DNA of 64,000 nt from contig JAUWKS010000003.1 of assembly GCA_030614005.1 (NCBI GenBank), forward strand, positions 1,354 to 65,353, read 5' to 3'. Below are positions 1 through 64,000 of the stretch, in pieces. The notes beneath the pieces were generated by a model. That model saw nothing but the letters and a program-made list of their open reading frames with translations. It had not been told where the DNA came from and searched no databases. The DNA is from Candidatus Heimdallarchaeota archaeon. Its GTDB lineage: Archaea; Asgardarchaeota; Heimdallarchaeia; JABLTI01. Position 1 is the stretch's first letter, and each line of letters begins with the position of its first letter. Both the position numbers and the translations under genes were made by a program.

Positions 1-73
1 AGAGGATGCGAATACAATTACATTGACAGAAAAAACAGCTATTGATACCCAACCTGAAGAAAAACCATCTTTA

Positions 74-1552
74 ATGAGCTTACTAAAAAATAAATCCTAT
101 AGACTAGTTTTTGGTGGACAGATGATAAATATGCTTGCAAGCATATTAGTAGGAATGACATTGTCATTTTTAATCTATGATGTCACTAAAAATGCTGCAT
201 TAATGGCTATGATGGGAGTTGTGGGGGCATTGCCAATTATTCTGATTATTATATTTGCTGGAGTTATTATTGATCGTATTGATCAAAGAAAAATGATTCT
301 CATTACAATTGGATTAAAGTTTATTGTGTTTACATTATTTCTGCTTTGTTTTGCGCTTAAAGACTATCTAATTCAAGAATATATTATATATAGGCCACTA
401 CTCTATGGTGGTAATATCAAAGTCTTTGTTACTGATTATACGCATTTCATTTGGCCTCTGTATATTGCATTATTTGTAAGCAATGCAAGTGGATCTCTCT
501 ATTTTGTCACAGTTGGTACGTATTCCAAATTTATTATTAAAAAGAAAGATTATCTAATTGCAAACTCTTTTGGTGCTACTATTTTCCAATGTGCTTCAAT
601 AATTGCTCCTCTATTAGCGGGTTTTCTCATTACTACCAGCTATCTCTATAGTTTCATTATTGGTGCTTGTATAATGGGTTTAGCAGTTATTTTTAGTCTA
701 ATACTCGTAATGAAAGGTATTGAAACACCAAAAGTTGAAATTGAAGAGTTAAAGGGCTTCAAGAATAATATGGAGAAAGTATTTGGTGATATTCGAGTTG
801 GTATGGATGCAATTAAATCTGAACCTAAAATATTGTTTATTACTTGTATATATGTGCTTCTCAATTTTGTATGGACATCATTTTTTGGACTTTATAATGT
901 AATACTTCAAGGAGAAATGGCATTAAGTGCTACCTGGTTGGGTGCAATATCGGCAGCTATGGCAGTAATTGCTGTTATATCTTCACTTGTTGTAATGAAA
1001 ATCGGGAAAATAAAACGAAAGTTAATTTTAGTTATTATATTCTTTATTATGCAAACAATTGGAATGTTTATTTTTGCTTTTAACAGAAATCCGTGGATTA
1101 TGATAACAATTAATGTTATACCACTTGGTATTGTTAGTGGTATAGCAAATATTCCTTCAAATACTCTTCGTCAAGAGAAAATTCCACACAATAAAATGGG
1201 TCGTGTGATGTCAAGTGTTCTATTATTCATTAGTATAGCAAATTTGCTTGGTAACGGAATTGTCACTGCAGTTTCAAATTACGTTAACCCAATGTATATT
1301 GTTCTGTCCGGTGCAATTTTGATGACAATATTGACTATTGGGAGTACCATTGTTTTTCTGTCAAAAAGAAGTCTAAGATGTTCTGATTATATTGAAACAA
1401 AAGATGTAGAAGACAATCATGTGGAAAAAATAGTGCCATCAGAGATTGATCAAACTCCTTCTAGAAGAATAGATGAAATTGATATATTAACCAAAGAAAC
1501 GGAAAAGAAACTTCCATTTGATGGCTCAGTTCCTTCTCCTTCATTAGATTAA
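74..1552 (+). CDS. MFS-type transporter (major facilitator superfamily, about 12 TM helices)
   Basis: ORF track 23..1552 begins at a TTG; the first in-frame ATG is at 74 (MSLLKNKSYRLVFGG...). Hydrophobic helices run throughout with charged loop motifs typical of MFS. The frame is open to the window start, so the N-terminus could lie upstream. Confidence 0.6.
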   Translation: MSLLKNKSYRLVFGGQMINMLASILVGMTLSFLIYDVTKNAALMAMMGVVGALPIILIIIFAGVIIDRIDQRKMILITIGLKFIVFTLFLLCFALKDYLIQEYIIYRPLLYGGNIKVFVTDYTHFIWPLYIALFVSNASGSLYFVTVGTYSKFIIKKKDYLIANSFGATIFQCASIIAPLLAGFLITTSYLYSFIIGACIMGLAVIFSLILVMKGIETPKVEIEELKGFKNNMEKVFGDIRVGMDAIKSEPKILFITCIYVLLNFVWTSFFGLYNVILQGEMALSATWLGAISAAMAVIAVISSLVVMKIGKIKRKLILVIIFFIMQTIGMFIFAFNRNPWIMITINVIPLGIVSGIANIPSNTLRQEKIPHNKMGRVMSSVLLFISIANLLGNGIVTAVSNYVNPMYIVLSGAILMTILTIGSTIVFLSKRSLRCSDYIETKDVEDNHVEKIVPSEIDQTPSRRIDEIDILTKETEKKLPFDGSVPSPSLD

Positions 1553-1573
1553 CTAAATTTCGGAGGAAATAAT

Positions 1574-1681
1574 ATGAAAATAAAAGTTGTAATTAATTCA
1601 AGTGGTATAACCTTTCAAATGGGCAATGTAAGTTTAATAATTGGTACAAATCTTGCAATCAAATTATTGATTCATATTTAA
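1574..1681 (+). CDS. Small hypothetical peptide (35 aa, hydrophobic), directly downstream of the MFS gene
   Basis: ATG at 1574 follows a GGAGG Shine-Dalgarno-like motif (1562-1566) at ideal spacing; encodes MKIKVVINSSGITFQMGNVSLIIGTNLAIKLLIHI; stop at 1679-1681. Not in the ORF track because it is short. Confidence 0.2.
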   Translation: MKIKVVINSSGITFQMGNVSLIIGTNLAIKLLIHI

Positions 1682-1727
1682 TACGACTTAGAATTTCTTT
1701 ACTTGAATCTGTAGGGAAAATAGTAAT

Positions 1728-1757
1728 CTAGGATGACTCATATATTTCTCATCCTAG
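1728..1757. repeat. Perfect 9-bp inverted repeat (CTAGGATGA / TCATCCTAG) with a 12-nt spacer
   Basis: Read directly: 1728-1736 is the reverse complement of 1749-1757. Confidence 0.4.
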
Positions 1758-1779
1758 TAATAAATAATTCACTGTGTCG

Positions 1780-1809
1780 TATTAGAAATTATATTTTGCA
1801 TTTCTAATA
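1780..1809. repeat. Perfect 10-bp inverted repeat (TATTAGAAAT / ATTTCTAATA) with a 10-nt spacer
   Basis: Read directly: 1780-1789 is the reverse complement of 1800-1809. Confidence 0.4.
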
Positions 1810-2083
1810 TTTTCTGATTGATTTATGATTAAGTAAGCTATCAATAACCTGATTCAAGTTCATACCTTCAAATAACTGTTAATCGCCTTATCTCTGGTCA
1901 CGTTATTTGAAATGGGTGATAATTTGTGACCATTGATTGAGCATTCTTTATATTGACGATTTATTTGAGCTTTTTAGATGATTAAGTGGTATTTTTATCC
2001 TCTATTTTTAGAGAATTATTGTGAGCAAATTCTGTGTAAGTTTTAATTTTGCCACATTTAATAATTCTTCAAAGGTTTGAAAG

Positions 2084-2665
2084 ATGACTGATAAAGGGGA
2101 CCAAACATTCTTTCTTTCAGGAAAGAATTCAAAGATTTATTTAGAATTAGACAAAGCAAAAAGTGGACAAGATGCTTTAGTAAAAGAACTTGTAAAACAA
2201 CAAATCCGCCCGTCAAATGATATCTGGATTGCTTATCTTACAACTGTAATTGGGAAACTAGCTAAAACAGTTGAAAATAACAATCAAAGAACTCTCGAGA
2301 GTTTAATAATAAAATTAATTGCTCAATTAATGAGCTGGTTAGAGTTAGTAAGAAATGATAATCTTGAAGATCTAACCATTAAAACAAAGAATATTCATAA
2401 CCCTGCTTTTAATACAGTCTTTGTTAAATTAACTGGTGATCTTTCTAGTGCAATCTTGAAAAATGACAATAAAGCAGTTCAAAACAAACTTGTTATGTTC
2501 CAAGCATTTTGTAGTAAATGGATAGAAAGATTGGATGCTCCATCGATAAAAATAATGGATGAAAAAGCACTAAATCAGCAAGAAATTTATGAAGAATATT
2601 GGAAACTCGATGCAAAAATAACTGAAGATTTTGAAGAGGTATTTGCGGGTTTGGATTTAGAATAG
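2084..2665 (+). CDS. Hypothetical all-alpha protein (193 aa)
   Basis: Clean ATG ORF in an AT-rich context; no recognisable motif. Confidence 0.45.
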   Translation: MTDKGDQTFFLSGKNSKIYLELDKAKSGQDALVKELVKQQIRPSNDIWIAYLTTVIGKLAKTVENNNQRTLESLIIKLIAQLMSWLELVRNDNLEDLTIKTKNIHNPAFNTVFVKLTGDLSSAILKNDNKAVQNKLVMFQAFCSKWIERLDAPSIKIMDEKALNQQEIYEEYWKLDAKITEDFEEVFAGLDLE

Positions 2666-2952
2666 CCAATACAAGTTTTACTTAATATGAGAATTATGCC
2701 TATTTTTAAAGCAAAAGATGGGCTATTATTACTTGAACCTGTCATTTGTCAGCCAAATCAGCATGGTTCCTAGTCGGTGGTGTGCTGGTAGAACTTTCTT
2801 TCATCAATTCGAACACCCTCCCAAGAAAGAAAAAACTCTTCCCTTTTAAAATCCAGCACAAACCGGCTAGATATTATTCTGCTCTTTGATTTGTCTTTCT
2901 GAGTAGAAAAAGTAATTAATGATACTTTTCTTCACTGGTTCGAGGAATAGTT

Positions 2953-3366
2953 TTGAGTTTCGAATATAAAGATCATACAGCTGATACCATTGTTCATGCA
3001 AAAGGTGTGGATTTAAAAGAAGCATTTGAACAAGCTGCATTAGGTACATATCAAGTAATGACAGATATATCACTTATTGAACATAAGATAACTAAAGAAG
3101 TGAACATACAATCTGAAGATGAAAAATCATTGTTATTTGATTGGATAGATCAACTAATCTTTTTATTTGATACTGAATTTTTTATATCAAATAAAATATC
3201 TATTCAAGAATTTTCCAAAAATAATGATATCTATTTACTAAAAGCAACATTAGAAGGAGAAGAGTTCGTTATTAGTAAACATTCTCAGAAAAGCGAAGTA
3301 AAAGCGATGACGTATTCCTTTATGGAAGTTGGCGAGAACTACGTAGAGTTTACTCTGGACTTATAA
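2953..3366 (+). CDS. Archease (RtcB tRNA-ligase activator/chaperone)
   Basis: N-terminal ...FEYKDHTADTIVHAKG... matches the archease hallmark (F-E-x-x-D-H-T-A-D); about 137 aa, typical size; TTG start as in the ORF track with GAGGAA just upstream. Confidence 0.75.
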   Translation: MSFEYKDHTADTIVHAKGVDLKEAFEQAALGTYQVMTDISLIEHKITKEVNIQSEDEKSLLFDWIDQLIFLFDTEFFISNKISIQEFSKNNDIYLLKATLEGEEFVISKHSQKSEVKAMTYSFMEVGENYVEFTLDL

Positions 3367-3439
3367 AATACAATTTTAGTCTTACGTTCATAATAACAAA
3401 ACTCAAAAAGCAAGATAGAGATTTTCATAGAGTGAGAAT

Positions 3440-5104
3440 ATGTCTACGAAACGCAACCTTGTCAATGAATTACTCAAAAGAAATTGTCTAATAACTCCTG
3501 ATTGTTACGAGATTTTAGAGGATGTAGACGATGATACTATTGATTTAGATAGGTTAGCGAATGCTTTGAAAAATGAGCTTGTCGTTACTGCTGAGAAATT
3601 ACAAGAAGCATTACAATCATTTGAAGAGTTTTTATCTGAAGGTGACCTTATCGATTCCGATTCTCCAATTGATGAGAGTTTAGAACAATCTGAAATGGAC
3701 ATTACCTTGCCTTCAAAGAAGGTGGAAGAACCTCTCGATAGTATTTCTGACAGCTCAAAAGATGATGAAAAAATACTCGCCACCCAAATTAGAGATATTT
3801 CAAAAGATGTACCAAGTCAATTTGATCCAATTGGTAGAAACATAGATACTCAATTTAAGATACTTCACGAATCATCTGGACAAACAACAATTGATGGAAC
3901 ACTCAAAGATTTTAGTAAATATTTTATAAGTCGATTTAAACAATTGAGAGCTATTTTAAAGAAACGAGGGGATATTGGTGGTTCGTTTCGCATCGGGGAT
4001 TTAAAGAAAGCAAAAATTGACGAACATGAACGGATTGGCATCTTAGGAATGGTAACTACTAAAGTTTCGTTAAAAAATGGCGGAATGTTATTTGAAGTTG
4101 AAGATCCAACAGGGAGCATTACAATTACGATTTCTAATAAAATGCAAGAATTACTCGTTAAAGCTGGAGCATTGCTTCAAGACCAAGTTGCAGGCTTTTT
4201 TGGGAAAATCTATGGTGATAGGATGGTACTCGAAGATTTTGTTTTTCCGGATTTGCCATTAAGTAGTAGGTCTAAGACTGTTAAGGATCCAGTTAGTGTA
4301 TGTATGACAAGTGATTTACATATTGGAAGCAAAGAATTTTTGGAAGATTCGTTTGATAATTTGATAGATTTTTTGAATGGACGTGTTGATGATCCTTATC
4401 AACAAACATTGGCAAGTCAAGTAAAATATTTGATTGTTGGTGGTGATGTTGTAGACGGAATTGGCATTTATCCAAAACAAGAAGACGATTTGATTATTAC
4501 TGATATTTATGGACAATATGATAAAGCAGCTGAACTGCTCGCAAAAATACCCGATTGGATTCACATAATCATCATTTCTGGAAATCATGATGCTTGTAGA
4601 TTAGCTTTACCACAACCCGCAATAGGAAAGGAGTATGCACCAAAATTATGGGCAATGAAAAACGTGAGTATGCTCTCTAATCCTTCTACAGTAAATATCC
4701 ACGGAAAGGTTTTCCTTCTTTATCATGGGAACTCATTCGAAGATGTTTCTTCATTAACGCCAGGATTAAGTATGAGTGATGCAAATGGTCCAATGATTTA
4801 TACTCTAAGATATAGACACTTGGCTCCCACTTTTGGGAGAAGAAGTAGCGTTGTTCCGAGTTTAAAAGATGAATTAGTAATAGAACACGTTCCAGATGTT
4901 TTTCATACTGGTCACATTCACATTAATGCTCATACACGATACAGAGGGGTTGATTGTATTAACTCAGGAACTTTTCAATCACAAACAGATTATATGCAGT
5001 CAAAAAATATTAACCCTACTCCTGGTAGAGTACCAATTATCAATCTACAATCAGGTAAATTGCATGAACTTGTATTCTATGATCCAAAAGAACAGAAGCA
5101 ATAA
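3440..5104 (+). CDS. DNA polymerase II (PolD) small subunit DP1
   Basis: C-terminal calcineurin-like phosphoesterase domain with GNHD (IIISGNHDACRLALPQP) and the GDVVDG motif; typical DP1 N-terminal region; 554 aa. Confidence 0.8.
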   Translation: MSTKRNLVNELLKRNCLITPDCYEILEDVDDDTIDLDRLANALKNELVVTAEKLQEALQSFEEFLSEGDLIDSDSPIDESLEQSEMDITLPSKKVEEPLDSISDSSKDDEKILATQIRDISKDVPSQFDPIGRNIDTQFKILHESSGQTTIDGTLKDFSKYFISRFKQLRAILKKRGDIGGSFRIGDLKKAKIDEHERIGILGMVTTKVSLKNGGMLFEVEDPTGSITITISNKMQELLVKAGALLQDQVAGFFGKIYGDRMVLEDFVFPDLPLSSRSKTVKDPVSVCMTSDLHIGSKEFLEDSFDNLIDFLNGRVDDPYQQTLASQVKYLIVGGDVVDGIGIYPKQEDDLIITDIYGQYDKAAELLAKIPDWIHIIIISGNHDACRLALPQPAIGKEYAPKLWAMKNVSMLSNPSTVNIHGKVFLLYHGNSFEDVSSLTPGLSMSDANGPMIYTLRYRHLAPTFGRRSSVVPSLKDELVIEHVPDVFHTGHIHINAHTRYRGVDCINSGTFQSQTDYMQSKNINPTPGRVPIINLQSGKLHELVFYDPKEQKQ

Positions 5105-5169
5105 TCATCTTTCAATAAGAGTAGAAAGCTTTTTGTTTAATGTTGTAACCAAATTGGTTGTGATTAATT

Positions 5170-6084
5170 ATGAAAAATCCTTGGTTGCGTATTATGCGCC
5201 CCTTTAATTGTTTTCTCATTTCAATGTGCGCGATTGTAGGATGGGTAGCTGATAAAGGCACATCAGCATTTACTGAACAATGGCCAGCATTAATAATGAC
5301 TTTTATTGGTGGTTGGGCTTTAAGTGCAGCAGCAATGATTTTGAATGATTATTTTGACATTGAAGTAGATAAAATAAATCAACCACAAAGACCAATTCCA
5401 AATGGGGAAATAAAACCAAAAACTGCCCTCATTGTTGGCATTGTTTTAGTTATTCTTGGAATATTACTTGGTTTAGGCATTGATTTTTACAGCTATTATA
5501 CTTTAGAAGGTGTTTTTGGTGTTGCAATTGTTACTGCAATAATAAATTCAGTAATACTAATAATTTATACCAATTATTTGAAGAAATATTCTATTCTCGG
5601 AAATTTAGCTGTTTCATTTGGTGTTTGGTTTGGATTTATGTATGGTGATTTAGTAGTTGATTTCACATTCAATATTTTTCCAGAAACATTGGGTTTCGCA
5701 GCTTTTGTTCTTAATTTCGGAAGAGAAATGATGAAAGGTATTATGGATATTGAGGGTGATCGAGCGAACAAAGTAACAACTGTTGCAACTGCTTTGGGCG
5801 TTAAGGCAACTGCAGTAATTTCAGCAATAACTTATCTGCTAGCTATAAGTTTTGCTTTGTTGCCAATTAAATTTGCAGAGGTAAGCTGGGTATATGTTGG
5901 AACTATTTCTGTTGCATTCATATTAGCTATACTGTGTGCAGTCTGGATTTTAATAGATCAGAGCACTAGATCGATTGTTATAATTAAAACGCTTATTCTT
6001 ATAACAATGTTAGCTGCATTGATAGCTTTCGCTGCGGAAGCACTAGTAAGAGATTTTCTGCCACCAATTATTGCAAGCACTTAA
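5170..6084 (+). CDS. UbiA-family prenyltransferase, probably digeranylgeranylglyceryl phosphate (DGGGP) synthase
   Basis: NDYFDIEVDKIN (NDxxDxxxD) and DIEGD motifs, 8-9 TM helices, about 300 aa as for archaeal DGGGPS. Confidence 0.6.
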   Translation: MKNPWLRIMRPFNCFLISMCAIVGWVADKGTSAFTEQWPALIMTFIGGWALSAAAMILNDYFDIEVDKINQPQRPIPNGEIKPKTALIVGIVLVILGILLGLGIDFYSYYTLEGVFGVAIVTAIINSVILIIYTNYLKKYSILGNLAVSFGVWFGFMYGDLVVDFTFNIFPETLGFAAFVLNFGREMMKGIMDIEGDRANKVTTVATALGVKATAVISAITYLLAISFALLPIKFAEVSWVYVGTISVAFILAILCAVWILIDQSTRSIVIIKTLILITMLAALIAFAAEALVRDFLPPIIAST

Positions 6085-6160
6085 CATAATGTTAGCTTTA
6101 AGAGAAATACAAAAAAGAAAAATAGAAAAGCTAAGAATTAGATTAATACTAAATCTTAGT

Positions 6161-7015
6161 TTATTCAACATTAGAAGGTTTAAAATTCGGTTCTGTAGGT
6201 GGAGAAGGTTCAGTTGCTCCTTCTACTGGTGCAGCTGGTTCCAATGTTTTTATTTTTATCTCAATGGTAGTTAACCTTTGGTTTATGAGATCGAATGCTT
6301 TTGTTAATCTCCCTAATTCATCTTTTAAACTACCTGCAGATTCTACACCCGTTTCTTGCACTACATCAATGGATGCAGGGTTACTTCCAGTAATTGTTGT
6401 TCCTTCTAATTGGTTAATTTTTGTTTCAAGAGCATCTACTGCAGTTAAGAGCGAGGGAACGCGATTGTCATGGGGAGTTTGAGCTACAGACTCTTCAATT
6501 TTATCTAGCCTATCTATAAGACTAGTATACATTTCAGCGTCACCTTTGGTTTCATTCTTAGCAAATTCAGCTTCTAATCTTGCAACTCGTTCAGTTTCTA
6601 AAGATTTTAAGCTGTTATTAACATCTTCTACACTCTCTTTCATTTCTTCTACCATATTTTCAATAGTGTTCTCAATTAAGTCAATCTTCTGCTTTATTTC
6701 TTCAAGTTCAGAAGAATCAACTAGATCTTCAACAGGTTGTGGTGCAGATGTGGGTAAGTTTGTTTCAGCTTGAGCAAAAAGTTGATCACAAACATTCCTT
6801 AAGGGATATTTATCGATTACAAGCCGTGAATTATTCAATAGTTCATTGGCAGCCTTATTAATTCCATTTTTGGAAAATACAGGGACAATAACTTCGTTTT
6901 CGACATCTCCCCTGAGTAAAAGAGATAACACCCATCTACCACGATCTTCAGCAAGCTGTAAATAATACATTGTGCCTGGGATTTGTATTTTCACTTTATC
7001 TATACTTTGTGACAT
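6161..7015 (-). CDS. Hypothetical protein: N-terminal alpha/beta domain, long coiled coil, Pro-rich C-terminal tail
   Basis: ORF track gives 6161..7201, but the first 62 codons overlap the trxB gene on the same strand. The internal ATG at 7013-7015 (MSQSIDKVK...) lies just downstream of the trxB stop and is the likely start. The central region is heptad-rich (EIKQKIDLIENTIENMVEEMKE...); the tail is PAAPVEGATEPSPPTEPNFKPSNVE. Confidence 0.5.
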   Translation of the reverse strand: MSQSIDKVKIQIPGTMYYLQLAEDRGRWVLSLLLRGDVENEVIVPVFSKNGINKAANELLNNSRLVIDKYPLRNVCDQLFAQAETNLPTSAPQPVEDLVDSSELEEIKQKIDLIENTIENMVEEMKESVEDVNNSLKSLETERVARLEAEFAKNETKGDAEMYTSLIDRLDKIEESVAQTPHDNRVPSLLTAVDALETKINQLEGTTITGSNPASIDVVQETGVESAGSLKDELGRLTKAFDLINQRLTTIEIKIKTLEPAAPVEGATEPSPPTEPNFKPSNVE

Positions 7016-7158
7016 TTTAATACCATTCCTAATGAATAAAAGATATCTTATCTTCTTATGACCATATGTTACTAAGGAATATATATAAAACTTTACGAGT
7101 GGGTAAATTTCAGACAACTTGAAAAAAGAGGTAGAAATAGTTCTAGTATGTTGGATTA

Positions 7159-8079
7159 CTATTTCTCTAAAAATTCTTGAACTTTGTATGCTGCAACACA
7201 CCCGTCACCAACAGCAGTAGCAATTTGTTTTATTCGTCCACAAACATCACCAATAGCATAAACGCCGGGGATATTTGTTTCCATAGTAGAAATGTCGGAT
7301 GTAATATAGCCTCGTTCATCTACTTCAATTTTTAGTTGGTCTGCTAAAAGAGTATTTGGCACACTGCCGTATTCGATGAAAATGCCTTCAACATTTACTT
7401 TTTGTTCTTCTTTACTGGACTTGAAAGTAAATGATTCTACGTAATCTCCACCTGCTATTTCGGATACCCTAGTTTGATAATGAATTTCAATATTATCTCG
7501 AGTTTTTAACCGTGCTTCATAAATAGGTTCAGCTCCTAACTCCTTTCTCGTACAGATCAAGTAAACTTTAGAAGAAATATTAGAAAGATAAATCGCTGCT
7601 TTTGCTGCTCCTGTTCCATAGCCTAGGACAGCTGTTGGTTTCCCTTGATAAAGAGCACCATCGCAAACTGCGCAATAAGACACTCCCTTACTATAATATT
7701 CTTCTTCACCTTTAATTTTCATTTTTCGATGTCTTGCACCCATACCAAGAATAACTGCTTGAGCTTCTATTGTTTCCTCTTCTTCAGTTTTTACAATGAA
7801 TTTGCCGTTCTCTTTTTCGATTGAAATAACTTTATCATAAGAAACTTTAGCTCCATTTGCTTTAGTTTGTTTATCCATTGCTTCCATGAGTTCTAAACCT
7901 TGCACTCCTTTTGCATACCCTGAATAATTTTCAATCAAACCTAAATTCGCAACTTGAGATTCATAAGGATTACCAATTACTAATGTTGAAATTCCTGCTC
8001 TGGCAGTATAAATTCCTGCTGTTAATCCTGCTGGTCCTGCTCCTACAATTACAACTTGATATTCTTTCTTTTCTGACAT
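7159..8079 (-). CDS. trxB: Thioredoxin-disulfide reductase
   Basis: FAD-binding VVIVGAGPAGLTAGIY, redox-active CAVCDG, second Rossmann motif GYGTGAAKAA; 306 aa. Confidence 0.8.
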   Translation of the reverse strand: MSEKKEYQVVIVGAGPAGLTAGIYTARAGISTLVIGNPYESQVANLGLIENYSGYAKGVQGLELMEAMDKQTKANGAKVSYDKVISIEKENGKFIVKTEEEETIEAQAVILGMGARHRKMKIKGEEEYYSKGVSYCAVCDGALYQGKPTAVLGYGTGAAKAAIYLSNISSKVYLICTRKELGAEPIYEARLKTRDNIEIHYQTRVSEIAGGDYVESFTFKSSKEEQKVNVEGIFIEYGSVPNTLLADQLKIEVDERGYITSDISTMETNIPGVYAIGDVCGRIKQIATAVGDGCVAAYKVQEFLEK

Positions 8080-8179
8080 TCTATTTTTCTATCCTATGTT
8101 TTATTTTTTGGTTAAATTATTGTTATCCACAGAGAAATTGGAGGGTAATTAAATATACTTCTCCTTACATTTTAATTTT

Positions 8180-9787
8180 TTATTCATAAAAAATCTTAGT
8201 TATTTTACCAATGCCTTTTGTTCTCCCCTCTCTGAAAAGTATCTTTGTTCCTTCTTTCAAATATTCAGGGTAATACATGAATCTAAATCTAACCTTTGCC
8301 TTATCTCCCGTTCTTATTACATCTTTATTCATATCAATAATTTTTGCTGTTTGTCGAATCGTACCACAATGAATTACTGCTTGATAGTTCTTTTGGATTG
8401 TTGTGGAATGATATAATATTAGTACTTCCGCTTCAAATTCTTGCGCAACTTTTGGAATGATTTGTTGGTCAAGTAATACCATGCCTTTTCTAACTGCTGT
8501 TCTTTGGATTCTTCTTAATGCAAATGTTGCTGTTTGACCTGCTACCACTCTTTTAACTGGCAATCGTTTATTATGTATGCTCTTTATTTTCACTTCTTTG
8601 AATTTGCCATTTTCATCCGGTCCTAATTGTAAAATATCATCGATTGTTACAGATCCACTCAATAGTGTTCCTGCTACAATAGTGCCTACGCCAGTAACTG
8701 AATAAGTTTCATCAATATGAAACTCTGAATGTTTATCAATAAACTCTTCCCACTTTTTATTTGCCGGAAGGATATTGAGGAATTTCCTAAGAAGAGCTAG
8801 ATTTTCACCTGTTACATTAGAAACGAGAAAGATAGGTGCAATTCTTCCTGATAGAAGGTTTTTTGCACTTACTATTATATCGTCTTCATTTCTAATAATT
8901 ATTGGGATTTTGTTCGAACCTGGTAGTTTCAGCAATTTCATCAAATTGTCAGTTGTTTGTTTTAAGATGTGTTTAGGGCAGATATCGATTTTTGTTATTA
9001 CAATAATCACTGGAACTTTCAGTGCTAGAACAATGCCAAGATGCTCCTTTGTCATTCCAACAACTCCCATATTAGAACCAACAACAAGTAATGCATAGTC
9101 TGGTAAATGTCCCGTTAGACCGAAAAGTGTTGTTTTCAGATATTTCTCATGACCACCCAAATCGATAAAAGTTAGTACTTTTGCACTTCCTTCAATTATT
9201 TTAGTCCAAGATTGACTACCTAATAAATTATAATTTACAATTTCACCTTTGCTATCAAATCCAAGGATCTGTTGACTAATGCTGGATGTTCTCCCAGTTT
9301 CCACTTCGTGTTTATGTCGAAATACATTAACTCGAGCCAATCCTCTTCCATTATCTAATTTCCCTTGAGTAAGCACTCCAACTAATGTGCTCTTTCCACT
9401 ATCAACATTTCCGGCAACCGCAACTCTTACTTCAATGTATTCCTCTTCTGCTAGTTTTCGTACTAAAACTTCTGCAACTTTTCCGGATTCCCCTTCCCTT
9501 TCTCTTAGAATTGTTATATCTGCTTGAAGTTGTTCAGCCATTTTTTCAAGGGTTTTAATGGAGTTCTTTAGTTCTTCTTCACTGATGCCCTTAGGATAAC
9601 CATTATCTTCGATACCAATTTCATAAATCGCTTCTCCTTGTCCTTCTTGCAGGCGGAATTTCATCTGAGTAACTAAATGCTCAAACCTAGTTGCTGTAGG
9701 ATCGATTAACTTTAATTTGTATTCGATATTTCCTTCTTCATTCTCTTGACCCAAAGAAGGAGTTTTGTTTTTATTGGGAGAAGACAT
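8180..9787 (-). CDS. GTPBP1-family translational GTPase (EF-Tu/eEF1A-like, with N-terminal extension)
   Basis: G1 GNVDSGKSTLVGVLT, G3 DLGGHEKY, G4 TKID. The N-terminal extension (about 120 aa) and the beta-barrel domains II/III match the GTPBP1/GTPBP2 architecture rather than aEF1A. Confidence 0.6.
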   Translation of the reverse strand: MSSPNKNKTPSLGQENEEGNIEYKLKLIDPTATRFEHLVTQMKFRLQEGQGEAIYEIGIEDNGYPKGISEEELKNSIKTLEKMAEQLQADITILREREGESGKVAEVLVRKLAEEEYIEVRVAVAGNVDSGKSTLVGVLTQGKLDNGRGLARVNVFRHKHEVETGRTSSISQQILGFDSKGEIVNYNLLGSQSWTKIIEGSAKVLTFIDLGGHEKYLKTTLFGLTGHLPDYALLVVGSNMGVVGMTKEHLGIVLALKVPVIIVITKIDICPKHILKQTTDNLMKLLKLPGSNKIPIIIRNEDDIIVSAKNLLSGRIAPIFLVSNVTGENLALLRKFLNILPANKKWEEFIDKHSEFHIDETYSVTGVGTIVAGTLLSGSVTIDDILQLGPDENGKFKEVKIKSIHNKRLPVKRVVAGQTATFALRRIQRTAVRKGMVLLDQQIIPKVAQEFEAEVLILYHSTTIQKNYQAVIHCGTIRQTAKIIDMNKDVIRTGDKAKVRFRFMYYPEYLKEGTKILFREGRTKGIGKITKIFYE

Positions 9788-9895
9788 ATTTACAAACTCA
9801 TTTTACTATCAAATAAAAATAGTCTATCTTGCTATATTAATACTAAGAATAATTTGTTTGGTTGCTTCTAATACTAGAAGCAATAGAGTGTACCT

Positions 9896-11086
9896 CTAAT
9901 CTTTAATGTTAATTTTTATGTCTTGATTTGTTAGTTTTCTTACTTCTCTTTGAGTTTCAGCTGCTAATGAAGCAATGTCTTTGTTCAATTCTTGAAGAGA
10001 ATTATCTAATTCACGAATTCTACGCTGTTGGCGATTCTCGTTTTTCTCTAAAGCTTCTTGTGCTTCTTTAAATTCTTGTATCTGATTCTTTAAACTAAGA
10101 TCTTCTATTTTTATTTCGATGTTGGTTATCTGTTCTTTAAGCTTAAGTAAATCAGTATGAAGCTCTTTAATGGATCCATCAATTACTTCTTGTGCATGTG
10201 CTATTGCTTTATTTTTCATTGAGGTCTTCAATTTTATTTTATCAGCTTTTGAAGCATCGATTAATATTTCCATTAGATCATTTAACTTTCCGTGGCCCTC
10301 GTTTAATTCCCAAAGTACCTCTAAAGGATTTTCTCTAATGAGATTTGCAATCTTAACCAACTCCGGTGGAACCATAACAATTCCATCTTGTGCTCGAGAA
10401 GTTAATTTTCTAAGAGGTTTATCCATTCCTCCGAGTTCTAGACGGAGTTTCTTTCCAATTATTTGTACTTCTTTATTAAGCTCATCTAATTGTGACAAAA
10501 CTTCTTTTGATTCAAGGGAAATTACACTATTGTTTAATTCTGAAATCTTTTTTGTAATAACATCAACTTCTGCATTTTCAACAGAAATTTGTTTCTTAAG
10601 CTTGTCTCGTTCATTAACCTTATCGATAATTAGTAAAATTTTATCAGAAGTATTATCCACTTCTTGGAGTAAAACAGTTTTATTTTCAATAAATTGACTA
10701 ATGTCTTGATAATTTTTTTGAATTCTAGTCAATGCTCTGTTTAAAATAAATATTCTCGTTTTGTATTTGCGTTTCAAGTTTGGAACGAATCTTCTTCCAA
10801 TTATCATAACTCTATGCAAAAACTTCTCCAAACTTTTAATCCACACTTCAGTTGTTTTATAGGTAATCTCTTCAGGGTACTCAAAATTAGAAACCATTGC
10901 AGTCATTTTTTCGTAGATATTTTGTGAAGAACGTGTTTCAGCATCTATAGTATCACCAATTTCGAAATCTTGTGCTGCAAGTTCTAATTCTTCCATCGAA
11001 GATTTGACTAATTCTACTCTCTTATGTATTTCTTGCCGCACTTTTTTAACACTATTTTCGGTTTCATCTTTAAACCATTTATTCAT
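9896..11086 (-). CDS. Hypothetical coiled-coil protein (about 397 aa)
   Basis: ORF track starts at a TTG (11104); the first in-frame ATG is at 11086 (MNKWFK...). Long heptad-rich segments; no enzymatic motif. Confidence 0.5.
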   Translation of the reverse strand: MNKWFKDETENSVKKVRQEIHKRVELVKSSMEELELAAQDFEIGDTIDAETRSSQNIYEKMTAMVSNFEYPEEITYKTTEVWIKSLEKFLHRVMIIGRRFVPNLKRKYKTRIFILNRALTRIQKNYQDISQFIENKTVLLQEVDNTSDKILLIIDKVNERDKLKKQISVENAEVDVITKKISELNNSVISLESKEVLSQLDELNKEVQIIGKKLRLELGGMDKPLRKLTSRAQDGIVMVPPELVKIANLIRENPLEVLWELNEGHGKLNDLMEILIDASKADKIKLKTSMKNKAIAHAQEVIDGSIKELHTDLLKLKEQITNIEIKIEDLSLKNQIQEFKEAQEALEKNENRQQRRIRELDNSLQELNKDIASLAAETQREVRKLTNQDIKINIKD

Positions 11087-11382
11087 TTTACTTAGCGAAA
11101 TCAATTTGTAACATCCTTAGAACAATTGATAATCAATAATTCAATGCTGAAATTTATCTTAAGATATAATACTAAATTGTTTATTTTGTTTTATTTATGT
11201 TTCCTAATTTCTCATTCAATCAATTTTGGAAAATTATTCAAAAAGAGATGAGATAGAAGGATTTCTTAATTATGAATGGTAGAAAAAGATTTTTAACTGT
11301 GATTTATAAAGATTTGAAAATTAGGATTAAATTTAATTATAAGTTATGACTAAAGTTCTTTGGTACAGATATCTTCTGTAGG

Positions 11383-12273
11383 ATGAAACAAATGCCCTCA
11401 AAACAAGTAAATAAGACAAATCTAAAGGAATCAGTTATTGAAATTAAAAAGAAATTCAATATTGTTGGACGAACAAGTGAATTGATGAGATCACTTGCAG
11501 CAAAAGCTGCTGGAAGACATATCCTCTTAGAAGGACCTGTTGGAGTTGGAAAAACGGAAATTGCTCATGCCCTTGCTGCTTATTTAAACACTGAATTTGT
11601 TAGATTTGATGGAGATGAAAGATACCATCCTGATAAATTGGTTGGCCATTTCGACCCTCCAGTTGTCTTAGAGAAAGGTTATTCCTTCGATTCTTTTGTA
11701 TCAGGACCTCTTATTCGCGCTATGAATAGTGGTGCTATTCTCTTTGCAAATGAGATCAACCGTTGCCCAGAATCCACACAAAATGTTCTGTTATCAGCAA
11801 TGGATGAAGCAAGAATTGTAATACCAAAACTTGGAGAAGTAAATGCAAAAGATGGTTTCTTTATAATTGCTACACAAAATCCAGTTGAATTTATTGCAAC
11901 AACACCACTAGGTGAAGCTATCAAAGATAGATTCGTTTGGATTAGGCTTGATTATCAATCTGCGGCAGAAGAAAAACAGATTGTTGAAGCAAAAATGAAA
12001 GATTCTCCAAAAAATCTTGTTGATTACTCAGTTGCTATTATAAGAGAAACACGTATTTCACCTAAATTACGAAGAGGAGCAAGTATCAGAGGTGCAATTG
12101 ATTTAGCTTCAATTATTTTTGAATTTGAAGATCGACCACTTCAAACTTGGATTGATATTAGTATTATGGCCCTTGCAACTAAGATAGAATTGGAAGATGG
12201 TATTGAAGAGAAAATTGAGATTGTTATAGAAGAAATTGTACGTAAGGTTATTGGAAAGTTTTTTCGGACCTAG
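11383..12273 (+). CDS. MoxR-family AAA+ ATPase
   Basis: Walker A LLEGPVGVGKTEIAHALA, Walker B-like LFANEINRCPE, sensor and arginine finger; about 296 aa, typical of MoxR (AAA_3). Confidence 0.75.
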   Translation: MKQMPSKQVNKTNLKESVIEIKKKFNIVGRTSELMRSLAAKAAGRHILLEGPVGVGKTEIAHALAAYLNTEFVRFDGDERYHPDKLVGHFDPPVVLEKGYSFDSFVSGPLIRAMNSGAILFANEINRCPESTQNVLLSAMDEARIVIPKLGEVNAKDGFFIIATQNPVEFIATTPLGEAIKDRFVWIRLDYQSAAEEKQIVEAKMKDSPKNLVDYSVAIIRETRISPKLRRGASIRGAIDLASIIFEFEDRPLQTWIDISIMALATKIELEDGIEEKIEIVIEEIVRKVIGKFFRT

Positions 12274-12283
12274 TGAGATAGCA

Positions 12284-13345
12284 ATGCCTCAACCGGGTGG
12301 CGCCCGACCTCCTCCTCAATTTGGTCGATTGACACCTGAAAAACTCGTAGAAGCAGAAATAGTTGCTGGTACGCGTTCAGCTGAACAATATCAAGATATG
12401 ACTAAGGGAATGAAATTTCCTAAAATTAAAAAATTGACTGAGCTAGCTATTGACTATGATAATATTCCTGCTTTAAAGGGCATTGCAAAAAGCAATCAAT
12501 ATGCAGTTGCTGAGGCACTTCAATCTAACGAAGGAGTAAGAATGTTAGAAAGAAGAGCGGCAAGAGGAGAAGGCAGTGCACCAGAATTATTCTTTATGTT
12601 GCGAAGCAATTATGATCCGAAATACAGAAAAATATATCGAAGATTAGCACGAAAATCCATTTTGAAATCCTCTTACAGAGTAGTAGGTCGTGGATTAAAA
12701 GGAGAAATACGAGTTAAGACTGAATATGAACCTGGTATGACTGATTTTGATATGGATAATTTAATTGAAAAGTATCTGCTAAATCGGTATATTCAATATT
12801 CTGATATTGTTGCTATTGAACGAAGAAGTAGAGAAAAAATCGGTGTTTTGATGTTTGATACTTCTGGGTCATTATACGGTTCAAAATTCAGAAATGCTGC
12901 TATGGCTGTAGCTATCCTTGCCTATCATTTAGCTAAAGAAAGGTATGCTGTTATTCTTTTCAATACAAAAGCAACAGTCATCAAAAAATTGGATGAAAAA
13001 GTAAAGATAGATGAGTTAATCGATAGAGTGCTAGAAAGTGAATCTGCAGGATATACAAATATCTCTGAGGCATTAAAAACTGGATTGCTAGAGTTAAATA
13101 AAGACAAACGAACAGAGAAATTTGGTGTACTGATTACTGATGGGTGTTTCAATAGAGGCGATGACCCACGACCTTTTGCAAAAAGTTATTTCAATCTACA
13201 TGTGTTAAGCCTGCCAACTGATAAAGCATGGGGTGAAAAAGTTTGTAGAGATTTATCTAGACTAGGCAAAGGACGTTTTATGAGAGTGCACAGTGTAAAT
13301 CAAATACCAAGAATTCTAATGAAATTATTACGCAAAAAAAGCTAA
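12284..13345 (+). CDS. VWA (von Willebrand factor A) domain protein, MoxR partner
   Basis: MIDAS motif in VLMFDTSGSL...; C-terminal VWA fold. ATG at 12284 is 10 nt after the MoxR stop (the ORF-track TTG start at 12236 overlaps MoxR). The N-terminal extension is about 180 aa. Confidence 0.65.
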   Translation: MPQPGGARPPPQFGRLTPEKLVEAEIVAGTRSAEQYQDMTKGMKFPKIKKLTELAIDYDNIPALKGIAKSNQYAVAEALQSNEGVRMLERRAARGEGSAPELFFMLRSNYDPKYRKIYRRLARKSILKSSYRVVGRGLKGEIRVKTEYEPGMTDFDMDNLIEKYLLNRYIQYSDIVAIERRSREKIGVLMFDTSGSLYGSKFRNAAMAVAILAYHLAKERYAVILFNTKATVIKKLDEKVKIDELIDRVLESESAGYTNISEALKTGLLELNKDKRTEKFGVLITDGCFNRGDDPRPFAKSYFNLHVLSLPTDKAWGEKVCRDLSRLGKGRFMRVHSVNQIPRILMKLLRKKS

Positions 13346-13424
13346 TGTAATATGAATATAACTGAAAAATAATAACAAAATTTCAATTCTATAAAAATAA
13401 AAAAAATAAGAAGAGGATCCAAAA

Positions 13425-13730
13425 TTAAAGATTGAACATTTTGGATAAATCTTCAGTTTCTTCTTCTACTTGTGGTTTTTTCTTTCTAGTGTAAGCAGAG
13501 ATTAGTTCAGGATGGTGGAATTGTACATGTTCTCTCCAATTCTTTACCATGGTACCACAGTAACCACAGATACTTAACGCCTCTTTCTCTTCTCTTCTCT
13601 TCAAATATTCGGCATATTTTGGATGCTTTCTTCTCATATGTTCTTCTACGTCGTCGACTAAGCATTGACAAATTTTGCAAAATTTAAGCCCTTGTCTTTT
13701 ATTTTGAATAATAGATGATTTAGCACACAA
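13425..13730 (-). CDS. Small C2H2-type zinc-finger protein (two fingers)
   Basis: CKICQCLVDDVEEHMRRKH and CGYCGTMVKNWREHVQFHH both fit C-x2-C-x(9-12)-H-x(3-4)-H; basic, about 100 aa. Start codon uncertain (TTG at 13730). Confidence 0.5.
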   Translation of the reverse strand: MCAKSSIIQNKRQGLKFCKICQCLVDDVEEHMRRKHPKYAEYLKRREEKEALSICGYCGTMVKNWREHVQFHHPELISAYTRKKKPQVEEETEDLSKMFNL

Positions 13731-13865
13731 TTTGAAATCCTCGGCGTATTTTTAGATTAAAAATTCATTGTTTCTTTATCAAGAATTAACAATCAAGATA
13801 CAATATATTAAAATCTTAGCACTTACTATAAAAGTATTACTCGTGTGCCATTTTTTCGAAAAATG

Positions 13866-14100
13866 TGCAGTAACAAAGAGCTAAATCATGTGTTTTTATT
13901 GTCATTTTGTCAATAAAAAAATTACTGTACTATCTAATTAGTACCTTTTTTGCAAAAAAATAGGCATAAATTTCTGCCGTTTTTTGTGTTTTTTTGTCCG
14001 TAGAAAGTGAAAGCAGTACATTTTAAAAGACATCATTTCTCTTTTCACATAGTTCTTTGGAAAAAAATAAAAGCAGTAATTATATTGTATTCACTGCTAG
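13866..14100. promoter_or_regulatory. Promoter region of the dmrX-like operon carrying repeated AAAGCAGTA / GCAGTA motifs
   Basis: AAAGCAGTA at 14010-14018 and again at 14070-14078 (exactly 60 bp apart); GCAGTAA at 13867-13873; inverted copy ACTGCT at 14093-14098; palindromic TACTGTACTA at 13923-13932; TATA-like TTATATT at 14079-14085; AGGAG at 14108-14112 before the ATG at 14127. Confidence 0.3.
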
Positions 14101-14126
14101 ATATCTAGGAGCAAAGAGATTCAATT

Positions 14127-15020
14127 ATGACTTTACGAATTGCTTGGGCGATTACAGGCGCAGGTTGCTGGTTAACAGAAAGTTTTGCTGTTCTAGGAAA
14201 ATTGTTGAAAAAAGACAATATTAAAATCGACTTATTCTTCAGTGAAGCTGGTAGGGAAGTTGCTCAATGTTACGGTGTGTTTAAATCTCCTGTACCATTG
14301 AAAACGGCATTTATAGATAAGATTCGTGAAATACCAAATTTTAATGAGGATATCTTTATGCCTAATTTTATTGAAAAGTTTCAATGGTTAGGTGCCAAGG
14401 ATACTCGTGATCTTAAGGACACTCTGATTGAAAGGTCCCCAGAAGAAGAATTTGATTTTGAGGAAGCTTTCCGTGATGTGGTTTTTGAAATAGATGAAGG
14501 TTCTAGTTTTCCAACAGCAGCAACAGCTTCAAACAATAGATATGACGCGATAATCATTTCTCCTGCGACAGGTAATACTGTAGCAAAAATTTCCCAAGGC
14601 ATTGCAGATAATTTAGTTTCAAACTTGGCAATAATGGGTAGTAAAAGTGAAAGCACTCCTGTAATTGTTATTCCAACCGATTTCAAAGAAGGAATATCAA
14701 AAAGTTATCTACCAATTATGCTTCATTCCGATACATGCAGAAAATGTGCTGAATGTTCTTCACTTTGGGCTTGTAAACCTGGTGCAATAAGAAGAAAACG
14801 AGGAAAAGTGCAAATCCATCGTTTGAAATGTACTGGTTGTTTGGATTGTGTAAGATATTGTCGACATGGTATCATTTCTTTTCTCGAAGAAATTGAAGTT
14901 CACGTTAGACCACGTGAGGCTGAAGCAACTAACTTACTCAAAAGCCAACATGGTTTTCTTATCATGGAAACTCCTGAAGAAGCTTACAACTACATTTGTA
15001 AGAATTTGAAAAAGAGCTAG
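14127..15020 (+). CDS. DmrX-like archaeal flavoprotein with C-terminal 2x[4Fe-4S] ferredoxin domain (putative dihydromethanopterin reductase)
   Basis: N-terminal Flavoprotein-family motif (IAWAITGAGCW...; IIISPATGNTVAKI); C-terminal CRKCAEC...CKP and CTGCLDC...C cysteine clusters. Confidence 0.55.
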   Translation: MTLRIAWAITGAGCWLTESFAVLGKLLKKDNIKIDLFFSEAGREVAQCYGVFKSPVPLKTAFIDKIREIPNFNEDIFMPNFIEKFQWLGAKDTRDLKDTLIERSPEEEFDFEEAFRDVVFEIDEGSSFPTAATASNNRYDAIIISPATGNTVAKISQGIADNLVSNLAIMGSKSESTPVIVIPTDFKEGISKSYLPIMLHSDTCRKCAECSSLWACKPGAIRRKRGKVQIHRLKCTGCLDCVRYCRHGIISFLEEIEVHVRPREAEATNLLKSQHGFLIMETPEEAYNYICKNLKKS

Positions 15021-15079
15021 CTTACAGTTTGTGCAAACTCTCTTAATACTAGAGTTAATTTACTTTATAATGGAGTTGT

Positions 15080-16708
15080 ATGTTTATGTTAAATTCCAAA
15101 AGAAAAAAAAACACTAAAATCCTTGTTTTAACTGGACGCTCTGCGGAAAAAATAGTTAAAAGCAGCGTTCCATCAAATGTAACCGTTAAAGTTTTGCCGA
15201 TTGACGTTGCTGCTTTTATTAATAAGGATTTAATATTAAAGAATTTAACAAAAGAAGAAGCACAAAAATATGACTTAATTTTAGCACCAGGTTTTGTTCA
15301 AGGGGATTTGGTTCCCTTATATGCTTTGCTTGGAGTACCAGTTGTAAAAGGACCAAGATACGCAAGTGATATCAAATTAGCTGTTACTGAATTAGATTTT
15401 GAAGAGTTCTCTTCAAAGTATTCTGCTGATAAATTAATAAAGAAGAAGAAATATTCTCAAACGAGACAATTTCTAGATGATGGATTTAATAAACCATTAA
15501 TAGAAAAATCAAAAGAATTTATTCTTGGCATTAGGAATGCTTTTCCGATAGGGGTAAATCGCCCACCTTTAGTAATGAGTGAAATTATTGATGCACCAAA
15601 ATTGACTATGAAGGAAGTGATAACAAGAGCACAATTCTTCATCAATAGCGGTGCTAATGTGATTGATATTGGTGCAATAGCAAAAAACCCTCAACCAAAA
15701 AAAATCAAAGAGATAGTTTCTGCACTCCAAAAATTGAAAAAAAATAATAACTTTATTTTGAGTATTGATACACTTAATGAAGAAGAGATTATTGCTGCAG
15801 TTGAAGCAAAAATTGATTTAATCTTAAGTATAGATCATGGAAATGTTGATCAGTTGATTGATAAAATACCAAAAGAAATTGGAATTGTTTTTTTACCAAC
15901 AAATGTAAAGGAAGGTGTTATGCATAAAACACCTGAAGAACGAGTAAAATCTTTAATTAAATTAAGGGACAAATTACGAGCTGCAGGGCACACAAAACTT
16001 TTCGCTGATCCAATAATAGAAATGCCAATTTATCCTGGTTTTGCTTCGTCTCTCGAAAGTTATATTCAATATAGAAAAATCGATTCGACCACTCCAATGA
16101 TGACTTGTGTAGGTAATGTTACCGAATTTATTGAAGCTGACCCCGTTGGAATAAATACCTTATTTGGTTGCTTAGCAGTAGAATTGGGCATCCAATTACT
16201 TTTGATGACAGATTATAGTGTAAAATGTCGTGGTGGAACAAAAGAGATTGTAAAGGCAAGAGATCTAGCTTTTGCTGCTAAGAAGAGAAATACTCCACCA
16301 ATAGGTCATGGTATTAACATACTTCTGGCCAAGAGCAGAACCGATTTTGAACTCGAGATACCTATAAAGAAGGACTTGGAAATTGTCGACCTCACAAGTG
16401 ATGATGGAGCATTATATTCAATGGATTATGAAATGGACCCAAAAGGTAGTTTTACGATTTGGATTAATTATCAAAATCAGAAGATCTATGTTTCTCATTT
16501 AGGTATTTCCAGTAAGAAACCTGATCTATTACTTATATCCTCTGAAGCGAGAATGCTTTTTGAAGAAATTACTAAAAGAGGGCTACTATCAAAAATAGAT
16601 CATGCGTTTTACCTTGGAAGAGAATTAGAACGAGCAGAAGTGTGTCTCTATCTTGGGAAAACATACATCCAAAACGAACAGACATTTAAAGACTCAGAAT
16701 ATTTCTAG
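15080..16708 (+). CDS. Dihydropteroate-synthase-like pterin-binding protein with extra N- and C-terminal domains (MptH/MJ0301-like, methanopterin biosynthesis)
   Basis: The central region resembles the DHPS pterin-binding TIM barrel (...GANVIDIGA...ILSIDT...). At 542 aa with flanking domains it matches the unusual archaeal DHPS homologs; it is adjacent to the DmrX-like gene. Confidence 0.45.
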   Translation: MFMLNSKRKKNTKILVLTGRSAEKIVKSSVPSNVTVKVLPIDVAAFINKDLILKNLTKEEAQKYDLILAPGFVQGDLVPLYALLGVPVVKGPRYASDIKLAVTELDFEEFSSKYSADKLIKKKKYSQTRQFLDDGFNKPLIEKSKEFILGIRNAFPIGVNRPPLVMSEIIDAPKLTMKEVITRAQFFINSGANVIDIGAIAKNPQPKKIKEIVSALQKLKKNNNFILSIDTLNEEEIIAAVEAKIDLILSIDHGNVDQLIDKIPKEIGIVFLPTNVKEGVMHKTPEERVKSLIKLRDKLRAAGHTKLFADPIIEMPIYPGFASSLESYIQYRKIDSTTPMMTCVGNVTEFIEADPVGINTLFGCLAVELGIQLLLMTDYSVKCRGGTKEIVKARDLAFAAKKRNTPPIGHGINILLAKSRTDFELEIPIKKDLEIVDLTSDDGALYSMDYEMDPKGSFTIWINYQNQKIYVSHLGISSKKPDLLLISSEARMLFEEITKRGLLSKIDHAFYLGRELERAEVCLYLGKTYIQNEQTFKDSEYF

Positions 16709-16820
16709 CATAATAGAATTTAAGAAGGAAAATTTTTTCAAAATATGAGCAATTCTTAATAAGCTGATGTTCAATTGATTATGCGGTTAGGAAAAAACCA
16801 GTAATTTGAGGTTATTTAGT

Positions 16821-17216
16821 ATGAAGTTAGATGAGAATGCAAAATATGCTCAATCACATGAGTGGATTAGAAAGGAAAAAGATGATGTTTTCATTGTTGG
16901 CATTTCTGATTTTGCTCAAAGCTCAATGAAAGACATTGTTTTTGTTGAATTGCCTTCTGAAGGTACAACTTTTAAGAAAGGTGATAAAGCATGTGATATT
17001 GAATCTGTAAAATCAGTAGAAGAAATCAAATCTCCAGTCGCAGGAGAAGTAATTGCTGTAAATAGTAATTTAGAAGATTCTGCTGAACCAATTAATGACG
17101 ATCCTTATGGTGAGGGTTGGTTCTTTAAAATCAAAGCATCAAACCCAGCTGAATTTGACGAATTATTATCTCCAGAAGATTATCAAAAATTCGTTGATTC
17201 ATTACCCAATAAATAA
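16821..17216 (+). CDS. gcvH: Glycine cleavage system H protein
   Basis: Lipoyl-lysine context ESVKSVEEIKSPVAGEV; N-terminal ...YAQSHEWI...; ATG at 16821 (the ORF-track TTG start at 16806 is less likely). Confidence 0.8.
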   Translation: MKLDENAKYAQSHEWIRKEKDDVFIVGISDFAQSSMKDIVFVELPSEGTTFKKGDKACDIESVKSVEEIKSPVAGEVIAVNSNLEDSAEPINDDPYGEGWFFKIKASNPAEFDELLSPEDYQKFVDSLPNK

Positions 17217-17224
17217 TTGATATT

Positions 17225-18625
17225 ATGGAGTCTGGTCTTTTCATGAGTAATAAAAATGAAGGATCAGCTAAAGAAATACAAAAACAAATGGAATCATTCC
17301 TTGGCATCAAAGATATTGATGAACTTTACAAGGACATTCCATCTTCAGTTCTTTTAAAACGTCCAATTGAAATAGCTGGACCAATGTCTGAACGTGATTT
17401 ATCTATTTATATTGATAATGTTCTAACGATGAATAAAAAAGTCATTTCTTTTTTGGGTGGAGGAGCACAAAATCACTACATTCCTGCTTTAGTTCAAGAA
17501 GTAATAAGCAAACCAGAGCTTCAAAATGCATACACTCCTTACCAGCCAGAAGTATCACAAGGAATGCTTCAAGGTATTTTTGAATATCAAAGCTTGGTTA
17601 GCGAATTAACAAAACTAAATGTTACTAATGCTTCTATGTACGATTGGGCTACGGCAATAGCAGAAGCATTGCTAATGTCTGTTAGAGTGCTAAAAAAGAG
17701 AAAGAAAGTGCTAATCACTGCAAGTGTTCATCCAGATAGACTATCAGTCATTAAAAATTATCTAGATGGACCAAAAATCACCTATGAATTTGTTCAGATA
17801 AATGAAAAAACTGGTCAAGTAGATTTAGCTGATCTAAAAGAAAAATTAACAGAAGGTGTTGCTGCCTTTTATTTTGAAAATCCAAACTGTTTTGGTATTA
17901 TTGAAAGCAAAGCAGAAGAGATTTGCACCATGGTTCATGTTGTCGGTGCAAAAGCAATTGCTGGAGTAGACCCAATTTCATTGGGTATTTTGAAACCTCC
18001 CGGAGATTATGGTGTTGATATCGCTGTTGGAGAAGGGCAAGGTTTAGGCATTCCTGTAAGCTTTGGTGGCCCTCATTTTGGTTTCTTCTCAATCAATTAT
18101 GATAAGAAGATTATAAGACAATTGCCGGGACGATTAGTCGGAATGACCAAAACCCAAGATGGTACTCAAAGAGCTTTTGTTCTCACGCTTTCAACACGAG
18201 AACAACATATCAGAAGGGAAAAAGCAACAAGTAATATTTGTACAAATCAATCAATTCTAGCTTTTGGTGCAGGAGTGTATCTCTCTCTTCTAGGTCCTGA
18301 AGGGATACGGTGTACAGCTGAATATTGCTTAACGGCAGCAAAATATCTCTCGAGTAAAATAAATGAGCTCAAGAATTTTGAATCGCCTATCTTTACAGGA
18401 TCACATTACAATGAATTCACTGTGAGATTGAAGAAAGGAAAGATGGCAGAAGCACAAAAAATGCTCGTAGACAAGGGTTTTGTTGGAGGATTTTCTTTAG
18501 TTGAATGCCACCCTGAATTTGGAGAGACCGCAACCTATTGTGTAACAGAAATGCACACAATGGATGATATTAACAATCTGCTAACCGCTCTGCAAGAGAT
18601 TGACAAGAAACTTGGAGGAAAATAA
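17225..18625 (+). CDS. gcvPA: Glycine dehydrogenase (decarboxylating) subunit 1
   Basis: PLP-dependent fold, about 466 aa, with YTPYQPEVSQGMLQ and the conserved N-terminal region of P-protein subunit 1; immediately follows gcvH. Confidence 0.85.
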   Translation: MESGLFMSNKNEGSAKEIQKQMESFLGIKDIDELYKDIPSSVLLKRPIEIAGPMSERDLSIYIDNVLTMNKKVISFLGGGAQNHYIPALVQEVISKPELQNAYTPYQPEVSQGMLQGIFEYQSLVSELTKLNVTNASMYDWATAIAEALLMSVRVLKKRKKVLITASVHPDRLSVIKNYLDGPKITYEFVQINEKTGQVDLADLKEKLTEGVAAFYFENPNCFGIIESKAEEICTMVHVVGAKAIAGVDPISLGILKPPGDYGVDIAVGEGQGLGIPVSFGGPHFGFFSINYDKKIIRQLPGRLVGMTKTQDGTQRAFVLTLSTREQHIRREKATSNICTNQSILAFGAGVYLSLLGPEGIRCTAEYCLTAAKYLSSKINELKNFESPIFTGSHYNEFTVRLKKGKMAEAQKMLVDKGFVGGFSLVECHPEFGETATYCVTEMHTMDDINNLLTALQEIDKKLGGK

Positions 18626-18626
18626 A

Positions 18627-20153
18627 ATGGCTAAACAAGCAAAATACGATGAACCTCTTGTCTTTGAAATAGAGACAACGAAATATGCAAAATATCATCC
18701 TCCAAAAATTCCTGCTGAAATAACCAAAACTGTAGGTAAGATTTCGGACTTAATTCCAAAAGAAATGCAAAGAGAAGCTTTACCTGATTTACCACGACTT
18801 TCTGAATTTCAACTCTCGAGACATTATACTCACTTAGCACAAATGACCTTTTCTGTCGATAGTGGGTTTTATCCCTTGGGTAGTTGTACAATGAAATATA
18901 ATCCAAAAATCAATGATGTTATTTCAAGTGATAAACGCATTGCTGATTCGCATCCATATCAACCTGATGAAACAGTCCAAGGAAATATCCGCATTCTCTA
19001 TGAAACTGAAAAGATGCTCTCAGAATTGGCTGGTATGGCTAGAACAACACTCCAACCATCTGCTGGAGCACATGGTGAATTAACAGGAATTCTGATAATC
19101 CGGGCGTATCATAAAGATCAAGGTGAAGGAGAGCAAAGAACAGAAGTAATCGTTCCAGATTCCGCTCATGGTACAAATCCTGCAACAGCAGCAATGGCTG
19201 GGTATCGAACGGTAGTTATTCAATCAAAAGAAAATGGTTTGGTTGATCTTGAAGCATTAAAAAGTGCTGTGAGTGAGAAGACTGCTGCGCTAATGCTTAC
19301 AAATCCAAATACTCTGGGTCTGTTCGAGGAAGAAATCCTTGAAATTGCTAAAGTAGTTCACGATGTCGGTGGATTGGTATATTACGATGGCGCAAATTTC
19401 AATGCAATTATGGGTATTTGTAGACCTGGTGATATGGGTTTTGATGTCATTCATTTCAATGTTCATAAGACATTAGCTACTCCTCATGGTGGAGGCGGAC
19501 CAGGTTCAGGTCCTGTTGGTGTTGTTGAAAAATTAGTTCCTTATTTACCTAAACCATTACCTGAATATGATGCGAATAATAACCGCTATTACCAAAACCA
19601 TAACTTGCCAAAATCTATCGGAAAGATTCGTGGATTCTGGGGTAATTTTAGTGTTCTTGTTAGAGCTTATGTCTACATGCTATCCCTAGGTGGAACTGGA
19701 TTGAAAATTGCTTCACAACAAGCAGTCTTGAATGCAAACTATTTGAAAAAGAAGATATTAGCACTAAAAGGATGGACACTACCATTTTCTATAGACACTC
19801 CAAGAAAACATGAATTTGTTTTAAGTGGAGAAGATTTGCATAAAGAAACTGGTATAAGCACTCTAGATGTTGCCAAAAGATTACTAGATTTAGGCTATCA
19901 CGCTCCAACAATTTATTTCCCATTGATTGTTCATGAAGCCTTGATGATAGAACCAACCGAAACCGAATCTAAAGAAACTCTTGATGAATTCACTGACGCA
20001 ATGAAACAAATTCTTACAGAGGCGCGCGAAAATCCAGAAATAATCAAAAATGCTCCTCAATTAACTCCTATCTCTCGAGTGGATGAAGTATTAGCTGCAA
20101 AAGAACCAATTCTAACTTGGCAAATGTTCAGAGAAAAACAAGTAGAGAAGTAA
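18627..20153 (+). CDS. gcvPB: Glycine dehydrogenase (decarboxylating) subunit 2
   Basis: ATG at 18627 with GGAGG 8 nt upstream, 1 nt after the gcvPA stop; PLP-lysine region HFNVHKTLATPHGGGGPG typical of P-protein subunit 2. Confidence 0.85.
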   Translation: MAKQAKYDEPLVFEIETTKYAKYHPPKIPAEITKTVGKISDLIPKEMQREALPDLPRLSEFQLSRHYTHLAQMTFSVDSGFYPLGSCTMKYNPKINDVISSDKRIADSHPYQPDETVQGNIRILYETEKMLSELAGMARTTLQPSAGAHGELTGILIIRAYHKDQGEGEQRTEVIVPDSAHGTNPATAAMAGYRTVVIQSKENGLVDLEALKSAVSEKTAALMLTNPNTLGLFEEEILEIAKVVHDVGGLVYYDGANFNAIMGICRPGDMGFDVIHFNVHKTLATPHGGGGPGSGPVGVVEKLVPYLPKPLPEYDANNNRYYQNHNLPKSIGKIRGFWGNFSVLVRAYVYMLSLGGTGLKIASQQAVLNANYLKKKILALKGWTLPFSIDTPRKHEFVLSGEDLHKETGISTLDVAKRLLDLGYHAPTIYFPLIVHEALMIEPTETESKETLDEFTDAMKQILTEARENPEIIKNAPQLTPISRVDEVLAAKEPILTWQMFREKQVEK

Positions 20154-20178
20154 ATAACTTCTCACACATTTTCTTTTT

Positions 20179-21342
20179 TTAATCTTCAATTCTCATTAAG
20201 AGATCTTCATGATAGCTCGTAACCACTCTTATAAATCCATGAAGCTCTTTATCTAATTCAATATCTCCTGTATCTACTCGAAGGCGTTCTGTCTTCTCAA
20301 GTTTAGAAACTGTTGCAATTAGAATGATATTTTTTTTCCCAACTTTTCTGATGACTGCAGGAGATAATTGTTGATTACCACGACCAAAAATAAAACCTTG
20401 ATTCCCAATAACAGTAACAATAATTTTCGATTTGGAGTATTGTTCCAGTAATTCCAATAATTGTTTTTCATTTAGATCCTTTGCAATCAGTTTTCTATTA
20501 TAGAGTGCATCAATCCCTAGAAGCGTTTTTTCTAATTTAAGATAGTCTGCTACAGCTTTGCAAGTTGTTCCCGAACCTAAAATATAGAAAGTATCTCTAT
20601 CCATATCATCTGATATTCTTTCAGCAATAACCCTTTGGTCATGCTTTTCATCAAAGGTGGATGCTGAAGCCATTTTTCCTCCTTGAAAAGATGCTGTAAG
20701 ATAAGGTATCTTTACCATTCCTCTCAACTCTGCACTTACTCTACCAGCTCGAAATGCCTCTTCATCGATATCCATAACCTCTCTCTCAATTATATTGAGT
20801 TGCCCATTGTGGAATTGTTTGAAAATTTCACCTGCAATTTCAGGACTTAAAGCGAAGCAAGCACTGTGCATTTTAACTCCACTTGGCACTGCTAGTACAG
20901 GAATTTTATCCTTAATTGCTTCAAAAACATCGCATGCAGTTCCATCTCCACCAATGAAAATCAATAGATCAGCGTCTTTTTCAAGAATAAGTTTGGCTGC
21001 TTTTTTAGTATCTTCTCGAGATGGTTTTGTATCTTTAATTTTCCCAATAACTGAATGATTGAATCCCATTTCTGCTAAAACAGCTTCGCCCATCTCATCA
21101 TTAAAGCATAGAAAGGATGTGGCGTTTTTCAAATTTTCAATTGATTTAAGAAATCGTTTTGCGCGTTCATTTGAAACTTTCTTACCTTCACCATCTTCTA
21201 TTTTAGACCAAATAGCATCTGCATCATCGCTACCTTTGAAACCTATTCGACCACCAACTCCTGCAATTGGATTGATAATTAATCCAACTACTAGATTGCC
21301 TATCGCAGAAGATGCTGCTGCACTAATTTTTGTTGTATTCAT
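20179..21342 (-). CDS. ATP-NAD kinase / DAGK-catalytic-like family protein
   Basis: GGDGT motif (LLIFIGGDGTACDVFEAI) characteristic of the NAD-kinase/diacylglycerol-kinase catalytic fold, with a C-terminal extension; exact substrate unknown. Confidence 0.5.
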   Translation of the reverse strand: MNTTKISAAASSAIGNLVVGLIINPIAGVGGRIGFKGSDDADAIWSKIEDGEGKKVSNERAKRFLKSIENLKNATSFLCFNDEMGEAVLAEMGFNHSVIGKIKDTKPSREDTKKAAKLILEKDADLLIFIGGDGTACDVFEAIKDKIPVLAVPSGVKMHSACFALSPEIAGEIFKQFHNGQLNIIEREVMDIDEEAFRAGRVSAELRGMVKIPYLTASFQGGKMASASTFDEKHDQRVIAERISDDMDRDTFYILGSGTTCKAVADYLKLEKTLLGIDALYNRKLIAKDLNEKQLLELLEQYSKSKIIVTVIGNQGFIFGRGNQQLSPAVIRKVGKKNIILIATVSKLEKTERLRVDTGDIELDKELHGFIRVVTSYHEDLLMRIED

Positions 21343-21580
21343 TGATTTCTCACTTTCTCTATAATATGTTTCTCCATTAATTGTTTAGGATAAAAAATAT
21401 TCTATCAATTATATTTGATTTCTACCTTTTCTATAAGAACAATTAATATTTTTTGAATATTAAATAATTATGTTAATTCAAAGACGATTATGTTGCTTTT
21501 AAAAACGTCATATGCAAAATGTGCAAGTGATAAACAAAAAAGTAATAATACTCTAAAGTAATCTCTTATTTATAATAAAG

Positions 21581-23629
21581 GTGAGTATTGTGGAGTATCC
21601 TAAAACAAAACGCGAAGATATTATTGATACGATTCATGGGGAAAAAGTTCATGACCCATATCGCTGGCTTGAAGATTTTGACAACAATGATGTGCAAAAG
21701 TGGTTGGATGAACAACATAATTTAACTAAGAAAGTGTTGCAAGCAATTCCTAATAGAGATATAGCTTTGAAACGAATGACAGAACTATTTTCTTTGGGTT
21801 CAATTTCTGTTCCAATAAAACATAAAGACAGTACCTTTTTCTTTAGAAGAGAAACAGAGAAGCAAGCCATTTTATATTATCAGGATAAAGAAAAAAAACC
21901 TAGAGTTTTAATCAACCCAAATGAGCTTAGCGAAAAAAATCCTGTTGCATTAGATTGGTATTATGTTTCGCCTGAAACAAAATATCTTGTGTATGGTCTA
22001 TCAGAAAATGGTGACGAATGGAGTTTATTACAAATAAAAAATATTGAGACAGGTGAAATTTTAGCAGATAAAATACCAAGAACGCGCCACAGTAGTTTGG
22101 CTTGGTTGCCTGATGAATCTGGTTTTTATTATACAAGATTCCCTCAAATAGGATTTGTACCAGAAGGCCAAGAACATTATAATTGCCGAATCTATTATCA
22201 CAAAATAGGCACGGATTGGAAAGATGATCCAGTAATATTTGGTGAGGGACGAGCAGCAACAAATCATTATAGTATCCAAATATCAAAGGATGCCAAGTAT
22301 CTAATAATTACGGTCCAAAAATATACTAAAAACGATTTGTATCTTTTAAATCTAGAAACAATGGAACTTGAAGAAATAATTGCGAAGCAAGACTGTCTAT
22401 CAATGACCAAAGTGATTGATGATGAACTTTGGATTTTGACAAACAGAAACGCTCCGAGAAAGACATTATATAAAACAACTTTTGATAAACCTTCATTTGA
22501 GGATTGGGAGCTGGTCATTCCGGAAAGTGGCAATGTTATCTCTCAATTTCTCGTATCTAAAGAAAAAATATTCCTTTTGTCTATGAAAAATGCCTATGAT
22601 CACATAGTGCTCTATAATCATCAAGGACAATATTTGAAAGAACTAGAGATGCCAAAATATGTATCTATTGATGGCTTGGCTAAAAATCAAGAGAAGACAA
22701 AGAATGTTTCTGAATTTTTTGTTAAGGTTACTTCGTTCTTGCAACCAGGTTCAATTTATTCTTATAATATATTGCAAGATGAAATAACTCTCTATAACGA
22801 AATAAAACCACCCGTTGATCCTGAAGAATATACTGTCAAGCAGGTTTGGTATAAATCGAAAGATGATACAAAAGTTTCCATGTTTATTGTCCATAAGAAA
22901 AGTTTGAAACTTAATAGCAAGAATCCAACGCTACTGTGCGGTTACGGTGGTTTTAATATTGCTTTGAAACCTCCATATGTAAGAGAATCAAGATTCTATT
23001 GGATGGAACGAGGCGGGGTAATTGCCATAGCAAATCTTCGAGGTGGTTCTGAATATGGGGAAGAATGGCACAAAGGTGGAATGCTGAAGAATAAGCAAAA
23101 CGTATTCGATGATTTCATTTATGCTGGTCAATGGTTAATTGAAAACAAATATGCCTCCAATAAAACACTAGCTATTTTTGGAAGAAGCAATGGTGGTTTA
23201 CTAACTGGTGCTGCAGTAACTCAAAGGCCAGACTTGTTTAGTGCAGTGTATATCGGAGTGCCATTACTCGATATGATTAGATATCAACTTTTCAGCATAG
23301 CAAGATACTGGATTCCTGAATATGGTTCTTCGGAAGATCCAAAACAATTTGAATTCATTTACAAATATTCTCCCTATCATAACGTCAAAAAAGGAACAGA
23401 ATATCCTGCAACATATCTGGTTGCTGCAGCATCAGATAGTAGAGTTGATGTTAATCATGCAATGAAAATGACTGGTTATATGCAGTGGGCAAGCGCATCA
23501 AAAGAACCTATTCTATTATTTGTTGAAAGACAAGCTGGACATGGAATTGGGAAACCAATTGACAAAGTAGCCGAAGCAGAAGCAAATAAATTTACTTTTC
23601 TTGGATGGAAAACGGGGATGAAATTATAA
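21581..23629 (+). CDS. Prolyl oligopeptidase (S9A serine peptidase)
   Basis: N-terminal YPKTKRED...HGEKVHDPYRWLED matches the POP N-terminus; beta-propeller middle; catalytic GRSNGGLL (GxSxGG) and C-terminal Asp/His. The start could be GTG at 21581 or 21590. Confidence 0.8.
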   Translation: MSIVEYPKTKREDIIDTIHGEKVHDPYRWLEDFDNNDVQKWLDEQHNLTKKVLQAIPNRDIALKRMTELFSLGSISVPIKHKDSTFFFRRETEKQAILYYQDKEKKPRVLINPNELSEKNPVALDWYYVSPETKYLVYGLSENGDEWSLLQIKNIETGEILADKIPRTRHSSLAWLPDESGFYYTRFPQIGFVPEGQEHYNCRIYYHKIGTDWKDDPVIFGEGRAATNHYSIQISKDAKYLIITVQKYTKNDLYLLNLETMELEEIIAKQDCLSMTKVIDDELWILTNRNAPRKTLYKTTFDKPSFEDWELVIPESGNVISQFLVSKEKIFLLSMKNAYDHIVLYNHQGQYLKELEMPKYVSIDGLAKNQEKTKNVSEFFVKVTSFLQPGSIYSYNILQDEITLYNEIKPPVDPEEYTVKQVWYKSKDDTKVSMFIVHKKSLKLNSKNPTLLCGYGGFNIALKPPYVRESRFYWMERGGVIAIANLRGGSEYGEEWHKGGMLKNKQNVFDDFIYAGQWLIENKYASNKTLAIFGRSNGGLLTGAAVTQRPDLFSAVYIGVPLLDMIRYQLFSIARYWIPEYGSSEDPKQFEFIYKYSPYHNVKKGTEYPATYLVAAASDSRVDVNHAMKMTGYMQWASASKEPILLFVERQAGHGIGKPIDKVAEAEANKFTFLGWKTGMKL

Positions 23630-23652
23630 TTCAAGGATTGCTCTAAAATAAG

Positions 23653-24168
23653 GTGACTTTTTTGAGGATACATCTAGAACAAGGAGATATCACAAATATT
23701 CAAGCTGATGCCATTGTTAATGCAGCGAACAACGAACTTTGGATGGGTGCTGGTGTTGCAGGAGCCATTAAAAGAAAAGGTGGTACAGAAATAGAAAAAG
23801 ACGCAATGAGTAAAGGACCTATTGAACATGGTGGAGCTGTAGAATCAATTGCTGGTAAATTGAATGCTAAATATGTTATACACGCAGCTGGAATGAGAAG
23901 CGATGGTTACATCACCAAAGAAAGCTTGTCTAAATCAGTTGAAAACAGCTTATTTGTGGCAGAAAAATTAGCTCTACGTTCGATTGCTTTTCCCGCTATA
24001 GGTACGGGTGTTGCCGGATTTCCGGCAGAAGAGTGTGCAAAAATAATGCTAGATGTACTAACAAATTTCAAATATACAATTCTGGAAAAAGTTATTCTTG
24101 TTCTGTATAGTGATGAGATGTATTCACTCTTTCTAAAAGTTGCGGGAAACAAAGAAATTGAATTGTAA
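23653..24168 (+). CDS. Macro domain protein (ADP-ribose binding / O-acetyl-ADP-ribose deacetylase-like)
   Basis: QGDITNIQADAIVNAANNEL...GAGVAGAI and GTGVAGFP motifs; about 170 aa; start is GTG at 23653 or TTG at 23662. Confidence 0.7.
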   Translation: MTFLRIHLEQGDITNIQADAIVNAANNELWMGAGVAGAIKRKGGTEIEKDAMSKGPIEHGGAVESIAGKLNAKYVIHAAGMRSDGYITKESLSKSVENSLFVAEKLALRSIAFPAIGTGVAGFPAEECAKIMLDVLTNFKYTILEKVILVLYSDEMYSLFLKVAGNKEIEL

Positions 24169-24205
24169 CATAGGGTTACAATTCCTAATTCTCTTCTGAA
24201 GAATC

Positions 24206-26887
24206 TTAATCTTCAGGGGGTATTGAATCCTCTTCAGCTTGCGAAGTTTCTTCTAAAGCTTTTTGTGCTTTAGCTATATTATCTTCTTTATTATCTTCTT
24301 CCTTAGAAAATTCCATTTCACGTTCAACTAAAACATCTAGAATTTTAAGTGAAAGCGTTTGGCAATGATCAATAATTCGTTCTGCTTCTAAAGTATCAAC
24401 ATAGAGTTGTTCCTCAGAGCCTTTGATTAATGGAAGAATAATTGAATTCCAAATCCCTTTGGCTTCTGTGAAGAGTATTTGCGCATCAGTAGCAAATTCA
24501 GTTAATCCTTCTCGAGATGCTGTATCTAAGGTATGAGGAGTCATTTTTTTGTTTAATAAATCCTCTAATTCTTTTTCATACCCTAATAAAATAGTGATAG
24601 TCTTTTTCATTTCTTCTTTCTTTTGATCAATGACTGAAGGAGCTACTTCTTCTCTCTTCTTTGGAAGGTCAATTGTTAGCTCTTGAACTGGTTCCTCTGG
24701 TACCTCCGTTGGAATATCTGCTGCAAGCTCTGTTTCAGAAATAACCAATGTATCAGCATCCTCTTGACTTGATCTCATTGTCTCGTCAAATCGTTTCTTT
24801 GCTGCTACTTCGATATTATCTCGTTCAGTTTTCTCCCAGGACATTTTGCGACCTTTAGCCTCTTCACCAGCAAACAATTCTGATTCTTGTCGTTCTAATT
24901 CTTTTTTATGTGAAGACTTCTTAGGTCTGAACTGTCTAGCAACTAGAAATGAGAACGTTAAGAATAATGCAATTGTTGCTACGCAGATTATTACTATGAA
25001 CATAATTTGAGCGTAATCAATGGGTTCAGCGACGCTTGGGGGGAAAGACTCTGGATCTAAAGGATCAGTACCATAATTTACTTCAATACCATCATTAAAA
25101 CCATCCCCGTCGGTATCTGGATTTGTAGGGTCGGTCCAAATACGTGATTCAAAATCAGTTGTGAGACCATCCCCGTCTAGATCTAAATCAACGTTATCAG
25201 CAACAAGTGGATTTAACCCAAACTTAACTTCATACCCATCAGAGAGAGTGTCTCCATCCGAATCAAAATTAAGTGGATCAGTTTGATAATCATTAACTTC
25301 TTCTCCATCTAATAGAAAGTCACCATCTGTATCTGCTAGATGAGGATCCGTTCCTTCTTGATATTCTTCAAGATTTGTTAACCCATCTTCATCAGCATCA
25401 ACAGAAGCATCTGTGCTATTTGTTGGATTAAGATTTTCTAAGATTTCATAATCATCAGGCATACCATCGGAGTCTGTATCACTTAGCAGTGGATTTGTTC
25501 CGTAGATTAAAATTTCATTTCCATCTGAGATGGTATCTCCGTCTGTATCACTTAGTAGTGGATTAGTTCCATAAATTGCTTCATCTAAATCAGAAAGTCC
25601 GTCTCCGTCCGTATCGATGGAACCATAGACAATATATGCTTCTGTTGTAAGTTGGTATCGTTCTACATAGGCAATGTAATAACTACCAAACTTATCAATT
25701 GTGATTGATGGATCATGAGCGATACTAGAGGATGAGCTTATTCTTTTTTCTAAACCCCAATTATTAGCAGCATTTTTCTGTTTAAGATAGACTAGTGAAT
25801 CTCCGGAAATATCTGATTCAAATACAACAATACTATTACCTTTTTGATCTACAGCAATTCCGAAATCACTATCATCAACTGCATAGGAATGAATGGATGT
25901 TGGTGAAGACCAAGCACCTGCTGCAGCTTTTGCTTGAGCAGTAATGTAATAGATATTGTTGGTTGTTCCATTATCTCTGAAAATAACTTCGATATTTTTA
26001 CTATAATTGTTAAAGGCAATTACGGGGTCAATAGGCGAGTAAGCGACATTAGTGATTTTCTCTTCAGACGTCCAAACTGATCCGTTCTCTGAGTAGCAAT
26101 AATATAATTCTTGCTCACTTGCTCTGCTATCTGACCAGATTAAATGAAGCGTATCGTTGTTATCAACCGTTAAACCGAGCTGTGTTCCAGCAGCAATTTC
26201 TGCTCCGTTAGTAATTCGGATAATTGGTGTATCCCAAAGACCTGTTGTAGCATTATATTTTGTATAATAAAGATCTCCTAGAGCATTATCAGTTGTGTCT
26301 CTCCATACTAAATGTACCAAACCAACACTATCAGTTATTGTCATTGGATTTTCAGCATCACCACTGTTTGCTGTTAGACTAGTTTTTGCTCCAATAGTAA
26401 AATCATCTTCAACAATTCTTTCTTGCAACTCAAAATCATCCAGAGGAGCTTCATCCTCCTCAAACACAAAATGAATGGATCCGTTAAAATCTGGAGTAGG
26501 ATTGTAGCCACTTGGTAGTGCAGCTAACACAGTATCAATTACTAATGGATCTGACCAAGAACTGCTACTATTACCAATAGAGAAATAGATAGTACTTACT
26601 GGGCTTGTATCTGGATTGATAATATCGATCCATGAAACTCCTACCATTCCTGTTAAAGGACTATAGCTTACTCGAGAATGAGATGAATTTGTTCCTGTAT
26701 TAGAAATTCTTTCACCATCAGTAACAATGACTGCATTTGGATTGTATGTGACTGCTAATGGTTCTTCAAAATCTAAAGGACTAACTCCAATAGTATTTGG
26801 TGATTCATCAAACCCCTGAATAGCAATTGGTAGTACTAAACAAATAAACAAAACAAAAATAAAGGTAAGATAAGTTAACCTTTTCAT
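24206..26887 (-). CDS. Type-I membrane surface protein with an Asp-box-like beta-propeller, TSP3 calcium-binding repeats, one TM helix and a cytoplasmic helical tail of about 270 aa
   Basis: ATG at 26887 gives the signal peptide MKRLTYLTFIFVLFICLVLPIAIQG. Repeated ...LHLIW.D / ...W[ST]... blades, e.g. YYCYSENGSVWTSEE. Many DTDGDGLSD / DSDGDTLSDGYE (DxDxDGxxDxxE) repeats. TM IMFIVIICVATIALFLTFSFLV followed by RQFRPKK and a long charged tail. Confidence 0.6.
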   Translation of the reverse strand: MKRLTYLTFIFVLFICLVLPIAIQGFDESPNTIGVSPLDFEEPLAVTYNPNAVIVTDGERISNTGTNSSHSRVSYSPLTGMVGVSWIDIINPDTSPVSTIYFSIGNSSSSWSDPLVIDTVLAALPSGYNPTPDFNGSIHFVFEEDEAPLDDFELQERIVEDDFTIGAKTSLTANSGDAENPMTITDSVGLVHLVWRDTTDNALGDLYYTKYNATTGLWDTPIIRITNGAEIAAGTQLGLTVDNNDTLHLIWSDSRASEQELYYCYSENGSVWTSEEKITNVAYSPIDPVIAFNNYSKNIEVIFRDNGTTNNIYYITAQAKAAAGAWSSPTSIHSYAVDDSDFGIAVDQKGNSIVVFESDISGDSLVYLKQKNAANNWGLEKRISSSSSIAHDPSITIDKFGSYYIAYVERYQLTTEAYIVYGSIDTDGDGLSDLDEAIYGTNPLLSDTDGDTISDGNEILIYGTNPLLSDTDSDGMPDDYEILENLNPTNSTDASVDADEDGLTNLEEYQEGTDPHLADTDGDFLLDGEEVNDYQTDPLNFDSDGDTLSDGYEVKFGLNPLVADNVDLDLDGDGLTTDFESRIWTDPTNPDTDGDGFNDGIEVNYGTDPLDPESFPPSVAEPIDYAQIMFIVIICVATIALFLTFSFLVARQFRPKKSSHKKELERQESELFAGEEAKGRKMSWEKTERDNIEVAAKKRFDETMRSSQEDADTLVISETELAADIPTEVPEEPVQELTIDLPKKREEVAPSVIDQKKEEMKKTITILLGYEKELEDLLNKKMTPHTLDTASREGLTEFATDAQILFTEAKGIWNSIILPLIKGSEEQLYVDTLEAERIIDHCQTLSLKILDVLVEREMEFSKEEDNKEDNIAKAQKALEETSQAEEDSIPPED

Positions 26888-27153
26888 TCCAGCTAAAGTA
26901 ATTTTTGATGACACTTTTCAGACTTCCTACTCAGTTTAGTATTTAGACTATGGGAAAAAAAAGCTTTTTATAGTGAACATTAGAGGTAAAATGATAAGAT
27001 ATCAGTTTAGTAGCTAATTGATAGTGCAAAGCTATTTTCATTCCTAGTTAATTTAAAGAACGGAGTATAGGAAAACTTCTTAAAACAATTTCAAGGGTTG
27101 GAGAAATAGTTAATAAACACTTTGTTGTGCAAATAGAAAATAAGGTGCAAATA

Positions 27154-27654
27154 ATGGCTAATCAAGAAATTAAAGTACTCGTCGAAGGTGGAAAAGCATC
27201 TCCCGCACCACCATTAGGTCCAGCATTAGGACCAACTGGAGTAAATATCGGTCAAGTAATCAGTCAAATTAATCAACAAACCTCTAATTATAGAGGAATG
27301 AAGGTTCCTGTTACAATCACTATTAAACCAGACAGATCATTTGAGCTTAAAGTAGGTATACCAACAACAAGTGGTTTAGTACTAAAAGAAGCAAAATTAT
27401 CCAAAGGTGGACACGGTTCTACAGAGGAAACTCCAGAAGAACCTTTCATTGGTAACATTACCATGCAGCAAGTATTGAATATTGCTGATGTTAAAAGAGC
27501 AGGAAGTATTGCAACAACAACAAAAACCCTATGCAAAGAAATATTGGGTACTGTTTTAAGTGCAAAAGTTTCATGTGAAGGTAAAGATCCACGTGAAGTT
27601 CAAAAAGACATTGACAAAGGTGTCTATGACAAGCTCTTTGCTGGCAAAGAGTAA
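27154..27654 (+). CDS. rpl11: 50S ribosomal protein L11 (uL11)
   Basis: MANQEIKVLVEGGKASPAPPLGPALGPTGVNIGQV... is the canonical uL11 N-terminus. ATG at 27154 follows AGGTG at 27143-27147 (the ORF-track GTG start at 27127 is unlikely). Confidence 0.85.
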   Translation: MANQEIKVLVEGGKASPAPPLGPALGPTGVNIGQVISQINQQTSNYRGMKVPVTITIKPDRSFELKVGIPTTSGLVLKEAKLSKGGHGSTEETPEEPFIGNITMQQVLNIADVKRAGSIATTTKTLCKEILGTVLSAKVSCEGKDPREVQKDIDKGVYDKLFAGKE

Positions 27655-27704
27655 ATACTGACACCACCCATACTTTTATTTTTCAAAAGCTTTTGATTCT
27701 CTTA

Positions 27705-27730
27705 TTGAGCATAGTTTGTTTTATGCTCAA
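27705..27730. other. 8-bp perfect inverted repeat (TTGAGCAT...ATGCTCAA, 10-nt loop) downstream of rpl11, preceded by T-tracts
   Basis: Read directly; T-rich stretch at 27674-27684 then the hairpin; candidate terminator or regulatory hairpin. Confidence 0.3.
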
Positions 27731-27904
27731 AATGAGCTGAATAAAAATGAACATCCCAAATACAAATCTAGGCAGACGAATGGATAAAAACTCCATTCAC
27801 AAAACCTCTCTATTTGGGCACTTAAATAAAAAATCGGTTCTAATTAATTTAGAACTATCGAGAAAGAGGTGTAAAAAATTTCAAAACATCCCGGCCTGAA
27901 ATTC

Positions 27905-30025
27905 ATGTTCAAGCCAAAAAGTATAGCCGTTATCGGAGCCTCCGCAAAACCAGGGAAAATAGGTTATGAAATAATGGATAATATTCTCTCCTATGGTTAT
28001 AAAGGAGAACTGTATCCGATCAATCTAAAAGAAACAGAGATTTTAGGTAAAAAATGCTATAAAGCAATAGCAGACGTACCTGGTGAAATTGATTTTGTTA
28101 TAATCTCTATTCCAGCAAAATATGTTCCTGCTGTTTTCGAAGACTGTGGTAAAAAAGGTGTGAAATCTGCAGCAATAATTACAAGTGGTTTCGGTGAGGT
28201 TGGAGATCATGAAACTGAAAATCGTCTTGTTGAAATTGCTGAAAAGTATAATATGCCATTTATTGGTCCTAACATTTTTGGTATAGTATACGCTCCAGCA
28301 AATATCAATGCATCATTTGGTCCTGCAGATGTAAAACCAGGTAAATTGGCTTTCATTACGCAGAGCGGAGCATTAGGTATTGCACTTATGGGTTGGACAA
28401 TTACAAATAAAATTGGTCTCTCATCAATCATTAGCATTGGAAACAAAGCTCAAATTGGTGAAAGTGAACTTCTGGAGAGCTTTTTGAAAGATGATCCAAA
28501 TACAAAAGCAATTTTGCTATATGTTGAAGGTTTAATTGATGGCAGACAATCAATGAAAACATTCAAAGAAGTTGGCTTGAAGAAACCAATTATAGCATTA
28601 AAATCCGGACGATCAAAACGAGGAGCAGCTGCTGCTGCAAGTCACACAGGAAGTTTAGCTGGTGCAGATAACATTTATTCTGCAGCATTCAAACAATGTG
28701 GTGTTCTCAGAGCGATAGATGCTTCTGAAGCTTTTGACTGGGCCCGATGTATTACGAATAATCCTCGACCTAAAGGAAAGAATGTTGTTATCATTACTAA
28801 TGGTGGTGGAGTAGGCGTAATGGCAACTGATGCATGTGAGGACAATGATTTAGAACTTTACAACGATCAGGAAAAACTCAAAGAATTATTCTTCAAAACA
28901 GAGATTATGCCACCTTTTGGGTCCACAAAGAATCCCGTAGACATCACTGGTGGTGGTGGAGAATTAGCTTACAAAAAAGCAATTGAAGCGGCTTTCAATG
29001 CTAAAGAAATTCATTCTATTGTTGTTCTTTATTGTCAAACCGCAACGACAAATCCAGATTTGTTGGCTGATTATATTATTGAAGTTGTAAAGAAAAACAA
29101 CAACAAAAAACCATTTGTTATAGCAAATATAGGTGGAGAAGCAGTAGAAACCATGATTGACAAACTAAATGAAAATGACCTCTCCGCGTACGACCTGCCC
29201 GAAAAAGCTATTTCTTCATTGAGTGCACTATACAGATGGTCTGATTTCATAGACAGACACGAAAAACAAGGGAAAACTAAACCACTAAAATTACCAATTC
29301 CACAGATCAAAGCAATCATTGACAATATCAGAAAGGAAGGCAGAATTCAAATGCTCGAACATGAATCCAAACAAATTTTCAAATTGATTGGTTTAAATGT
29401 TCCTCCCTTCGCACTAGCACAAACCGTTGACGAAGCACAAAAATTTGCTCAAGAGGTTGGGTATCCAGTTGTTATGAAGATTGTTTCTGAAGATATTATC
29501 CATAAAAGTGATGCCGGAGGAGTAGTAGTTGGACCAAAAAATGCTCGAGAAGTTGATGAAGCATTTAACAAGATTTTAACAAATGCCAAAAACTACAAAG
29601 CAGACGCAAATATTCGTGGTGTATTCATCTCCCAAATGGTACCAAAAGCAACAGAAGTCATTGTAGGTGTAACTCGAGATCCAACCTTTGGACCAGTAGT
29701 AATGTTTGGTTTAGGTGGTATCTTCGTAGAAATAATGAAAGATGTTGTCTTCAGAGTTGCTCCATTCCCAAAGGACGAAGCAAGACATATGATAGATGAA
29801 ATAAAAAGCAAACCAATGCTCTATGGAGCTAGAGGAACAAAACCCGCAGATATTGATGCTTTAGTAGAAACCATCTATATAATTAGTCAGCTAGTATCTC
29901 AAGTGGATGATATTAAAGAATTAGACATCAACCCACTCTTTGCACTAGAAAAAGGCGCAAGTGCTGTCGATGCTCGAATTACTTTAACAGAGAAAATCTA
30001 TCCAAATGACATTCAAACAAAATGA
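27905..30025 (+). CDS. Acetyl-CoA synthetase (ADP-forming), fused alpha-beta subunits
   Basis: N-terminal CoA-binding domain (KSIAVIGASAKPGKIGY), succinyl-CoA-synthetase-like ligase-CoA domain, C-terminal ATP-grasp; 706 aa, typical of fused ACD. Confidence 0.75.
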   Translation: MFKPKSIAVIGASAKPGKIGYEIMDNILSYGYKGELYPINLKETEILGKKCYKAIADVPGEIDFVIISIPAKYVPAVFEDCGKKGVKSAAIITSGFGEVGDHETENRLVEIAEKYNMPFIGPNIFGIVYAPANINASFGPADVKPGKLAFITQSGALGIALMGWTITNKIGLSSIISIGNKAQIGESELLESFLKDDPNTKAILLYVEGLIDGRQSMKTFKEVGLKKPIIALKSGRSKRGAAAAASHTGSLAGADNIYSAAFKQCGVLRAIDASEAFDWARCITNNPRPKGKNVVIITNGGGVGVMATDACEDNDLELYNDQEKLKELFFKTEIMPPFGSTKNPVDITGGGGELAYKKAIEAAFNAKEIHSIVVLYCQTATTNPDLLADYIIEVVKKNNNKKPFVIANIGGEAVETMIDKLNENDLSAYDLPEKAISSLSALYRWSDFIDRHEKQGKTKPLKLPIPQIKAIIDNIRKEGRIQMLEHESKQIFKLIGLNVPPFALAQTVDEAQKFAQEVGYPVVMKIVSEDIIHKSDAGGVVVGPKNAREVDEAFNKILTNAKNYKADANIRGVFISQMVPKATEVIVGVTRDPTFGPVVMFGLGGIFVEIMKDVVFRVAPFPKDEARHMIDEIKSKPMLYGARGTKPADIDALVETIYIISQLVSQVDDIKELDINPLFALEKGASAVDARITLTEKIYPNDIQTK

Positions 30026-30225
30026 GTGAATCGTTTTCACTCGTTCTTTTCTATTTTTCAAGTATAGAAAGCTTAATTTTGAGCAAATGGTAATGAGAAA
30101 TGAAAGTTGCAATTCTATGAGATGTTCGATAATTTTAATAATCGGTTTGAATTGAGCAATAGACGATAAATGAATGCTAGCAAAGGTGGGTCTCGAAAAT
30201 ATACAAATTCAGCTATCAAAGTGGG

Positions 30226-31380
30226 TTGTTTTTAGAATTTTCTAATAACCAGAAGGTAATGATTGATAGTAAGAATGTCAAAATACCACTAAAAGTAAAC
30301 GCAATTGTGACACATGCGCATTCAGATCACTTTGCAGCGATGAATTCGTATTCTCCAACATTTGCAACACAAGCAACAATTGATCTTTTCAACAATTTAA
30401 AGAAAACAAAAACACGAAGTAATTTTATCCCAGTAGAATTTAATGAACAATTAAAACTACAACCTGACACACCAGATGTGAAAATTTCTTTCATACCGTC
30501 GGGACATATTCTTGGATCTGCATCTGTAATCGTTGAAAATGATAATAGCAGATTACTATTCTCAGGAGATGTAGGAGGGAAGGGACAATTAACTTCATTA
30601 GCACCACTGAAAGCTGTTCAAGCAGATATTCTGGTTGTAGAAGCAACGTTTGGTTCTCCGGAATTAGTTTTCCCATCTCGAGAAGAAATTTCAATGGACA
30701 TATTGAAATGGTCGGCAAATGTCATAAAAGAAAATAAGAACGTGCTATTTTCTGCAGGAAGATTAGGCTCCTCACAAGAATTGATTAAATTATTTAATAA
30801 CCTGACAAATCTAAATGTCGTAACGCATGGAGAAGTAACTCAGCTATCTGAAATCTATCAAAAACATGGAGTAAAACTGGCTTTCCACGATTCAAAATCA
30901 GAGGAAGGAAAGGAAATACTAAGAAACGGAGAGGCAATAATTATTCAACCTCGAGGGAAAAAAATCGTTCCGTATTTTATAACAGAACATGTGGAGTGTA
31001 AAACTGCAATAGTAACAGGAATGGCTACAAGATTTCAATACAGAAATTACGACGCATCATTTCCGTTGTCTTCGCATGCGAACTTTAACGAATTAATAGA
31101 CTATATAAGAGAAGTATCGCCAGAATTGGTTTTCACAATATATGGTCTCGAGAAAAAACTCGCAGAAGCAATATCAAGAGAGTTAGATATTCCAGCAATT
31201 CCGCTAAAAGATAAAACACCGAATGCAATACAAAAAACAAGTGAAAAAATTGCTGCGGAACAAAATATACGAAAAAACCTAGAAAGGGAAAAAATACCCC
31301 TTAAGAAAATTGAGAGCAAAGTTGTTTCCAAAGAAAAGAAAGAAATAACCTTAGATGATTTTTTCAAACAAGATGACTAG
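30226..31380 (+). CDS. Metallo-beta-lactamase-fold hydrolase of the beta-CASP family (RNase J / aCPSF2-like, no KH domains)
   Basis: HxHxDH (THAHSDH), PSGH, FSGDVG, VVEATFG (like the ExTYG motif) and C-terminal SSHAN (beta-CASP motif C). TTG start; HxHxDH is unusually close to the N-terminus. Confidence 0.55.
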   Translation: MFLEFSNNQKVMIDSKNVKIPLKVNAIVTHAHSDHFAAMNSYSPTFATQATIDLFNNLKKTKTRSNFIPVEFNEQLKLQPDTPDVKISFIPSGHILGSASVIVENDNSRLLFSGDVGGKGQLTSLAPLKAVQADILVVEATFGSPELVFPSREEISMDILKWSANVIKENKNVLFSAGRLGSSQELIKLFNNLTNLNVVTHGEVTQLSEIYQKHGVKLAFHDSKSEEGKEILRNGEAIIIQPRGKKIVPYFITEHVECKTAIVTGMATRFQYRNYDASFPLSSHANFNELIDYIREVSPELVFTIYGLEKKLAEAISRELDIPAIPLKDKTPNAIQKTSEKIAAEQNIRKNLEREKIPLKKIESKVVSKEKKEITLDDFFKQDD

Positions 31381-31401
31381 TTTTAGTGGCGCTGATTAAA
31401 T

Positions 31402-31845
31402 ATGGCTAGAATTTTTAAAATAGCGTTATCAAAAATCCAACCAAGTCAGCTCTATATCAGTGAGAAAAAATTAGCAAGTATAAAGGAAAAAATAACCAAA
31501 AACGGAATAGATGAATTAGAACCAATCCCGATAAAAAAATTAGGTGAGGATATAATCTATACTGATGGGCATACTCGTGCTTTTCTTGCCTATCAAAATG
31601 GCGACAAAGAAATTGCTGTTGAATGGGACGAAGATGATTTAGATTGGGAAATGTATGAAATATGTGTTCAATGGTGTAAAGATGAAGCAATTTATACTAT
31701 TGCTGATTTGCAAAAGAGAATTGTTCCACATAAAAAATATGAAGTGGTTTGGTATAAGCGATGTGATACATTGCACGCGGAAATAGATCTGAAGAGAGCA
31801 CAAAAAAAACAAAAACGAATAAAAACGACAAAAAAAAACTTATAA
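31402..31845 (+). CDS. ParB/Sulfiredoxin-superfamily (ParB-like nuclease domain) protein
   Basis: N-terminal I..IQPSQLYIS followed by YTDGHTRAFLAY ([DG]-G-x-x-R signature of the ParB/Srx fold); 21 nt downstream of the beta-CASP gene on the same strand. Confidence 0.4.
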   Translation: MARIFKIALSKIQPSQLYISEKKLASIKEKITKNGIDELEPIPIKKLGEDIIYTDGHTRAFLAYQNGDKEIAVEWDEDDLDWEMYEICVQWCKDEAIYTIADLQKRIVPHKKYEVVWYKRCDTLHAEIDLKRAQKKQKRIKTTKKNL

Positions 31846-31934
31846 CCTTTGAGAGCTTCTTTCTTTTAGTAAATTTAGTTTAATATCCGGGATATGTAAA
31901 TTTGCAAATTAAAAGAAAATTAATAGTTACAATA

Positions 31935-32895
31935 ATGTTACTTTGTTTTATAATTCCTCTATTTAGTTAAAATAGTATAACACCTCAACCAATGGTACAA
32001 AACGTTATCGGTGCATCATTGGAGTTAGAACAAAAGTGGAACTATACGACAAGTGGAATATCTGTAAGTGCAACACCAACACTGTTCGATTTATACGAAG
32101 ATGGAACAATGGACGTAATTTATGGAACTAATAAAGATGTGACTTGTCTTGATGACCAAGGAAATCTCAATTGGTCATATTACACTAATAGTGTAGTTAG
32201 GGGATCACTTGTTGTAGTTGACGTAGATAATGACTATAAACCAAACATTGTCGTTGGTGTTAGTGATAGTTTGCGATTTTTTGATTATGATGGTTCATAT
32301 ATGAGAAATACTGGAACTGGCTATATTATGGATGCCCCATCTATTGTTGATTTTGAAGGTGATGGAGAATGGGAATTCTTAGTACCAAGCTATCTATTCT
32401 ATGATGGTATTTACTGTATTAATAGTAATGGATCCATAAGATGGTCTTACACAGATATTTCATCACCTGGAACACCTGATAGAGTGTATGGTACTCCTAC
32501 TGCTTGTGATCTTAATGGAGATGGAGTAATTGAAGTTCTCTTTGGTTCATGGGATGGATATCTTTATTGTCTTAATGAAACTGGGCATTTCCAATGACAA
32601 TATTCTCGATGGAGAAGAAGTTATTGCTGGAGCAGATGGTTTTATTACCAATCCCAACAACGCGGATACCGATGGCGATGGTATCGATGATGACATAGAA
32701 ATTGGCAATGGCACCGATCCAACCGATTCTAGTGACCCACCCGTAGAGACTCCAACTCCTACCACCACTCCTACAAATACTACTCCTACAGGCGAAGGCT
32801 CATTCATTGGTGGTTTTGTTAGTTTAGGTATTGTTTTATCTACTGCCTTATTTATCATAGCTTCAGTAGAACGTCGAAAGAAATATTACAAATGA
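31935..32895 (+). pseudogene. Decayed paralog of the beta-propeller/TSP3 surface-protein family: in-frame stop near the N-terminus, +1 frameshift near 32580-32595, PGF-CTERM-like C-terminus
   Basis: ATG 31935 encodes hydrophobic MLLCFIIPLFS, then an in-frame TAA (31968-31970), then the ORF 31992..32597 (beta-propeller-like ...DGDGVIEVLFGSWDGYLYCLNETG). Frame 1 continues at 32530..32895 with TSP3 motifs (NADTDGDGIDDDIEIGNGTDPTD), a Thr/Pro linker, and GGF plus a hydrophobic helix plus ERRKK. Confidence 0.4.
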
Positions 32896-32985
32896 AAGAG
32901 AAGAATCTCTTTCCATTTTTTTCTTTTTATTAATCGGTTTTTCCGTACTCTCTATACTGTACTTTTACAATTTTGGTTTTGTGAG

Positions 32986-33513
32986 TTACTTTGATTTTGG
33001 ATCTCTTTTTTCCTTACCTTTATTTAAATCAATAACTTCTTCTTTTGTTTGAGTGATTGGTGATACATCTTGGAATCTTCGATTTGTTACAACATAAAGT
33101 TCAGCTATACCTTTTTCTGTGAAATTTTTAACCATGCGACCTGAATGATGACCAAAGGGCGCAGGATATTGAACATCTCGGAAAGTTAATCGATAATATG
33201 TTGCAAGATGTGCCCATTCATTAAGTTCATCAGGATGCTTGACAGATTTAGGAGCTGTTTCTGCTAAGCCAATCCAATCGTACCAAGCATGTGCATCTTC
33301 AGGGTCACCAGAGGCACGATCTGTACTTTGGTCCATAGTACTCCCGCTGTAATTTGCTGTGATTTTAATACATAACCATTTACCGACAAGTGCAATCACT
33401 CTGTCAGAAGTACATGGTCCATCTTCATCGAAAGCGGAACCCCATTCACTTTCCACATCCTTTACAAGTTTCTTAATTATGAATTTTTCTAGTTCTGAAA
33501 TATCAATAGGCAT
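32986..33513 (-). CDS. Hypothetical His/Trp-rich protein (175 aa), locally GC-rich, probably foreign
   Basis: Clean ATG ORF; GC is about 45-50% over 33240-33360 against about 32% in the neighbouring genes; no confident family assignment (HAWYDW, WAHLATYY, FGHHSGRM). Confidence 0.5.
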   Translation of the reverse strand: MPIDISELEKFIIKKLVKDVESEWGSAFDEDGPCTSDRVIALVGKWLCIKITANYSGSTMDQSTDRASGDPEDAHAWYDWIGLAETAPKSVKHPDELNEWAHLATYYRLTFRDVQYPAPFGHHSGRMVKNFTEKGIAELYVVTNRRFQDVSPITQTKEEVIDLNKGKEKRDPKSK

Positions 33514-33692
33514 TGATTTGACTCCTTAATTTTATAGTAATATATTCACTTGCCAGAAAACAAATAGAATTCGCACTTAATTAGGATGAGTTCTAGTAAA
33601 AATACTTTGTGAGTAGGAATAAATACCTCCAAAAGTATCTCTCTTACAAATAATTTACTAAAAAGTAATTACTCTCTATCGATGTTCTATTG

Positions 33693-34550
33693 TTAATGTT
33701 CGATTTTTCCATATTTGACATCTTTTGCTTTTACAACTTCAACATTACGTGTTGAGCACCCATCTTTGATGATTTGAATTAAGGTCGCATTCAAGCTACT
33801 ACGATCAATTATCGCCCATTTAACTTCCTCAATTGTTTTATCAATCATTTGTTCTACTATTGTTTGAGTGAGGTGTTCTTTGTGATATTTTGGTAGTATG
33901 TGACCGATTGCAACTGGTGTTAATTCCATTAATTCATTAAACCGGGTAGTGTAATGTCCACCACCAAAACAAATACTGGGAATAATTTCCTCTTCATCTT
34001 TTTGCAAACAAATTTTCATCAGAGTATTAGCAACAGCTTGTAAAGCTGATTTGTTATTGTATTCGACTTCTGTGCTCCCTACTTCAACATAGATTAATGG
34101 TGTTTTTAGATTGGTTGGTCCATGGTGCGTTGCTTCTACTGTAACGTCAAAATCTGTTAATGCTAATTTCTCTTGTTCTTTCAGAAGGTTCAGATAAGCT
34201 TCTCTAATTGCTCGAGTGCTTCCATATGCTAATTCCAAAGGATTGCCACCATGACTATTATCAGAGCTAAGATTTCCAGTAATATGCGTTAATAGGCTTG
34301 GTTTATTTGCTCCACTTTGATGACGTGAACCAAATAGCAATAGATCTGCTTCAAGTTTATCACAATGGTCTGCATGGATAACATCTTTCGTTGAATACAC
34401 TAATCTGATATCTTTATACTTGTAAATTGGTGTTCCATCAAATGTTTCTTCAGTTTGCTCGAAGGACCAATTTTCTAATAACTTTTGACGAATATTTCTT
34501 CCGCAAATATTTTGATCAGTAGTTATTATAACTGGTTTTTTGATATTCAT
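33693..34550 (-). CDS. Archaeal-type D-aminoacyl-tRNA deacylase (DtdA-like)
   Basis: About 285 aa with ATHHGP and GGGHYT motifs, as remembered for the archaeal DtdA family; assigned by motif recall only. Confidence 0.5.
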   Translation of the reverse strand: MNIKKPVIITTDQNICGRNIRQKLLENWSFEQTEETFDGTPIYKYKDIRLVYSTKDVIHADHCDKLEADLLLFGSRHQSGANKPSLLTHITGNLSSDNSHGGNPLELAYGSTRAIREAYLNLLKEQEKLALTDFDVTVEATHHGPTNLKTPLIYVEVGSTEVEYNNKSALQAVANTLMKICLQKDEEEIIPSICFGGGHYTTRFNELMELTPVAIGHILPKYHKEHLTQTIVEQMIDKTIEEVKWAIIDRSSLNATLIQIIKDGCSTRNVEVVKAKDVKYGKIEH

Positions 34551-34564
34551 TTGAGCTTGACCTT

Positions 34565-35482
34565 CTAATTCAAAGTTTTATTTTTAGCGTTAATAAAATC
34601 ATCAACTTCATCTTTTCTAGGCATGCCATCTCGAGCATTTGAGAGTGTTATTTGTAACGCTGCACACGCGGCAGCATATTTTCCACAGTCAGAGAGTGAA
34701 ATGTTTTGTTGGTAAGAATGAATAAATCCTGCTGCATACGCATCTCCCGCCCCTGTTGTATCAACAACGGGCACTTCATAAGAAGGTATTTTCTGCACTC
34801 CATCTCGGGAAAGAATGTAAGACCCTTCAGGACCAAGCGTTACATTCAAAATTGTTGTCTCGCTCAATCTAAGACTGTCTAATTTTTCTTTTGTTGGTAA
34901 AAATCCATATGCTTTTTCAAAAGCAATTTTATTTAGAAAAACAAGTGAATAATTTTGTATTATTTCTTGAAGTACTTGACTTGATTCAGTCATTAATTCT
35001 CCGCCAAAATCAATGGAAGAGACGATTGATTTCTTCTTACAAACTTGAGCAATTTTTAGTGCTACTTTAGCTGAAACGCTAGAAGCATGCACAATTTTAA
35101 CATTTGAAAATAATTGCCCAGTGATCTCTTTTGGTGAGAGCTTAGTATTTGCATCTCGGTATCCAATTTTTACTGTTTGCCCTTCTTTATCAACTAAAAT
35201 GATGACAAAACCAGTAGCATAAGCTTCTTCTTTGATTACTCTTGAAACATCGATTTTTTCATCGATTAGAGAAGATAATCCTAGTTTACCATTTTGGTCA
35301 TCCCCCACATGACCGAACAATGAAACTTTTGAGCCTAAACGTGAGAGTCCTACAGCAAAATTACAGGCTCCCCCACCAGGTACAATAGCAAGATTCGAAA
35401 CAATTACCTTATCATCCGGACTAGGAAGACGTGGTACTTGACAAATAAGATCAACATTGATATTTCCGATTGTTAAAATCAA
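34565..35482 (-). CDS. PfkB-family carbohydrate/nucleoside kinase (ribokinase-like)
   Basis: N-terminal GGGACNFAVGLSRLG and C-terminal DTTGAGDAYAAGF motifs of the ribokinase superfamily. Confidence 0.7.
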   Translation of the reverse strand: MILTIGNINVDLICQVPRLPSPDDKVIVSNLAIVPGGGACNFAVGLSRLGSKVSLFGHVGDDQNGKLGLSSLIDEKIDVSRVIKEEAYATGFVIILVDKEGQTVKIGYRDANTKLSPKEITGQLFSNVKIVHASSVSAKVALKIAQVCKKKSIVSSIDFGGELMTESSQVLQEIIQNYSLVFLNKIAFEKAYGFLPTKEKLDSLRLSETTILNVTLGPEGSYILSRDGVQKIPSYEVPVVDTTGAGDAYAAGFIHSYQQNISLSDCGKYAAACAALQITLSNARDGMPRKDEVDDFINAKNKTLN

Positions 35483-35606
35483 ACCTTCATCCGAACCTGT
35501 TTTCTTTAGTAATAATTCACAGCATAAGTAACACTAATTAAAATTAATGGTAAAATCGGAACAAAAAGAAAAAGAATCATCGGGGTTAAACCCCAAATGA
35601 ATACTA

Positions 35607-36566
35607 TTAATCGCTCATAAGAGCGAGCATAACTGCTTTTTGTGCATGTTTTCTATTTTCAGCTTCATCAAAAACTACACTTTGTTTGCTATCAATAACT
35701 TCATCTGTTACTTCGTAACCTCTGTGAGCCGGCAAACAGTGTAAGAAAATAGCATCATTCTTTGCGTGAGCCATCAATTCTTTGTTGACGGTGAAATCCT
35801 TGAATGCTTTGAGTCGTATCTCTTTCTGTGATTCATCACCCATAGAAATCCAGGTGTCAGTGTAAACAACATCTGCGTCTTTAACTCCTGCTGGAATGTC
35901 ACTGGTAATCTCTAATTTGGTACCTATTTTATCAGCAATTACTTGAACTTTCTTAGTAATTTCTGCATCTGGTTGATAGTCATCTGGACAAACTATTGAA
36001 ACGTCCATACCCATTTTTGTACAACCAATCATTAAGGAGTGTGCAACATTGTTGCCATCGCCAACATAAACGAGTTTTAGTCCTTTTAGCTTTCCTTTGT
36101 GCTCTTCAATAGTTTGAAGGTCAGCCAATATTTGGCACGGATGATAAAGATCACAGAGACCATTTATCACAGGAATTGTTGCAAATTCGGCCATTTCTGT
36201 GAGTGTTTTATGTTTGTAGACTCGAGCCATTATTCCACCAAGATATCTCGAGAGAACTTGAGCAGTATCAGAAGGTGCTTCTCCTGTTCCGACAAGTTGT
36301 GTGTCTCTAAAACTTAGAAAGAGAGGTTGTCCTCCTAATTCCCAAATGCCGGTTTCAAAGGAAACTCTGGTGCGGGTAGAAGTTTTTTCAAACATCATAC
36401 CTAAGCTTTTCTTTAATGGTTTGCGATCTGGATGACCGCCATTTTTCTTGTATTCTACCTTTAATTCAACCCCAAGGTCTAAGAAATATTGGATCTCTTC
36501 AGGGGTGTAATCAAAAAGTGTAAGCATATGTCGCCCTTTAAAATTCATAATTATTCCTCGTATCAT
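35607..36566 (-). CDS. argF: Ornithine carbamoyltransferase
   Basis: STRTRVSFE carbamoyl-phosphate motif and HCLPAHRGYEV (HCLP favours OTCase over ATCase, which has HPLP); about 319 aa. Confidence 0.75.
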   Translation of the reverse strand: MIRGIIMNFKGRHMLTLFDYTPEEIQYFLDLGVELKVEYKKNGGHPDRKPLKKSLGMMFEKTSTRTRVSFETGIWELGGQPLFLSFRDTQLVGTGEAPSDTAQVLSRYLGGIMARVYKHKTLTEMAEFATIPVINGLCDLYHPCQILADLQTIEEHKGKLKGLKLVYVGDGNNVAHSLMIGCTKMGMDVSIVCPDDYQPDAEITKKVQVIADKIGTKLEITSDIPAGVKDADVVYTDTWISMGDESQKEIRLKAFKDFTVNKELMAHAKNDAIFLHCLPAHRGYEVTDEVIDSKQSVVFDEAENRKHAQKAVMLALMSD

Positions 36567-36996
36567 AATTTTATCTCAGAACAGCTGACAGAACAGATCT
36601 GAACAATCAACTGTGGTCGTGAGTGCTCTTTTCACTTGCTTCGACCGAGGAAAAGATAAACTCGGATTCAAAAAACATCCAATTAAGGATACTAATAAAA
36701 TATTCGTCATAACCTAAAATTGATTTTTCATCTACTTGCAGATAGCAAAATTGCCAGTAAACTTTGAAAAGACATTTTTTAGCTCATTTTTACTGCGAGT
36801 ATTTTACTTATTCATCGACAGATTTCTTTTTTTACACAAAAAACAATATCTTTATTAATATTCTTGGTCAATTAATAACTGAGCCCAGAAAAGTGGTGAA
36901 TACATTCTCACACAGATGAGAATCTTATTATCATTTATCTAAAAAGGTTTTAAATAGTAAACTATAAAAAACCTAGTATTAATTAGTCGTAAAGAG

Positions 36997-39900
36997 ATGC
37001 AATTGATGCACAAAAATAGGTACCCCCCGCAATTAGTATTAATTGGCAGTTTATTCATATTTTTAATGTTATTCAATTCAGCTGTAAATGCTATCGAAGT
37101 GGAAGTTGGCAGTGAGGTAGGAATGACAGCAATACCGCCACAAATGGGTGGGGACTCTTTTGAGACACAAGCAACGAAAATCAATGGTTATGATTGGGAA
37201 GATGAGGAGGTTTTTGAAACATTTGCTCCGCTAAATGATTTGAAAATAGCTCTTGATGGCGATGAAAACGTTCATGTGTTTTGGTCTGGTGTAGAAAATG
37301 GTGATTATTATCTATTCCATAAAATTAGATACAAAGTAAATGAAACTTGGAGTGAAAGAGAAAGTTTAGGTACAACCTCTTCTGAAACTGGTGCAGTATT
37401 AGATGTCCAGACAGATGATGCCGGTATAATCCATCTTACCTGGCAACAAAATTCAATAGTAAGATACAGACGTTACAATTATGGTATTTGGGAAAATCCA
37501 CAGGTTGTCAGTAGTGGTATACATCCAACTATTGATATTAGTACAACAAACGGTGCTCCAAATGTAATTTACAAAAGAAAAGTGGATAGTAGGTATATAG
37601 ATTATAATTATTATTTTACTGAATATAATACTTCTACTGAAATTTGGAATGCAGAACAAATCGCTATGGGTGACTATTCTCCAAATGGAGGGTCATCTTA
37701 TGCTTATTCACTTGTAAAAGATGGAGAATTTGACAAACCGTATATTTTTACAAGCTTTCTAGATAGCTATTGGTATTGGGATGATTCATCAGGTTATTGG
37801 GTTAGAAAAGTAGTTGATACAATCAACTATAAAATACTGAGTCGAGATAGCGAGACTTCAACTTTCTCTAATGATGGATTTGATATTGAAAGTGCAATAA
37901 GCGTTACTGTGCCAGTAGTAACAAAACCACTGCTAATCAATAGTCCATCTGATGGGTTATTTGCTTTTTATAATAAACCAAAAGATGATGGAACTTATGA
38001 GATTACCTATGCTAAAAAAGCTGGCTCTTACTGGAGCAATCCAATAACACTATCTGATAAAGCTGCTCTGAAGTGTGAAATGACCGCAGTAGTGGATCAA
38101 TTTGGAAAAATAACCCTTATTTGGAATTATGTACACCAAACAATGATAGAAGGACAACTAAGATCGTCCGCTGAATTATATATGAAAACATTTTCTCCAT
38201 ACACACAAACATGGTCAGATGATTTACCATTAAATACTATAGAAATGTATACTCACTTTCCATCAATGACTCAAGATACAGATGGTAATTTGTACTTGGT
38301 ATACATCGATATAAATATCACTGATTCATCAGAGAAGAAATTAATTTTTAGAAAAGGTTGGACAGATTCGGATGAAGATGGGTTAACAAATAATGTGGAA
38401 ACAGAGATACATGGAACTGACCCTTATGACCCCGATTGCGATGATGATCAAATGCTGGATGGAGAAGAAATAGCATTAGGTTTTGATCCTTTTAACCCCG
38501 ATGAAGATTCCGATGGAATGGCAGATGGGTATGAAGTGCACAATGATTTAGATCCTTATAGTGACGATTCCTTGGGTGATTATGACTCAGATAACTTGAC
38601 AAATATGGAAGAATTCTTAGCTGACACATTTGCTAATGATAACGATACTGACGATGACGAAGTGAGTGATTATAACGAGTTAAAGGTGTATTTCAGTAAC
38701 CCGAAAAACCCTGATTCAGACGAAGATGGATTAAGCGATGGAATAGAAATAAACATTGTTGGTTCTAATCCAAATTCTAATGATACTGACAATGATACTA
38801 TGTTAGATTATTATGAGTGGACTAATGAGTTGAATCTGACTCTAAATGATACTTTTGAAGATTTTGACGGAGATGGATTGTATAATATTTATGAATTCTT
38901 ATACAATATTAAGGCGAATAAAGCAGATACCGAGGGGGATGGTTTGGGTGATTATGAAGAAGTAATGATTTATTTCACTATACCAAATAAATTCGATACG
39001 GATGACGATGGACTTTGGGATGGTATTGAAGTATACACCTATGGGACAAACCCATTATTACCGGATACAGATAGTGACTTTTTGTTAGATAAAACAGAAA
39101 TTGATGCCGGTTTAAATCCCGTCGATAACGACACAGATAATGATTTAATGCTAGATGGTTATGAATATATTTTTGGTCTTGATTACTTTGATGATTCAGA
39201 TGCAAATTTGGATTATGATGGTGATACTCTTACAAATCTAGAAGAATCTTATTTATGGACAAATCCATTTGATGATGATTCTGATGGCGATAAAATAGTT
39301 GACAATTATGAGCTTGAATTAGGTAGTGATCCTGCAAAATATGATACCGACGACGACGGTTTAAACGATTATAATGAGATATTTGTAATTGGTTCTGATT
39401 TTGATAATAATGATACCGATAGCGATGGTTTGATAGATGGCGATGAAGTATTTATTTATCAATCAAATCCACTCATTGTTGATTCCGATGGTGACACTCT
39501 CGATGATGGTGATGAAGTATATATTTATCACACAAATCCTGCTTCTACAGACACCGATGGTGATCTTCTTGCTGATAATTTAGAGTTAGATAACAATTCA
39601 AATCCACTGGTCGTTGATACTGATTTAGATGGTATGGATGATTATTTTGAATGGCTCTATGGACTTGATCCCACAGAAGATGATTCACTAATTGATACCG
39701 ACCAAGATGGTGTGCCAAACTTCGAAGAGTATCTTCATAATACTAATCCTTTGGTTAATGATACAGATCTGGATGGCTTAACTGATTTCGATGAAATTTA
39801 TGTTTATTATACTGCTCCTGATTCCAACGATACCGATGAAGACTCTCTTGCAGACTACGATGAAATAATGGTTTATGGAACATCCCCTCATGATCCAGAC

Positions 39901-40260
39901 AGCGATGACGATGGCATTTTAGATGGAGAAGAAGTTAGGATTGGTACTGATCCCACAGAAATTGATTCTGATAAGGATGGTGTTTCCGATGGTCAAGAGC
40001 TTTTAGATGGAACAGATCCCACTGACTTCTATGACAACAAAGATATCAGACGCTCGCGCTTACTGATCGTCACCTTTTCTGTTATTGTTGGAGGCATTCT
40101 TGTGTATTATATTGGTCCCTTCCTTATCATAAAATTATCACGTAATGAAGAAACTAAATGGGTTCAAGAAGGACTTTTATGGCGAAAACGGAAAGGAACT
40201 GAAATCCTCGAAACGTCACCTCATTCTGAAGAAATTTCGGAATCGAATATGGAAGAATAA
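36997..40260 (+). CDS. Large type-I membrane surface protein with an Asp-box-like beta-propeller, about 25 TSP3 calcium-binding repeats, a C-terminal TM helix and a short cytoplasmic tail
   Basis: Signal peptide ([20 protein letters not shown]); W-containing blade motifs ([30 protein letters not shown]); TSP3 repeats from about residue 455 to 1010 ([36 protein letters not shown]...); [26 protein letters not shown]; tail of about 45 aa. Confidence 0.6.
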
Positions 40261-40356
40261 TTCTTCCACTCATTTTCTTTTATTATAGTAATCGTTTTTT
40301 AAAAAATTAGCCTTTTGAAAAGAAAAATCCTCATAACAGAATTGAGGATTTAACAT

Positions 40357-41271
40357 TTATTTCTCAGCGATTATTGCGTCTGCAAACCATTTAGCATCAA
40401 AGGGTTTGAAATCAGAGTATTTTTGCCCTATTCCAATGAAAATAATTGGTGCATTTGTTGAATATACGATTGAAAGTGCTGCTCCTCCTTTCGGATCAGC
40501 ATCCACCTTTGTTAGGATACTTGCGTCTATTCCAACCATTTTATCATATTCTTTGGCTTGCATTGCTGCATCGTTGCCTGTGAGTGCATCTGCCACGAAA
40601 ATATTCAAATCAGGTTCAGCAACTCTAACGATTTTTTGGAGCTCTCTCATAAGATTTTTGTTCGTTTGCAATCTTCCTGCTGTATCTGCAATAACGACAT
40701 CAACTTTCTTTGAACGCGCATGCTGGATGGTATCATATATAACCGCTGCGGGGTCCGAACCGTAATCTTGTTTGATTATTTTAACACCCAGTCTCTGACA
40801 GTGTTTACTTATTTGATCTATTGCTCCGGCACGAAAAGTATCGCCTGCCCCAATAACTACTGTATATTTATTATTAATAAGAAACTGTGCGAGTTTTGCT
40901 ATGGTAGTAGTTTTCCCTGCACCATTTGGTCCGAAAATAGCTAATACTGTTGGTTCTCCATTGGCTTTATTATCTTTAATAATCTCTAAAAGGTCTATTT
41001 TAACTTCTGGTGAATCAAGAATTTTTATTATTGATTTTCTTAAAGCATCATAGGTTAATTTCTTTTTACTTGAAAGTCTACCAACCTTTGTTTTTATTAG
41101 CTCCTGCTCAACCTCTTTTGCAATTTTCTCTGCAATAGGCACTGCAACATTGTTTGCAATTAAGGCAAGCTGTAATTCATACAACGGTTTCTCTAGAGCT
41201 TTTTCAGTCAAATCTCTTTGAGTGATAGCTTCTACAGCACTATTAACTCCATCTCTGAATTTTTTGAACAA
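40357..41271 (-). CDS. ftsY: Signal recognition particle receptor FtsY
   Basis: NG domain with IFGPNGAGKTTTIAKLA (G1), DTAGR (G3), TKVD (G4); 304 aa; sits in the conserved archaeal pfdA-ftsY cluster. Confidence 0.75.
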   Translation of the reverse strand: MFKKFRDGVNSAVEAITQRDLTEKALEKPLYELQLALIANNVAVPIAEKIAKEVEQELIKTKVGRLSSKKKLTYDALRKSIIKILDSPEVKIDLLEIIKDNKANGEPTVLAIFGPNGAGKTTTIAKLAQFLINNKYTVVIGAGDTFRAGAIDQISKHCQRLGVKIIKQDYGSDPAAVIYDTIQHARSKKVDVVIADTAGRLQTNKNLMRELQKIVRVAEPDLNIFVADALTGNDAAMQAKEYDKMVGIDASILTKVDADPKGGAALSIVYSTNAPIIFIGIGQKYSDFKPFDAKWFADAIIAEK

Positions 41272-41354
41272 AAGAAATCACCTTACGTTTTTGATTATTT
41301 ATAGAGGCTTTCGCTTTAATAAAGTATAATGAATAAATAAATATTATTCATTCT

Positions 41355-41822
41355 TTAGCTTACTAAGCTTGGATCATATTGAGCGGGAGCTGGACCCTGC
41401 AATTGTTGTATAAGAGTTTGCCCTTTTTGCTCGAGAGATCCCATTTGGTTAGCAATTTGGTTTAATTGATCTACTAACGTTAGACTTTCCTTTTCAACTT
41501 CTTCTATTCTCTTATCAATGCTTATTATAGCATCATCAACTGGTTTTGTTACAACTATTCCTGCACCAACACTATACAAAACATTCTTTGTGTCCAATGG
41601 TTTTGCTTTTAGCATTATGCCGCTGCCTAATTGCATCAAAGTTTCCTCTGGGTTCTTCTCTTCTTTTAAATTAACTAAAGTTGATTTTGATCTGCTTAAA
41701 TCAAGAATAAAACTTCGCAAAGTTTCTAATTGTGTCTGGAGTTGTTTACTATACTCTTCAAATTGTTGAAGAGTACCACTAATTTGTTGCAACTCATTTC
41801 TTAAATTCTCTTCATTACTCAT
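41355..41822 (-). CDS. pfdA: Prefoldin alpha subunit
   Basis: About 155 aa: coiled coil, central beta-hairpin region (GSGIMLKAKPLDTKNVLYSVGAGIVV), coiled coil. Conserved position between LX and ftsY. Confidence 0.65.
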   Translation of the reverse strand: MSNEENLRNELQQISGTLQQFEEYSKQLQTQLETLRSFILDLSRSKSTLVNLKEEKNPEETLMQLGSGIMLKAKPLDTKNVLYSVGAGIVVTKPVDDAIISIDKRIEEVEKESLTLVDQLNQIANQMGSLEQKGQTLIQQLQGPAPAQYDPSLVS

Positions 41823-41903
41823 TTAATTCACCAATTGTTGCCTACAATCTTTCCTAGTAAAAAAGTTTCTTACAGTTTAATTACTGTTCTTGTATACTTT
41901 ATT

Positions 41904-42173
41904 TTATTTTGAGACTGGGAGTTTGAGGTTATCGTTACCCGCAATTTCTCTCAAAATAGGACTCTTTAACTCTTGCATATCGATTTCAGCTACTTTGCGA
42001 ACTACTAACAATATTCTTGGAACTCTATGTTTGCTTCCGATCAGTGAATAAGCTTCTTCCAAAGCGTCTTCTTTTGATACGGCTCTTATTTCTATTTCAA
42101 ACATTTTTTTATTCTTCAGTGGTTTTCTCGCAAATAATATTCTGAAATTTTTTACTTGAACTTCATTTGTCAT
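41904..42173 (-). CDS. 50S ribosomal protein LX (eL20 / L18Ae family)
   Basis: 89 aa with ...AYSLIGSKHRVPR... resembling the LX GSKH.VPR core; conserved position between aIF6 and pfdA. Confidence 0.55.
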   Translation of the reverse strand: MTNEVQVKNFRILFARKPLKNKKMFEIEIRAVSKEDALEEAYSLIGSKHRVPRILLVVRKVAEIDMQELKSPILREIAGNDNLKLPVSK

Positions 42174-42256
42174 TTATTTTTGACCTTCTTTTTACGATTT
42201 GTTTGAACTGAAAATTTGATGTTTTTATTATTTTTGGATGAAATGAATAATAACTA

Positions 42257-42931
42257 TTAGCTTCCTTTCAAGGTTTGATACAATCTCTGCAACTCTGGGC
42301 CAGTTGTATCTTTCCCTGTCACTGCTCCTCGTGAATTTGCGAAAGCTCCTATACTAACATATGGAGTTCCTCTATTCATTGTTCCGACGTTAACTGGAAC
42401 ACCCAACTTCTCACTTAACCAAGTCATCTCCATCTCTGTTGTTAATGGGTGAGTTAATGCTCCTCTATTGGTTGCTAGAGCGTGTGAGCCAACTAAAGGT
42501 GAATTGATTATATTGCCTTTTTCTACTTCTACATCAAAAACTTCCTTAATAATAGAAACCGCTTCAGGCTCGAATTTCTCATGGATAATTGCTCCATTGT
42601 CATTTACGAGGATACAATTAGCTAGGCATGTGAGTTTACTTTGGACTACACCAATTTTTACATCATCAGTTAATGCTTCTTGAAGTCTTTTCAAATCGCG
42701 GTCACTGACAAAGTGGGGAACTAGAATTCCATTTGAATTAGCAACAGCTAATATTCCAATAAGATTTGTATCGCCTACATTCACCTGGAAAACTGGAACT
42801 TCTAGAGCTTTTTCGATTGCCTCTACTGCTTTCTGTTCCCAGAGTTCTGAGATGATAGCAAATTTATCTGTAGCAACACCAAATGCACCTAGTGAAGTTA
42901 GACCTTCAACAGTAGTGCGTATAATATTCAT
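42257..42931 (-). CDS. eif6: Translation initiation factor 6 (aIF6)
   Basis: Start at ATG 42931 (MNIIRTTVEGLTSLGAFGVATDKFAII), which matches the aIF6 N-terminus; repeated pentein-fold segments; about 224 aa. Confidence 0.7.
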   Translation of the reverse strand: MNIIRTTVEGLTSLGAFGVATDKFAIISELWEQKAVEAIEKALEVPVFQVNVGDTNLIGILAVANSNGILVPHFVSDRDLKRLQEALTDDVKIGVVQSKLTCLANCILVNDNGAIIHEKFEPEAVSIIKEVFDVEVEKGNIINSPLVGSHALATNRGALTHPLTTEMEMTWLSEKLGVPVNVGTMNRGTPYVSIGAFANSRGAVTGKDTTGPELQRLYQTLKGS

Positions 42932-43193
42932 TTCGTTCACCTTGTTTGATTTCAGAGGATCAATTTTCACCTAATACTAGTGAAGTATACAACCAGTACT
43001 AAGAAAACGATTTTCTCTATTTGTGCTTCCTTCTGAATTGCTATTTAAATCATTGTGAAAGAACGAGTTTTCATTGACTCATTGAATAAGATAGTAAAAA
43101 TATTTGAAATTCTGGAAAAAATGATTAGATTTGTTTGAAAAAAATACTAATTATATGGATAATTTTAAACTATATATGTGCACCAATTTTAGT

Positions 43194-44117
43194 ATGGCAT
43201 CTTTAAAGGTAGTCTCAATATCACATTCAATTGATCCCGATGGAATAGGGTCCCAAGCAATTATTTTTAGATACTTTAGAGAACTGAAAATTGAGCCTAT
43301 CGGTTTTCTTGCTGATTATCACAATTTTGTTGAAGTATTTCAACAAGCTTTAGAAGAAAAACCAAATGTTTTGATAATTAGTGATATTGGTATCAATAAA
43401 AGTCACTTCTCCGAGATTGTTGCCTATTTGAAGGAGCTTCAAGCAAGAAAAATTTGGATTGACCATCATAAAGTATCCGATGAAGAGAAAGCTATTTTGC
43501 TGGATGTTTTGGATGAATTTATTCATGATACAAAATATTGTGCTGCTGAACTTGTTCAAAAAAGGTTTATGCCAAATGACGAAATATCTAAGAAAATTGC
43601 TACAATAGGGCATAATGGAGATTTTGATGTTCCAGACAGGTTGACAAATATTTTCTATACATTGATTGACTATTACAGACTATCAATGAAAGATTTGATT
43701 AAAGTACGAGAAATGTTTGCAAAAGGCGATTTTGAAGATGAACAGTTTATCAATTGTTATCTTGAAGCATACAAAGTTTTCGAAGCAGAACGAGATCGAA
43801 TTAGTAATTCAAAAAAAGTACTAACAATAGCAGGGTTAACTATTGCCGTTGCTGAATCTGCTCTACTTCCAAGAGGGAAGGTCACTAAATTCTTATCCGA
43901 AATTGGTGCTCAAGATATTTATCTAGCAATTGATACTACTAATTTCCGAATAGGGATGAGAAGTGATAATTTTGATGTTGCAGCATTGGCTGCCAAATTC
44001 GGTGGTGGTGGGCACAAACACCGTTCTGGTTTTACCTACAAGGGAGCTCTTGATGAAGAGCAAAATTTAGATGAAGAGTTTCTCAAGAAAATTGAAGATG
44101 CTCTTAAAAATCCTTAA
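43194..44117 (+). CDS. DHH/DHHA1-family phosphoesterase (NrnA-like nanoRNase / pAp phosphatase)
   Basis: SHSIDPDGIGS (motif I), IWIDHHKVSDEE (DHH), C-terminal GGGHKHRSGF (the DHHA1 GGGH motif); probable ATG at 43194. Confidence 0.65.
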   Translation: MASLKVVSISHSIDPDGIGSQAIIFRYFRELKIEPIGFLADYHNFVEVFQQALEEKPNVLIISDIGINKSHFSEIVAYLKELQARKIWIDHHKVSDEEKAILLDVLDEFIHDTKYCAAELVQKRFMPNDEISKKIATIGHNGDFDVPDRLTNIFYTLIDYYRLSMKDLIKVREMFAKGDFEDEQFINCYLEAYKVFEAERDRISNSKKVLTIAGLTIAVAESALLPRGKVTKFLSEIGAQDIYLAIDTTNFRIGMRSDNFDVAALAAKFGGGGHKHRSGFTYKGALDEEQNLDEEFLKKIEDALKNP

Positions 44118-44201
44118 AGATAACAAAAAGCATATCCTTCTAGGTTTAATAATTCGTAATTGTAGAAAGAAGATATTGCGCTATTTGGAAGTTTATCAGA
44201 A

Positions 44202-45287
44202 ATGTTAGAAGAAAGGCAAAAACGTTTGAAAGAATTAATGAAAACTAATGGTTCAGAATGTTTACTTTTATTTCCTGGAGTAGATTTGTTTTATTCTACT
44301 GGTTTGGAAATACATGCAAGTGAACGATTGACTACAGCAATAATTCCAGCTGATACTGATCCAATAATTATTTGTCCCAGCTTTGAAAAAACACGACTCG
44401 AAAGAGGCATTGAAACAGGAACAATACGAACTTGGGCGGAAGATGAAAATCCGTTCGAATTATTAGGAAAAACATTACAAGAGCTTGATGTTGACCAGAA
44501 GCAGATAGCATTAGATAACAAATTATGGTTTGAGTGGTTTCTAAAAATTAGAGAACAAATACCAAAAGCAACCTTTGTCGATGCGAAAGCAATCGTTCAA
44601 GCATCACGATTGATAAAATCTGAGGGAGAAATTTCTTTACTTCGTGAAGCAACGAAAATAGCTGCTAATTCAATAAAAGATACATTCGCCGAAGCAGAAG
44701 TTGGTATGACTGAGCTTGAAATTGTTAAAATCGTCAGCGAGAAATTAGCAAAGGCAAGTGGAACGGCAGCATTTGCTACAGTACAATCTGGTCCTAATAC
44801 TGCAATACCTCACGCTGGACCTTCCGAAAGAAAAATAGAAAAAAATGATGTTTTACTTATCGATGCTGGACCTAAGTACAAGGGGTACCTTGGAGACATA
44901 ACCATAACTTCTGTAATTGGCGAACCCAGCGAGAAATTCAAGAAAATTTATGATATTGTCTACAAAGCAAACAGAGCTGCATTTGCTGTTGCGAAAGAAG
45001 GAATAATTGCAGAAGATGTCGATAAAGCAGCACGACAAGTTATTACAAAAGAGGGTTTCGGAAAATACTTCACTCATCGACTAGGTCATGGAATAGGTGT
45101 AGAAGTACATGAAGCACCCTACATGGTGTCTGGAAATAAACTTGTATTAAAAGATGGCATGTGCCATACAATTGAACCCGGAATTTATATTGAAGGTGAA
45201 TTTGGTGTGCGAATAGAGGATGACGTTGTTATCCGGAAGAATAATTGTGAATTCCTTTATGAAACACCAAGAAGGATTTGGGAGTGA
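44202..45287 (+). CDS. M24-family Xaa-Pro aminopeptidase / prolidase
   Basis: Creatinase-like N-domain plus pita-bread C-domain with HRLGHGIGVEVHE and DxGxxY...D metal ligands; 361 aa. Confidence 0.75.
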   Translation: MLEERQKRLKELMKTNGSECLLLFPGVDLFYSTGLEIHASERLTTAIIPADTDPIIICPSFEKTRLERGIETGTIRTWAEDENPFELLGKTLQELDVDQKQIALDNKLWFEWFLKIREQIPKATFVDAKAIVQASRLIKSEGEISLLREATKIAANSIKDTFAEAEVGMTELEIVKIVSEKLAKASGTAAFATVQSGPNTAIPHAGPSERKIEKNDVLLIDAGPKYKGYLGDITITSVIGEPSEKFKKIYDIVYKANRAAFAVAKEGIIAEDVDKAARQVITKEGFGKYFTHRLGHGIGVEVHEAPYMVSGNKLVLKDGMCHTIEPGIYIEGEFGVRIEDDVVIRKNNCEFLYETPRRIWE

Positions 45288-45793
45288 TCCCAGTCCAAAA
45301 TTATTTTTCTAGCTCAAATCTACAGTTAACTGCCGCAAGTGGTACGTATGTTCTTTTCATCGATGTTTCTAAAGATATCACTTTAGAAATAGGTTCACTT
45401 GGTGAAATAAAATTCGTTAAGGGATTCTATATCTATATTGGTTCTGCATTAAGTCCTGGTGGATTAGCAAAAAGAGTTGAAAGGCATTTGCGAAGTGAAA
45501 AGAAACTTTTCTGGCATATTGATTATTTATTGAATTCTTCTTTAACTGAAATTTCTGCAGTTGCTTGGATAGCAGATCAACAAAAATTAGAATGTTCAAT
45601 TTCACAGGAAATAGACAAATTAGTAGATTTGGTTTCTTCTATTTCCCATTTTGGCTCGAGTGACTGTAAATGCAAGGGTCATCTGAAACTGATAAAGGGA
45701 AAATCTATAAGAGACTTTTATAAAATAATTCTCTCAGTAATCGTACCTTTTGATTTCGTTTTCGAAAAATTTAGTAATAATCTCTCTAGGTGA
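45278..45793 (+). CDS. DUF123-family (GIY-YIG-like) protein
   Basis: GFYIYIGSALSPGGLAKRVERHLR matches the DUF123 signature (G-x-Y-x-Y-x-G-S-A...R-x-x-R-H). Overlaps the upstream gene's stop by 10 nt; start codon uncertain. Confidence 0.5.
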   Translation: MGVIPVQNYFSSSNLQLTAASGTYVLFIDVSKDITLEIGSLGEIKFVKGFYIYIGSALSPGGLAKRVERHLRSEKKLFWHIDYLLNSSLTEISAVAWIADQQKLECSISQEIDKLVDLVSSISHFGSSDCKCKGHLKLIKGKSIRDFYKIILSVIVPFDFVFEKFSNNLSR

Positions 45794-45880
45794 TAATTTT
45801 TTAAATAAGATTAATAATCAGTAGTTAATATATTGCCAATAAAAATAGTTTAGCTTTAAAAAAATGATTTCACAGATACA

Positions 45881-46462
45881 GTGGTTGATAAAATGTCCGA
45901 AGTTGACACAATTGAATATTTCAAAAGTCCAGGGAAAGTAAATACAGAGAAAGCATTGAAAATTGCGTATGAATACTCTGAAGAATATAAAATCCCCAAA
46001 ATAGTTATTGCTACTACAAAAGGAAGCACAGCAGCAAAAGCATTGGATATTTTCACCGATCTAGAAAAATTAGTTATTGTTACTCATTCATTCGGCTTTT
46101 TGAAGCCAGGTGAGAATGAAATGGATGCTGATTTGCTTGAACTACTTAAGAAAAAGAACATTTCAGTTCTAACAGGAACTCATGCTTTTGCAGGTGTAGA
46201 TCGAGCTATTAGAAAAAAACATGGTACATGGGAAATCGCAGAGTTATTTGCTGAAGTCTATAGAACATTTGGTCAAGGAACAAAAGTTTGTGCAGAAATA
46301 ACTTTAATGGCTGCTGATTCAGGACTCGTACCTATTGATCAGGATATCTTAGCTGTAGGCGGCACTGGTAGAGGTGCAGATACTGTGTGGCAAATTCAAC
46401 CTACAAATACCTTTAGTTTCTTTGATTTAAGAATGAAAAAATGTCTTTGCAAACCAATATAG
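45881..46462 (+). CDS. Stand-alone pyruvate-kinase C-terminal (alpha/beta) domain-like protein
   Basis: IVIATTKGSTAAKALDIF resembles the PK_C motif (ivv-T-x-SG-x-TA); about 190 aa. Confidence 0.4.
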   Translation: MVDKMSEVDTIEYFKSPGKVNTEKALKIAYEYSEEYKIPKIVIATTKGSTAAKALDIFTDLEKLVIVTHSFGFLKPGENEMDADLLELLKKKNISVLTGTHAFAGVDRAIRKKHGTWEIAELFAEVYRTFGQGTKVCAEITLMAADSGLVPIDQDILAVGGTGRGADTVWQIQPTNTFSFFDLRMKKCLCKPI

Positions 46463-46463
46463 A

Positions 46464-46934
46464 TTATTGTTCTAATCTTTTTGCTGCTTCAATTATGTAC
46501 TCTCGAGCGTTCTCTCGAGATGCTTGCTTGATTATTAATTGAATAAAGAAGTTTAGCTTGTCGTCATCCAAACTAAATCGTTCAACTAAAAAACCCTTTA
46601 TTTCCGCTTCAGATGAGTTTGTAGGTAAATCAGCAATATATTCAGCAACATCTAATATAGAAGCATCTTGAACTGTTTCCCTTTTTGGTATGCCAAAAAT
46701 TTGTTTTGAAAGTTCTTCCAAGTAATTGTTATGAGCTTTAACAATGACTTCATATTCTTCTCCTTCATACTTCGGTAAAATGTGAATTTCTAAAGAACGA
46801 TCCTCATTGCGCAAACTGTAACCCAATTCTTCATCAAAATTTGCTTTTCTTATTTCTACTCTTTCTTCTAGCTTATCGATGAGTGCTTCAACTTCTGAAT
46901 CGGATTTAAAATTGTAAATTAATTCCTTAGCCAA
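46464..46934 (-). CDS. Hypothetical acidic protein (156 aa)
   Basis: ORF with a TTG start; no motifs. Confidence 0.35.
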   Translation of the reverse strand: MAKELIYNFKSDSEVEALIDKLEERVEIRKANFDEELGYSLRNEDRSLEIHILPKYEGEEYEVIVKAHNNYLEELSKQIFGIPKRETVQDASILDVAEYIADLPTNSSEAEIKGFLVERFSLDDDKLNFFIQLIIKQASRENAREYIIEAAKRLEQ

Positions 46935-47092
46935 ATGAGTTCACCTGAAAGCCTAACACCAAAGTTAGTCTTTCTAATTACTATTGAACAATTCTAATTT
47001 TAATAAGTATCTATTTATGTTTAAAATTGAAAGAAAAAGAGTAATTGTTGGTAGTATTGTTCTACCAACTCTTCAATATATTTCTGGAATGT

Positions 47093-49150
47093 CTATTGTT
47101 TTCTTCTTTTTATTGAAACCGTTGCAACCAAAATTATTGCAAAAATGCTGGTAACGAAAACATATCCAGGAATAAATCCTGAAGCACTTGTTGGAGGTAT
47201 TGTAATATATACTTCACCCGGATTTGGTGTATCTGTTATGAAATCTACAGAACAATCATCTGTGTCGTGATTTGCTGGGTCTCTTTGTAGGGTCAAAGAT
47301 TCATCCATATCACCTGTCCAAGCAGTTATCGATGGAAGACTTCCAGTACCCCAAACAACTGCATCTACCGATGAGGTTGTAGGCGTATCTAATTTCAGAT
47401 AATCACCTGTATTTGCAAGAGTAATGGAACCATAGGTGAAATCTGCTGGGTATGTATAAGCTCCAAGAGCAGTCATTTGTTCTGTGAATGCAGTGGCATT
47501 TCGAGCAAATATCAAAATGTCTCCTGCTGTAAACTCTGTTCCTGCTGGTATAACATAGGTTGCTCCATTATCTGAAACTTCCCATCCTCCAATACCAACA
47601 TCGAAAGAGAACCCATTATACAACTCGAAGAACTCTCCTTCCGGTTCAGGTGTATCTGCATCAAATCTGACTTCAGAAAAGAGTAACAACCATTCAACAC
47701 TATTTATGAGATTAACATCAATTTCATACTCAATAGTAGATAGATCAGATTTCGTACCCACTAGTTTCAATGTATATAATCCATCAGCATAAATTGAAGA
47801 ATCTAAATTATAGGTAACAACTGCAGAAGGATTCGTCCAAGTATTAGCTAATGTATCTCCAACGAATAATTCACCTTTAATGTAAGTATCAATATAGAAT
47901 CCGGCATCTATAACATAAGTTCCTTCAATAACTTCATGCTCTTCTATGTCAATAATTTCCACTACGCCAGTATATCCTGTAGGAACTTCACTATTTGCCC
48001 AGTCCCAATCAAAGACTGTTTTGAAATATGATGCAACATTGGTGTTTTTAACAATCGCGCCTGCTTCTCGATTATTCACTACGGAATTGTTAGACCAATT
48101 AATACTCGAGACTGCAGTAACTTCTCCATCAGCACTAACATATTTGTTATGATTATGACCGAGTCCTTTGAAGAATCGTATCTCAATATCATTTGACAAC
48201 AGAACTTCTGTAACATTCGCATTAGGCGTTCCCGGTTCTGGTATCAATACTCTAACATCAACTCCTCTATTTGCTGCAGCAATAATATCATCTAATAAAT
48301 AACAATCAAACTTAATGTATTGCTGTGAAATATCAAGTGTTGTTGTTGCATTATCTATGAGTGAAGATAATAACTGATAGCTATTATCGGGTGCGAATAT
48401 TGGTGTGACTTCCATATATTCATTTATAACTTCAGGAGTGTCAAATGGATGAGTGTATGTTCCTCCTGTTTCATTTCCTTGTAATAAACCAAGATGAGGT
48501 TCAGTACCTGCATACAGATTGCCAATACCTTGGTCATCGAAGAAAACATTTTCATAAAACGCCGCTATGCTTGCATCTTCAAATGCAAATCCTAATTCCC
48601 TATTGGTTCTTGCATAGTTTACTTGTGGAATACTCGAAGGAGCCCAGTTCCCTGAATAAACAAAGGTTTCAAGACCATCCACAATCCAGAATTTAGCATG
48701 AGTAAAGGTAAAACTAGAACTACACCAAGTAACTATTACTCCAGCAGCATCAAGTCGAAAAGCAGCTTCTTCTGTGTAATCATCTTCGTACCCACTAACC
48801 CGATCATGGGATAATGAAACTTGAACATCTACACCTCTATCTTGAGCAGCAATTAATCGATTGACTAATGGTTCACTCGAGAGTGTATAAACTTCGAGAT
48901 AGAATGACGTTACTGAATCATTTAATGCTTTCATAATCACTTCATAAGCTGAATCCGGCCCGACGAAACAAGTGACCTTGCTCACTCCCGTGAACGTTTG
49001 GGTAGGAATTGCATCGGGGTTTACCCATGGTTCAGAAATATTTATTGGATCTTTCGCAACAACAACTGTTACAGATGGGTTGAGTACCATTAACACTGTA
49101 GGCAGCATTAGCATAGTTGCTACAAAAATCACTAGTCTATTTATTTTCAT
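47093..49150 (-). CDS. Secreted phospholipase-D-superfamily protein (two HKD motifs) with a C-terminal lamin-tail domain and a PGF-CTERM-like membrane anchor
   Basis: Signal peptide MKINRLVIFVATMLMLPTVLMVL; HKD motifs THAKFWIVDG...GNWAPSS and HNHNKYVSADG...SINWSNNS; lamin-tail-domain signature EFFELYNGFSFDVGIGGWEVSD; C-terminus ...IPGYVFVTSIFAIILVATVSIKRRKQ preceded by a Thr/Pro/Ser linker. Confidence 0.6.
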   Translation of the reverse strand: MKINRLVIFVATMLMLPTVLMVLNPSVTVVVAKDPINISEPWVNPDAIPTQTFTGVSKVTCFVGPDSAYEVIMKALNDSVTSFYLEVYTLSSEPLVNRLIAAQDRGVDVQVSLSHDRVSGYEDDYTEEAAFRLDAAGVIVTWCSSSFTFTHAKFWIVDGLETFVYSGNWAPSSIPQVNYARTNRELGFAFEDASIAAFYENVFFDDQGIGNLYAGTEPHLGLLQGNETGGTYTHPFDTPEVINEYMEVTPIFAPDNSYQLLSSLIDNATTTLDISQQYIKFDCYLLDDIIAAANRGVDVRVLIPEPGTPNANVTEVLLSNDIEIRFFKGLGHNHNKYVSADGEVTAVSSINWSNNSVVNNREAGAIVKNTNVASYFKTVFDWDWANSEVPTGYTGVVEIIDIEEHEVIEGTYVIDAGFYIDTYIKGELFVGDTLANTWTNPSAVVTYNLDSSIYADGLYTLKLVGTKSDLSTIEYEIDVNLINSVEWLLLFSEVRFDADTPEPEGEFFELYNGFSFDVGIGGWEVSDNGATYVIPAGTEFTAGDILIFARNATAFTEQMTALGAYTYPADFTYGSITLANTGDYLKLDTPTTSSVDAVVWGTGSLPSITAWTGDMDESLTLQRDPANHDTDDCSVDFITDTPNPGEVYITIPPTSASGFIPGYVFVTSIFAIILVATVSIKRRKQ

Positions 49151-49228
49151 AAAAGATAATTAGCATCTCATTAAATAAATAGGTAGCGCCTAAAAAAATG
49201 AGTTGTGGGATAGAGGTATCCCGATTAA

Positions 49229-49678
49229 TTATTTCTGTAATATTTCAGATGCTTTTACAAAAACTTCTGCTGGATTTGGTCGTCTTAGTTGGTTTTTTAT
49301 TAATCTTTGATATTGAAGATATTGACGATCATCGAGTTCCATTATTTCTATAATCTCTTCTTTTGTTTTCTCCATTATTCCAGGAATAGCTATTAGCTCT
49401 TGAGCAAATTCTAATGGACTTAAGCGTTGTTCTGCAGTTCTTGCGGGTTCGCCCAAAATAGATTTGAAAAAGTTAATATCTTCTTGAGTTGCACCCCAGA
49501 CATTAAATGAATACTTGTCTTCCTCTTTTTGTTCTTTGATTTGTAATTTTGGTTTCACTAAAATGAATCTATTAACACCATCATCGGCGATATGAACAGT
49601 AGTTGCATATTTTTCAGCGATTTTGTCTAGTTGATCTGGAGAGTAGTTTTCTTTACTAATAAAAAATACGGCTTTCAT
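49229..49678 (-). CDS. Hypothetical protein (149 aa)
   Basis: Clean ATG ORF between lplA and the PLD-like gene. Confidence 0.45.
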   Translation of the reverse strand: MKAVFFISKENYSPDQLDKIAEKYATTVHIADDGVNRFILVKPKLQIKEQKEEDKYSFNVWGATQEDINFFKSILGEPARTAEQRLSPLEFAQELIAIPGIMEKTKEEIIEIMELDDRQYLQYQRLIKNQLRRPNPAEVFVKASEILQK

Positions 49679-49731
49679 AACTTTGAATTCTTTCCGTACT
49701 TTTTATTGCTTTCTCTATCAGCAAAAATGAA

Positions 49732-50841
49732 CTAAAAAAGATCTTTGACTGAAAGTTCAATCGCTTTTAAGAAATCATCGGGGGTTACACCAGGAATATC
49801 TAGTTGATGTTCTTGATAAGCAATTGAAATAGCACTTTCGATGTGTTTTGGATGAACAAGCTTACCAATGAGAGCATTTTCAAGAATTTCGGGAGTATTC
49901 ATTGGGTTAGCAGAAAAATCACCACTAATAATAACATCCTTGAAAAAATTATCAACAATTTCCATGAAGATACGAATAAGTCCACCCGGAGCTTTGTAGA
50001 CTGATTCGTAAATTTGAGTTGAACCTGAAATCTTCACTTTTCGTTTTGACATTAAATCGGTGCGCCTGTGTTGTGGAATATTCAACCATTCATCTTCTTT
50101 GTAAAGTTTGAGAAGTTCTTTATTGATAACTTGTTCTTTTGGCAGAAATTTTGTTTCTCTTCTAAACTTCACGCCAAGAACTTTCTCAAAATTAGCAATC
50201 AAGATTTGTTTGACTTCCTGTCTATCTGGTTCTTCCTTAAGGAATCCCTTAATTGTTCCTAACCTTTCACGTAAACTTGAAGCTACTTTATCTCTAAATT
50301 TCTCATTTGGTACTTTGAGAATCTTGACCATTTCTTCAAAATTAAAATCAAAAATAAGATTGCCTGTTAAAACTCGAGCACCACCAACTTGTGCTGCGCC
50401 ATTTCCGGAAATTTTCTTGCCCTCAGCAATAATATCATTTACTGGTGCATAAACGGCATTGATTCCTATTGTTTTGTAAGTTTCAATTGGTGCTTGAAGT
50501 ATTTTCTGATAGAATCCAGCAACATCTTTTGGTATAATTTTACTATCTAATCTGGCAATTACTTGGTAGAACAATTGACCATTATCAAGGTAAACCGCTC
50601 CACCTCCTAAGGGTCTCCGAACTATTGGCAAATTATTTTTCTTACAATATTCTACGTCTACTTCTTCATCAATTATTTGATGATACCCTATACAAACCAC
50701 CGGATCTTCAGGCCAACAAATAATAATTGTATTTTCAATATCATCGTATTTTTCCATTGCTTCAGCAACTGCATGATATACAGTTTGAGATTCAGCTCCA
50801 GGTAATCCATCAAATTCAATTAAACGCCATTCTTCAGACAT
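49732..50841 (-). CDS. lplA: Lipoate-protein ligase A (two-domain form)
   Basis: BPL/LplA/LipB catalytic-domain motifs (RRPLGGGAVYLDNGQLFY; lysine in ...GKKISGNGAAQ); 369 aa includes the accessory C-terminal domain. gcvH is present in the window. Confidence 0.7.
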   Translation of the reverse strand: MSEEWRLIEFDGLPGAESQTVYHAVAEAMEKYDDIENTIIICWPEDPVVCIGYHQIIDEEVDVEYCKKNNLPIVRRPLGGGAVYLDNGQLFYQVIARLDSKIIPKDVAGFYQKILQAPIETYKTIGINAVYAPVNDIIAEGKKISGNGAAQVGGARVLTGNLIFDFNFEEMVKILKVPNEKFRDKVASSLRERLGTIKGFLKEEPDRQEVKQILIANFEKVLGVKFRRETKFLPKEQVINKELLKLYKEDEWLNIPQHRRTDLMSKRKVKISGSTQIYESVYKAPGGLIRIFMEIVDNFFKDVIISGDFSANPMNTPEILENALIGKLVHPKHIESAISIAYQEHQLDIPGVTPDDFLKAIELSVKDLF

Positions 50842-50956
50842 AGTTTACCAACTCTAATTATTATGTTGCCTTTCTTCCAATACAAGTAATTGTTAATATT
50901 TCTTTCCCAATAATTTTTAAAATTGGAAATCTAGATTGTATAAGCATGGTGATACA

Positions 50957-51322
50957 ATGATTTTTGAGAAAACGAAATTTGGTTTTGTTATTGTTGATGG
51001 GAAAAAATATACTCATGACATTTATCTTAACCTTGATGGAACAATTACCAAACGAAAGAAAGAGCTATCAAAACCTCATAGTAAGGGTCATACAGTCTTA
51101 GGACCTGAAGAGATAAAATACCTGCTAGATCAAAAACCTGAAACATTGATTATTGGTAAAGGTCAATATGGTATTTTGCCCATGCCTAAAGAATCTAAGA
51201 AACTGTTGGATGAGTCTGGAATTATTGTTATTAAAACAAAAACACCAAATGCTCTGCCAATGATTAATGAACTTTTGAAACAAAAAGCAAAAATCGTAGC
51301 AATATTACATTTAACATGCTAA
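50957..51322 (+). CDS. Mth938-like domain protein
   Basis: About 120 aa with FGFVIVDGKKYTHDIYL...GHTVLGPEEI...LIIGKGQYG...AILHLTC, matching the Mth938/DUF498 pattern. ATG at 50957 preferred over the ORF-track TTG at 50936. Confidence 0.5.
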   Translation: MIFEKTKFGFVIVDGKKYTHDIYLNLDGTITKRKKELSKPHSKGHTVLGPEEIKYLLDQKPETLIIGKGQYGILPMPKESKKLLDESGIIVIKTKTPNALPMINELLKQKAKIVAILHLTC

Positions 51323-51373
51323 AACAACTTAGCTATTAAATTGAATAGTGTTTTATAGAATGAAAATCAATAA

Positions 51374-52609
51374 ATGTTACCTAGAAAAAATTTGTTGGAG
51401 AGTAAAAGTGTGCCAAAAAGAGATGTTATTACAGAAAAAGTATTCACTATAAGAAAACCTAGTTTCTCTAAACTTCTCTCTCCAACTATAACTGCTGCTG
51501 AGAAAGAAATAAATGACCATCTAAAACGTAATGACATTGAATCAACAGCAGACCCTCGTAATGAGGGAGACATTTTAGTTGTTTTCATACATGGTTTTGC
51601 TGCTTCTAAATATTGCTGGCTTGATCCTGATGTTGGCAATATGGGTTGGGTTAAGGATTACGAAAATACCCCACCTATTCGAGATTTTGGTTGGCACACT
51701 ATCCCTCCACCTCCCTTTGTGCCTATTGATTGGACATTATCAAATCAAATAATCATTAATGGTGCATCAACAGAAATGGATAAGGCTGGAGTTGAGTGGT
51801 TAACATACTCCCAAGGTTCAGCTTTTGGTGATATTGAAAATTCTGTAGATGAATTAAAAAATATTATGCGTGAAATAAGAATTATCTACGGTCATAGAAG
51901 AATCATAATTATCGCTCATTCACGAGGTGGACTGATCTCAAAAAGATATCTTGATACAGTTCAAGATACTGACGTGGAGAAACTTATTACGTTTGGAACA
52001 CCGTTTGGTGGGACATTTATGTCTTCAATAGAGACATTTCGAAAACCTTCGAAACATTTCTTGAATAGATTTAAAACAGCAAGAAAATTGTGGGATGTCA
52101 GCCAAGAGCGTCGTGTCGAATCTGTTGCAACAAAACAAATGGCACCAAACTCGGAATTTCTCACGCAATTACATAATAGTGGTTGCAGAAATGATGTCAA
52201 ATATGTTAATGTCGCAGGATCAAATTCGCACTACACAAATGTGTATTCTTGGAGATGGGCAACATCCTCTTGGAAAAGAAATTTTCGACTAGCTAGAAGA
52301 AAGAAAAAGGAACGAAAAAAACTGAAAGCAAATAATCACCCTCCAATAGATTGGTGGAATCTCCCAAATTATCCATTTATCAATGCCCACAATTGGATTA
52401 TGGAACCTGTCAAATTATTTGAAATTTATCCTAAAATAGGTTATCCTGAAGTAATGCAAGGTGATGGTGCTGTTTCAATTATAAGTGCTCTTTCTGATCT
52501 TCCGGAAGTTAAGCATTATGTTATACATAAAAATCATATAGATATGACTTGTTGTATTGATGGGTATGAAATAATGCATAAAGAATTGGAATTAAGCATG
52601 GAAGATTAA
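51374..52609 (+). CDS. Alpha/beta-hydrolase-fold lipase/esterase-like protein
   Basis: Nucleophile elbow IIAHSRGGL (G-x-S-x-G variant AHSRG); VVFIHGFAASKY oxyanion region; C-terminal Asp/His candidates; basic insert RRKKKERKKLK. Confidence 0.55.
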   Translation: MLPRKNLLESKSVPKRDVITEKVFTIRKPSFSKLLSPTITAAEKEINDHLKRNDIESTADPRNEGDILVVFIHGFAASKYCWLDPDVGNMGWVKDYENTPPIRDFGWHTIPPPPFVPIDWTLSNQIIINGASTEMDKAGVEWLTYSQGSAFGDIENSVDELKNIMREIRIIYGHRRIIIIAHSRGGLISKRYLDTVQDTDVEKLITFGTPFGGTFMSSIETFRKPSKHFLNRFKTARKLWDVSQERRVESVATKQMAPNSEFLTQLHNSGCRNDVKYVNVAGSNSHYTNVYSWRWATSSWKRNFRLARRKKKERKKLKANNHPPIDWWNLPNYPFINAHNWIMEPVKLFEIYPKIGYPEVMQGDGAVSIISALSDLPEVKHYVIHKNHIDMTCCIDGYEIMHKELELSMED

Positions 52610-52651
52610 TGCTTACAAATTTACTATAGTGGTTGTTTAATTTTGCATGAA

Positions 52652-53662
52652 ATGAAAATTACCCAAACTAATCAAAAAAATAAGGTCAAAATCAAGCGAG
52701 TGTTTTTTTGGCGACTGTTTTGGTTTGCAAAACTAAACATTAAAATTCATAAAAAGGATCCCATATTTCGTAAAGCACAAGTCAATTTTTCTGCAAGGCT
52801 AAAGTTCTTTTTGAGTTTTAGTTGGAAAATCTTCCTCCAAACGCGTTTCATATTATTAGAAAATGGTCATGTTGCTGGCACGCTTTCTTTAGATGTTAAA
52901 CCTAATTCAGTTTTTGTTTATGCCGTTGGTTTATTGGAAGAATATCGACGTAAAGGATATGGTAGTATACTTATGAAATTTACAGAAGATTTTGCTAAAA
53001 AACGAAAAATAGATTTTGTCAATTTTTCTGTTCTGTTGGATAACGAAGCTGCAATAGGTATGTACAACAAATTAGGTTATGAATCTCAAGGAATAGGTTT
53101 AACGTTAATTAGATATATTAAAGAGAAATTGGTGGAAATAAATACAGATGAAATAATTGATGAATTTGGTGAGATAACTTTTAGAAGAATGATACATAGC
53201 AAAGAAATTAAGTCAAAGTCGATTTATTGGTGGAGTGAGGAAATTGAAGCGTTTGCTGGTCAGAAAGCAAAAGAGAATAGTATTCAAACAGGTCTTTTAG
53301 ACTTTGATTTCAGAAACGAATGGAAAATATTTGAGATACTAACAAATAATAAGGAATCTGGAATTGTTGCAATTCTTCCCTCAGGCATTTTTTTAACTTT
53401 AGTCTTTTTTTCAGACCCAAAGAATACTTGGTCAGTAAATTGGACTAAATTATTTATACATACAATTGTAAATGAAAAACTTGGCAAGCCCTTAATAAAA
53501 AATCTCACTGCCACTTCAAGTTCAATATCATTGAATACTACTCCCCTTATTCAGGTATTTCTAACAAACCAACACAAAGATGCCCTCGCAGAGGCGAATA
53601 AATCACTCTTCATCCATGATCCAGATGAGGATCGACAAATCTTTTTCAAAAAGCTGGATTAA
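52652..53662 (+). CDS. GNAT-family N-acetyltransferase with a C-terminal domain of about 170 aa of unknown function
   Basis: Acetyl-CoA-binding region RRKGYGSILMKF...AIGMYNKLGYESQG; ATG at 52652. Confidence 0.5.
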   Translation: MKITQTNQKNKVKIKRVFFWRLFWFAKLNIKIHKKDPIFRKAQVNFSARLKFFLSFSWKIFLQTRFILLENGHVAGTLSLDVKPNSVFVYAVGLLEEYRRKGYGSILMKFTEDFAKKRKIDFVNFSVLLDNEAAIGMYNKLGYESQGIGLTLIRYIKEKLVEINTDEIIDEFGEITFRRMIHSKEIKSKSIYWWSEEIEAFAGQKAKENSIQTGLLDFDFRNEWKIFEILTNNKESGIVAILPSGIFLTLVFFSDPKNTWSVNWTKLFIHTIVNEKLGKPLIKNLTATSSSISLNTTPLIQVFLTNQHKDALAEANKSLFIHDPDEDRQIFFKKLD

Positions 53663-53760
53663 ATTATTAAATATAGTAATTCTTTTAACTTTAGTAAGCT
53701 TGAAGGAATTTATTGAGTAATCACTATCTATTCTTAATCTAAGTAAGCAGGTGAATTAGA

Positions 53761-54420
53761 ATGACCTCAGTTGACAAAAACGAGATAACTGTTGATGGAA
53801 AAAGTGAAATGATAATAACCCATACAAAGAAAAGAATATTGATAGAACTTGTTTTCTTCTTATTTTGGGGTGGAATTGGAATTGCATTGATAGTTTTTGG
53901 TTCTATGCTTGTTGAGATTAGTAACCTTGGACTTGGCATTCCTATGATAATTATTGGTAGTTTTATTTTTATAATTTTCTTCGAATCATTTCTTTCTAAA
54001 TTAACTAATAAAATAATATTGAATAAGGGAGAAATAAAAACTAGAGCATTTATTAGATGGTTTTCTCTGTCTTGGTCAGAGATTGAATCATTCGAAATTG
54101 AAAAACGAGCTTCTTCAGTATTGAGAAGCAATTGGTCTTCGAGAATTACAATAATGAAAATTATCTCTACCAGTGAGAAACAAATACTATACCCTCTGTA
54201 CAGATTTAATGCTGCTGAAGCAGAAAATATCGTTATCTTGATAAAAGACTACTTTAAAGCCAATAGAGGTATCGAACTCAATGAAAAAACAATCAAATTT
54301 TCAGGAAAGAAAGAATTTGAGCCTTCTAGTGATTCTGATGAAAATCATTCATTAAATCTTGAGAAAGATATTGAATCACAAATACCACCTCGAGTAAAAG
54401 AATATGAAATAGAAGATTAA
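53761..54420 (+). CDS. Membrane protein with two N-terminal TM helices and a PH-like (bPH_2-type) domain; acidic tail
   Basis: Two hydrophobic helices (LIELVFFLFWGGIGIALIVFG; IPMIIIGSFIFIIFF) followed by a domain of about 110 aa, as in bacterial PH (YdbT-like) proteins. Confidence 0.4.
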   Translation: MTSVDKNEITVDGKSEMIITHTKKRILIELVFFLFWGGIGIALIVFGSMLVEISNLGLGIPMIIIGSFIFIIFFESFLSKLTNKIILNKGEIKTRAFIRWFSLSWSEIESFEIEKRASSVLRSNWSSRITIMKIISTSEKQILYPLYRFNAAEAENIVILIKDYFKANRGIELNEKTIKFSGKKEFEPSSDSDENHSLNLEKDIESQIPPRVKEYEIED

Positions 54421-54433
54421 ATAGTAAAATCTT

Positions 54434-55417
54434 CTACATAGTTAGTGAGGAGCAATTAACAATCCATTCATTATCATGGTCATAAGATTTTATATCTTCG
54501 CTAAATTTTATCATTCGTAATAAAGATGATCTGATATGAAACCCATAATTCAGAAGGTATTCATATACCAACCAATAACTTGAGTTAACACTCAATCTTA
54601 ATTCTGTTTTCCCATGTTTTTGTCCAAAATCTTCACAACAAAGAAGAAGAACATCTAATACTTGTTTATTTTTTTCATCTTTATCAATAACAAGTATTTT
54701 TACCATTAATGTGGGATTATCTTTCTCTCCTTGTCTATTAGATACTAACCGGCAATTCGCAAATGCTATAATGAATCCATCTTTCTTGAGTAAAATGGTT
54801 TCACCTTGGTTGTATTTTTCTGTAACAACAATTTTAGAAGTATAATCTAACCCGTTCTCGGTTTTGCTTGATAACCACCTACATCTTGTAAGGGCATCTT
54901 CCTGTTGAGGTTCCTCGGAAAAATATTGTATTTCAATGCTATCTTTTTCGAGTAATTTATTTAATTCTATTTGTTTTTTAGAAGTGAAATCAATCTGCTT
55001 TTTTAATGACATCGTTTGAAAAGCCGGTTTGAAGCCTAATTTACTAAATAAACCAATATTTGTTGCACTTGAAGTCATTGTTTCTAAACTTAATTTAGTG
55101 ACATTCTTTTCAACATCGAGGTATTTTATAGCACCTACCATTAATTCTTTTCCTACTCCTTTATTTTGATAATCTGGATGCACACCAAATGTACCTATCC
55201 ATCCAAATTTACCCCAAACATGCGCAAAGATTGCTCCGACAACTTTTCTTTTATCTATAGCAACTAAACATCCATTTGGGTCTAATTCCATATAAGGAAT
55301 AATATATTCAGGAGCTCTGTACCTTTTCACAGCATCTTTTCCTCTTCTTTGAATATTCCAAACTTGAAAAGCTTCAGCTAGTACATCGATAACCTCTGGT
55401 AGATGCTTTTTTGTCAT
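54434..55417 (-). CDS. GNAT-family acetyltransferase (tandem GNAT-like halves)
   Basis: VGAIFAHVWGKFGWIGTFGVHPDYQNKGVGKELM; ATG at 55417 preferred over the TTG at 55432. Confidence 0.55.
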   Translation of the reverse strand: MTKKHLPEVIDVLAEAFQVWNIQRRGKDAVKRYRAPEYIIPYMELDPNGCLVAIDKRKVVGAIFAHVWGKFGWIGTFGVHPDYQNKGVGKELMVGAIKYLDVEKNVTKLSLETMTSSATNIGLFSKLGFKPAFQTMSLKKQIDFTSKKQIELNKLLEKDSIEIQYFSEEPQQEDALTRCRWLSSKTENGLDYTSKIVVTEKYNQGETILLKKDGFIIAFANCRLVSNRQGEKDNPTLMVKILVIDKDEKNKQVLDVLLLCCEDFGQKHGKTELRLSVNSSYWLVYEYLLNYGFHIRSSLLRMIKFSEDIKSYDHDNEWIVNCSSLTM

Positions 55418-55499
55418 CTTTGTAATTTTCAATAGATAGTCACTTCTTTTTTTTCAAACAGTTCATTGTATTTTTCTTCTAATGAACAATATCAGCTTT

Positions 55500-56009
55500 T
55501 TAATTAGGAAGGAATATTCTCCATCCATTTATAACAAATAATGTTACTCCAATCAATACAAGAACCAATCCTAGTACTCTGCCTAGAGTGAGGGTATTTT
55601 TTAAACCAAGACCTTTAACTGTTTTTTCTCCAAGATAGGGGAAAATAATAATACCTATTCCTAAAGAGACGAAAACTAAGAAAACAAATAACAAATTACC
55701 GAAAATAGCCAAACAAGTTAACAAAATCACGGGAAATATAATAATGAACAAAAAATAGATTACTCGAAGTATCTTAGAATAATTGTAAAATCGAATTATC
55801 TTCTGTTCATGCTCTTTGGAGCAGTAATAATATGCCCGTGTTTGATCTTCTTTAGTTATTTTTACTTGCGAAAATTGTTCATTTTCATCTTCTAATTGAT
55901 GACACCAATGACACAATGGTTCTAACGTTTCATTTGAAGTAGTGTCTACGTTTTCCTGTGAATCTAAAGACTGTGTACTGCTATTGTTAAATTCAGAATC
56001 TTGTGTCAT
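55500..56009 (-). CDS. Membrane protein with an N-terminal TRASH/YHS-like zinc ribbon and three or four TM helices
   Basis: CHWCHQL...x23...YYCSKEHEQKIIRF fits a C-x2-C...C-x3-H TRASH-like ribbon; followed by long hydrophobic helices. Confidence 0.45.
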   Translation of the reverse strand: MTQDSEFNNSSTQSLDSQENVDTTSNETLEPLCHWCHQLEDENEQFSQVKITKEDQTRAYYYCSKEHEQKIIRFYNYSKILRVIYFLFIIIFPVILLTCLAIFGNLLFVFLVFVSLGIGIIIFPYLGEKTVKGLGLKNTLTLGRVLGLVLVLIGVTLFVINGWRIFLPN

Positions 56010-56212
56010 AAAGAATCAATATAATCTTGAAATAAAATCTTTGCCTAAATTTCTGGTTATTTTAGTACAATTTGCAATCGTTATGTTTTAATTCTTCAAA
56101 AACAATTTAATAACAGAAAAATTATCAATTAAACAAATTTTATTCAAAGCAACAAACTTAAAAGTAAAATACCTATTAATAAAACCGTAGATAAACTATA
56201 AGGTGAAACATC

Positions 56213-56356
56213 GTGCCCTTTCAATGCCCAAAGTGCGGATCAGAAAATATCAAAGAAGTAGAAGACAAATCAAGAGTTTTAGGCTATGCTGGTCATGTGC
56301 CCATTTACGCAAAAATAAAAGTTTGCAAAGAATGTAGTAACAGATTCAATGATTAG
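56213..56356 (+). CDS. Small zinc-ribbon protein (47 aa), unannotated
   Basis: GTG at 56213 with AAGGTGA 6-7 nt upstream; encodes VPFQCPKCGSENIKEVEDKSRVLGYAGHVPIYAKIKVCKECSNRFND (CPxCG...CxxC); a T-rich terminator-like tract follows at 56440-56464. Confidence 0.35.
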   Translation: MPFQCPKCGSENIKEVEDKSRVLGYAGHVPIYAKIKVCKECSNRFND

Positions 56357-56464
56357 TCGATTGAATAAATCAACTAACTGCCTGAAAAGAAAGAATTGAT
56401 TTTTCATTTCTTTCCTCAAGATTTTATAAGATGAAAACAAACCTTTTTTTCTTTATTTTTTTAA

Positions 56465-56669
56465 TTTAATCCTTCTCCCAAATCACTTTGCCATCTGGTT
56501 GTGGAACTTGTACTATATCCACAATAATGGGTGGGCGCACACGAATTTTAAGTCCATATTTTCGCGCTAGTTCGTTCAATTTTTCTTTGGTATCTTCTAA
56601 AGCATAAACAATTGTTTCATCCACTAAAAAATCAAGTGTTTCTTTATCTATCGGTATTTTTTTTCCTCA
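56465..56669 (-). other. Small minus-strand ORF (about 66 aa) whose ATG is out of frame by one base within a T8 homopolymer
   Basis: ATG (minus) at 56667-56669 followed by the run 56656-56663; the long open frame 56465-56665 encodes ...KKIPIDKETLDFLVDETIVYALEDTKEKLNELARKYGLKIRVRPPIIVDIVQVPQPDGKVIWEKD, stop at 56465-56467. An in-frame GTG would give a 52-aa product. Confidence 0.25.
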
Positions 56670-56804
56670 TATACTTTTATGTAATGAGTCTTTTTCTCAG
56701 TTCCTATTGTTGACTATAATTTGCTTTTAACAATTTTCAATATTAGGTAGATTTTTGTAATATGAGTTCTTAATCAAAGTACTAATTACTTTGAGGAAAA
56801 ATAG

Positions 56805-57335
56805 TTGATTAACATAGCTAAGACAATACTCAACACATTTATTACTGCTGTTTTTGCGTTAAGTGTAACGTTATTTTCCGCTTATTTTATTGACCGTCAA
56901 CCAGTAACATTTTGGGTTTTAGTAGTGTTAATTTGGATTATTGCAGGTATTATTAATGGACTCTTTTTTGAAGAGTGGAAAGAAGCGTTAATATCCGGTG
57001 GACTAATAAGTGGCACTATTTTTCTCGTTATATCTTTGTTTTTGATAATACTAAAGCTATTTTCTGAAGCAATAGTTGAATACTTTTCAGGTTTGAACAT
57101 CTACCAAGTAGAGGATATCCTTGGAATCTCCTTTTTGATTGGTTTGTTGTTTGCTCTTGGAGGTGGAGTGATTTTTACTGGCTCCGCTATAGCAACAATT
57201 TATATTACAAAAAGTATTAAAAAATCAGAAGGTATTCAATCAACTCAAAATTACGAATCAGAGTTATTTGAACAGTACGAAACCCCTGATGATGCGGGGG
57301 AGTATATTTCCTCTGAAAATAAGGAGGAAATTTGA
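56805..57335 (+). CDS. Hypothetical membrane protein (4 TM helices, acidic C-terminus)
   Basis: TTG start with GAGGAA 5 nt upstream; strongly hydrophobic helices. Confidence 0.45.
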   Translation: MINIAKTILNTFITAVFALSVTLFSAYFIDRQPVTFWVLVVLIWIIAGIINGLFFEEWKEALISGGLISGTIFLVISLFLIILKLFSEAIVEYFSGLNIYQVEDILGISFLIGLLFALGGGVIFTGSAIATIYITKSIKKSEGIQSTQNYESELFEQYETPDDAGEYISSENKEEI

Positions 57336-57463
57336 TAGACAAATTTCAGTCTGTTCAACTTTTAATATTAAGAATTACTCCTATATTTAATCGCAAGGTT
57401 ATTATTTGAATCTCGCTACGTTTACAACGAAATTCGTATATTATTTATGATTCTTCGTGATGG

Positions 57464-57898
57464 ATGAAAGAAATGTTTGACCAACTAGATAAAGAAATAA
57501 TTGATCTATTAAGAGACGATTCAAGAATTACAAATATTCAAATTGCTAAAAAAATTAAGAGAAGCGAATCAACTGTTAGGCAAAGAGTAAATAAATTAGT
57601 AGAGAAAGGAATAATAAAAAAATTCTCTATTATGGTAGATCCAATTGCTTTAGGTTTCAATACCATTGCATTTATCGGAATTAATACTCATCCTAGTCGT
57701 TTACTTAAAGCAATAAAAGCATTGAAAAAAATAGATGAAATAATCTTCATTTCCACAACCACAGGTGATTATATGATTCTTTGTCAAATCTGGGCAGAGG
57801 ATGGAGTTCATTTATCTGAAGTAGTTGATAAAATAGAAGAAATCGATGGTGTTCTAGAAGTTTTACCATCAATAATCCAAGAACGGCATAAAGAGTAG
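57464..57898 (+). CDS. Lrp/AsnC-family transcriptional regulator
   Basis: N-terminal HTH (LDKEIIDLLRDDSRITNIQIAKKIKRSESTVRQRVNKLVEKGIIK) plus a C-terminal RAM domain; 144 aa. Confidence 0.75.
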   Translation: MKEMFDQLDKEIIDLLRDDSRITNIQIAKKIKRSESTVRQRVNKLVEKGIIKKFSIMVDPIALGFNTIAFIGINTHPSRLLKAIKALKKIDEIIFISTTTGDYMILCQIWAEDGVHLSEVVDKIEEIDGVLEVLPSIIQERHKE

Positions 57899-57922
57899 TT
57901 ATTTAGTAGTTAGCTAATTCTT

Positions 57923-58873
57923 CTATTTGTCTTTAATGTAATCCAATGGATAATGCTTTTCGATTAAATTTTTTATATTCACTTCAGTATGATTGTTAAC
58001 GGATCTTACCATTTTATCAAGTAAGCTTTTGACTATTTGAACTGCTCGTGCTGCAGGATCCATTTCACCAACAAATATGCCAATGACATTTTTCTTCTCC
58101 TTTATGAGAACTAATTGTTTATTATCTACTTGAAGGAGAGATTCTGCAGTCTCAAATCCAGCCATCTGTTTAATAAATTTGATTATCTCATAGCGACCTT
58201 TTTTGAACAATGGAACATTTTTAGCTTGTGTCTTTGGTTTTCCAAAGAGAGTTGTTTCTACTTCCATTCCTTCACTTTTGAAGAAATAGTAACCATGGAT
58301 TTTAACAATGTTCTTAGGAATATCTTCGTCTTTACATAATTCCAATGTTAACCAATCCCAAGATTCGAAGAGCATTGCACCTGTTAATGCTGAGCATCTG
58401 GTAAAATTGTATTTTCTTTGCAAACGTACTAGTTCACCGAAATCAATTATATTTAATATCTCATCTGTAGAAGCAGCATCTTCAAGATCTATTTTATTTG
58501 AAATAAATAAAATAGGTGCTGTCTTATTAAAAGAGAGAGCTCTATTAAATTCCTCCGAAGCTAATTCAAATCTGCCCTTATCTGCAGAATCTAAAACAAA
58601 GACAAGTCCATCTGCGCTTGTAATAAATTTCTCCCATAAGGATTCTCTCAAAGGAGTTTGTCCCCCTAAGTCGTACACTATAAATTCCAAAGATCGGTAT
58701 TTGTATACTTCAATATTAACTCCGAAAGTAGGTCGAGTAAGAGTAAATTCTGATCTTAGTATTCTTTTAACAATTGTTGTTTTTCCTGCACCATCTAAAC
58801 CAACGATAGCAACTGATTTCTTTTCAGCATTTCCTTCTTCTTTTGCTTTAGTTAATCTTCTAAATAAAGACAT
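57923..58873 (-). CDS. Arf/Sar-family small GTPase fused to a C-terminal alpha/beta domain of about 130 aa (roadblock/longin-like?)
   Basis: N-terminal amphipathic helix (MSLFRRLTKAKEEG), G1 GLDGAGKTT, G2 T in ...LTRPTFGVN, G3 YDLGGQ, G4 NKID, G5 CSAL. The G domain ends near residue 185; residues 190-316 (...KIHGYYFFKSEGMEV...NVIGIFVGEMDPAARAVQIVKSLLDKM...) form an extra domain. Confidence 0.7.
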   Translation of the reverse strand: MSLFRRLTKAKEEGNAEKKSVAIVGLDGAGKTTIVKRILRSEFTLTRPTFGVNIEVYKYRSLEFIVYDLGGQTPLRESLWEKFITSADGLVFVLDSADKGRFELASEEFNRALSFNKTAPILFISNKIDLEDAASTDEILNIIDFGELVRLQRKYNFTRCSALTGAMLFESWDWLTLELCKDEDIPKNIVKIHGYYFFKSEGMEVETTLFGKPKTQAKNVPLFKKGRYEIIKFIKQMAGFETAESLLQVDNKQLVLIKEKKNVIGIFVGEMDPAARAVQIVKSLLDKMVRSVNNHTEVNIKNLIEKHYPLDYIKDK

Positions 58874-59125
58874 ATGATTAATTCCCTTTGTTTGTGAAAA
58901 GATTATTTATCACTCAGTTTCCCTCAATGAATTATTTTGCAAGGGAATTCTATATATTATCAGAAATAGCTCTAATACTAAAAGTTTTAGTTTTGGTTAA
59001 AAACGAAAAAAAACGGTAAAAAACGACAAAAATCACTTTTCATAGATAATTTTTTCTTATAGCAAACAAATAAAAAGTTAGTAGATATGATATGGTGAAG
59101 GATTAAATAATTATGGTGCTGAAAA

Positions 59126-60052
59126 ATGAGTCAAGATTATATTATTGAAGTTAGAAATTTAGTTAAAAAGTATGGCTCAGTAGAAGCACTTTCAGAAATA
59201 TCATTTAAAATAAGTAAAGGACAAATTTTTTCTCTTCTAGGTTCAGATAGTTCTGGAAAAACTTCATTAATAGAAATTTTAGTAGGTCTGCGAAAACCAA
59301 CTTCCGGAGAAGCCTTTGTTTTAGGTTTTAATATTAATAGTAAAACAGAGATGCGTGAGATTAAGAAAAGAATCGGCGTATTACCACAAGAATTCAAAAC
59401 ACATGATAATCTTACTGTGAAAGAAAATATTTTGTTTTGGGGAAAAATGTATGACAAAATGGTTGACCCCATAGAATTAATGAAACTATTGAAACTTGAT
59501 GAAGTAGCAAATGTTCGATATAAAAAACTGTCAAATACATTGAAACAAAAAGTTGGGATAGCTACTACTCTTGTAAGTGATCCTGAGATTATCTTTCTTG
59601 ATCAACCTACTGCTGGTCTTGACTATTATATTAAGAAAGAAATTTGGCAAGTATTGATGGATTTACGTGAACAAGGAAAAACTATCTTTCTAACCTCAAA
59701 TGATGTATTAGAACCACAAGCAATCGCCGATAGAGTTGCAATACTCCATAATGGTATAATAAAAGATATTGGCTCACCCAATGAATTGATTGATAGATAT
59801 AGTAGTGAAAAGAAATTCATTATAAGATGTCCAAACAAGGATATAACTAAGAACGCCTTGAAAGCTTTACAGGAAATCGAAGTTGCAGAAACCGAAACTG
59901 GTGATTTAGTTGTTTCAAGCGATGAGATAACCCTACTAGAATTATTAGAAAAATTAGAGAAATTTAATGTTAAATATTCAGATATAATTACTCAAAGTCC
60001 TTCTTTGAATGATGTCTTTCTAATTTTAACAGGAGAAGAATTACGTAAATAA
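59126..60052 (+). CDS. ABC transporter ATP-binding protein (ABC-2 type)
   Basis: Walker A LLGSDSSGKTS, signature-like LSNTLKQKVG, Walker B IIFLDQPTAGLD, H-loop; C-terminal accessory domain. Confidence 0.75.
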   Translation: MSQDYIIEVRNLVKKYGSVEALSEISFKISKGQIFSLLGSDSSGKTSLIEILVGLRKPTSGEAFVLGFNINSKTEMREIKKRIGVLPQEFKTHDNLTVKENILFWGKMYDKMVDPIELMKLLKLDEVANVRYKKLSNTLKQKVGIATTLVSDPEIIFLDQPTAGLDYYIKKEIWQVLMDLREQGKTIFLTSNDVLEPQAIADRVAILHNGIIKDIGSPNELIDRYSSEKKFIIRCPNKDITKNALKALQEIEVAETETGDLVVSSDEITLLELLEKLEKFNVKYSDIITQSPSLNDVFLILTGEELRK

Positions 60053-60077
60053 GCTAACTGATATTTGGTGATAAAAT

Positions 60078-61265
60078 TTGAGTGAAGATATTGTCCAATC
60101 TGATGAAACACCCCCAAACCAATTCAAATTGTTCATCAGAAAAATAAAAGCCTTTTTCCGTCCAGTTGGAAATAGCTTAAGGAGAATATCAAATCAAATC
60201 GGTGGGCTTAGTTTAGGTTTTTTCAGATCACCTGGATTAATTTTTCTCACAATTGTTCTACCAATCATCTTAACATTACTATTTGGAGCACTATTTGGTA
60301 GTACAATAGATACAAATTATCAGTTAGATGTTCTCGATAAAGATCAAAGTGATGCGTCAATACAGTTTACCGATTATTTGGGAAATGACACTGGTTTGAT
60401 GATAGAGGTGCTTGATGAGACAAGTATTAACCCAGTCGAATGGTTGAAAGAGAATACTAAAACTATTTTACTGGTAATACCAATGAATTGGGGCGCATTT
60501 ATTAACGATTCAGATCAAACCGATTTAACAGTTTATTATGATCATTCATCATCATCTGCAAAAACTACTTTGAAAATAATTGAAGAGGCTGTAATAGAAC
60601 TCAATTTTGAAATATTAGCAATAGATAATACTTTGGGCGTAGAAACTGAAAGTCTTTATGTAACTAATTTAGAATTCATTGATTCACTTGTTCCTGGAAT
60701 AATAATGATTTCTGTTTCAACAATTGCTCTGATTACTAGTCTTAGTTATGATATCAACGAAAAACAGAGTGGTATATTACGTAAATTCGTTACAACACCC
60801 GTTTTTAAATTCGAATGGGTGTTTGCAAAGCAATTTTGGCAAATAATTCTAGCATTTCTTGCTAGTACTTTAACAGTCTTATTTGCTTTAATTTTTGATT
60901 TTCAAGTTACAAAATTGCATCCTGCGATGCTAGTAATAATTTTTTATGGATCATTAACATTTTCTGGTATAGCAATGATACTCGTAAGACTAATCTCTAA
61001 TCCAGATGGTGTTATGCTTGCATCTGTATTATTTACTATTCCACAAATTCTACTAAGTGGAGCATTAATTCCAATAGATACTTTTCCAACATTTTTACAA
61101 TATGTCGCTCGGATATTTCCGATATATTATCTAACAGAAGTGATGAGAGCATTAATGCTCGATCCTTCTCAAGGAGTTTTTTGGATTAATTTCTCCATAT
61201 CAACAGTATTGGCAATAGGCTTCTTTACTATGGGTATAATAGTCACAAAATGGAAACAAGATTAA
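60078..61265 (+). CDS. ABC-2 family transporter permease
   Basis: N-terminal TM helix, large extracytoplasmic loop, then five C-terminal TM helices; typical ABC-2 topology; TTG start. Confidence 0.6.
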   Translation: MSEDIVQSDETPPNQFKLFIRKIKAFFRPVGNSLRRISNQIGGLSLGFFRSPGLIFLTIVLPIILTLLFGALFGSTIDTNYQLDVLDKDQSDASIQFTDYLGNDTGLMIEVLDETSINPVEWLKENTKTILLVIPMNWGAFINDSDQTDLTVYYDHSSSSAKTTLKIIEEAVIELNFEILAIDNTLGVETESLYVTNLEFIDSLVPGIIMISVSTIALITSLSYDINEKQSGILRKFVTTPVFKFEWVFAKQFWQIILAFLASTLTVLFALIFDFQVTKLHPAMLVIIFYGSLTFSGIAMILVRLISNPDGVMLASVLFTIPQILLSGALIPIDTFPTFLQYVARIFPIYYLTEVMRALMLDPSQGVFWINFSISTVLAIGFFTMGIIVTKWKQD

Positions 61266-61283
61266 AGCGGTGGTTGAAAACAA

Positions 61284-62441
61284 ATGGTACCTGAATATCT
61301 TCAAAAACTAATCAATTTTTTCACGCACCTCCGAAATAGTTTTAGAAGGATTAGAAACCACATAGGCATTTCTATACGACTGTTTTATCGATCACCTGGA
61401 TCAATTTTCCTTCTGGTAATTTACCCTATGATATTGTTATTGCTATTCGGATCCATTTTTGCAACTGAAGATGCCTTTACATTCCATTTAGAAGTTCAGG
61501 ATAAAGATGGGACTTCATTTTCAGAAGGATTAATCCAGGAATTAGATAATCAAGACATACTTGTTATTCATCGTTTAGATTCAACAATTAATCCCAAAGA
61601 GTATTTGCAAGAGAATAATTTACATTCTTGCTTAGTCATACCTCTAAATTGGACCGATAATAGCATTAATCCTACTATTTCAACCTCAAATGTAACTCTA
61701 ATCATCGATCCAAACTCAAATAAAGCGCACAGAGTTGCTCTTATTGTTTTAAAAACAGTAAAAGATTATTCATTATCTATCAGCGGTGAGGAGCCACCAA
61801 TTGGAATAACTGAAGTAAACTTCTATTCAGATTCTGTCAGTTATATTGATTTCTTTATTCCTGGTATTATTGGCGTTATTATCATGAATACTGGAATATT
61901 GGGTGTTATCAACCGTCAAGTGCATTTCAAAAAATCAGGCTTATTTAGAAAATTGGCTACTACACCAATTACCCGTTGGGAATATGCTACAGCGGAAATT
62001 GGTTGGCAATATTTAATTGCCTTTTTTACAACTCTCTTAGCATTTTTAGTGGCATGGGCAGTCTTTTCGTTTAGTTGGGGTAGTTTTGATGAATTGATAC
62101 CTATAATATTATTTGTGGGAGTGTTGGTATTTTCTGGTATCGGTTTAATAATAAGTCAGCTTGTTCGAAATCCCAATAATGCTTTAGCAGTAGGAACGTT
62201 AGTAACTCTACCTATGCTGTTTTTAAGTGGAATATTTTTTGATATATCTGGTATACAAGCATTGGTCATCATTTCAAAATTCTCTCCCTTAACATATATA
62301 GTAGAAGCATTGCGATCTTCAATGATAAATCGAAACTTTTCATATGCATGGCTAAATATAGGGATAGCATTTGCTATTGGTATAACAGCTTTTGTTGTTG
62401 GCGTATTCCTAACGCAATGGGATGTAGATAAAAAACAATAA
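61284..62441 (+). CDS. ABC-2 family transporter permease (second, paralogous)
   Basis: Same topology and length as the upstream permease; conserved N-terminal ...FRRI.N.IG... region shared with its paralog. Confidence 0.6.
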   Translation: MVPEYLQKLINFFTHLRNSFRRIRNHIGISIRLFYRSPGSIFLLVIYPMILLLLFGSIFATEDAFTFHLEVQDKDGTSFSEGLIQELDNQDILVIHRLDSTINPKEYLQENNLHSCLVIPLNWTDNSINPTISTSNVTLIIDPNSNKAHRVALIVLKTVKDYSLSISGEEPPIGITEVNFYSDSVSYIDFFIPGIIGVIIMNTGILGVINRQVHFKKSGLFRKLATTPITRWEYATAEIGWQYLIAFFTTLLAFLVAWAVFSFSWGSFDELIPIILFVGVLVFSGIGLIISQLVRNPNNALAVGTLVTLPMLFLSGIFFDISGIQALVIISKFSPLTYIVEALRSSMINRNFSYAWLNIGIAFAIGITAFVVGVFLTQWDVDKKQ

Positions 62442-62501
62442 TCCCTCCCTCATATATTCATCTATGTGGGGAGTGAAGATTATTTACGAGGATAAAACAC
62501 T

Positions 62502-63065
62502 ATGTCAAAAGAATTGTCTATTACCTTTGTCACGAATAATCAAGAAAAAATTGCTGATATTGAATTAATGTTAGGAGAAACAGTCAATCTGAATTTTGTT
62601 TCAGATATTGAATTATTAGAAATTCAATCATTATCAGTTGAAGATGTTGTAATATCTAAAGCAAAGCAAGCTTATGAAAAATTGGGAAAACCTGTTGCTG
62701 TATCTGATAGCGGTTTAGAAATAACCAGTTTGAACAAATTTCCAGGAGCCTTAGTGAAATTTGTTAATGAAACGATTGGTCAGGAAGGGTTGGTTAAATT
62801 GCTCGAAGGAAAAGGAAATAGACAAGCCTATTTCGTAGCTGCAATTGCATATTGTACTTCAAAAGACGATATTGCTGTTTTTGTAGAGAGAGATGAGGGA
62901 GCCATTGCAGAAAAACCTCGAGGGGAAGGATGGCATTTTGATAAAATATTCATTCCGAAAGGGGATACTCTAACTTGGGCTGAAATTGGACGAGAAAATA
63001 AGAATATTCATTCTGCATTTCGAAGAGCATTAACGAATATGTCTGAAAATGTAAGAAAAAAATAG
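62502..63065 (+). CDS. Non-canonical purine NTP pyrophosphatase (Ham1/RdgB/ITPase family)
   Basis: ITFVTNNQEKIAD, KFPGALVKFV, AAIAYC and FIPKGDTLTWAEI match ITPase motifs; 187 aa. Confidence 0.75.
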   Translation: MSKELSITFVTNNQEKIADIELMLGETVNLNFVSDIELLEIQSLSVEDVVISKAKQAYEKLGKPVAVSDSGLEITSLNKFPGALVKFVNETIGQEGLVKLLEGKGNRQAYFVAAIAYCTSKDDIAVFVERDEGAIAEKPRGEGWHFDKIFIPKGDTLTWAEIGRENKNIHSAFRRALTNMSENVRKK

Positions 63066-63101
63066 CTAGTCAAAATGACTAGCATTATGATAGATGGTTA
63101 A

Positions 63102-64000
63102 TTATATTTCATCCCGATCTGCAATCGGATTTCTAGTGAATAGAACAAACGAATAAATCAGAAATGATCCATAAATGAGTTTTATTATTATTGGGATACT
63201 TTGATGAATTCCTACTTTTAGAAAACTTGCGAAAAATGAGAAATAGGAAGGTACAACTAAACCAATGAGAAAGACTGCAATGATTATCTGAATTATTAAA
63301 TCATATTTTTCCATCTTCTTTCGTTGAATGGTTGTTTTTCCTCCTAATACTACAGATAATCCTCCTATAGGTGCAACTATTAGCATAGAAAGACCAATAG
63401 GGATAAACAACGCATTCCGAATGACTTGTTTTATTTTCCAATAGTACTTTCTCATATCCTCAAATTGACGATTGAGTACAGTTCGTGGGTCTTTTTTCCG
63501 TCGAATAAAGAAAAAAATTCTTCTCTTTTTCTCTTCTTTTACTCTCGAAATGAATTCTTTTGTTGGGTCTCTATAAACTCTGATAGCAGGAACGATATAA
63601 AGTGAAATTATACCTACTGCTGCCATAATTCCTTTGTAATATTCCATAACATTATCTAAAGTATTAAGTGCGCCAATTTGTGTGCCATCTACCCATCGAA
63701 TTATTGGGTTAATGAGTCCAATTATTGTTAACACAATACCCACAATGATCATTATGTAAATTGGAACTAACATAATTAATTTGAATCTTCTCGGATCAAT
63801 ATCTTCTTGAGTAGTAATTACTTTCTCAGATAGTTTTCCACGGTATTGTTTTTGTTTTTCTTTGAGTTTCTTCTCCTCTTTTGAGAGTTCTTCTGAAAAT
63901 TCTTCTTGATCCTCTTTAAGTTCCTTTTCTTTCTTCTCAAGCTTTGCATATTCTTTCTTAGCTTTCTTCTCATTCCACTTTCCAGTTTCTAGCTTATCTT
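63102..64000 (-). CDS. Hypothetical membrane protein, 5-prime truncated by the window end
   Basis: ORF track gives 63102..63773 from an internal Met, but the frame stays open upstream to position 64000. The upstream part encodes a charged coiled-coil segment (...EKKEKELKEDQEEFSEELSKEEKKLKEKQKQYRGK...) before the TM helices. Confidence 0.4.
   Translation of the reverse strand, partial: DKLETGKWNEKKAKKEYAKLEKKEKELKEDQEEFSEELSKEEKKLKEKQKQYRGKLSEKVITTQEDIDPRRFKLIMLVPIYIMIIVGIVLTIIGLINPIIRWVDGTQIGALNTLDNVMEYYKGIMAAVGIISLYIVPAIRVYRDPTKEFISRVKEEKKRRIFFFIRRKKDPRTVLNRQFEDMRKYYWKIKQVIRNALFIPIGLSMLIVAPIGGLSVVLGGKTTIQRKKMEKYDLIIQIIIAVFLIGLVVPSYFSFFASFLKVGIHQSIPIIIKLIYGSFLIYSFVLFTRNPIADRDEI

Follow-up and report, generated by a model that had tools for sequence, protein, structure and literature searches.

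A predicted longin-fold domain at the C-terminus of an Arf-related GTPase family in Heimdallarchaeia

A 64,000-nucleotide stretch of a Candidatus Heimdallarchaeota archaeon contig (JAUWKS010000003.1, positions 1,354 to 65,353; hereafter the window) contains a gene that raises the question of what kind of GTPase carries an Arf-type G domain and a second, C-terminal domain in one polypeptide, and of what such an arrangement might be for. An initial annotation, made from the letters alone, described the product as an Arf/Sar-family GTPase fused to a roadblock/LC7 or longin-like domain, likened it to Rag/Gtr GTPases, and called an Arf-type carrier of such a domain unusual. We identify it as an ArfR-type GTPase with a predicted C-terminal longin-fold domain, the A-type paralogue within its family (Table 1).

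The two-domain fusion is real and is neither a chance ORF nor an assembly artefact, because a homologue search recovered about 112 full-length homologues (305-341 aa) of the same architecture and both domains are under purifying selection, with dN/dS of 0.07-0.08 in the G domain and 0.15-0.19 in the C-terminal domain. The closest homologue, P0001, is 98% identical, and the fusion is uninterrupted in the ~112 clusters, which represent many independent assemblies, closed chromosomes among them. Conserved neighbours of the window gene are an ABC-2 transporter and the Lrp/AsnC regulator that had already been recognised as convergent to it. A scan of the window for tRNA genes found none.

Table 1 Features of the ArfR-longin gene, its product and its convergent neighbour; coordinates are positions in the window and residue numbers refer to the 316-aa protein.
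Feature	Coordinates	Strand	Basis
Complete CDS, 316 aa plus TAG stop, ATG start	57923..58873	-	ORF list and sequence
Short cationic amphipathic segment, residues 2-14, SLFRRLTKAKEEG	58832..58870	-	Predicted helix 3-14, low pLDDT
Arf-family G domain, residues 17-180	58334..58825	-	Pfam Arf
G1/P-loop GLDGAGKTT, residues 25-33, Arf-specific Leu-Asp at positions 2-3	58775..58801	-	Sequence; invariant in family alignment
G2/switch I Thr49, within PTFGVNIE	58727..58729	-	Thr in 56/56 aligned sequences
G3 DLGGQ, residues 68-72, third-position Gly (Arf-type) and catalytic Gln72	58658..58672	-	Sequence
G4 NKID, residues 126-129, guanine specificity	58487..58498	-	N126, K127 and D129 invariant
G5 SAL, residues 161-163	58385..58393	-	S161 and A162 invariant
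Interdomain linker, residues 181-192	58298..58333	-	No regular secondary structure; pLDDT ~84 in full-length model
Longin-fold domain (predicted), residues 193-312	57938..58297	-	DSSP on both predicted models
D272-P-A-A-R276, start of second helix of longin-fold domain	58046..58060	-	D in 54/56, R in 55/56
P309-L-D311, (Y/F/W)PLD motif near C-terminus	57941..57949	-	P309 and D311 invariant in 56 sequences
Lrp/AsnC gene, convergent neighbour	57464..57898	+	Pfam HTH_24 and AsnC_trans_reg

All of the Arf hallmarks initially listed (GLDGAGKTT, DLGGQ, NKID and SAL) can be read in the sequence, and the window protein matches Pfam Arf (PF00025) with 132.4 bits against a cut-off of 22.3, ahead of Roc (43), SRPRB (38.5) and Ras (35.5); Pfam returned no match to Gtr1_RagA (PF04670). 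Both G-box features described as Arf-specific, the Leu-Asp of GLDxxGKT and the third-position Gly of DxGG (PMC11914678), are found here together with NKxD and SA. In the family alignment, position 72 of G3 is Gln in 42 and His in 14 of the 56 sequences. Since GLDxxGKT and DxGGQ also occur in some Asgard RagGtr sequences of a partially accessible reference set, G-box residues alone do not discriminate between these lineages. The top PDB sequence matches of the G domain were HodArfR1 (8oul, 3e-29) and Arf1, and phmmer gave 104 bits with HodArfR1, 97 with human Arf1, 55 with Sar1, 12 with RagA and 6.5 with HRas. Against labelled Asgard references, drawn from the accessible part of Table S3 of Vargova et al., the scores were 27-38 bits for ArfL and 10-33 for RagGtr. 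Pairwise comparison likewise placed the G domain nearest to eukaryotic Arf1 and to the crystallised ArfRs of Asgard archaea, with ArfL, Rag/Gtr and MglA more distant, so that the grouping with MglA-type GTPases that had been held to count against an Arf assignment did not emerge. Arf1, Arl and Sar1 also outranked SR-beta as matches of the G domain. The interswitch spacing, 19 residues from Thr49 to Asp68, equals its Arf1 counterpart, Thr48 to Asp67. From the G2 Thr across the interswitch and G3 there are no gaps relative to HodArfR1 or PfArf1, the exceptions in the alignment being a one-residue insertion in HodArfR1 just before G2 and a one-residue gap in PfArf1 in switch II. Lastly, HUT81661.1 (P0021), a family member with 61% identity, was entered as ArfR in Table S1 of Vargova et al. 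Judged by sequence, the G domain is an Arf-related (ArfR) small GTPase whose nucleotide-binding and catalytic motifs are all intact.

The N-terminal amphipathic helix of the initial annotation survives in part: a conserved amphipathic segment is present, but it is short and weakly hydrophobic, and its helix is predicted with low confidence. For MSLFRRLTKAK the hydrophobic moment is 0.56 against a shuffle mean of 0.37 (4.8% of shuffles reach 0.56) and against 0.70-0.74 for Arf1/HodArfR1, with a mean hydrophobicity of ~0.04. S2 and the hydrophobic pattern are kept across the family, and three of its residues (L3, F4, L7) align with F3, F4 and L7 of the N-terminal helix of HodArfR1, a helix that buries its hydrophobic side when GDP is bound.

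The region after the G domain, which had been read as an extra domain, is conserved and is predicted to fold as a compact alpha/beta unit rather than as a disordered or plain helical extension. Residues ~186-316 reached a pLDDT of 89.8 when modelled alone and >90 within the full-length model, which has an overall pLDDT of 85 and a whole-chain pTM of 0.83. DSSP assigns strands at 194-199 and 204-209, a helix at 213-236, strands at 242-249, 252-259 and 262-269, and helices at 274-293 and 300-307. The resulting order in both models, bb-a-bbb-a-a, was roughly approximated by the beta-alpha-beta-beta-alpha pattern first sketched, and it agrees with the published definition of a longin, a five-stranded sheet in just this order that lacks an N-terminal helix and ends in two helices (PMC10933270, Fig. 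7). It differs from the roadblock/LC7 order a-bb-a-bbb(-a), which opens with a helix, so that of the two folds originally offered the longin stands and the roadblock does not. In structural comparison the domain matches true longin domains best, those of SNAREs and adaptors ahead of SRX. At the sequence level, 24 sequences of the domain gave no relevant Pfam match at E<=10, its profile found nothing relevant among all PDB sequences, and an NCBIfam search with the whole protein returned nothing meaningful for this region; the best sequence match, Csx28 (E 0.06), was judged to be chance. Longin membership is accordingly assigned at the level of fold only, and at that level the models identify a compact longin-fold domain.

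A survey for the same fusion, proposed at the outset, yielded the ~112 homologues described above, and a profile of the C-terminal domain matched 17 among 1.84 billion cluster representatives, 11 of them ~290-336 aa long with the domain at the C-terminus and six short (76-185 aa; two that were looked up sit on contigs of 689 and 2,092 bp). Across these representatives the domain family is confined to Heimdallarchaeia, in the orders Gerd-, Heimdall- and Hodarchaeales, and to positions C-terminal to an Arf-type G domain. Extra paralogues form a same-strand tandem pair, B then C, in 9/9 Gerdarchaeales-type genomes; the B member has DLGGH at G3 and the C member is degenerate there (DIGNE/DLGKD), and other relatives with degenerate G motifs have also retained the C-terminal domain. 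Pairing of an active with a degenerate GTPase characterises Rag and other dimeric GTPases, and by analogy the tandem pair with its one degenerate-G3 partner hints at a Rag-like pairing. In MK-D1, a Rag-like operon pair has been modelled as joined through roadblock domains (PMC10933270). Synteny holds inside each paralogue group, and the only neighbours common to groups A, B and H are generic AAA ATPases. Putative longin-like proteins with a GP motif are encoded near family genes, namely F24 in Gerdarchaeales, in which 'TGP' is invariant after the first strand, and the Folliculin-like F4 in Hodarchaeales; for F24 as a longin, Pfam and PDB profile searches gave no match and an HHalign comparison with the Folliculin-like F4 was likewise negative. 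Elsewhere in the window we found neither further family copies nor F24/F4/F5-like genes.

Compared with characterised systems, the protein is closest to the Asgard ArfR/AArf GTPases (HodArfR1, GerdArfR1; PDB 8OUK, 8OUL, 8OUM, 8OUN; Vargova et al. 2024/2025; Zhu et al. 2025), which have a G domain of the same type and provide its best sequence and structure matches, with shared Arf-specific G1 and G3, an Arf1-like P-loop-to-switch II spacing and a related N-terminal amphipathic segment. Whereas ArfRs characterised so far consist of a single domain of ~180 aa, the window protein adds a C-terminal domain of ~130 aa, predicted to be a longin fold; in the ArfR studies of Vargova et al. and Zhu et al. 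an additional C-terminal domain was trimmed or set aside. The N-terminal-longin GTPases of Asgard archaea (PMC11914678, PMC10933270; for example P0118) also join an Arf-annotated G domain covalently to a longin, but their longin is N-terminal and so leaves no free N-terminal amphipathic helix, their domain belongs to a separate sequence family, and GLSKAGKTT and DAPGQ stand in the G domain of P0118 where the window protein has GLDGAGKTT and DLGGQ. Eukaryotic longins (Sec22b, VAMP7, Ykt6; AP sigma, mu-N; COPI zeta/delta; TRAPP sedlin/synbindin) are 5-14% identical to the C-terminal domain and, unlike it, stand as polypeptides of their own or belong to SNAREs and coats, not to a chain with an Arf G domain. 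Asgard GTPase fusions to longin or roadblock domains have been reported in general terms (PMC10933270) and an N-terminal longin on Arf-like proteins has been mentioned (PMC11914678), and in the accessible literature we found no description of this C-terminal domain family. The proteins are thus a conserved variant of the known ArfR family, one member of which has been published as ArfR, with a seemingly undescribed C-terminal domain family; the term unusual has to be qualified accordingly.

As for function, the protein is probably, on balance, an Arf switch that associates with membranes and carries a longin platform of its own through which it would dimerise or bind partners. The G domain would act as an Arf-type GTP/GDP switch, and GTP binding would shift the interswitch and free the N-terminal helix for membrane association, as has been shown experimentally for the single-domain HodArfR1 and GerdArfR1. 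The membrane switch is proposed on the strength of an N-terminal segment that the family conserves and that can be aligned with the helix of HodArfR1; its shortness, its lower hydrophobicity than in Arf1/HodArfR1 and its low model confidence argue the other way. The longin domain would form an in-chain protein-protein platform held in a fixed orientation against the G domain, and the packing between the two is probably fixed given the whole-chain pTM and the well-ordered linker. This platform would most likely mediate homo- or heterodimerisation and/or dock a partner, whether regulator or effector, and we propose it because of the tandem B/C pairs and the degenerate-G relatives that keep the C-terminal domain. 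With the platform in the same chain, the nucleotide state would be read out through the longin module in cis. Against the switch and platform reading as a whole, the gene in the window occurs singly, and none of its neighbours is GTPase-related. Many eukaryotic trafficking complexes use the longin fold to dock small GTPases, and eukaryotic Arf-family GTPases engage separate longin subunits, namely SRX of SR-alpha, adaptor sigma/mu, COPI zeta/delta and C9orf72-SMCR8. The longin platform would be functionally analogous to these subunits and to the roadblock domain of Rag/Gtr.

Conserved residues of the C-terminal domain bear on a different and unlikely, though still serious, reading in which the longin domain is a cis regulator on the protein's own switch/interswitch face, as an autoinhibitory lid or a GAP- or GEF-like element that responds to nucleotide state. 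SNARE longin domains (Ykt6, VAMP7) fold back onto their own SNARE motifs, the pTM and ordered linker suggest a defined intramolecular interface, and Arg276 and Asp272 are almost invariant. Many longin domains are, moreover, parts of GEFs and GAPs, and GAP longins of the FLCN/SMCR8/NPRL2 type carry a GP motif in the beta1-beta2 loop beside an arginine finger (PMC12290439). In the window protein that loop is S-E-G-M-E and across the family it is variable and lacks GP; the family 'GKP' comes after beta2 and is missing from the H-type. With no GP in the loop, a FLCN-type GAP longin was rejected; the conserved Arg276 lies at the start of helix 2. Furthermore, the G domain has its own catalytic Gln72, and the switch regions have pLDDT of 51-71 in the model, unlike what would be expected beneath a tightly docked lid. 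The (Y/F/W)PLD motif forms a beta-bridge in both predicted models and is kept in divergent relatives, P0130, P0133 and P0135 among them; P0141 stops short of it, and it is missing from the C-type paralogue.

Membrane traffic in eukaryotes is built on both Arf-family GTPases and longin-domain proteins, whose functional coupling is believed to have arisen before eukaryotes did. An improbable joint reading would have an ancestral Arf-longin partnership kept in one chain here and later split in eukaryotes, with a longin, either the protein's own or that of a dimer partner, on the ArfR switch face, B and C as a Rag-like active/degenerate heterodimer, and F24 and the Folliculin-like F4 as their GAPs. 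The split pairs would be SR-beta with SRX, Arf with adaptor/COPI small subunits, and Arf with C9orf72-SMCR8. If true, this would name the Asgard GTPase targets of GP-motif longins.

That the protein belongs to the Rag/Gtr lineage, with a C-terminal roadblock, obligate dimers on a Ragulator-like scaffold and a role in nutrient signalling, is very improbable. The resemblance noted initially holds as an architectural analogy, as RagA/C, Gtr1/2 and the Asgard G-plus-roadblock proteins LokiRagO (8YL2) and LokiRagM (9M28) are built to a like plan, in which an alpha/beta domain from the longin/roadblock superfold, ~130 aa in length, comes after the G domain, and adjacent paralogue pairs occur in some genomes of both groups. 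It ends there: the G domain is Arf and not Rag, with no PF04670 match and the RagA and RagGtr scores given above (the latter for the accessible part of Table S3) far below the 104 bits of ArfR, and the C-terminal domain has the longin order and no sequence match to its counterparts. Alignment with LokiRagO/M is limited to ~181 residues at 15% identity. Rag-like classification was thus rejected on G-domain scores, C-terminal topology and the failure of the whole chains to superpose.

We regard as similarly remote a fused SR-beta/SRX-like module, an archaeal counterpart or precursor of the SRP receptor pair. SR-beta with the SRX of SR-alpha (PDB 1NRJ, 2FH5) also combines an Arf-family GTPase with a longin-like domain, both appear among the structural matches, and B-type paralogues carry DLGGH, whose His is also found in Sar1 and SR-beta. 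Vargova et al. also place hodarchaeal ArfR sequences with SR-beta, OLS22796.1 being one said to branch there. In SR-beta/SRX, however, the two domains are on two chains, SR-beta has a transmembrane anchor that the window protein lacks, and both matches are weaker, the G domain being closer to Arf1, Arl and Sar1 and the C-terminal domain to SNARE/adaptor longins. FtsY, SRP54 and Sec genes were linked to the family at none of the examined loci. Finally, the ~112 clusters of the same architecture, with both domains under purifying selection, refute two further readings, a gene in decay and two neighbouring genes joined through a fault in sequencing or assembly.

Returning to the switch with a built-in longin platform, a covalent Arf-longin family conserved across Heimdallarchaeia offers a natural, tractable construct for the switch-platform interface. 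This class is reportedly closest to eukaryotes in one recent phylogeny, a placement that another recent study is said to dispute. The B/C tandem supplies candidate heterodimeric pairs, and related genomes encode candidate cognate regulators near family genes; in MK-D1, a lack of gene linkage was an obstacle to pairing Asgard GTPases with GAPs and GEFs (PMC10933270). Family members carry inconsistent annotations, and the assignment made here corrects those labelled 'GTPase Der', '50S ribosome-binding GTPase' or 'hypothetical protein'.

The open reading frame proposed in the initial annotation lies at exactly 57923-58873 on the reverse strand, running from ATG through 316 codons to TAG, and the Arf hallmarks claimed for it (GLDGAGKTT, DLGGQ, NKID and SAL) can all be read in its product. 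Because stop codons are frequent at the G+C content of the window (~30-38%), an ORF of 951 nt is improbable by chance. Public data hold one counterpart at 98% identity and ~112 full-length homologues of 305-341 aa. Using two orthologues without saturation at synonymous sites, we found that dN/dS came to 0.07-0.08 for the G domain and to 0.15-0.19 for the C-terminal one. The gene and its fusion are real, and selection acts on both domains.

Pfam assigned residues 16-176 to Arf (PF00025) at 132 bits, with Roc, SRPRB and Ras far lower and no match to Gtr1_RagA. When all PDB sequences were searched with phmmer, the top match was HodArfR1 (8oul, 3e-29), followed by Plasmodium Arf1, and 60 of the 60 matches listed were Arf, Arl or ArfR. 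As GLDxxGKT and DxGGQ also occur in some Asgard RagGtr proteins, we scored the window protein directly against labelled references from the accessible part of Table S3 of Vargova et al.; HodArfR1 reached 104 bits and human Arf1 97, compared to 27-38 for ArfL, 10-33 for Asgard RagGtr and 12 for RagA. The family member HUT81661.1 (P0021), 61% identical to the window protein, is entered as 'ArfR' by Vargova et al., with its MAG reassigned to Gerdarchaeales. Thr49 and Asp68 are 19 residues apart, as in Arf1, and the PDB alignments are gap-free from the G2 Thr to G3. Judged from its sequence, the best scores to Arf/ArfR, the listing of HUT81661.1 and the Arf1 spacing together identify the G domain as an ArfR/Arf-type switch with an intact catalytic Gln72. 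At this position, His replaces Gln (DLGGH) in 14 of the 56 members of the family alignment; those with His are the B-type paralogues plus some proteins of the A-type (P0023, P0027). Eukaryotic Sar1 and SR-beta also have His at the matching position.

Coordinates of G motifs in the window protein and of neighbouring genes in the window and in related loci
Feature	Source	Position	Strand	Remark
G1 GLDGAGKTT	window protein	residues 25-33	(-)	read in protein sequence
G2 Thr49, within PTFGVNIE	window protein	residue 49	(-)	read in protein sequence
G3 DLGGQ	window protein	residues 68-72	(-)	read in protein sequence
G4 NKID	window protein	residues 126-129	(-)	read in protein sequence
G5 SAL	window protein	residues 161-163	(-)	read in protein sequence
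ABC ATPase and two ABC-2 permeases	window	59126-62441	(+)	start 252 bp upstream of GTPase
B, C, F24, Ras-family GTPase	locus L022	8001-8963, 9100-10065, 10237-11040, ~11100-11713		all on same strand
B, C, F24, Ras-family GTPase	locus L018	8001-8960, 9110-10075, 10169-10972, 11138-11659		all on same strand
433-aa protein	locus L034	2121-3422		
461-aa protein	locus L034	3444-4829		
H-type gene	locus L034	7995-8930		

The N-terminus has a short amphipathic segment of cationic character, residues 2-11 (SLFRRLTKAK), with a hydrophobic moment of 0.56 against a shuffle mean of 0.37, a value reached by 4.8% of shuffles. Its L3, F4 and L7 align with F3, F4 and L7 of the HodArfR1 N-terminal helix, which are buried in the GDP structure. 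The amphipathic pattern is kept across the family and is stronger in a Hodarchaeales paralogue (SSILRRIFKGK, moment 0.71). The corresponding segments of Arf1 and HodArfR1 are, however, more hydrophobic, and AlphaFold2 confidence is low here; membrane binding by this segment is plausible.

The AlphaFold2 model of the full-length protein, built from the 56-sequence alignment, had a mean pLDDT of 85 and a pTM of 0.83, with pLDDT >90 across most of residues 190-300; modelled alone, the C-terminal domain reached 89.8. The predicted elements (strands 194-199 and 204-209, helix 213-236, strands 242-249, 252-259 and 262-269, helices 274-293 and 300-307) make the modelled domain a longin by element-order definition (PMC10933270). 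Neither Pfam nor a profile search of PDB sequences recognised it, and its own profile matched only 17 proteins among 1.84 billion cluster representatives. In eleven of these, about 290-336 aa long, the domain is C-terminal; the remaining six have lengths of 76-185 aa, and the two that were checked come from contigs of 689 and 2,092 bp. The domain has been found only in the Arf-type fusion. Its conserved positions include Q253, L254, K258, G265, D272 and R276, and P309-x-D311 near the C-terminus is invariant in the family alignment. The GP motif in the beta1-beta2 loop that marks FLCN/SMCR8/NPRL2-type GAP longins (PMC12290439) is absent from it.

When one genome of each species was scanned, full-length copies were found only in the Asgard class Heimdallarchaeia, several carrier assemblies being mislabelled (Bathyarchaeia, Thorarchaeota). 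Each of nine Gerdarchaeales-type genomes has three paralogues, A, B and C. A-type proteins are 54-82% identical to the window protein in these genomes and 83% in locus L004; within the window, the A-type copy is the only family member. B-type proteins are 40-44% identical and have DLGGH in place of DLGGQ. The C-type (~21% identical) still matches Pfam Arf (6e-15) and keeps an intact P-loop, with a degenerate G3 (DIGNE/DLGKD) and without the PLD tail; it lies directly downstream of the B-type on the same strand. Gene order was B, C, F24 (a 267-aa neighbour) and a Ras-family GTPase in nine of nine loci (L015-L023), with WDLGGH in B, a C protein of ~321 aa with G3 IDLGxx, and a Pfam Ras match of 5e-33. 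This cluster looks like a GTPase module, possibly built around an active/degenerate heterodimer. In Hodarchaeales there is an H-type (33-37% identical) alongside other divergent copies, and in Heimdallarchaeaceae a form of 336 aa (OLS32853.1 of AB_125), which bears the annotation 'GTPase Der'. A further group has kept the C-terminal domain and lost the G3 and G4 consensus (e.g. WDLKDH). Among 'Heimdallarchaeota' MAGs, P0130, P0133, P0135 and P0141 retain the domain with degenerate G motifs (e.g. GLPNVNFMT or WDLKDH; NKxD lost) and are candidate pseudo-GTPases; the first three keep the PLD tail, and P0141 stops short of it.

We propose that the G domain would cycle like HodArfR1 and GerdArfR1, for which membrane binding through their N-terminal helix as well as an interswitch toggle of the Arf kind have been demonstrated. 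The whole-chain pTM and the ordered linker suggest that the longin domain would pack on the G domain in a fixed orientation. We further propose that it would provide, in cis, a platform on which the protein could dimerise or a partner could dock. Dimerisation is suggested indirectly by the strictly conserved B/C tandem with its one G3-degenerate partner, by the degenerate G motifs of further relatives and, by analogy, by Rag heterodimers and the Rag-like operon pair of MK-D1, modelled as a dimer via roadblock domains (PMC10933270). The main alternative, that the longin domain regulates in cis as an autoinhibitory lid or a GAP-/GEF-like element, appears less likely given the missing GP motif and the low confidence at which the switch regions are modelled. 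A reading along SR-beta/SRX lines is conceivable, with weak support. Its authors note a specific grouping of eukaryotic SR-beta with one hodarchaeal ArfR and, in a separate remark, with OLS22796.1 (Fig. S4 legend, supplement of 10.1101/2024.02.28.582541); SRX, the partner domain of SR-beta, is longin-like, and these sequences would be of interest here should they belong to this family. A Rag-type identity was rejected on the absent Gtr1_RagA match and the 12 bits to RagA against 104 to HodArfR1.

As initially annotated, a convergent Lrp/AsnC regulator adjoins the gene (57464-57898, forward strand), 24 bp past the GTPase stop codon, and it recurs beside the A-type gene in 13 of 14 loci. In 12-13 of the 14, the A-type gene is also flanked by a divergently oriented ABC ATPase together with two ABC-2 permeases, and Ham1 and GNAT genes lie nearby. 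This synteny is limited to one clade, with no obvious sign of a functional link to the GTPase, and the A, B and H groups share no neighbours except generic AAA ATPases. An 'LLGIVFVTFEDTGP' motif is invariant at the N-terminus of F24, its GP coming directly after the first predicted strand, where GAP longins of the FLCN/SMCR8/NPRL2 type have theirs (PMC12290439). F24 matched no Pfam family or PDB profile, and HHalign against F4, the Folliculin-like neighbour in Hodarchaeales, was negative; F24 as a putative GAP-type longin is only a lead. In 19 of 22 Hodarchaeales loci (L003, L024-L044), the H-type gene is preceded, ~4.5 kb upstream and in the same orientation, by the gene for a 433-aa protein with an 'EEHGP' motif and a Pfam Folliculin N-terminal (longin) match of 24.7 bits (threshold 23.3), which is followed by a 461-aa protein of unknown family. 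The two are possibly an FLCN/FNIP-like pair near an ArfR, although the synteny may reflect mere relatedness.

ArfR/AArf GTPases are already established (10.1101/2024.02.28.582541; PMC11914678), Asgard GTPase-longin/roadblock fusions are known in general terms from MK-D1 (PMC10933270), and an N-terminal longin on Arf-like proteins has been mentioned (PMC11914678); Zhu et al. trimmed terminal extensions ahead of structural classification. The papers open to our search, which do not include the definitive Nature Microbiology article or some of the supplements, contain no description of this family of longin-fold C-terminal domains, of its confinement to Arf-type fusions, of how its paralogues are organised or of its tandem pairs. 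One more Asgard GTPase-longin fusion would not astonish a specialist; even so, an ArfR-longin family spread across Heimdallarchaeia, with heterodimer candidates and neighbours that may be GAP-like, offers concrete and testable ways into the question of how longin platforms came to be coupled to Arf switches.

Elsewhere the window carries ordinary archaeal chromosomal genes, among them those for the PolD small subunit, glycine cleavage P proteins, ADP-forming acetyl-CoA synthetase and ornithine carbamoyltransferase. Two proteins of 902 and 1087 aa (24206-26914, reverse; 36997-40260, forward) contain repeats of the bacterial thrombospondin type-3 kind (TSP3_bac), and one of them also matches the BNR repeat weakly; both are probably secreted or surface-located. 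In a 685-aa protein (47093-49150, reverse), PLD-like domains occur together with a Lamin Tail Domain, and a 535-aa EF-Tu-family translational GTPase (8180-9787, reverse) has all three EF-Tu domains and an N-terminal extension of ~120 residues. A 411-aa alpha/beta hydrolase (51374-52609, forward) has weak matches to the eukaryote-typical palmitoyl-protein thioesterase and PGAP1 families, and in related MAGs its synteny with the A-type gene is conserved. Also kept within the A-type synteny block are two paralogous ~335-aa proteins (52643-53662, forward; 54434-55432, reverse) in each of which a GNAT acetyltransferase domain at the N-terminus is followed by a C-terminal half that is uncharacterised.
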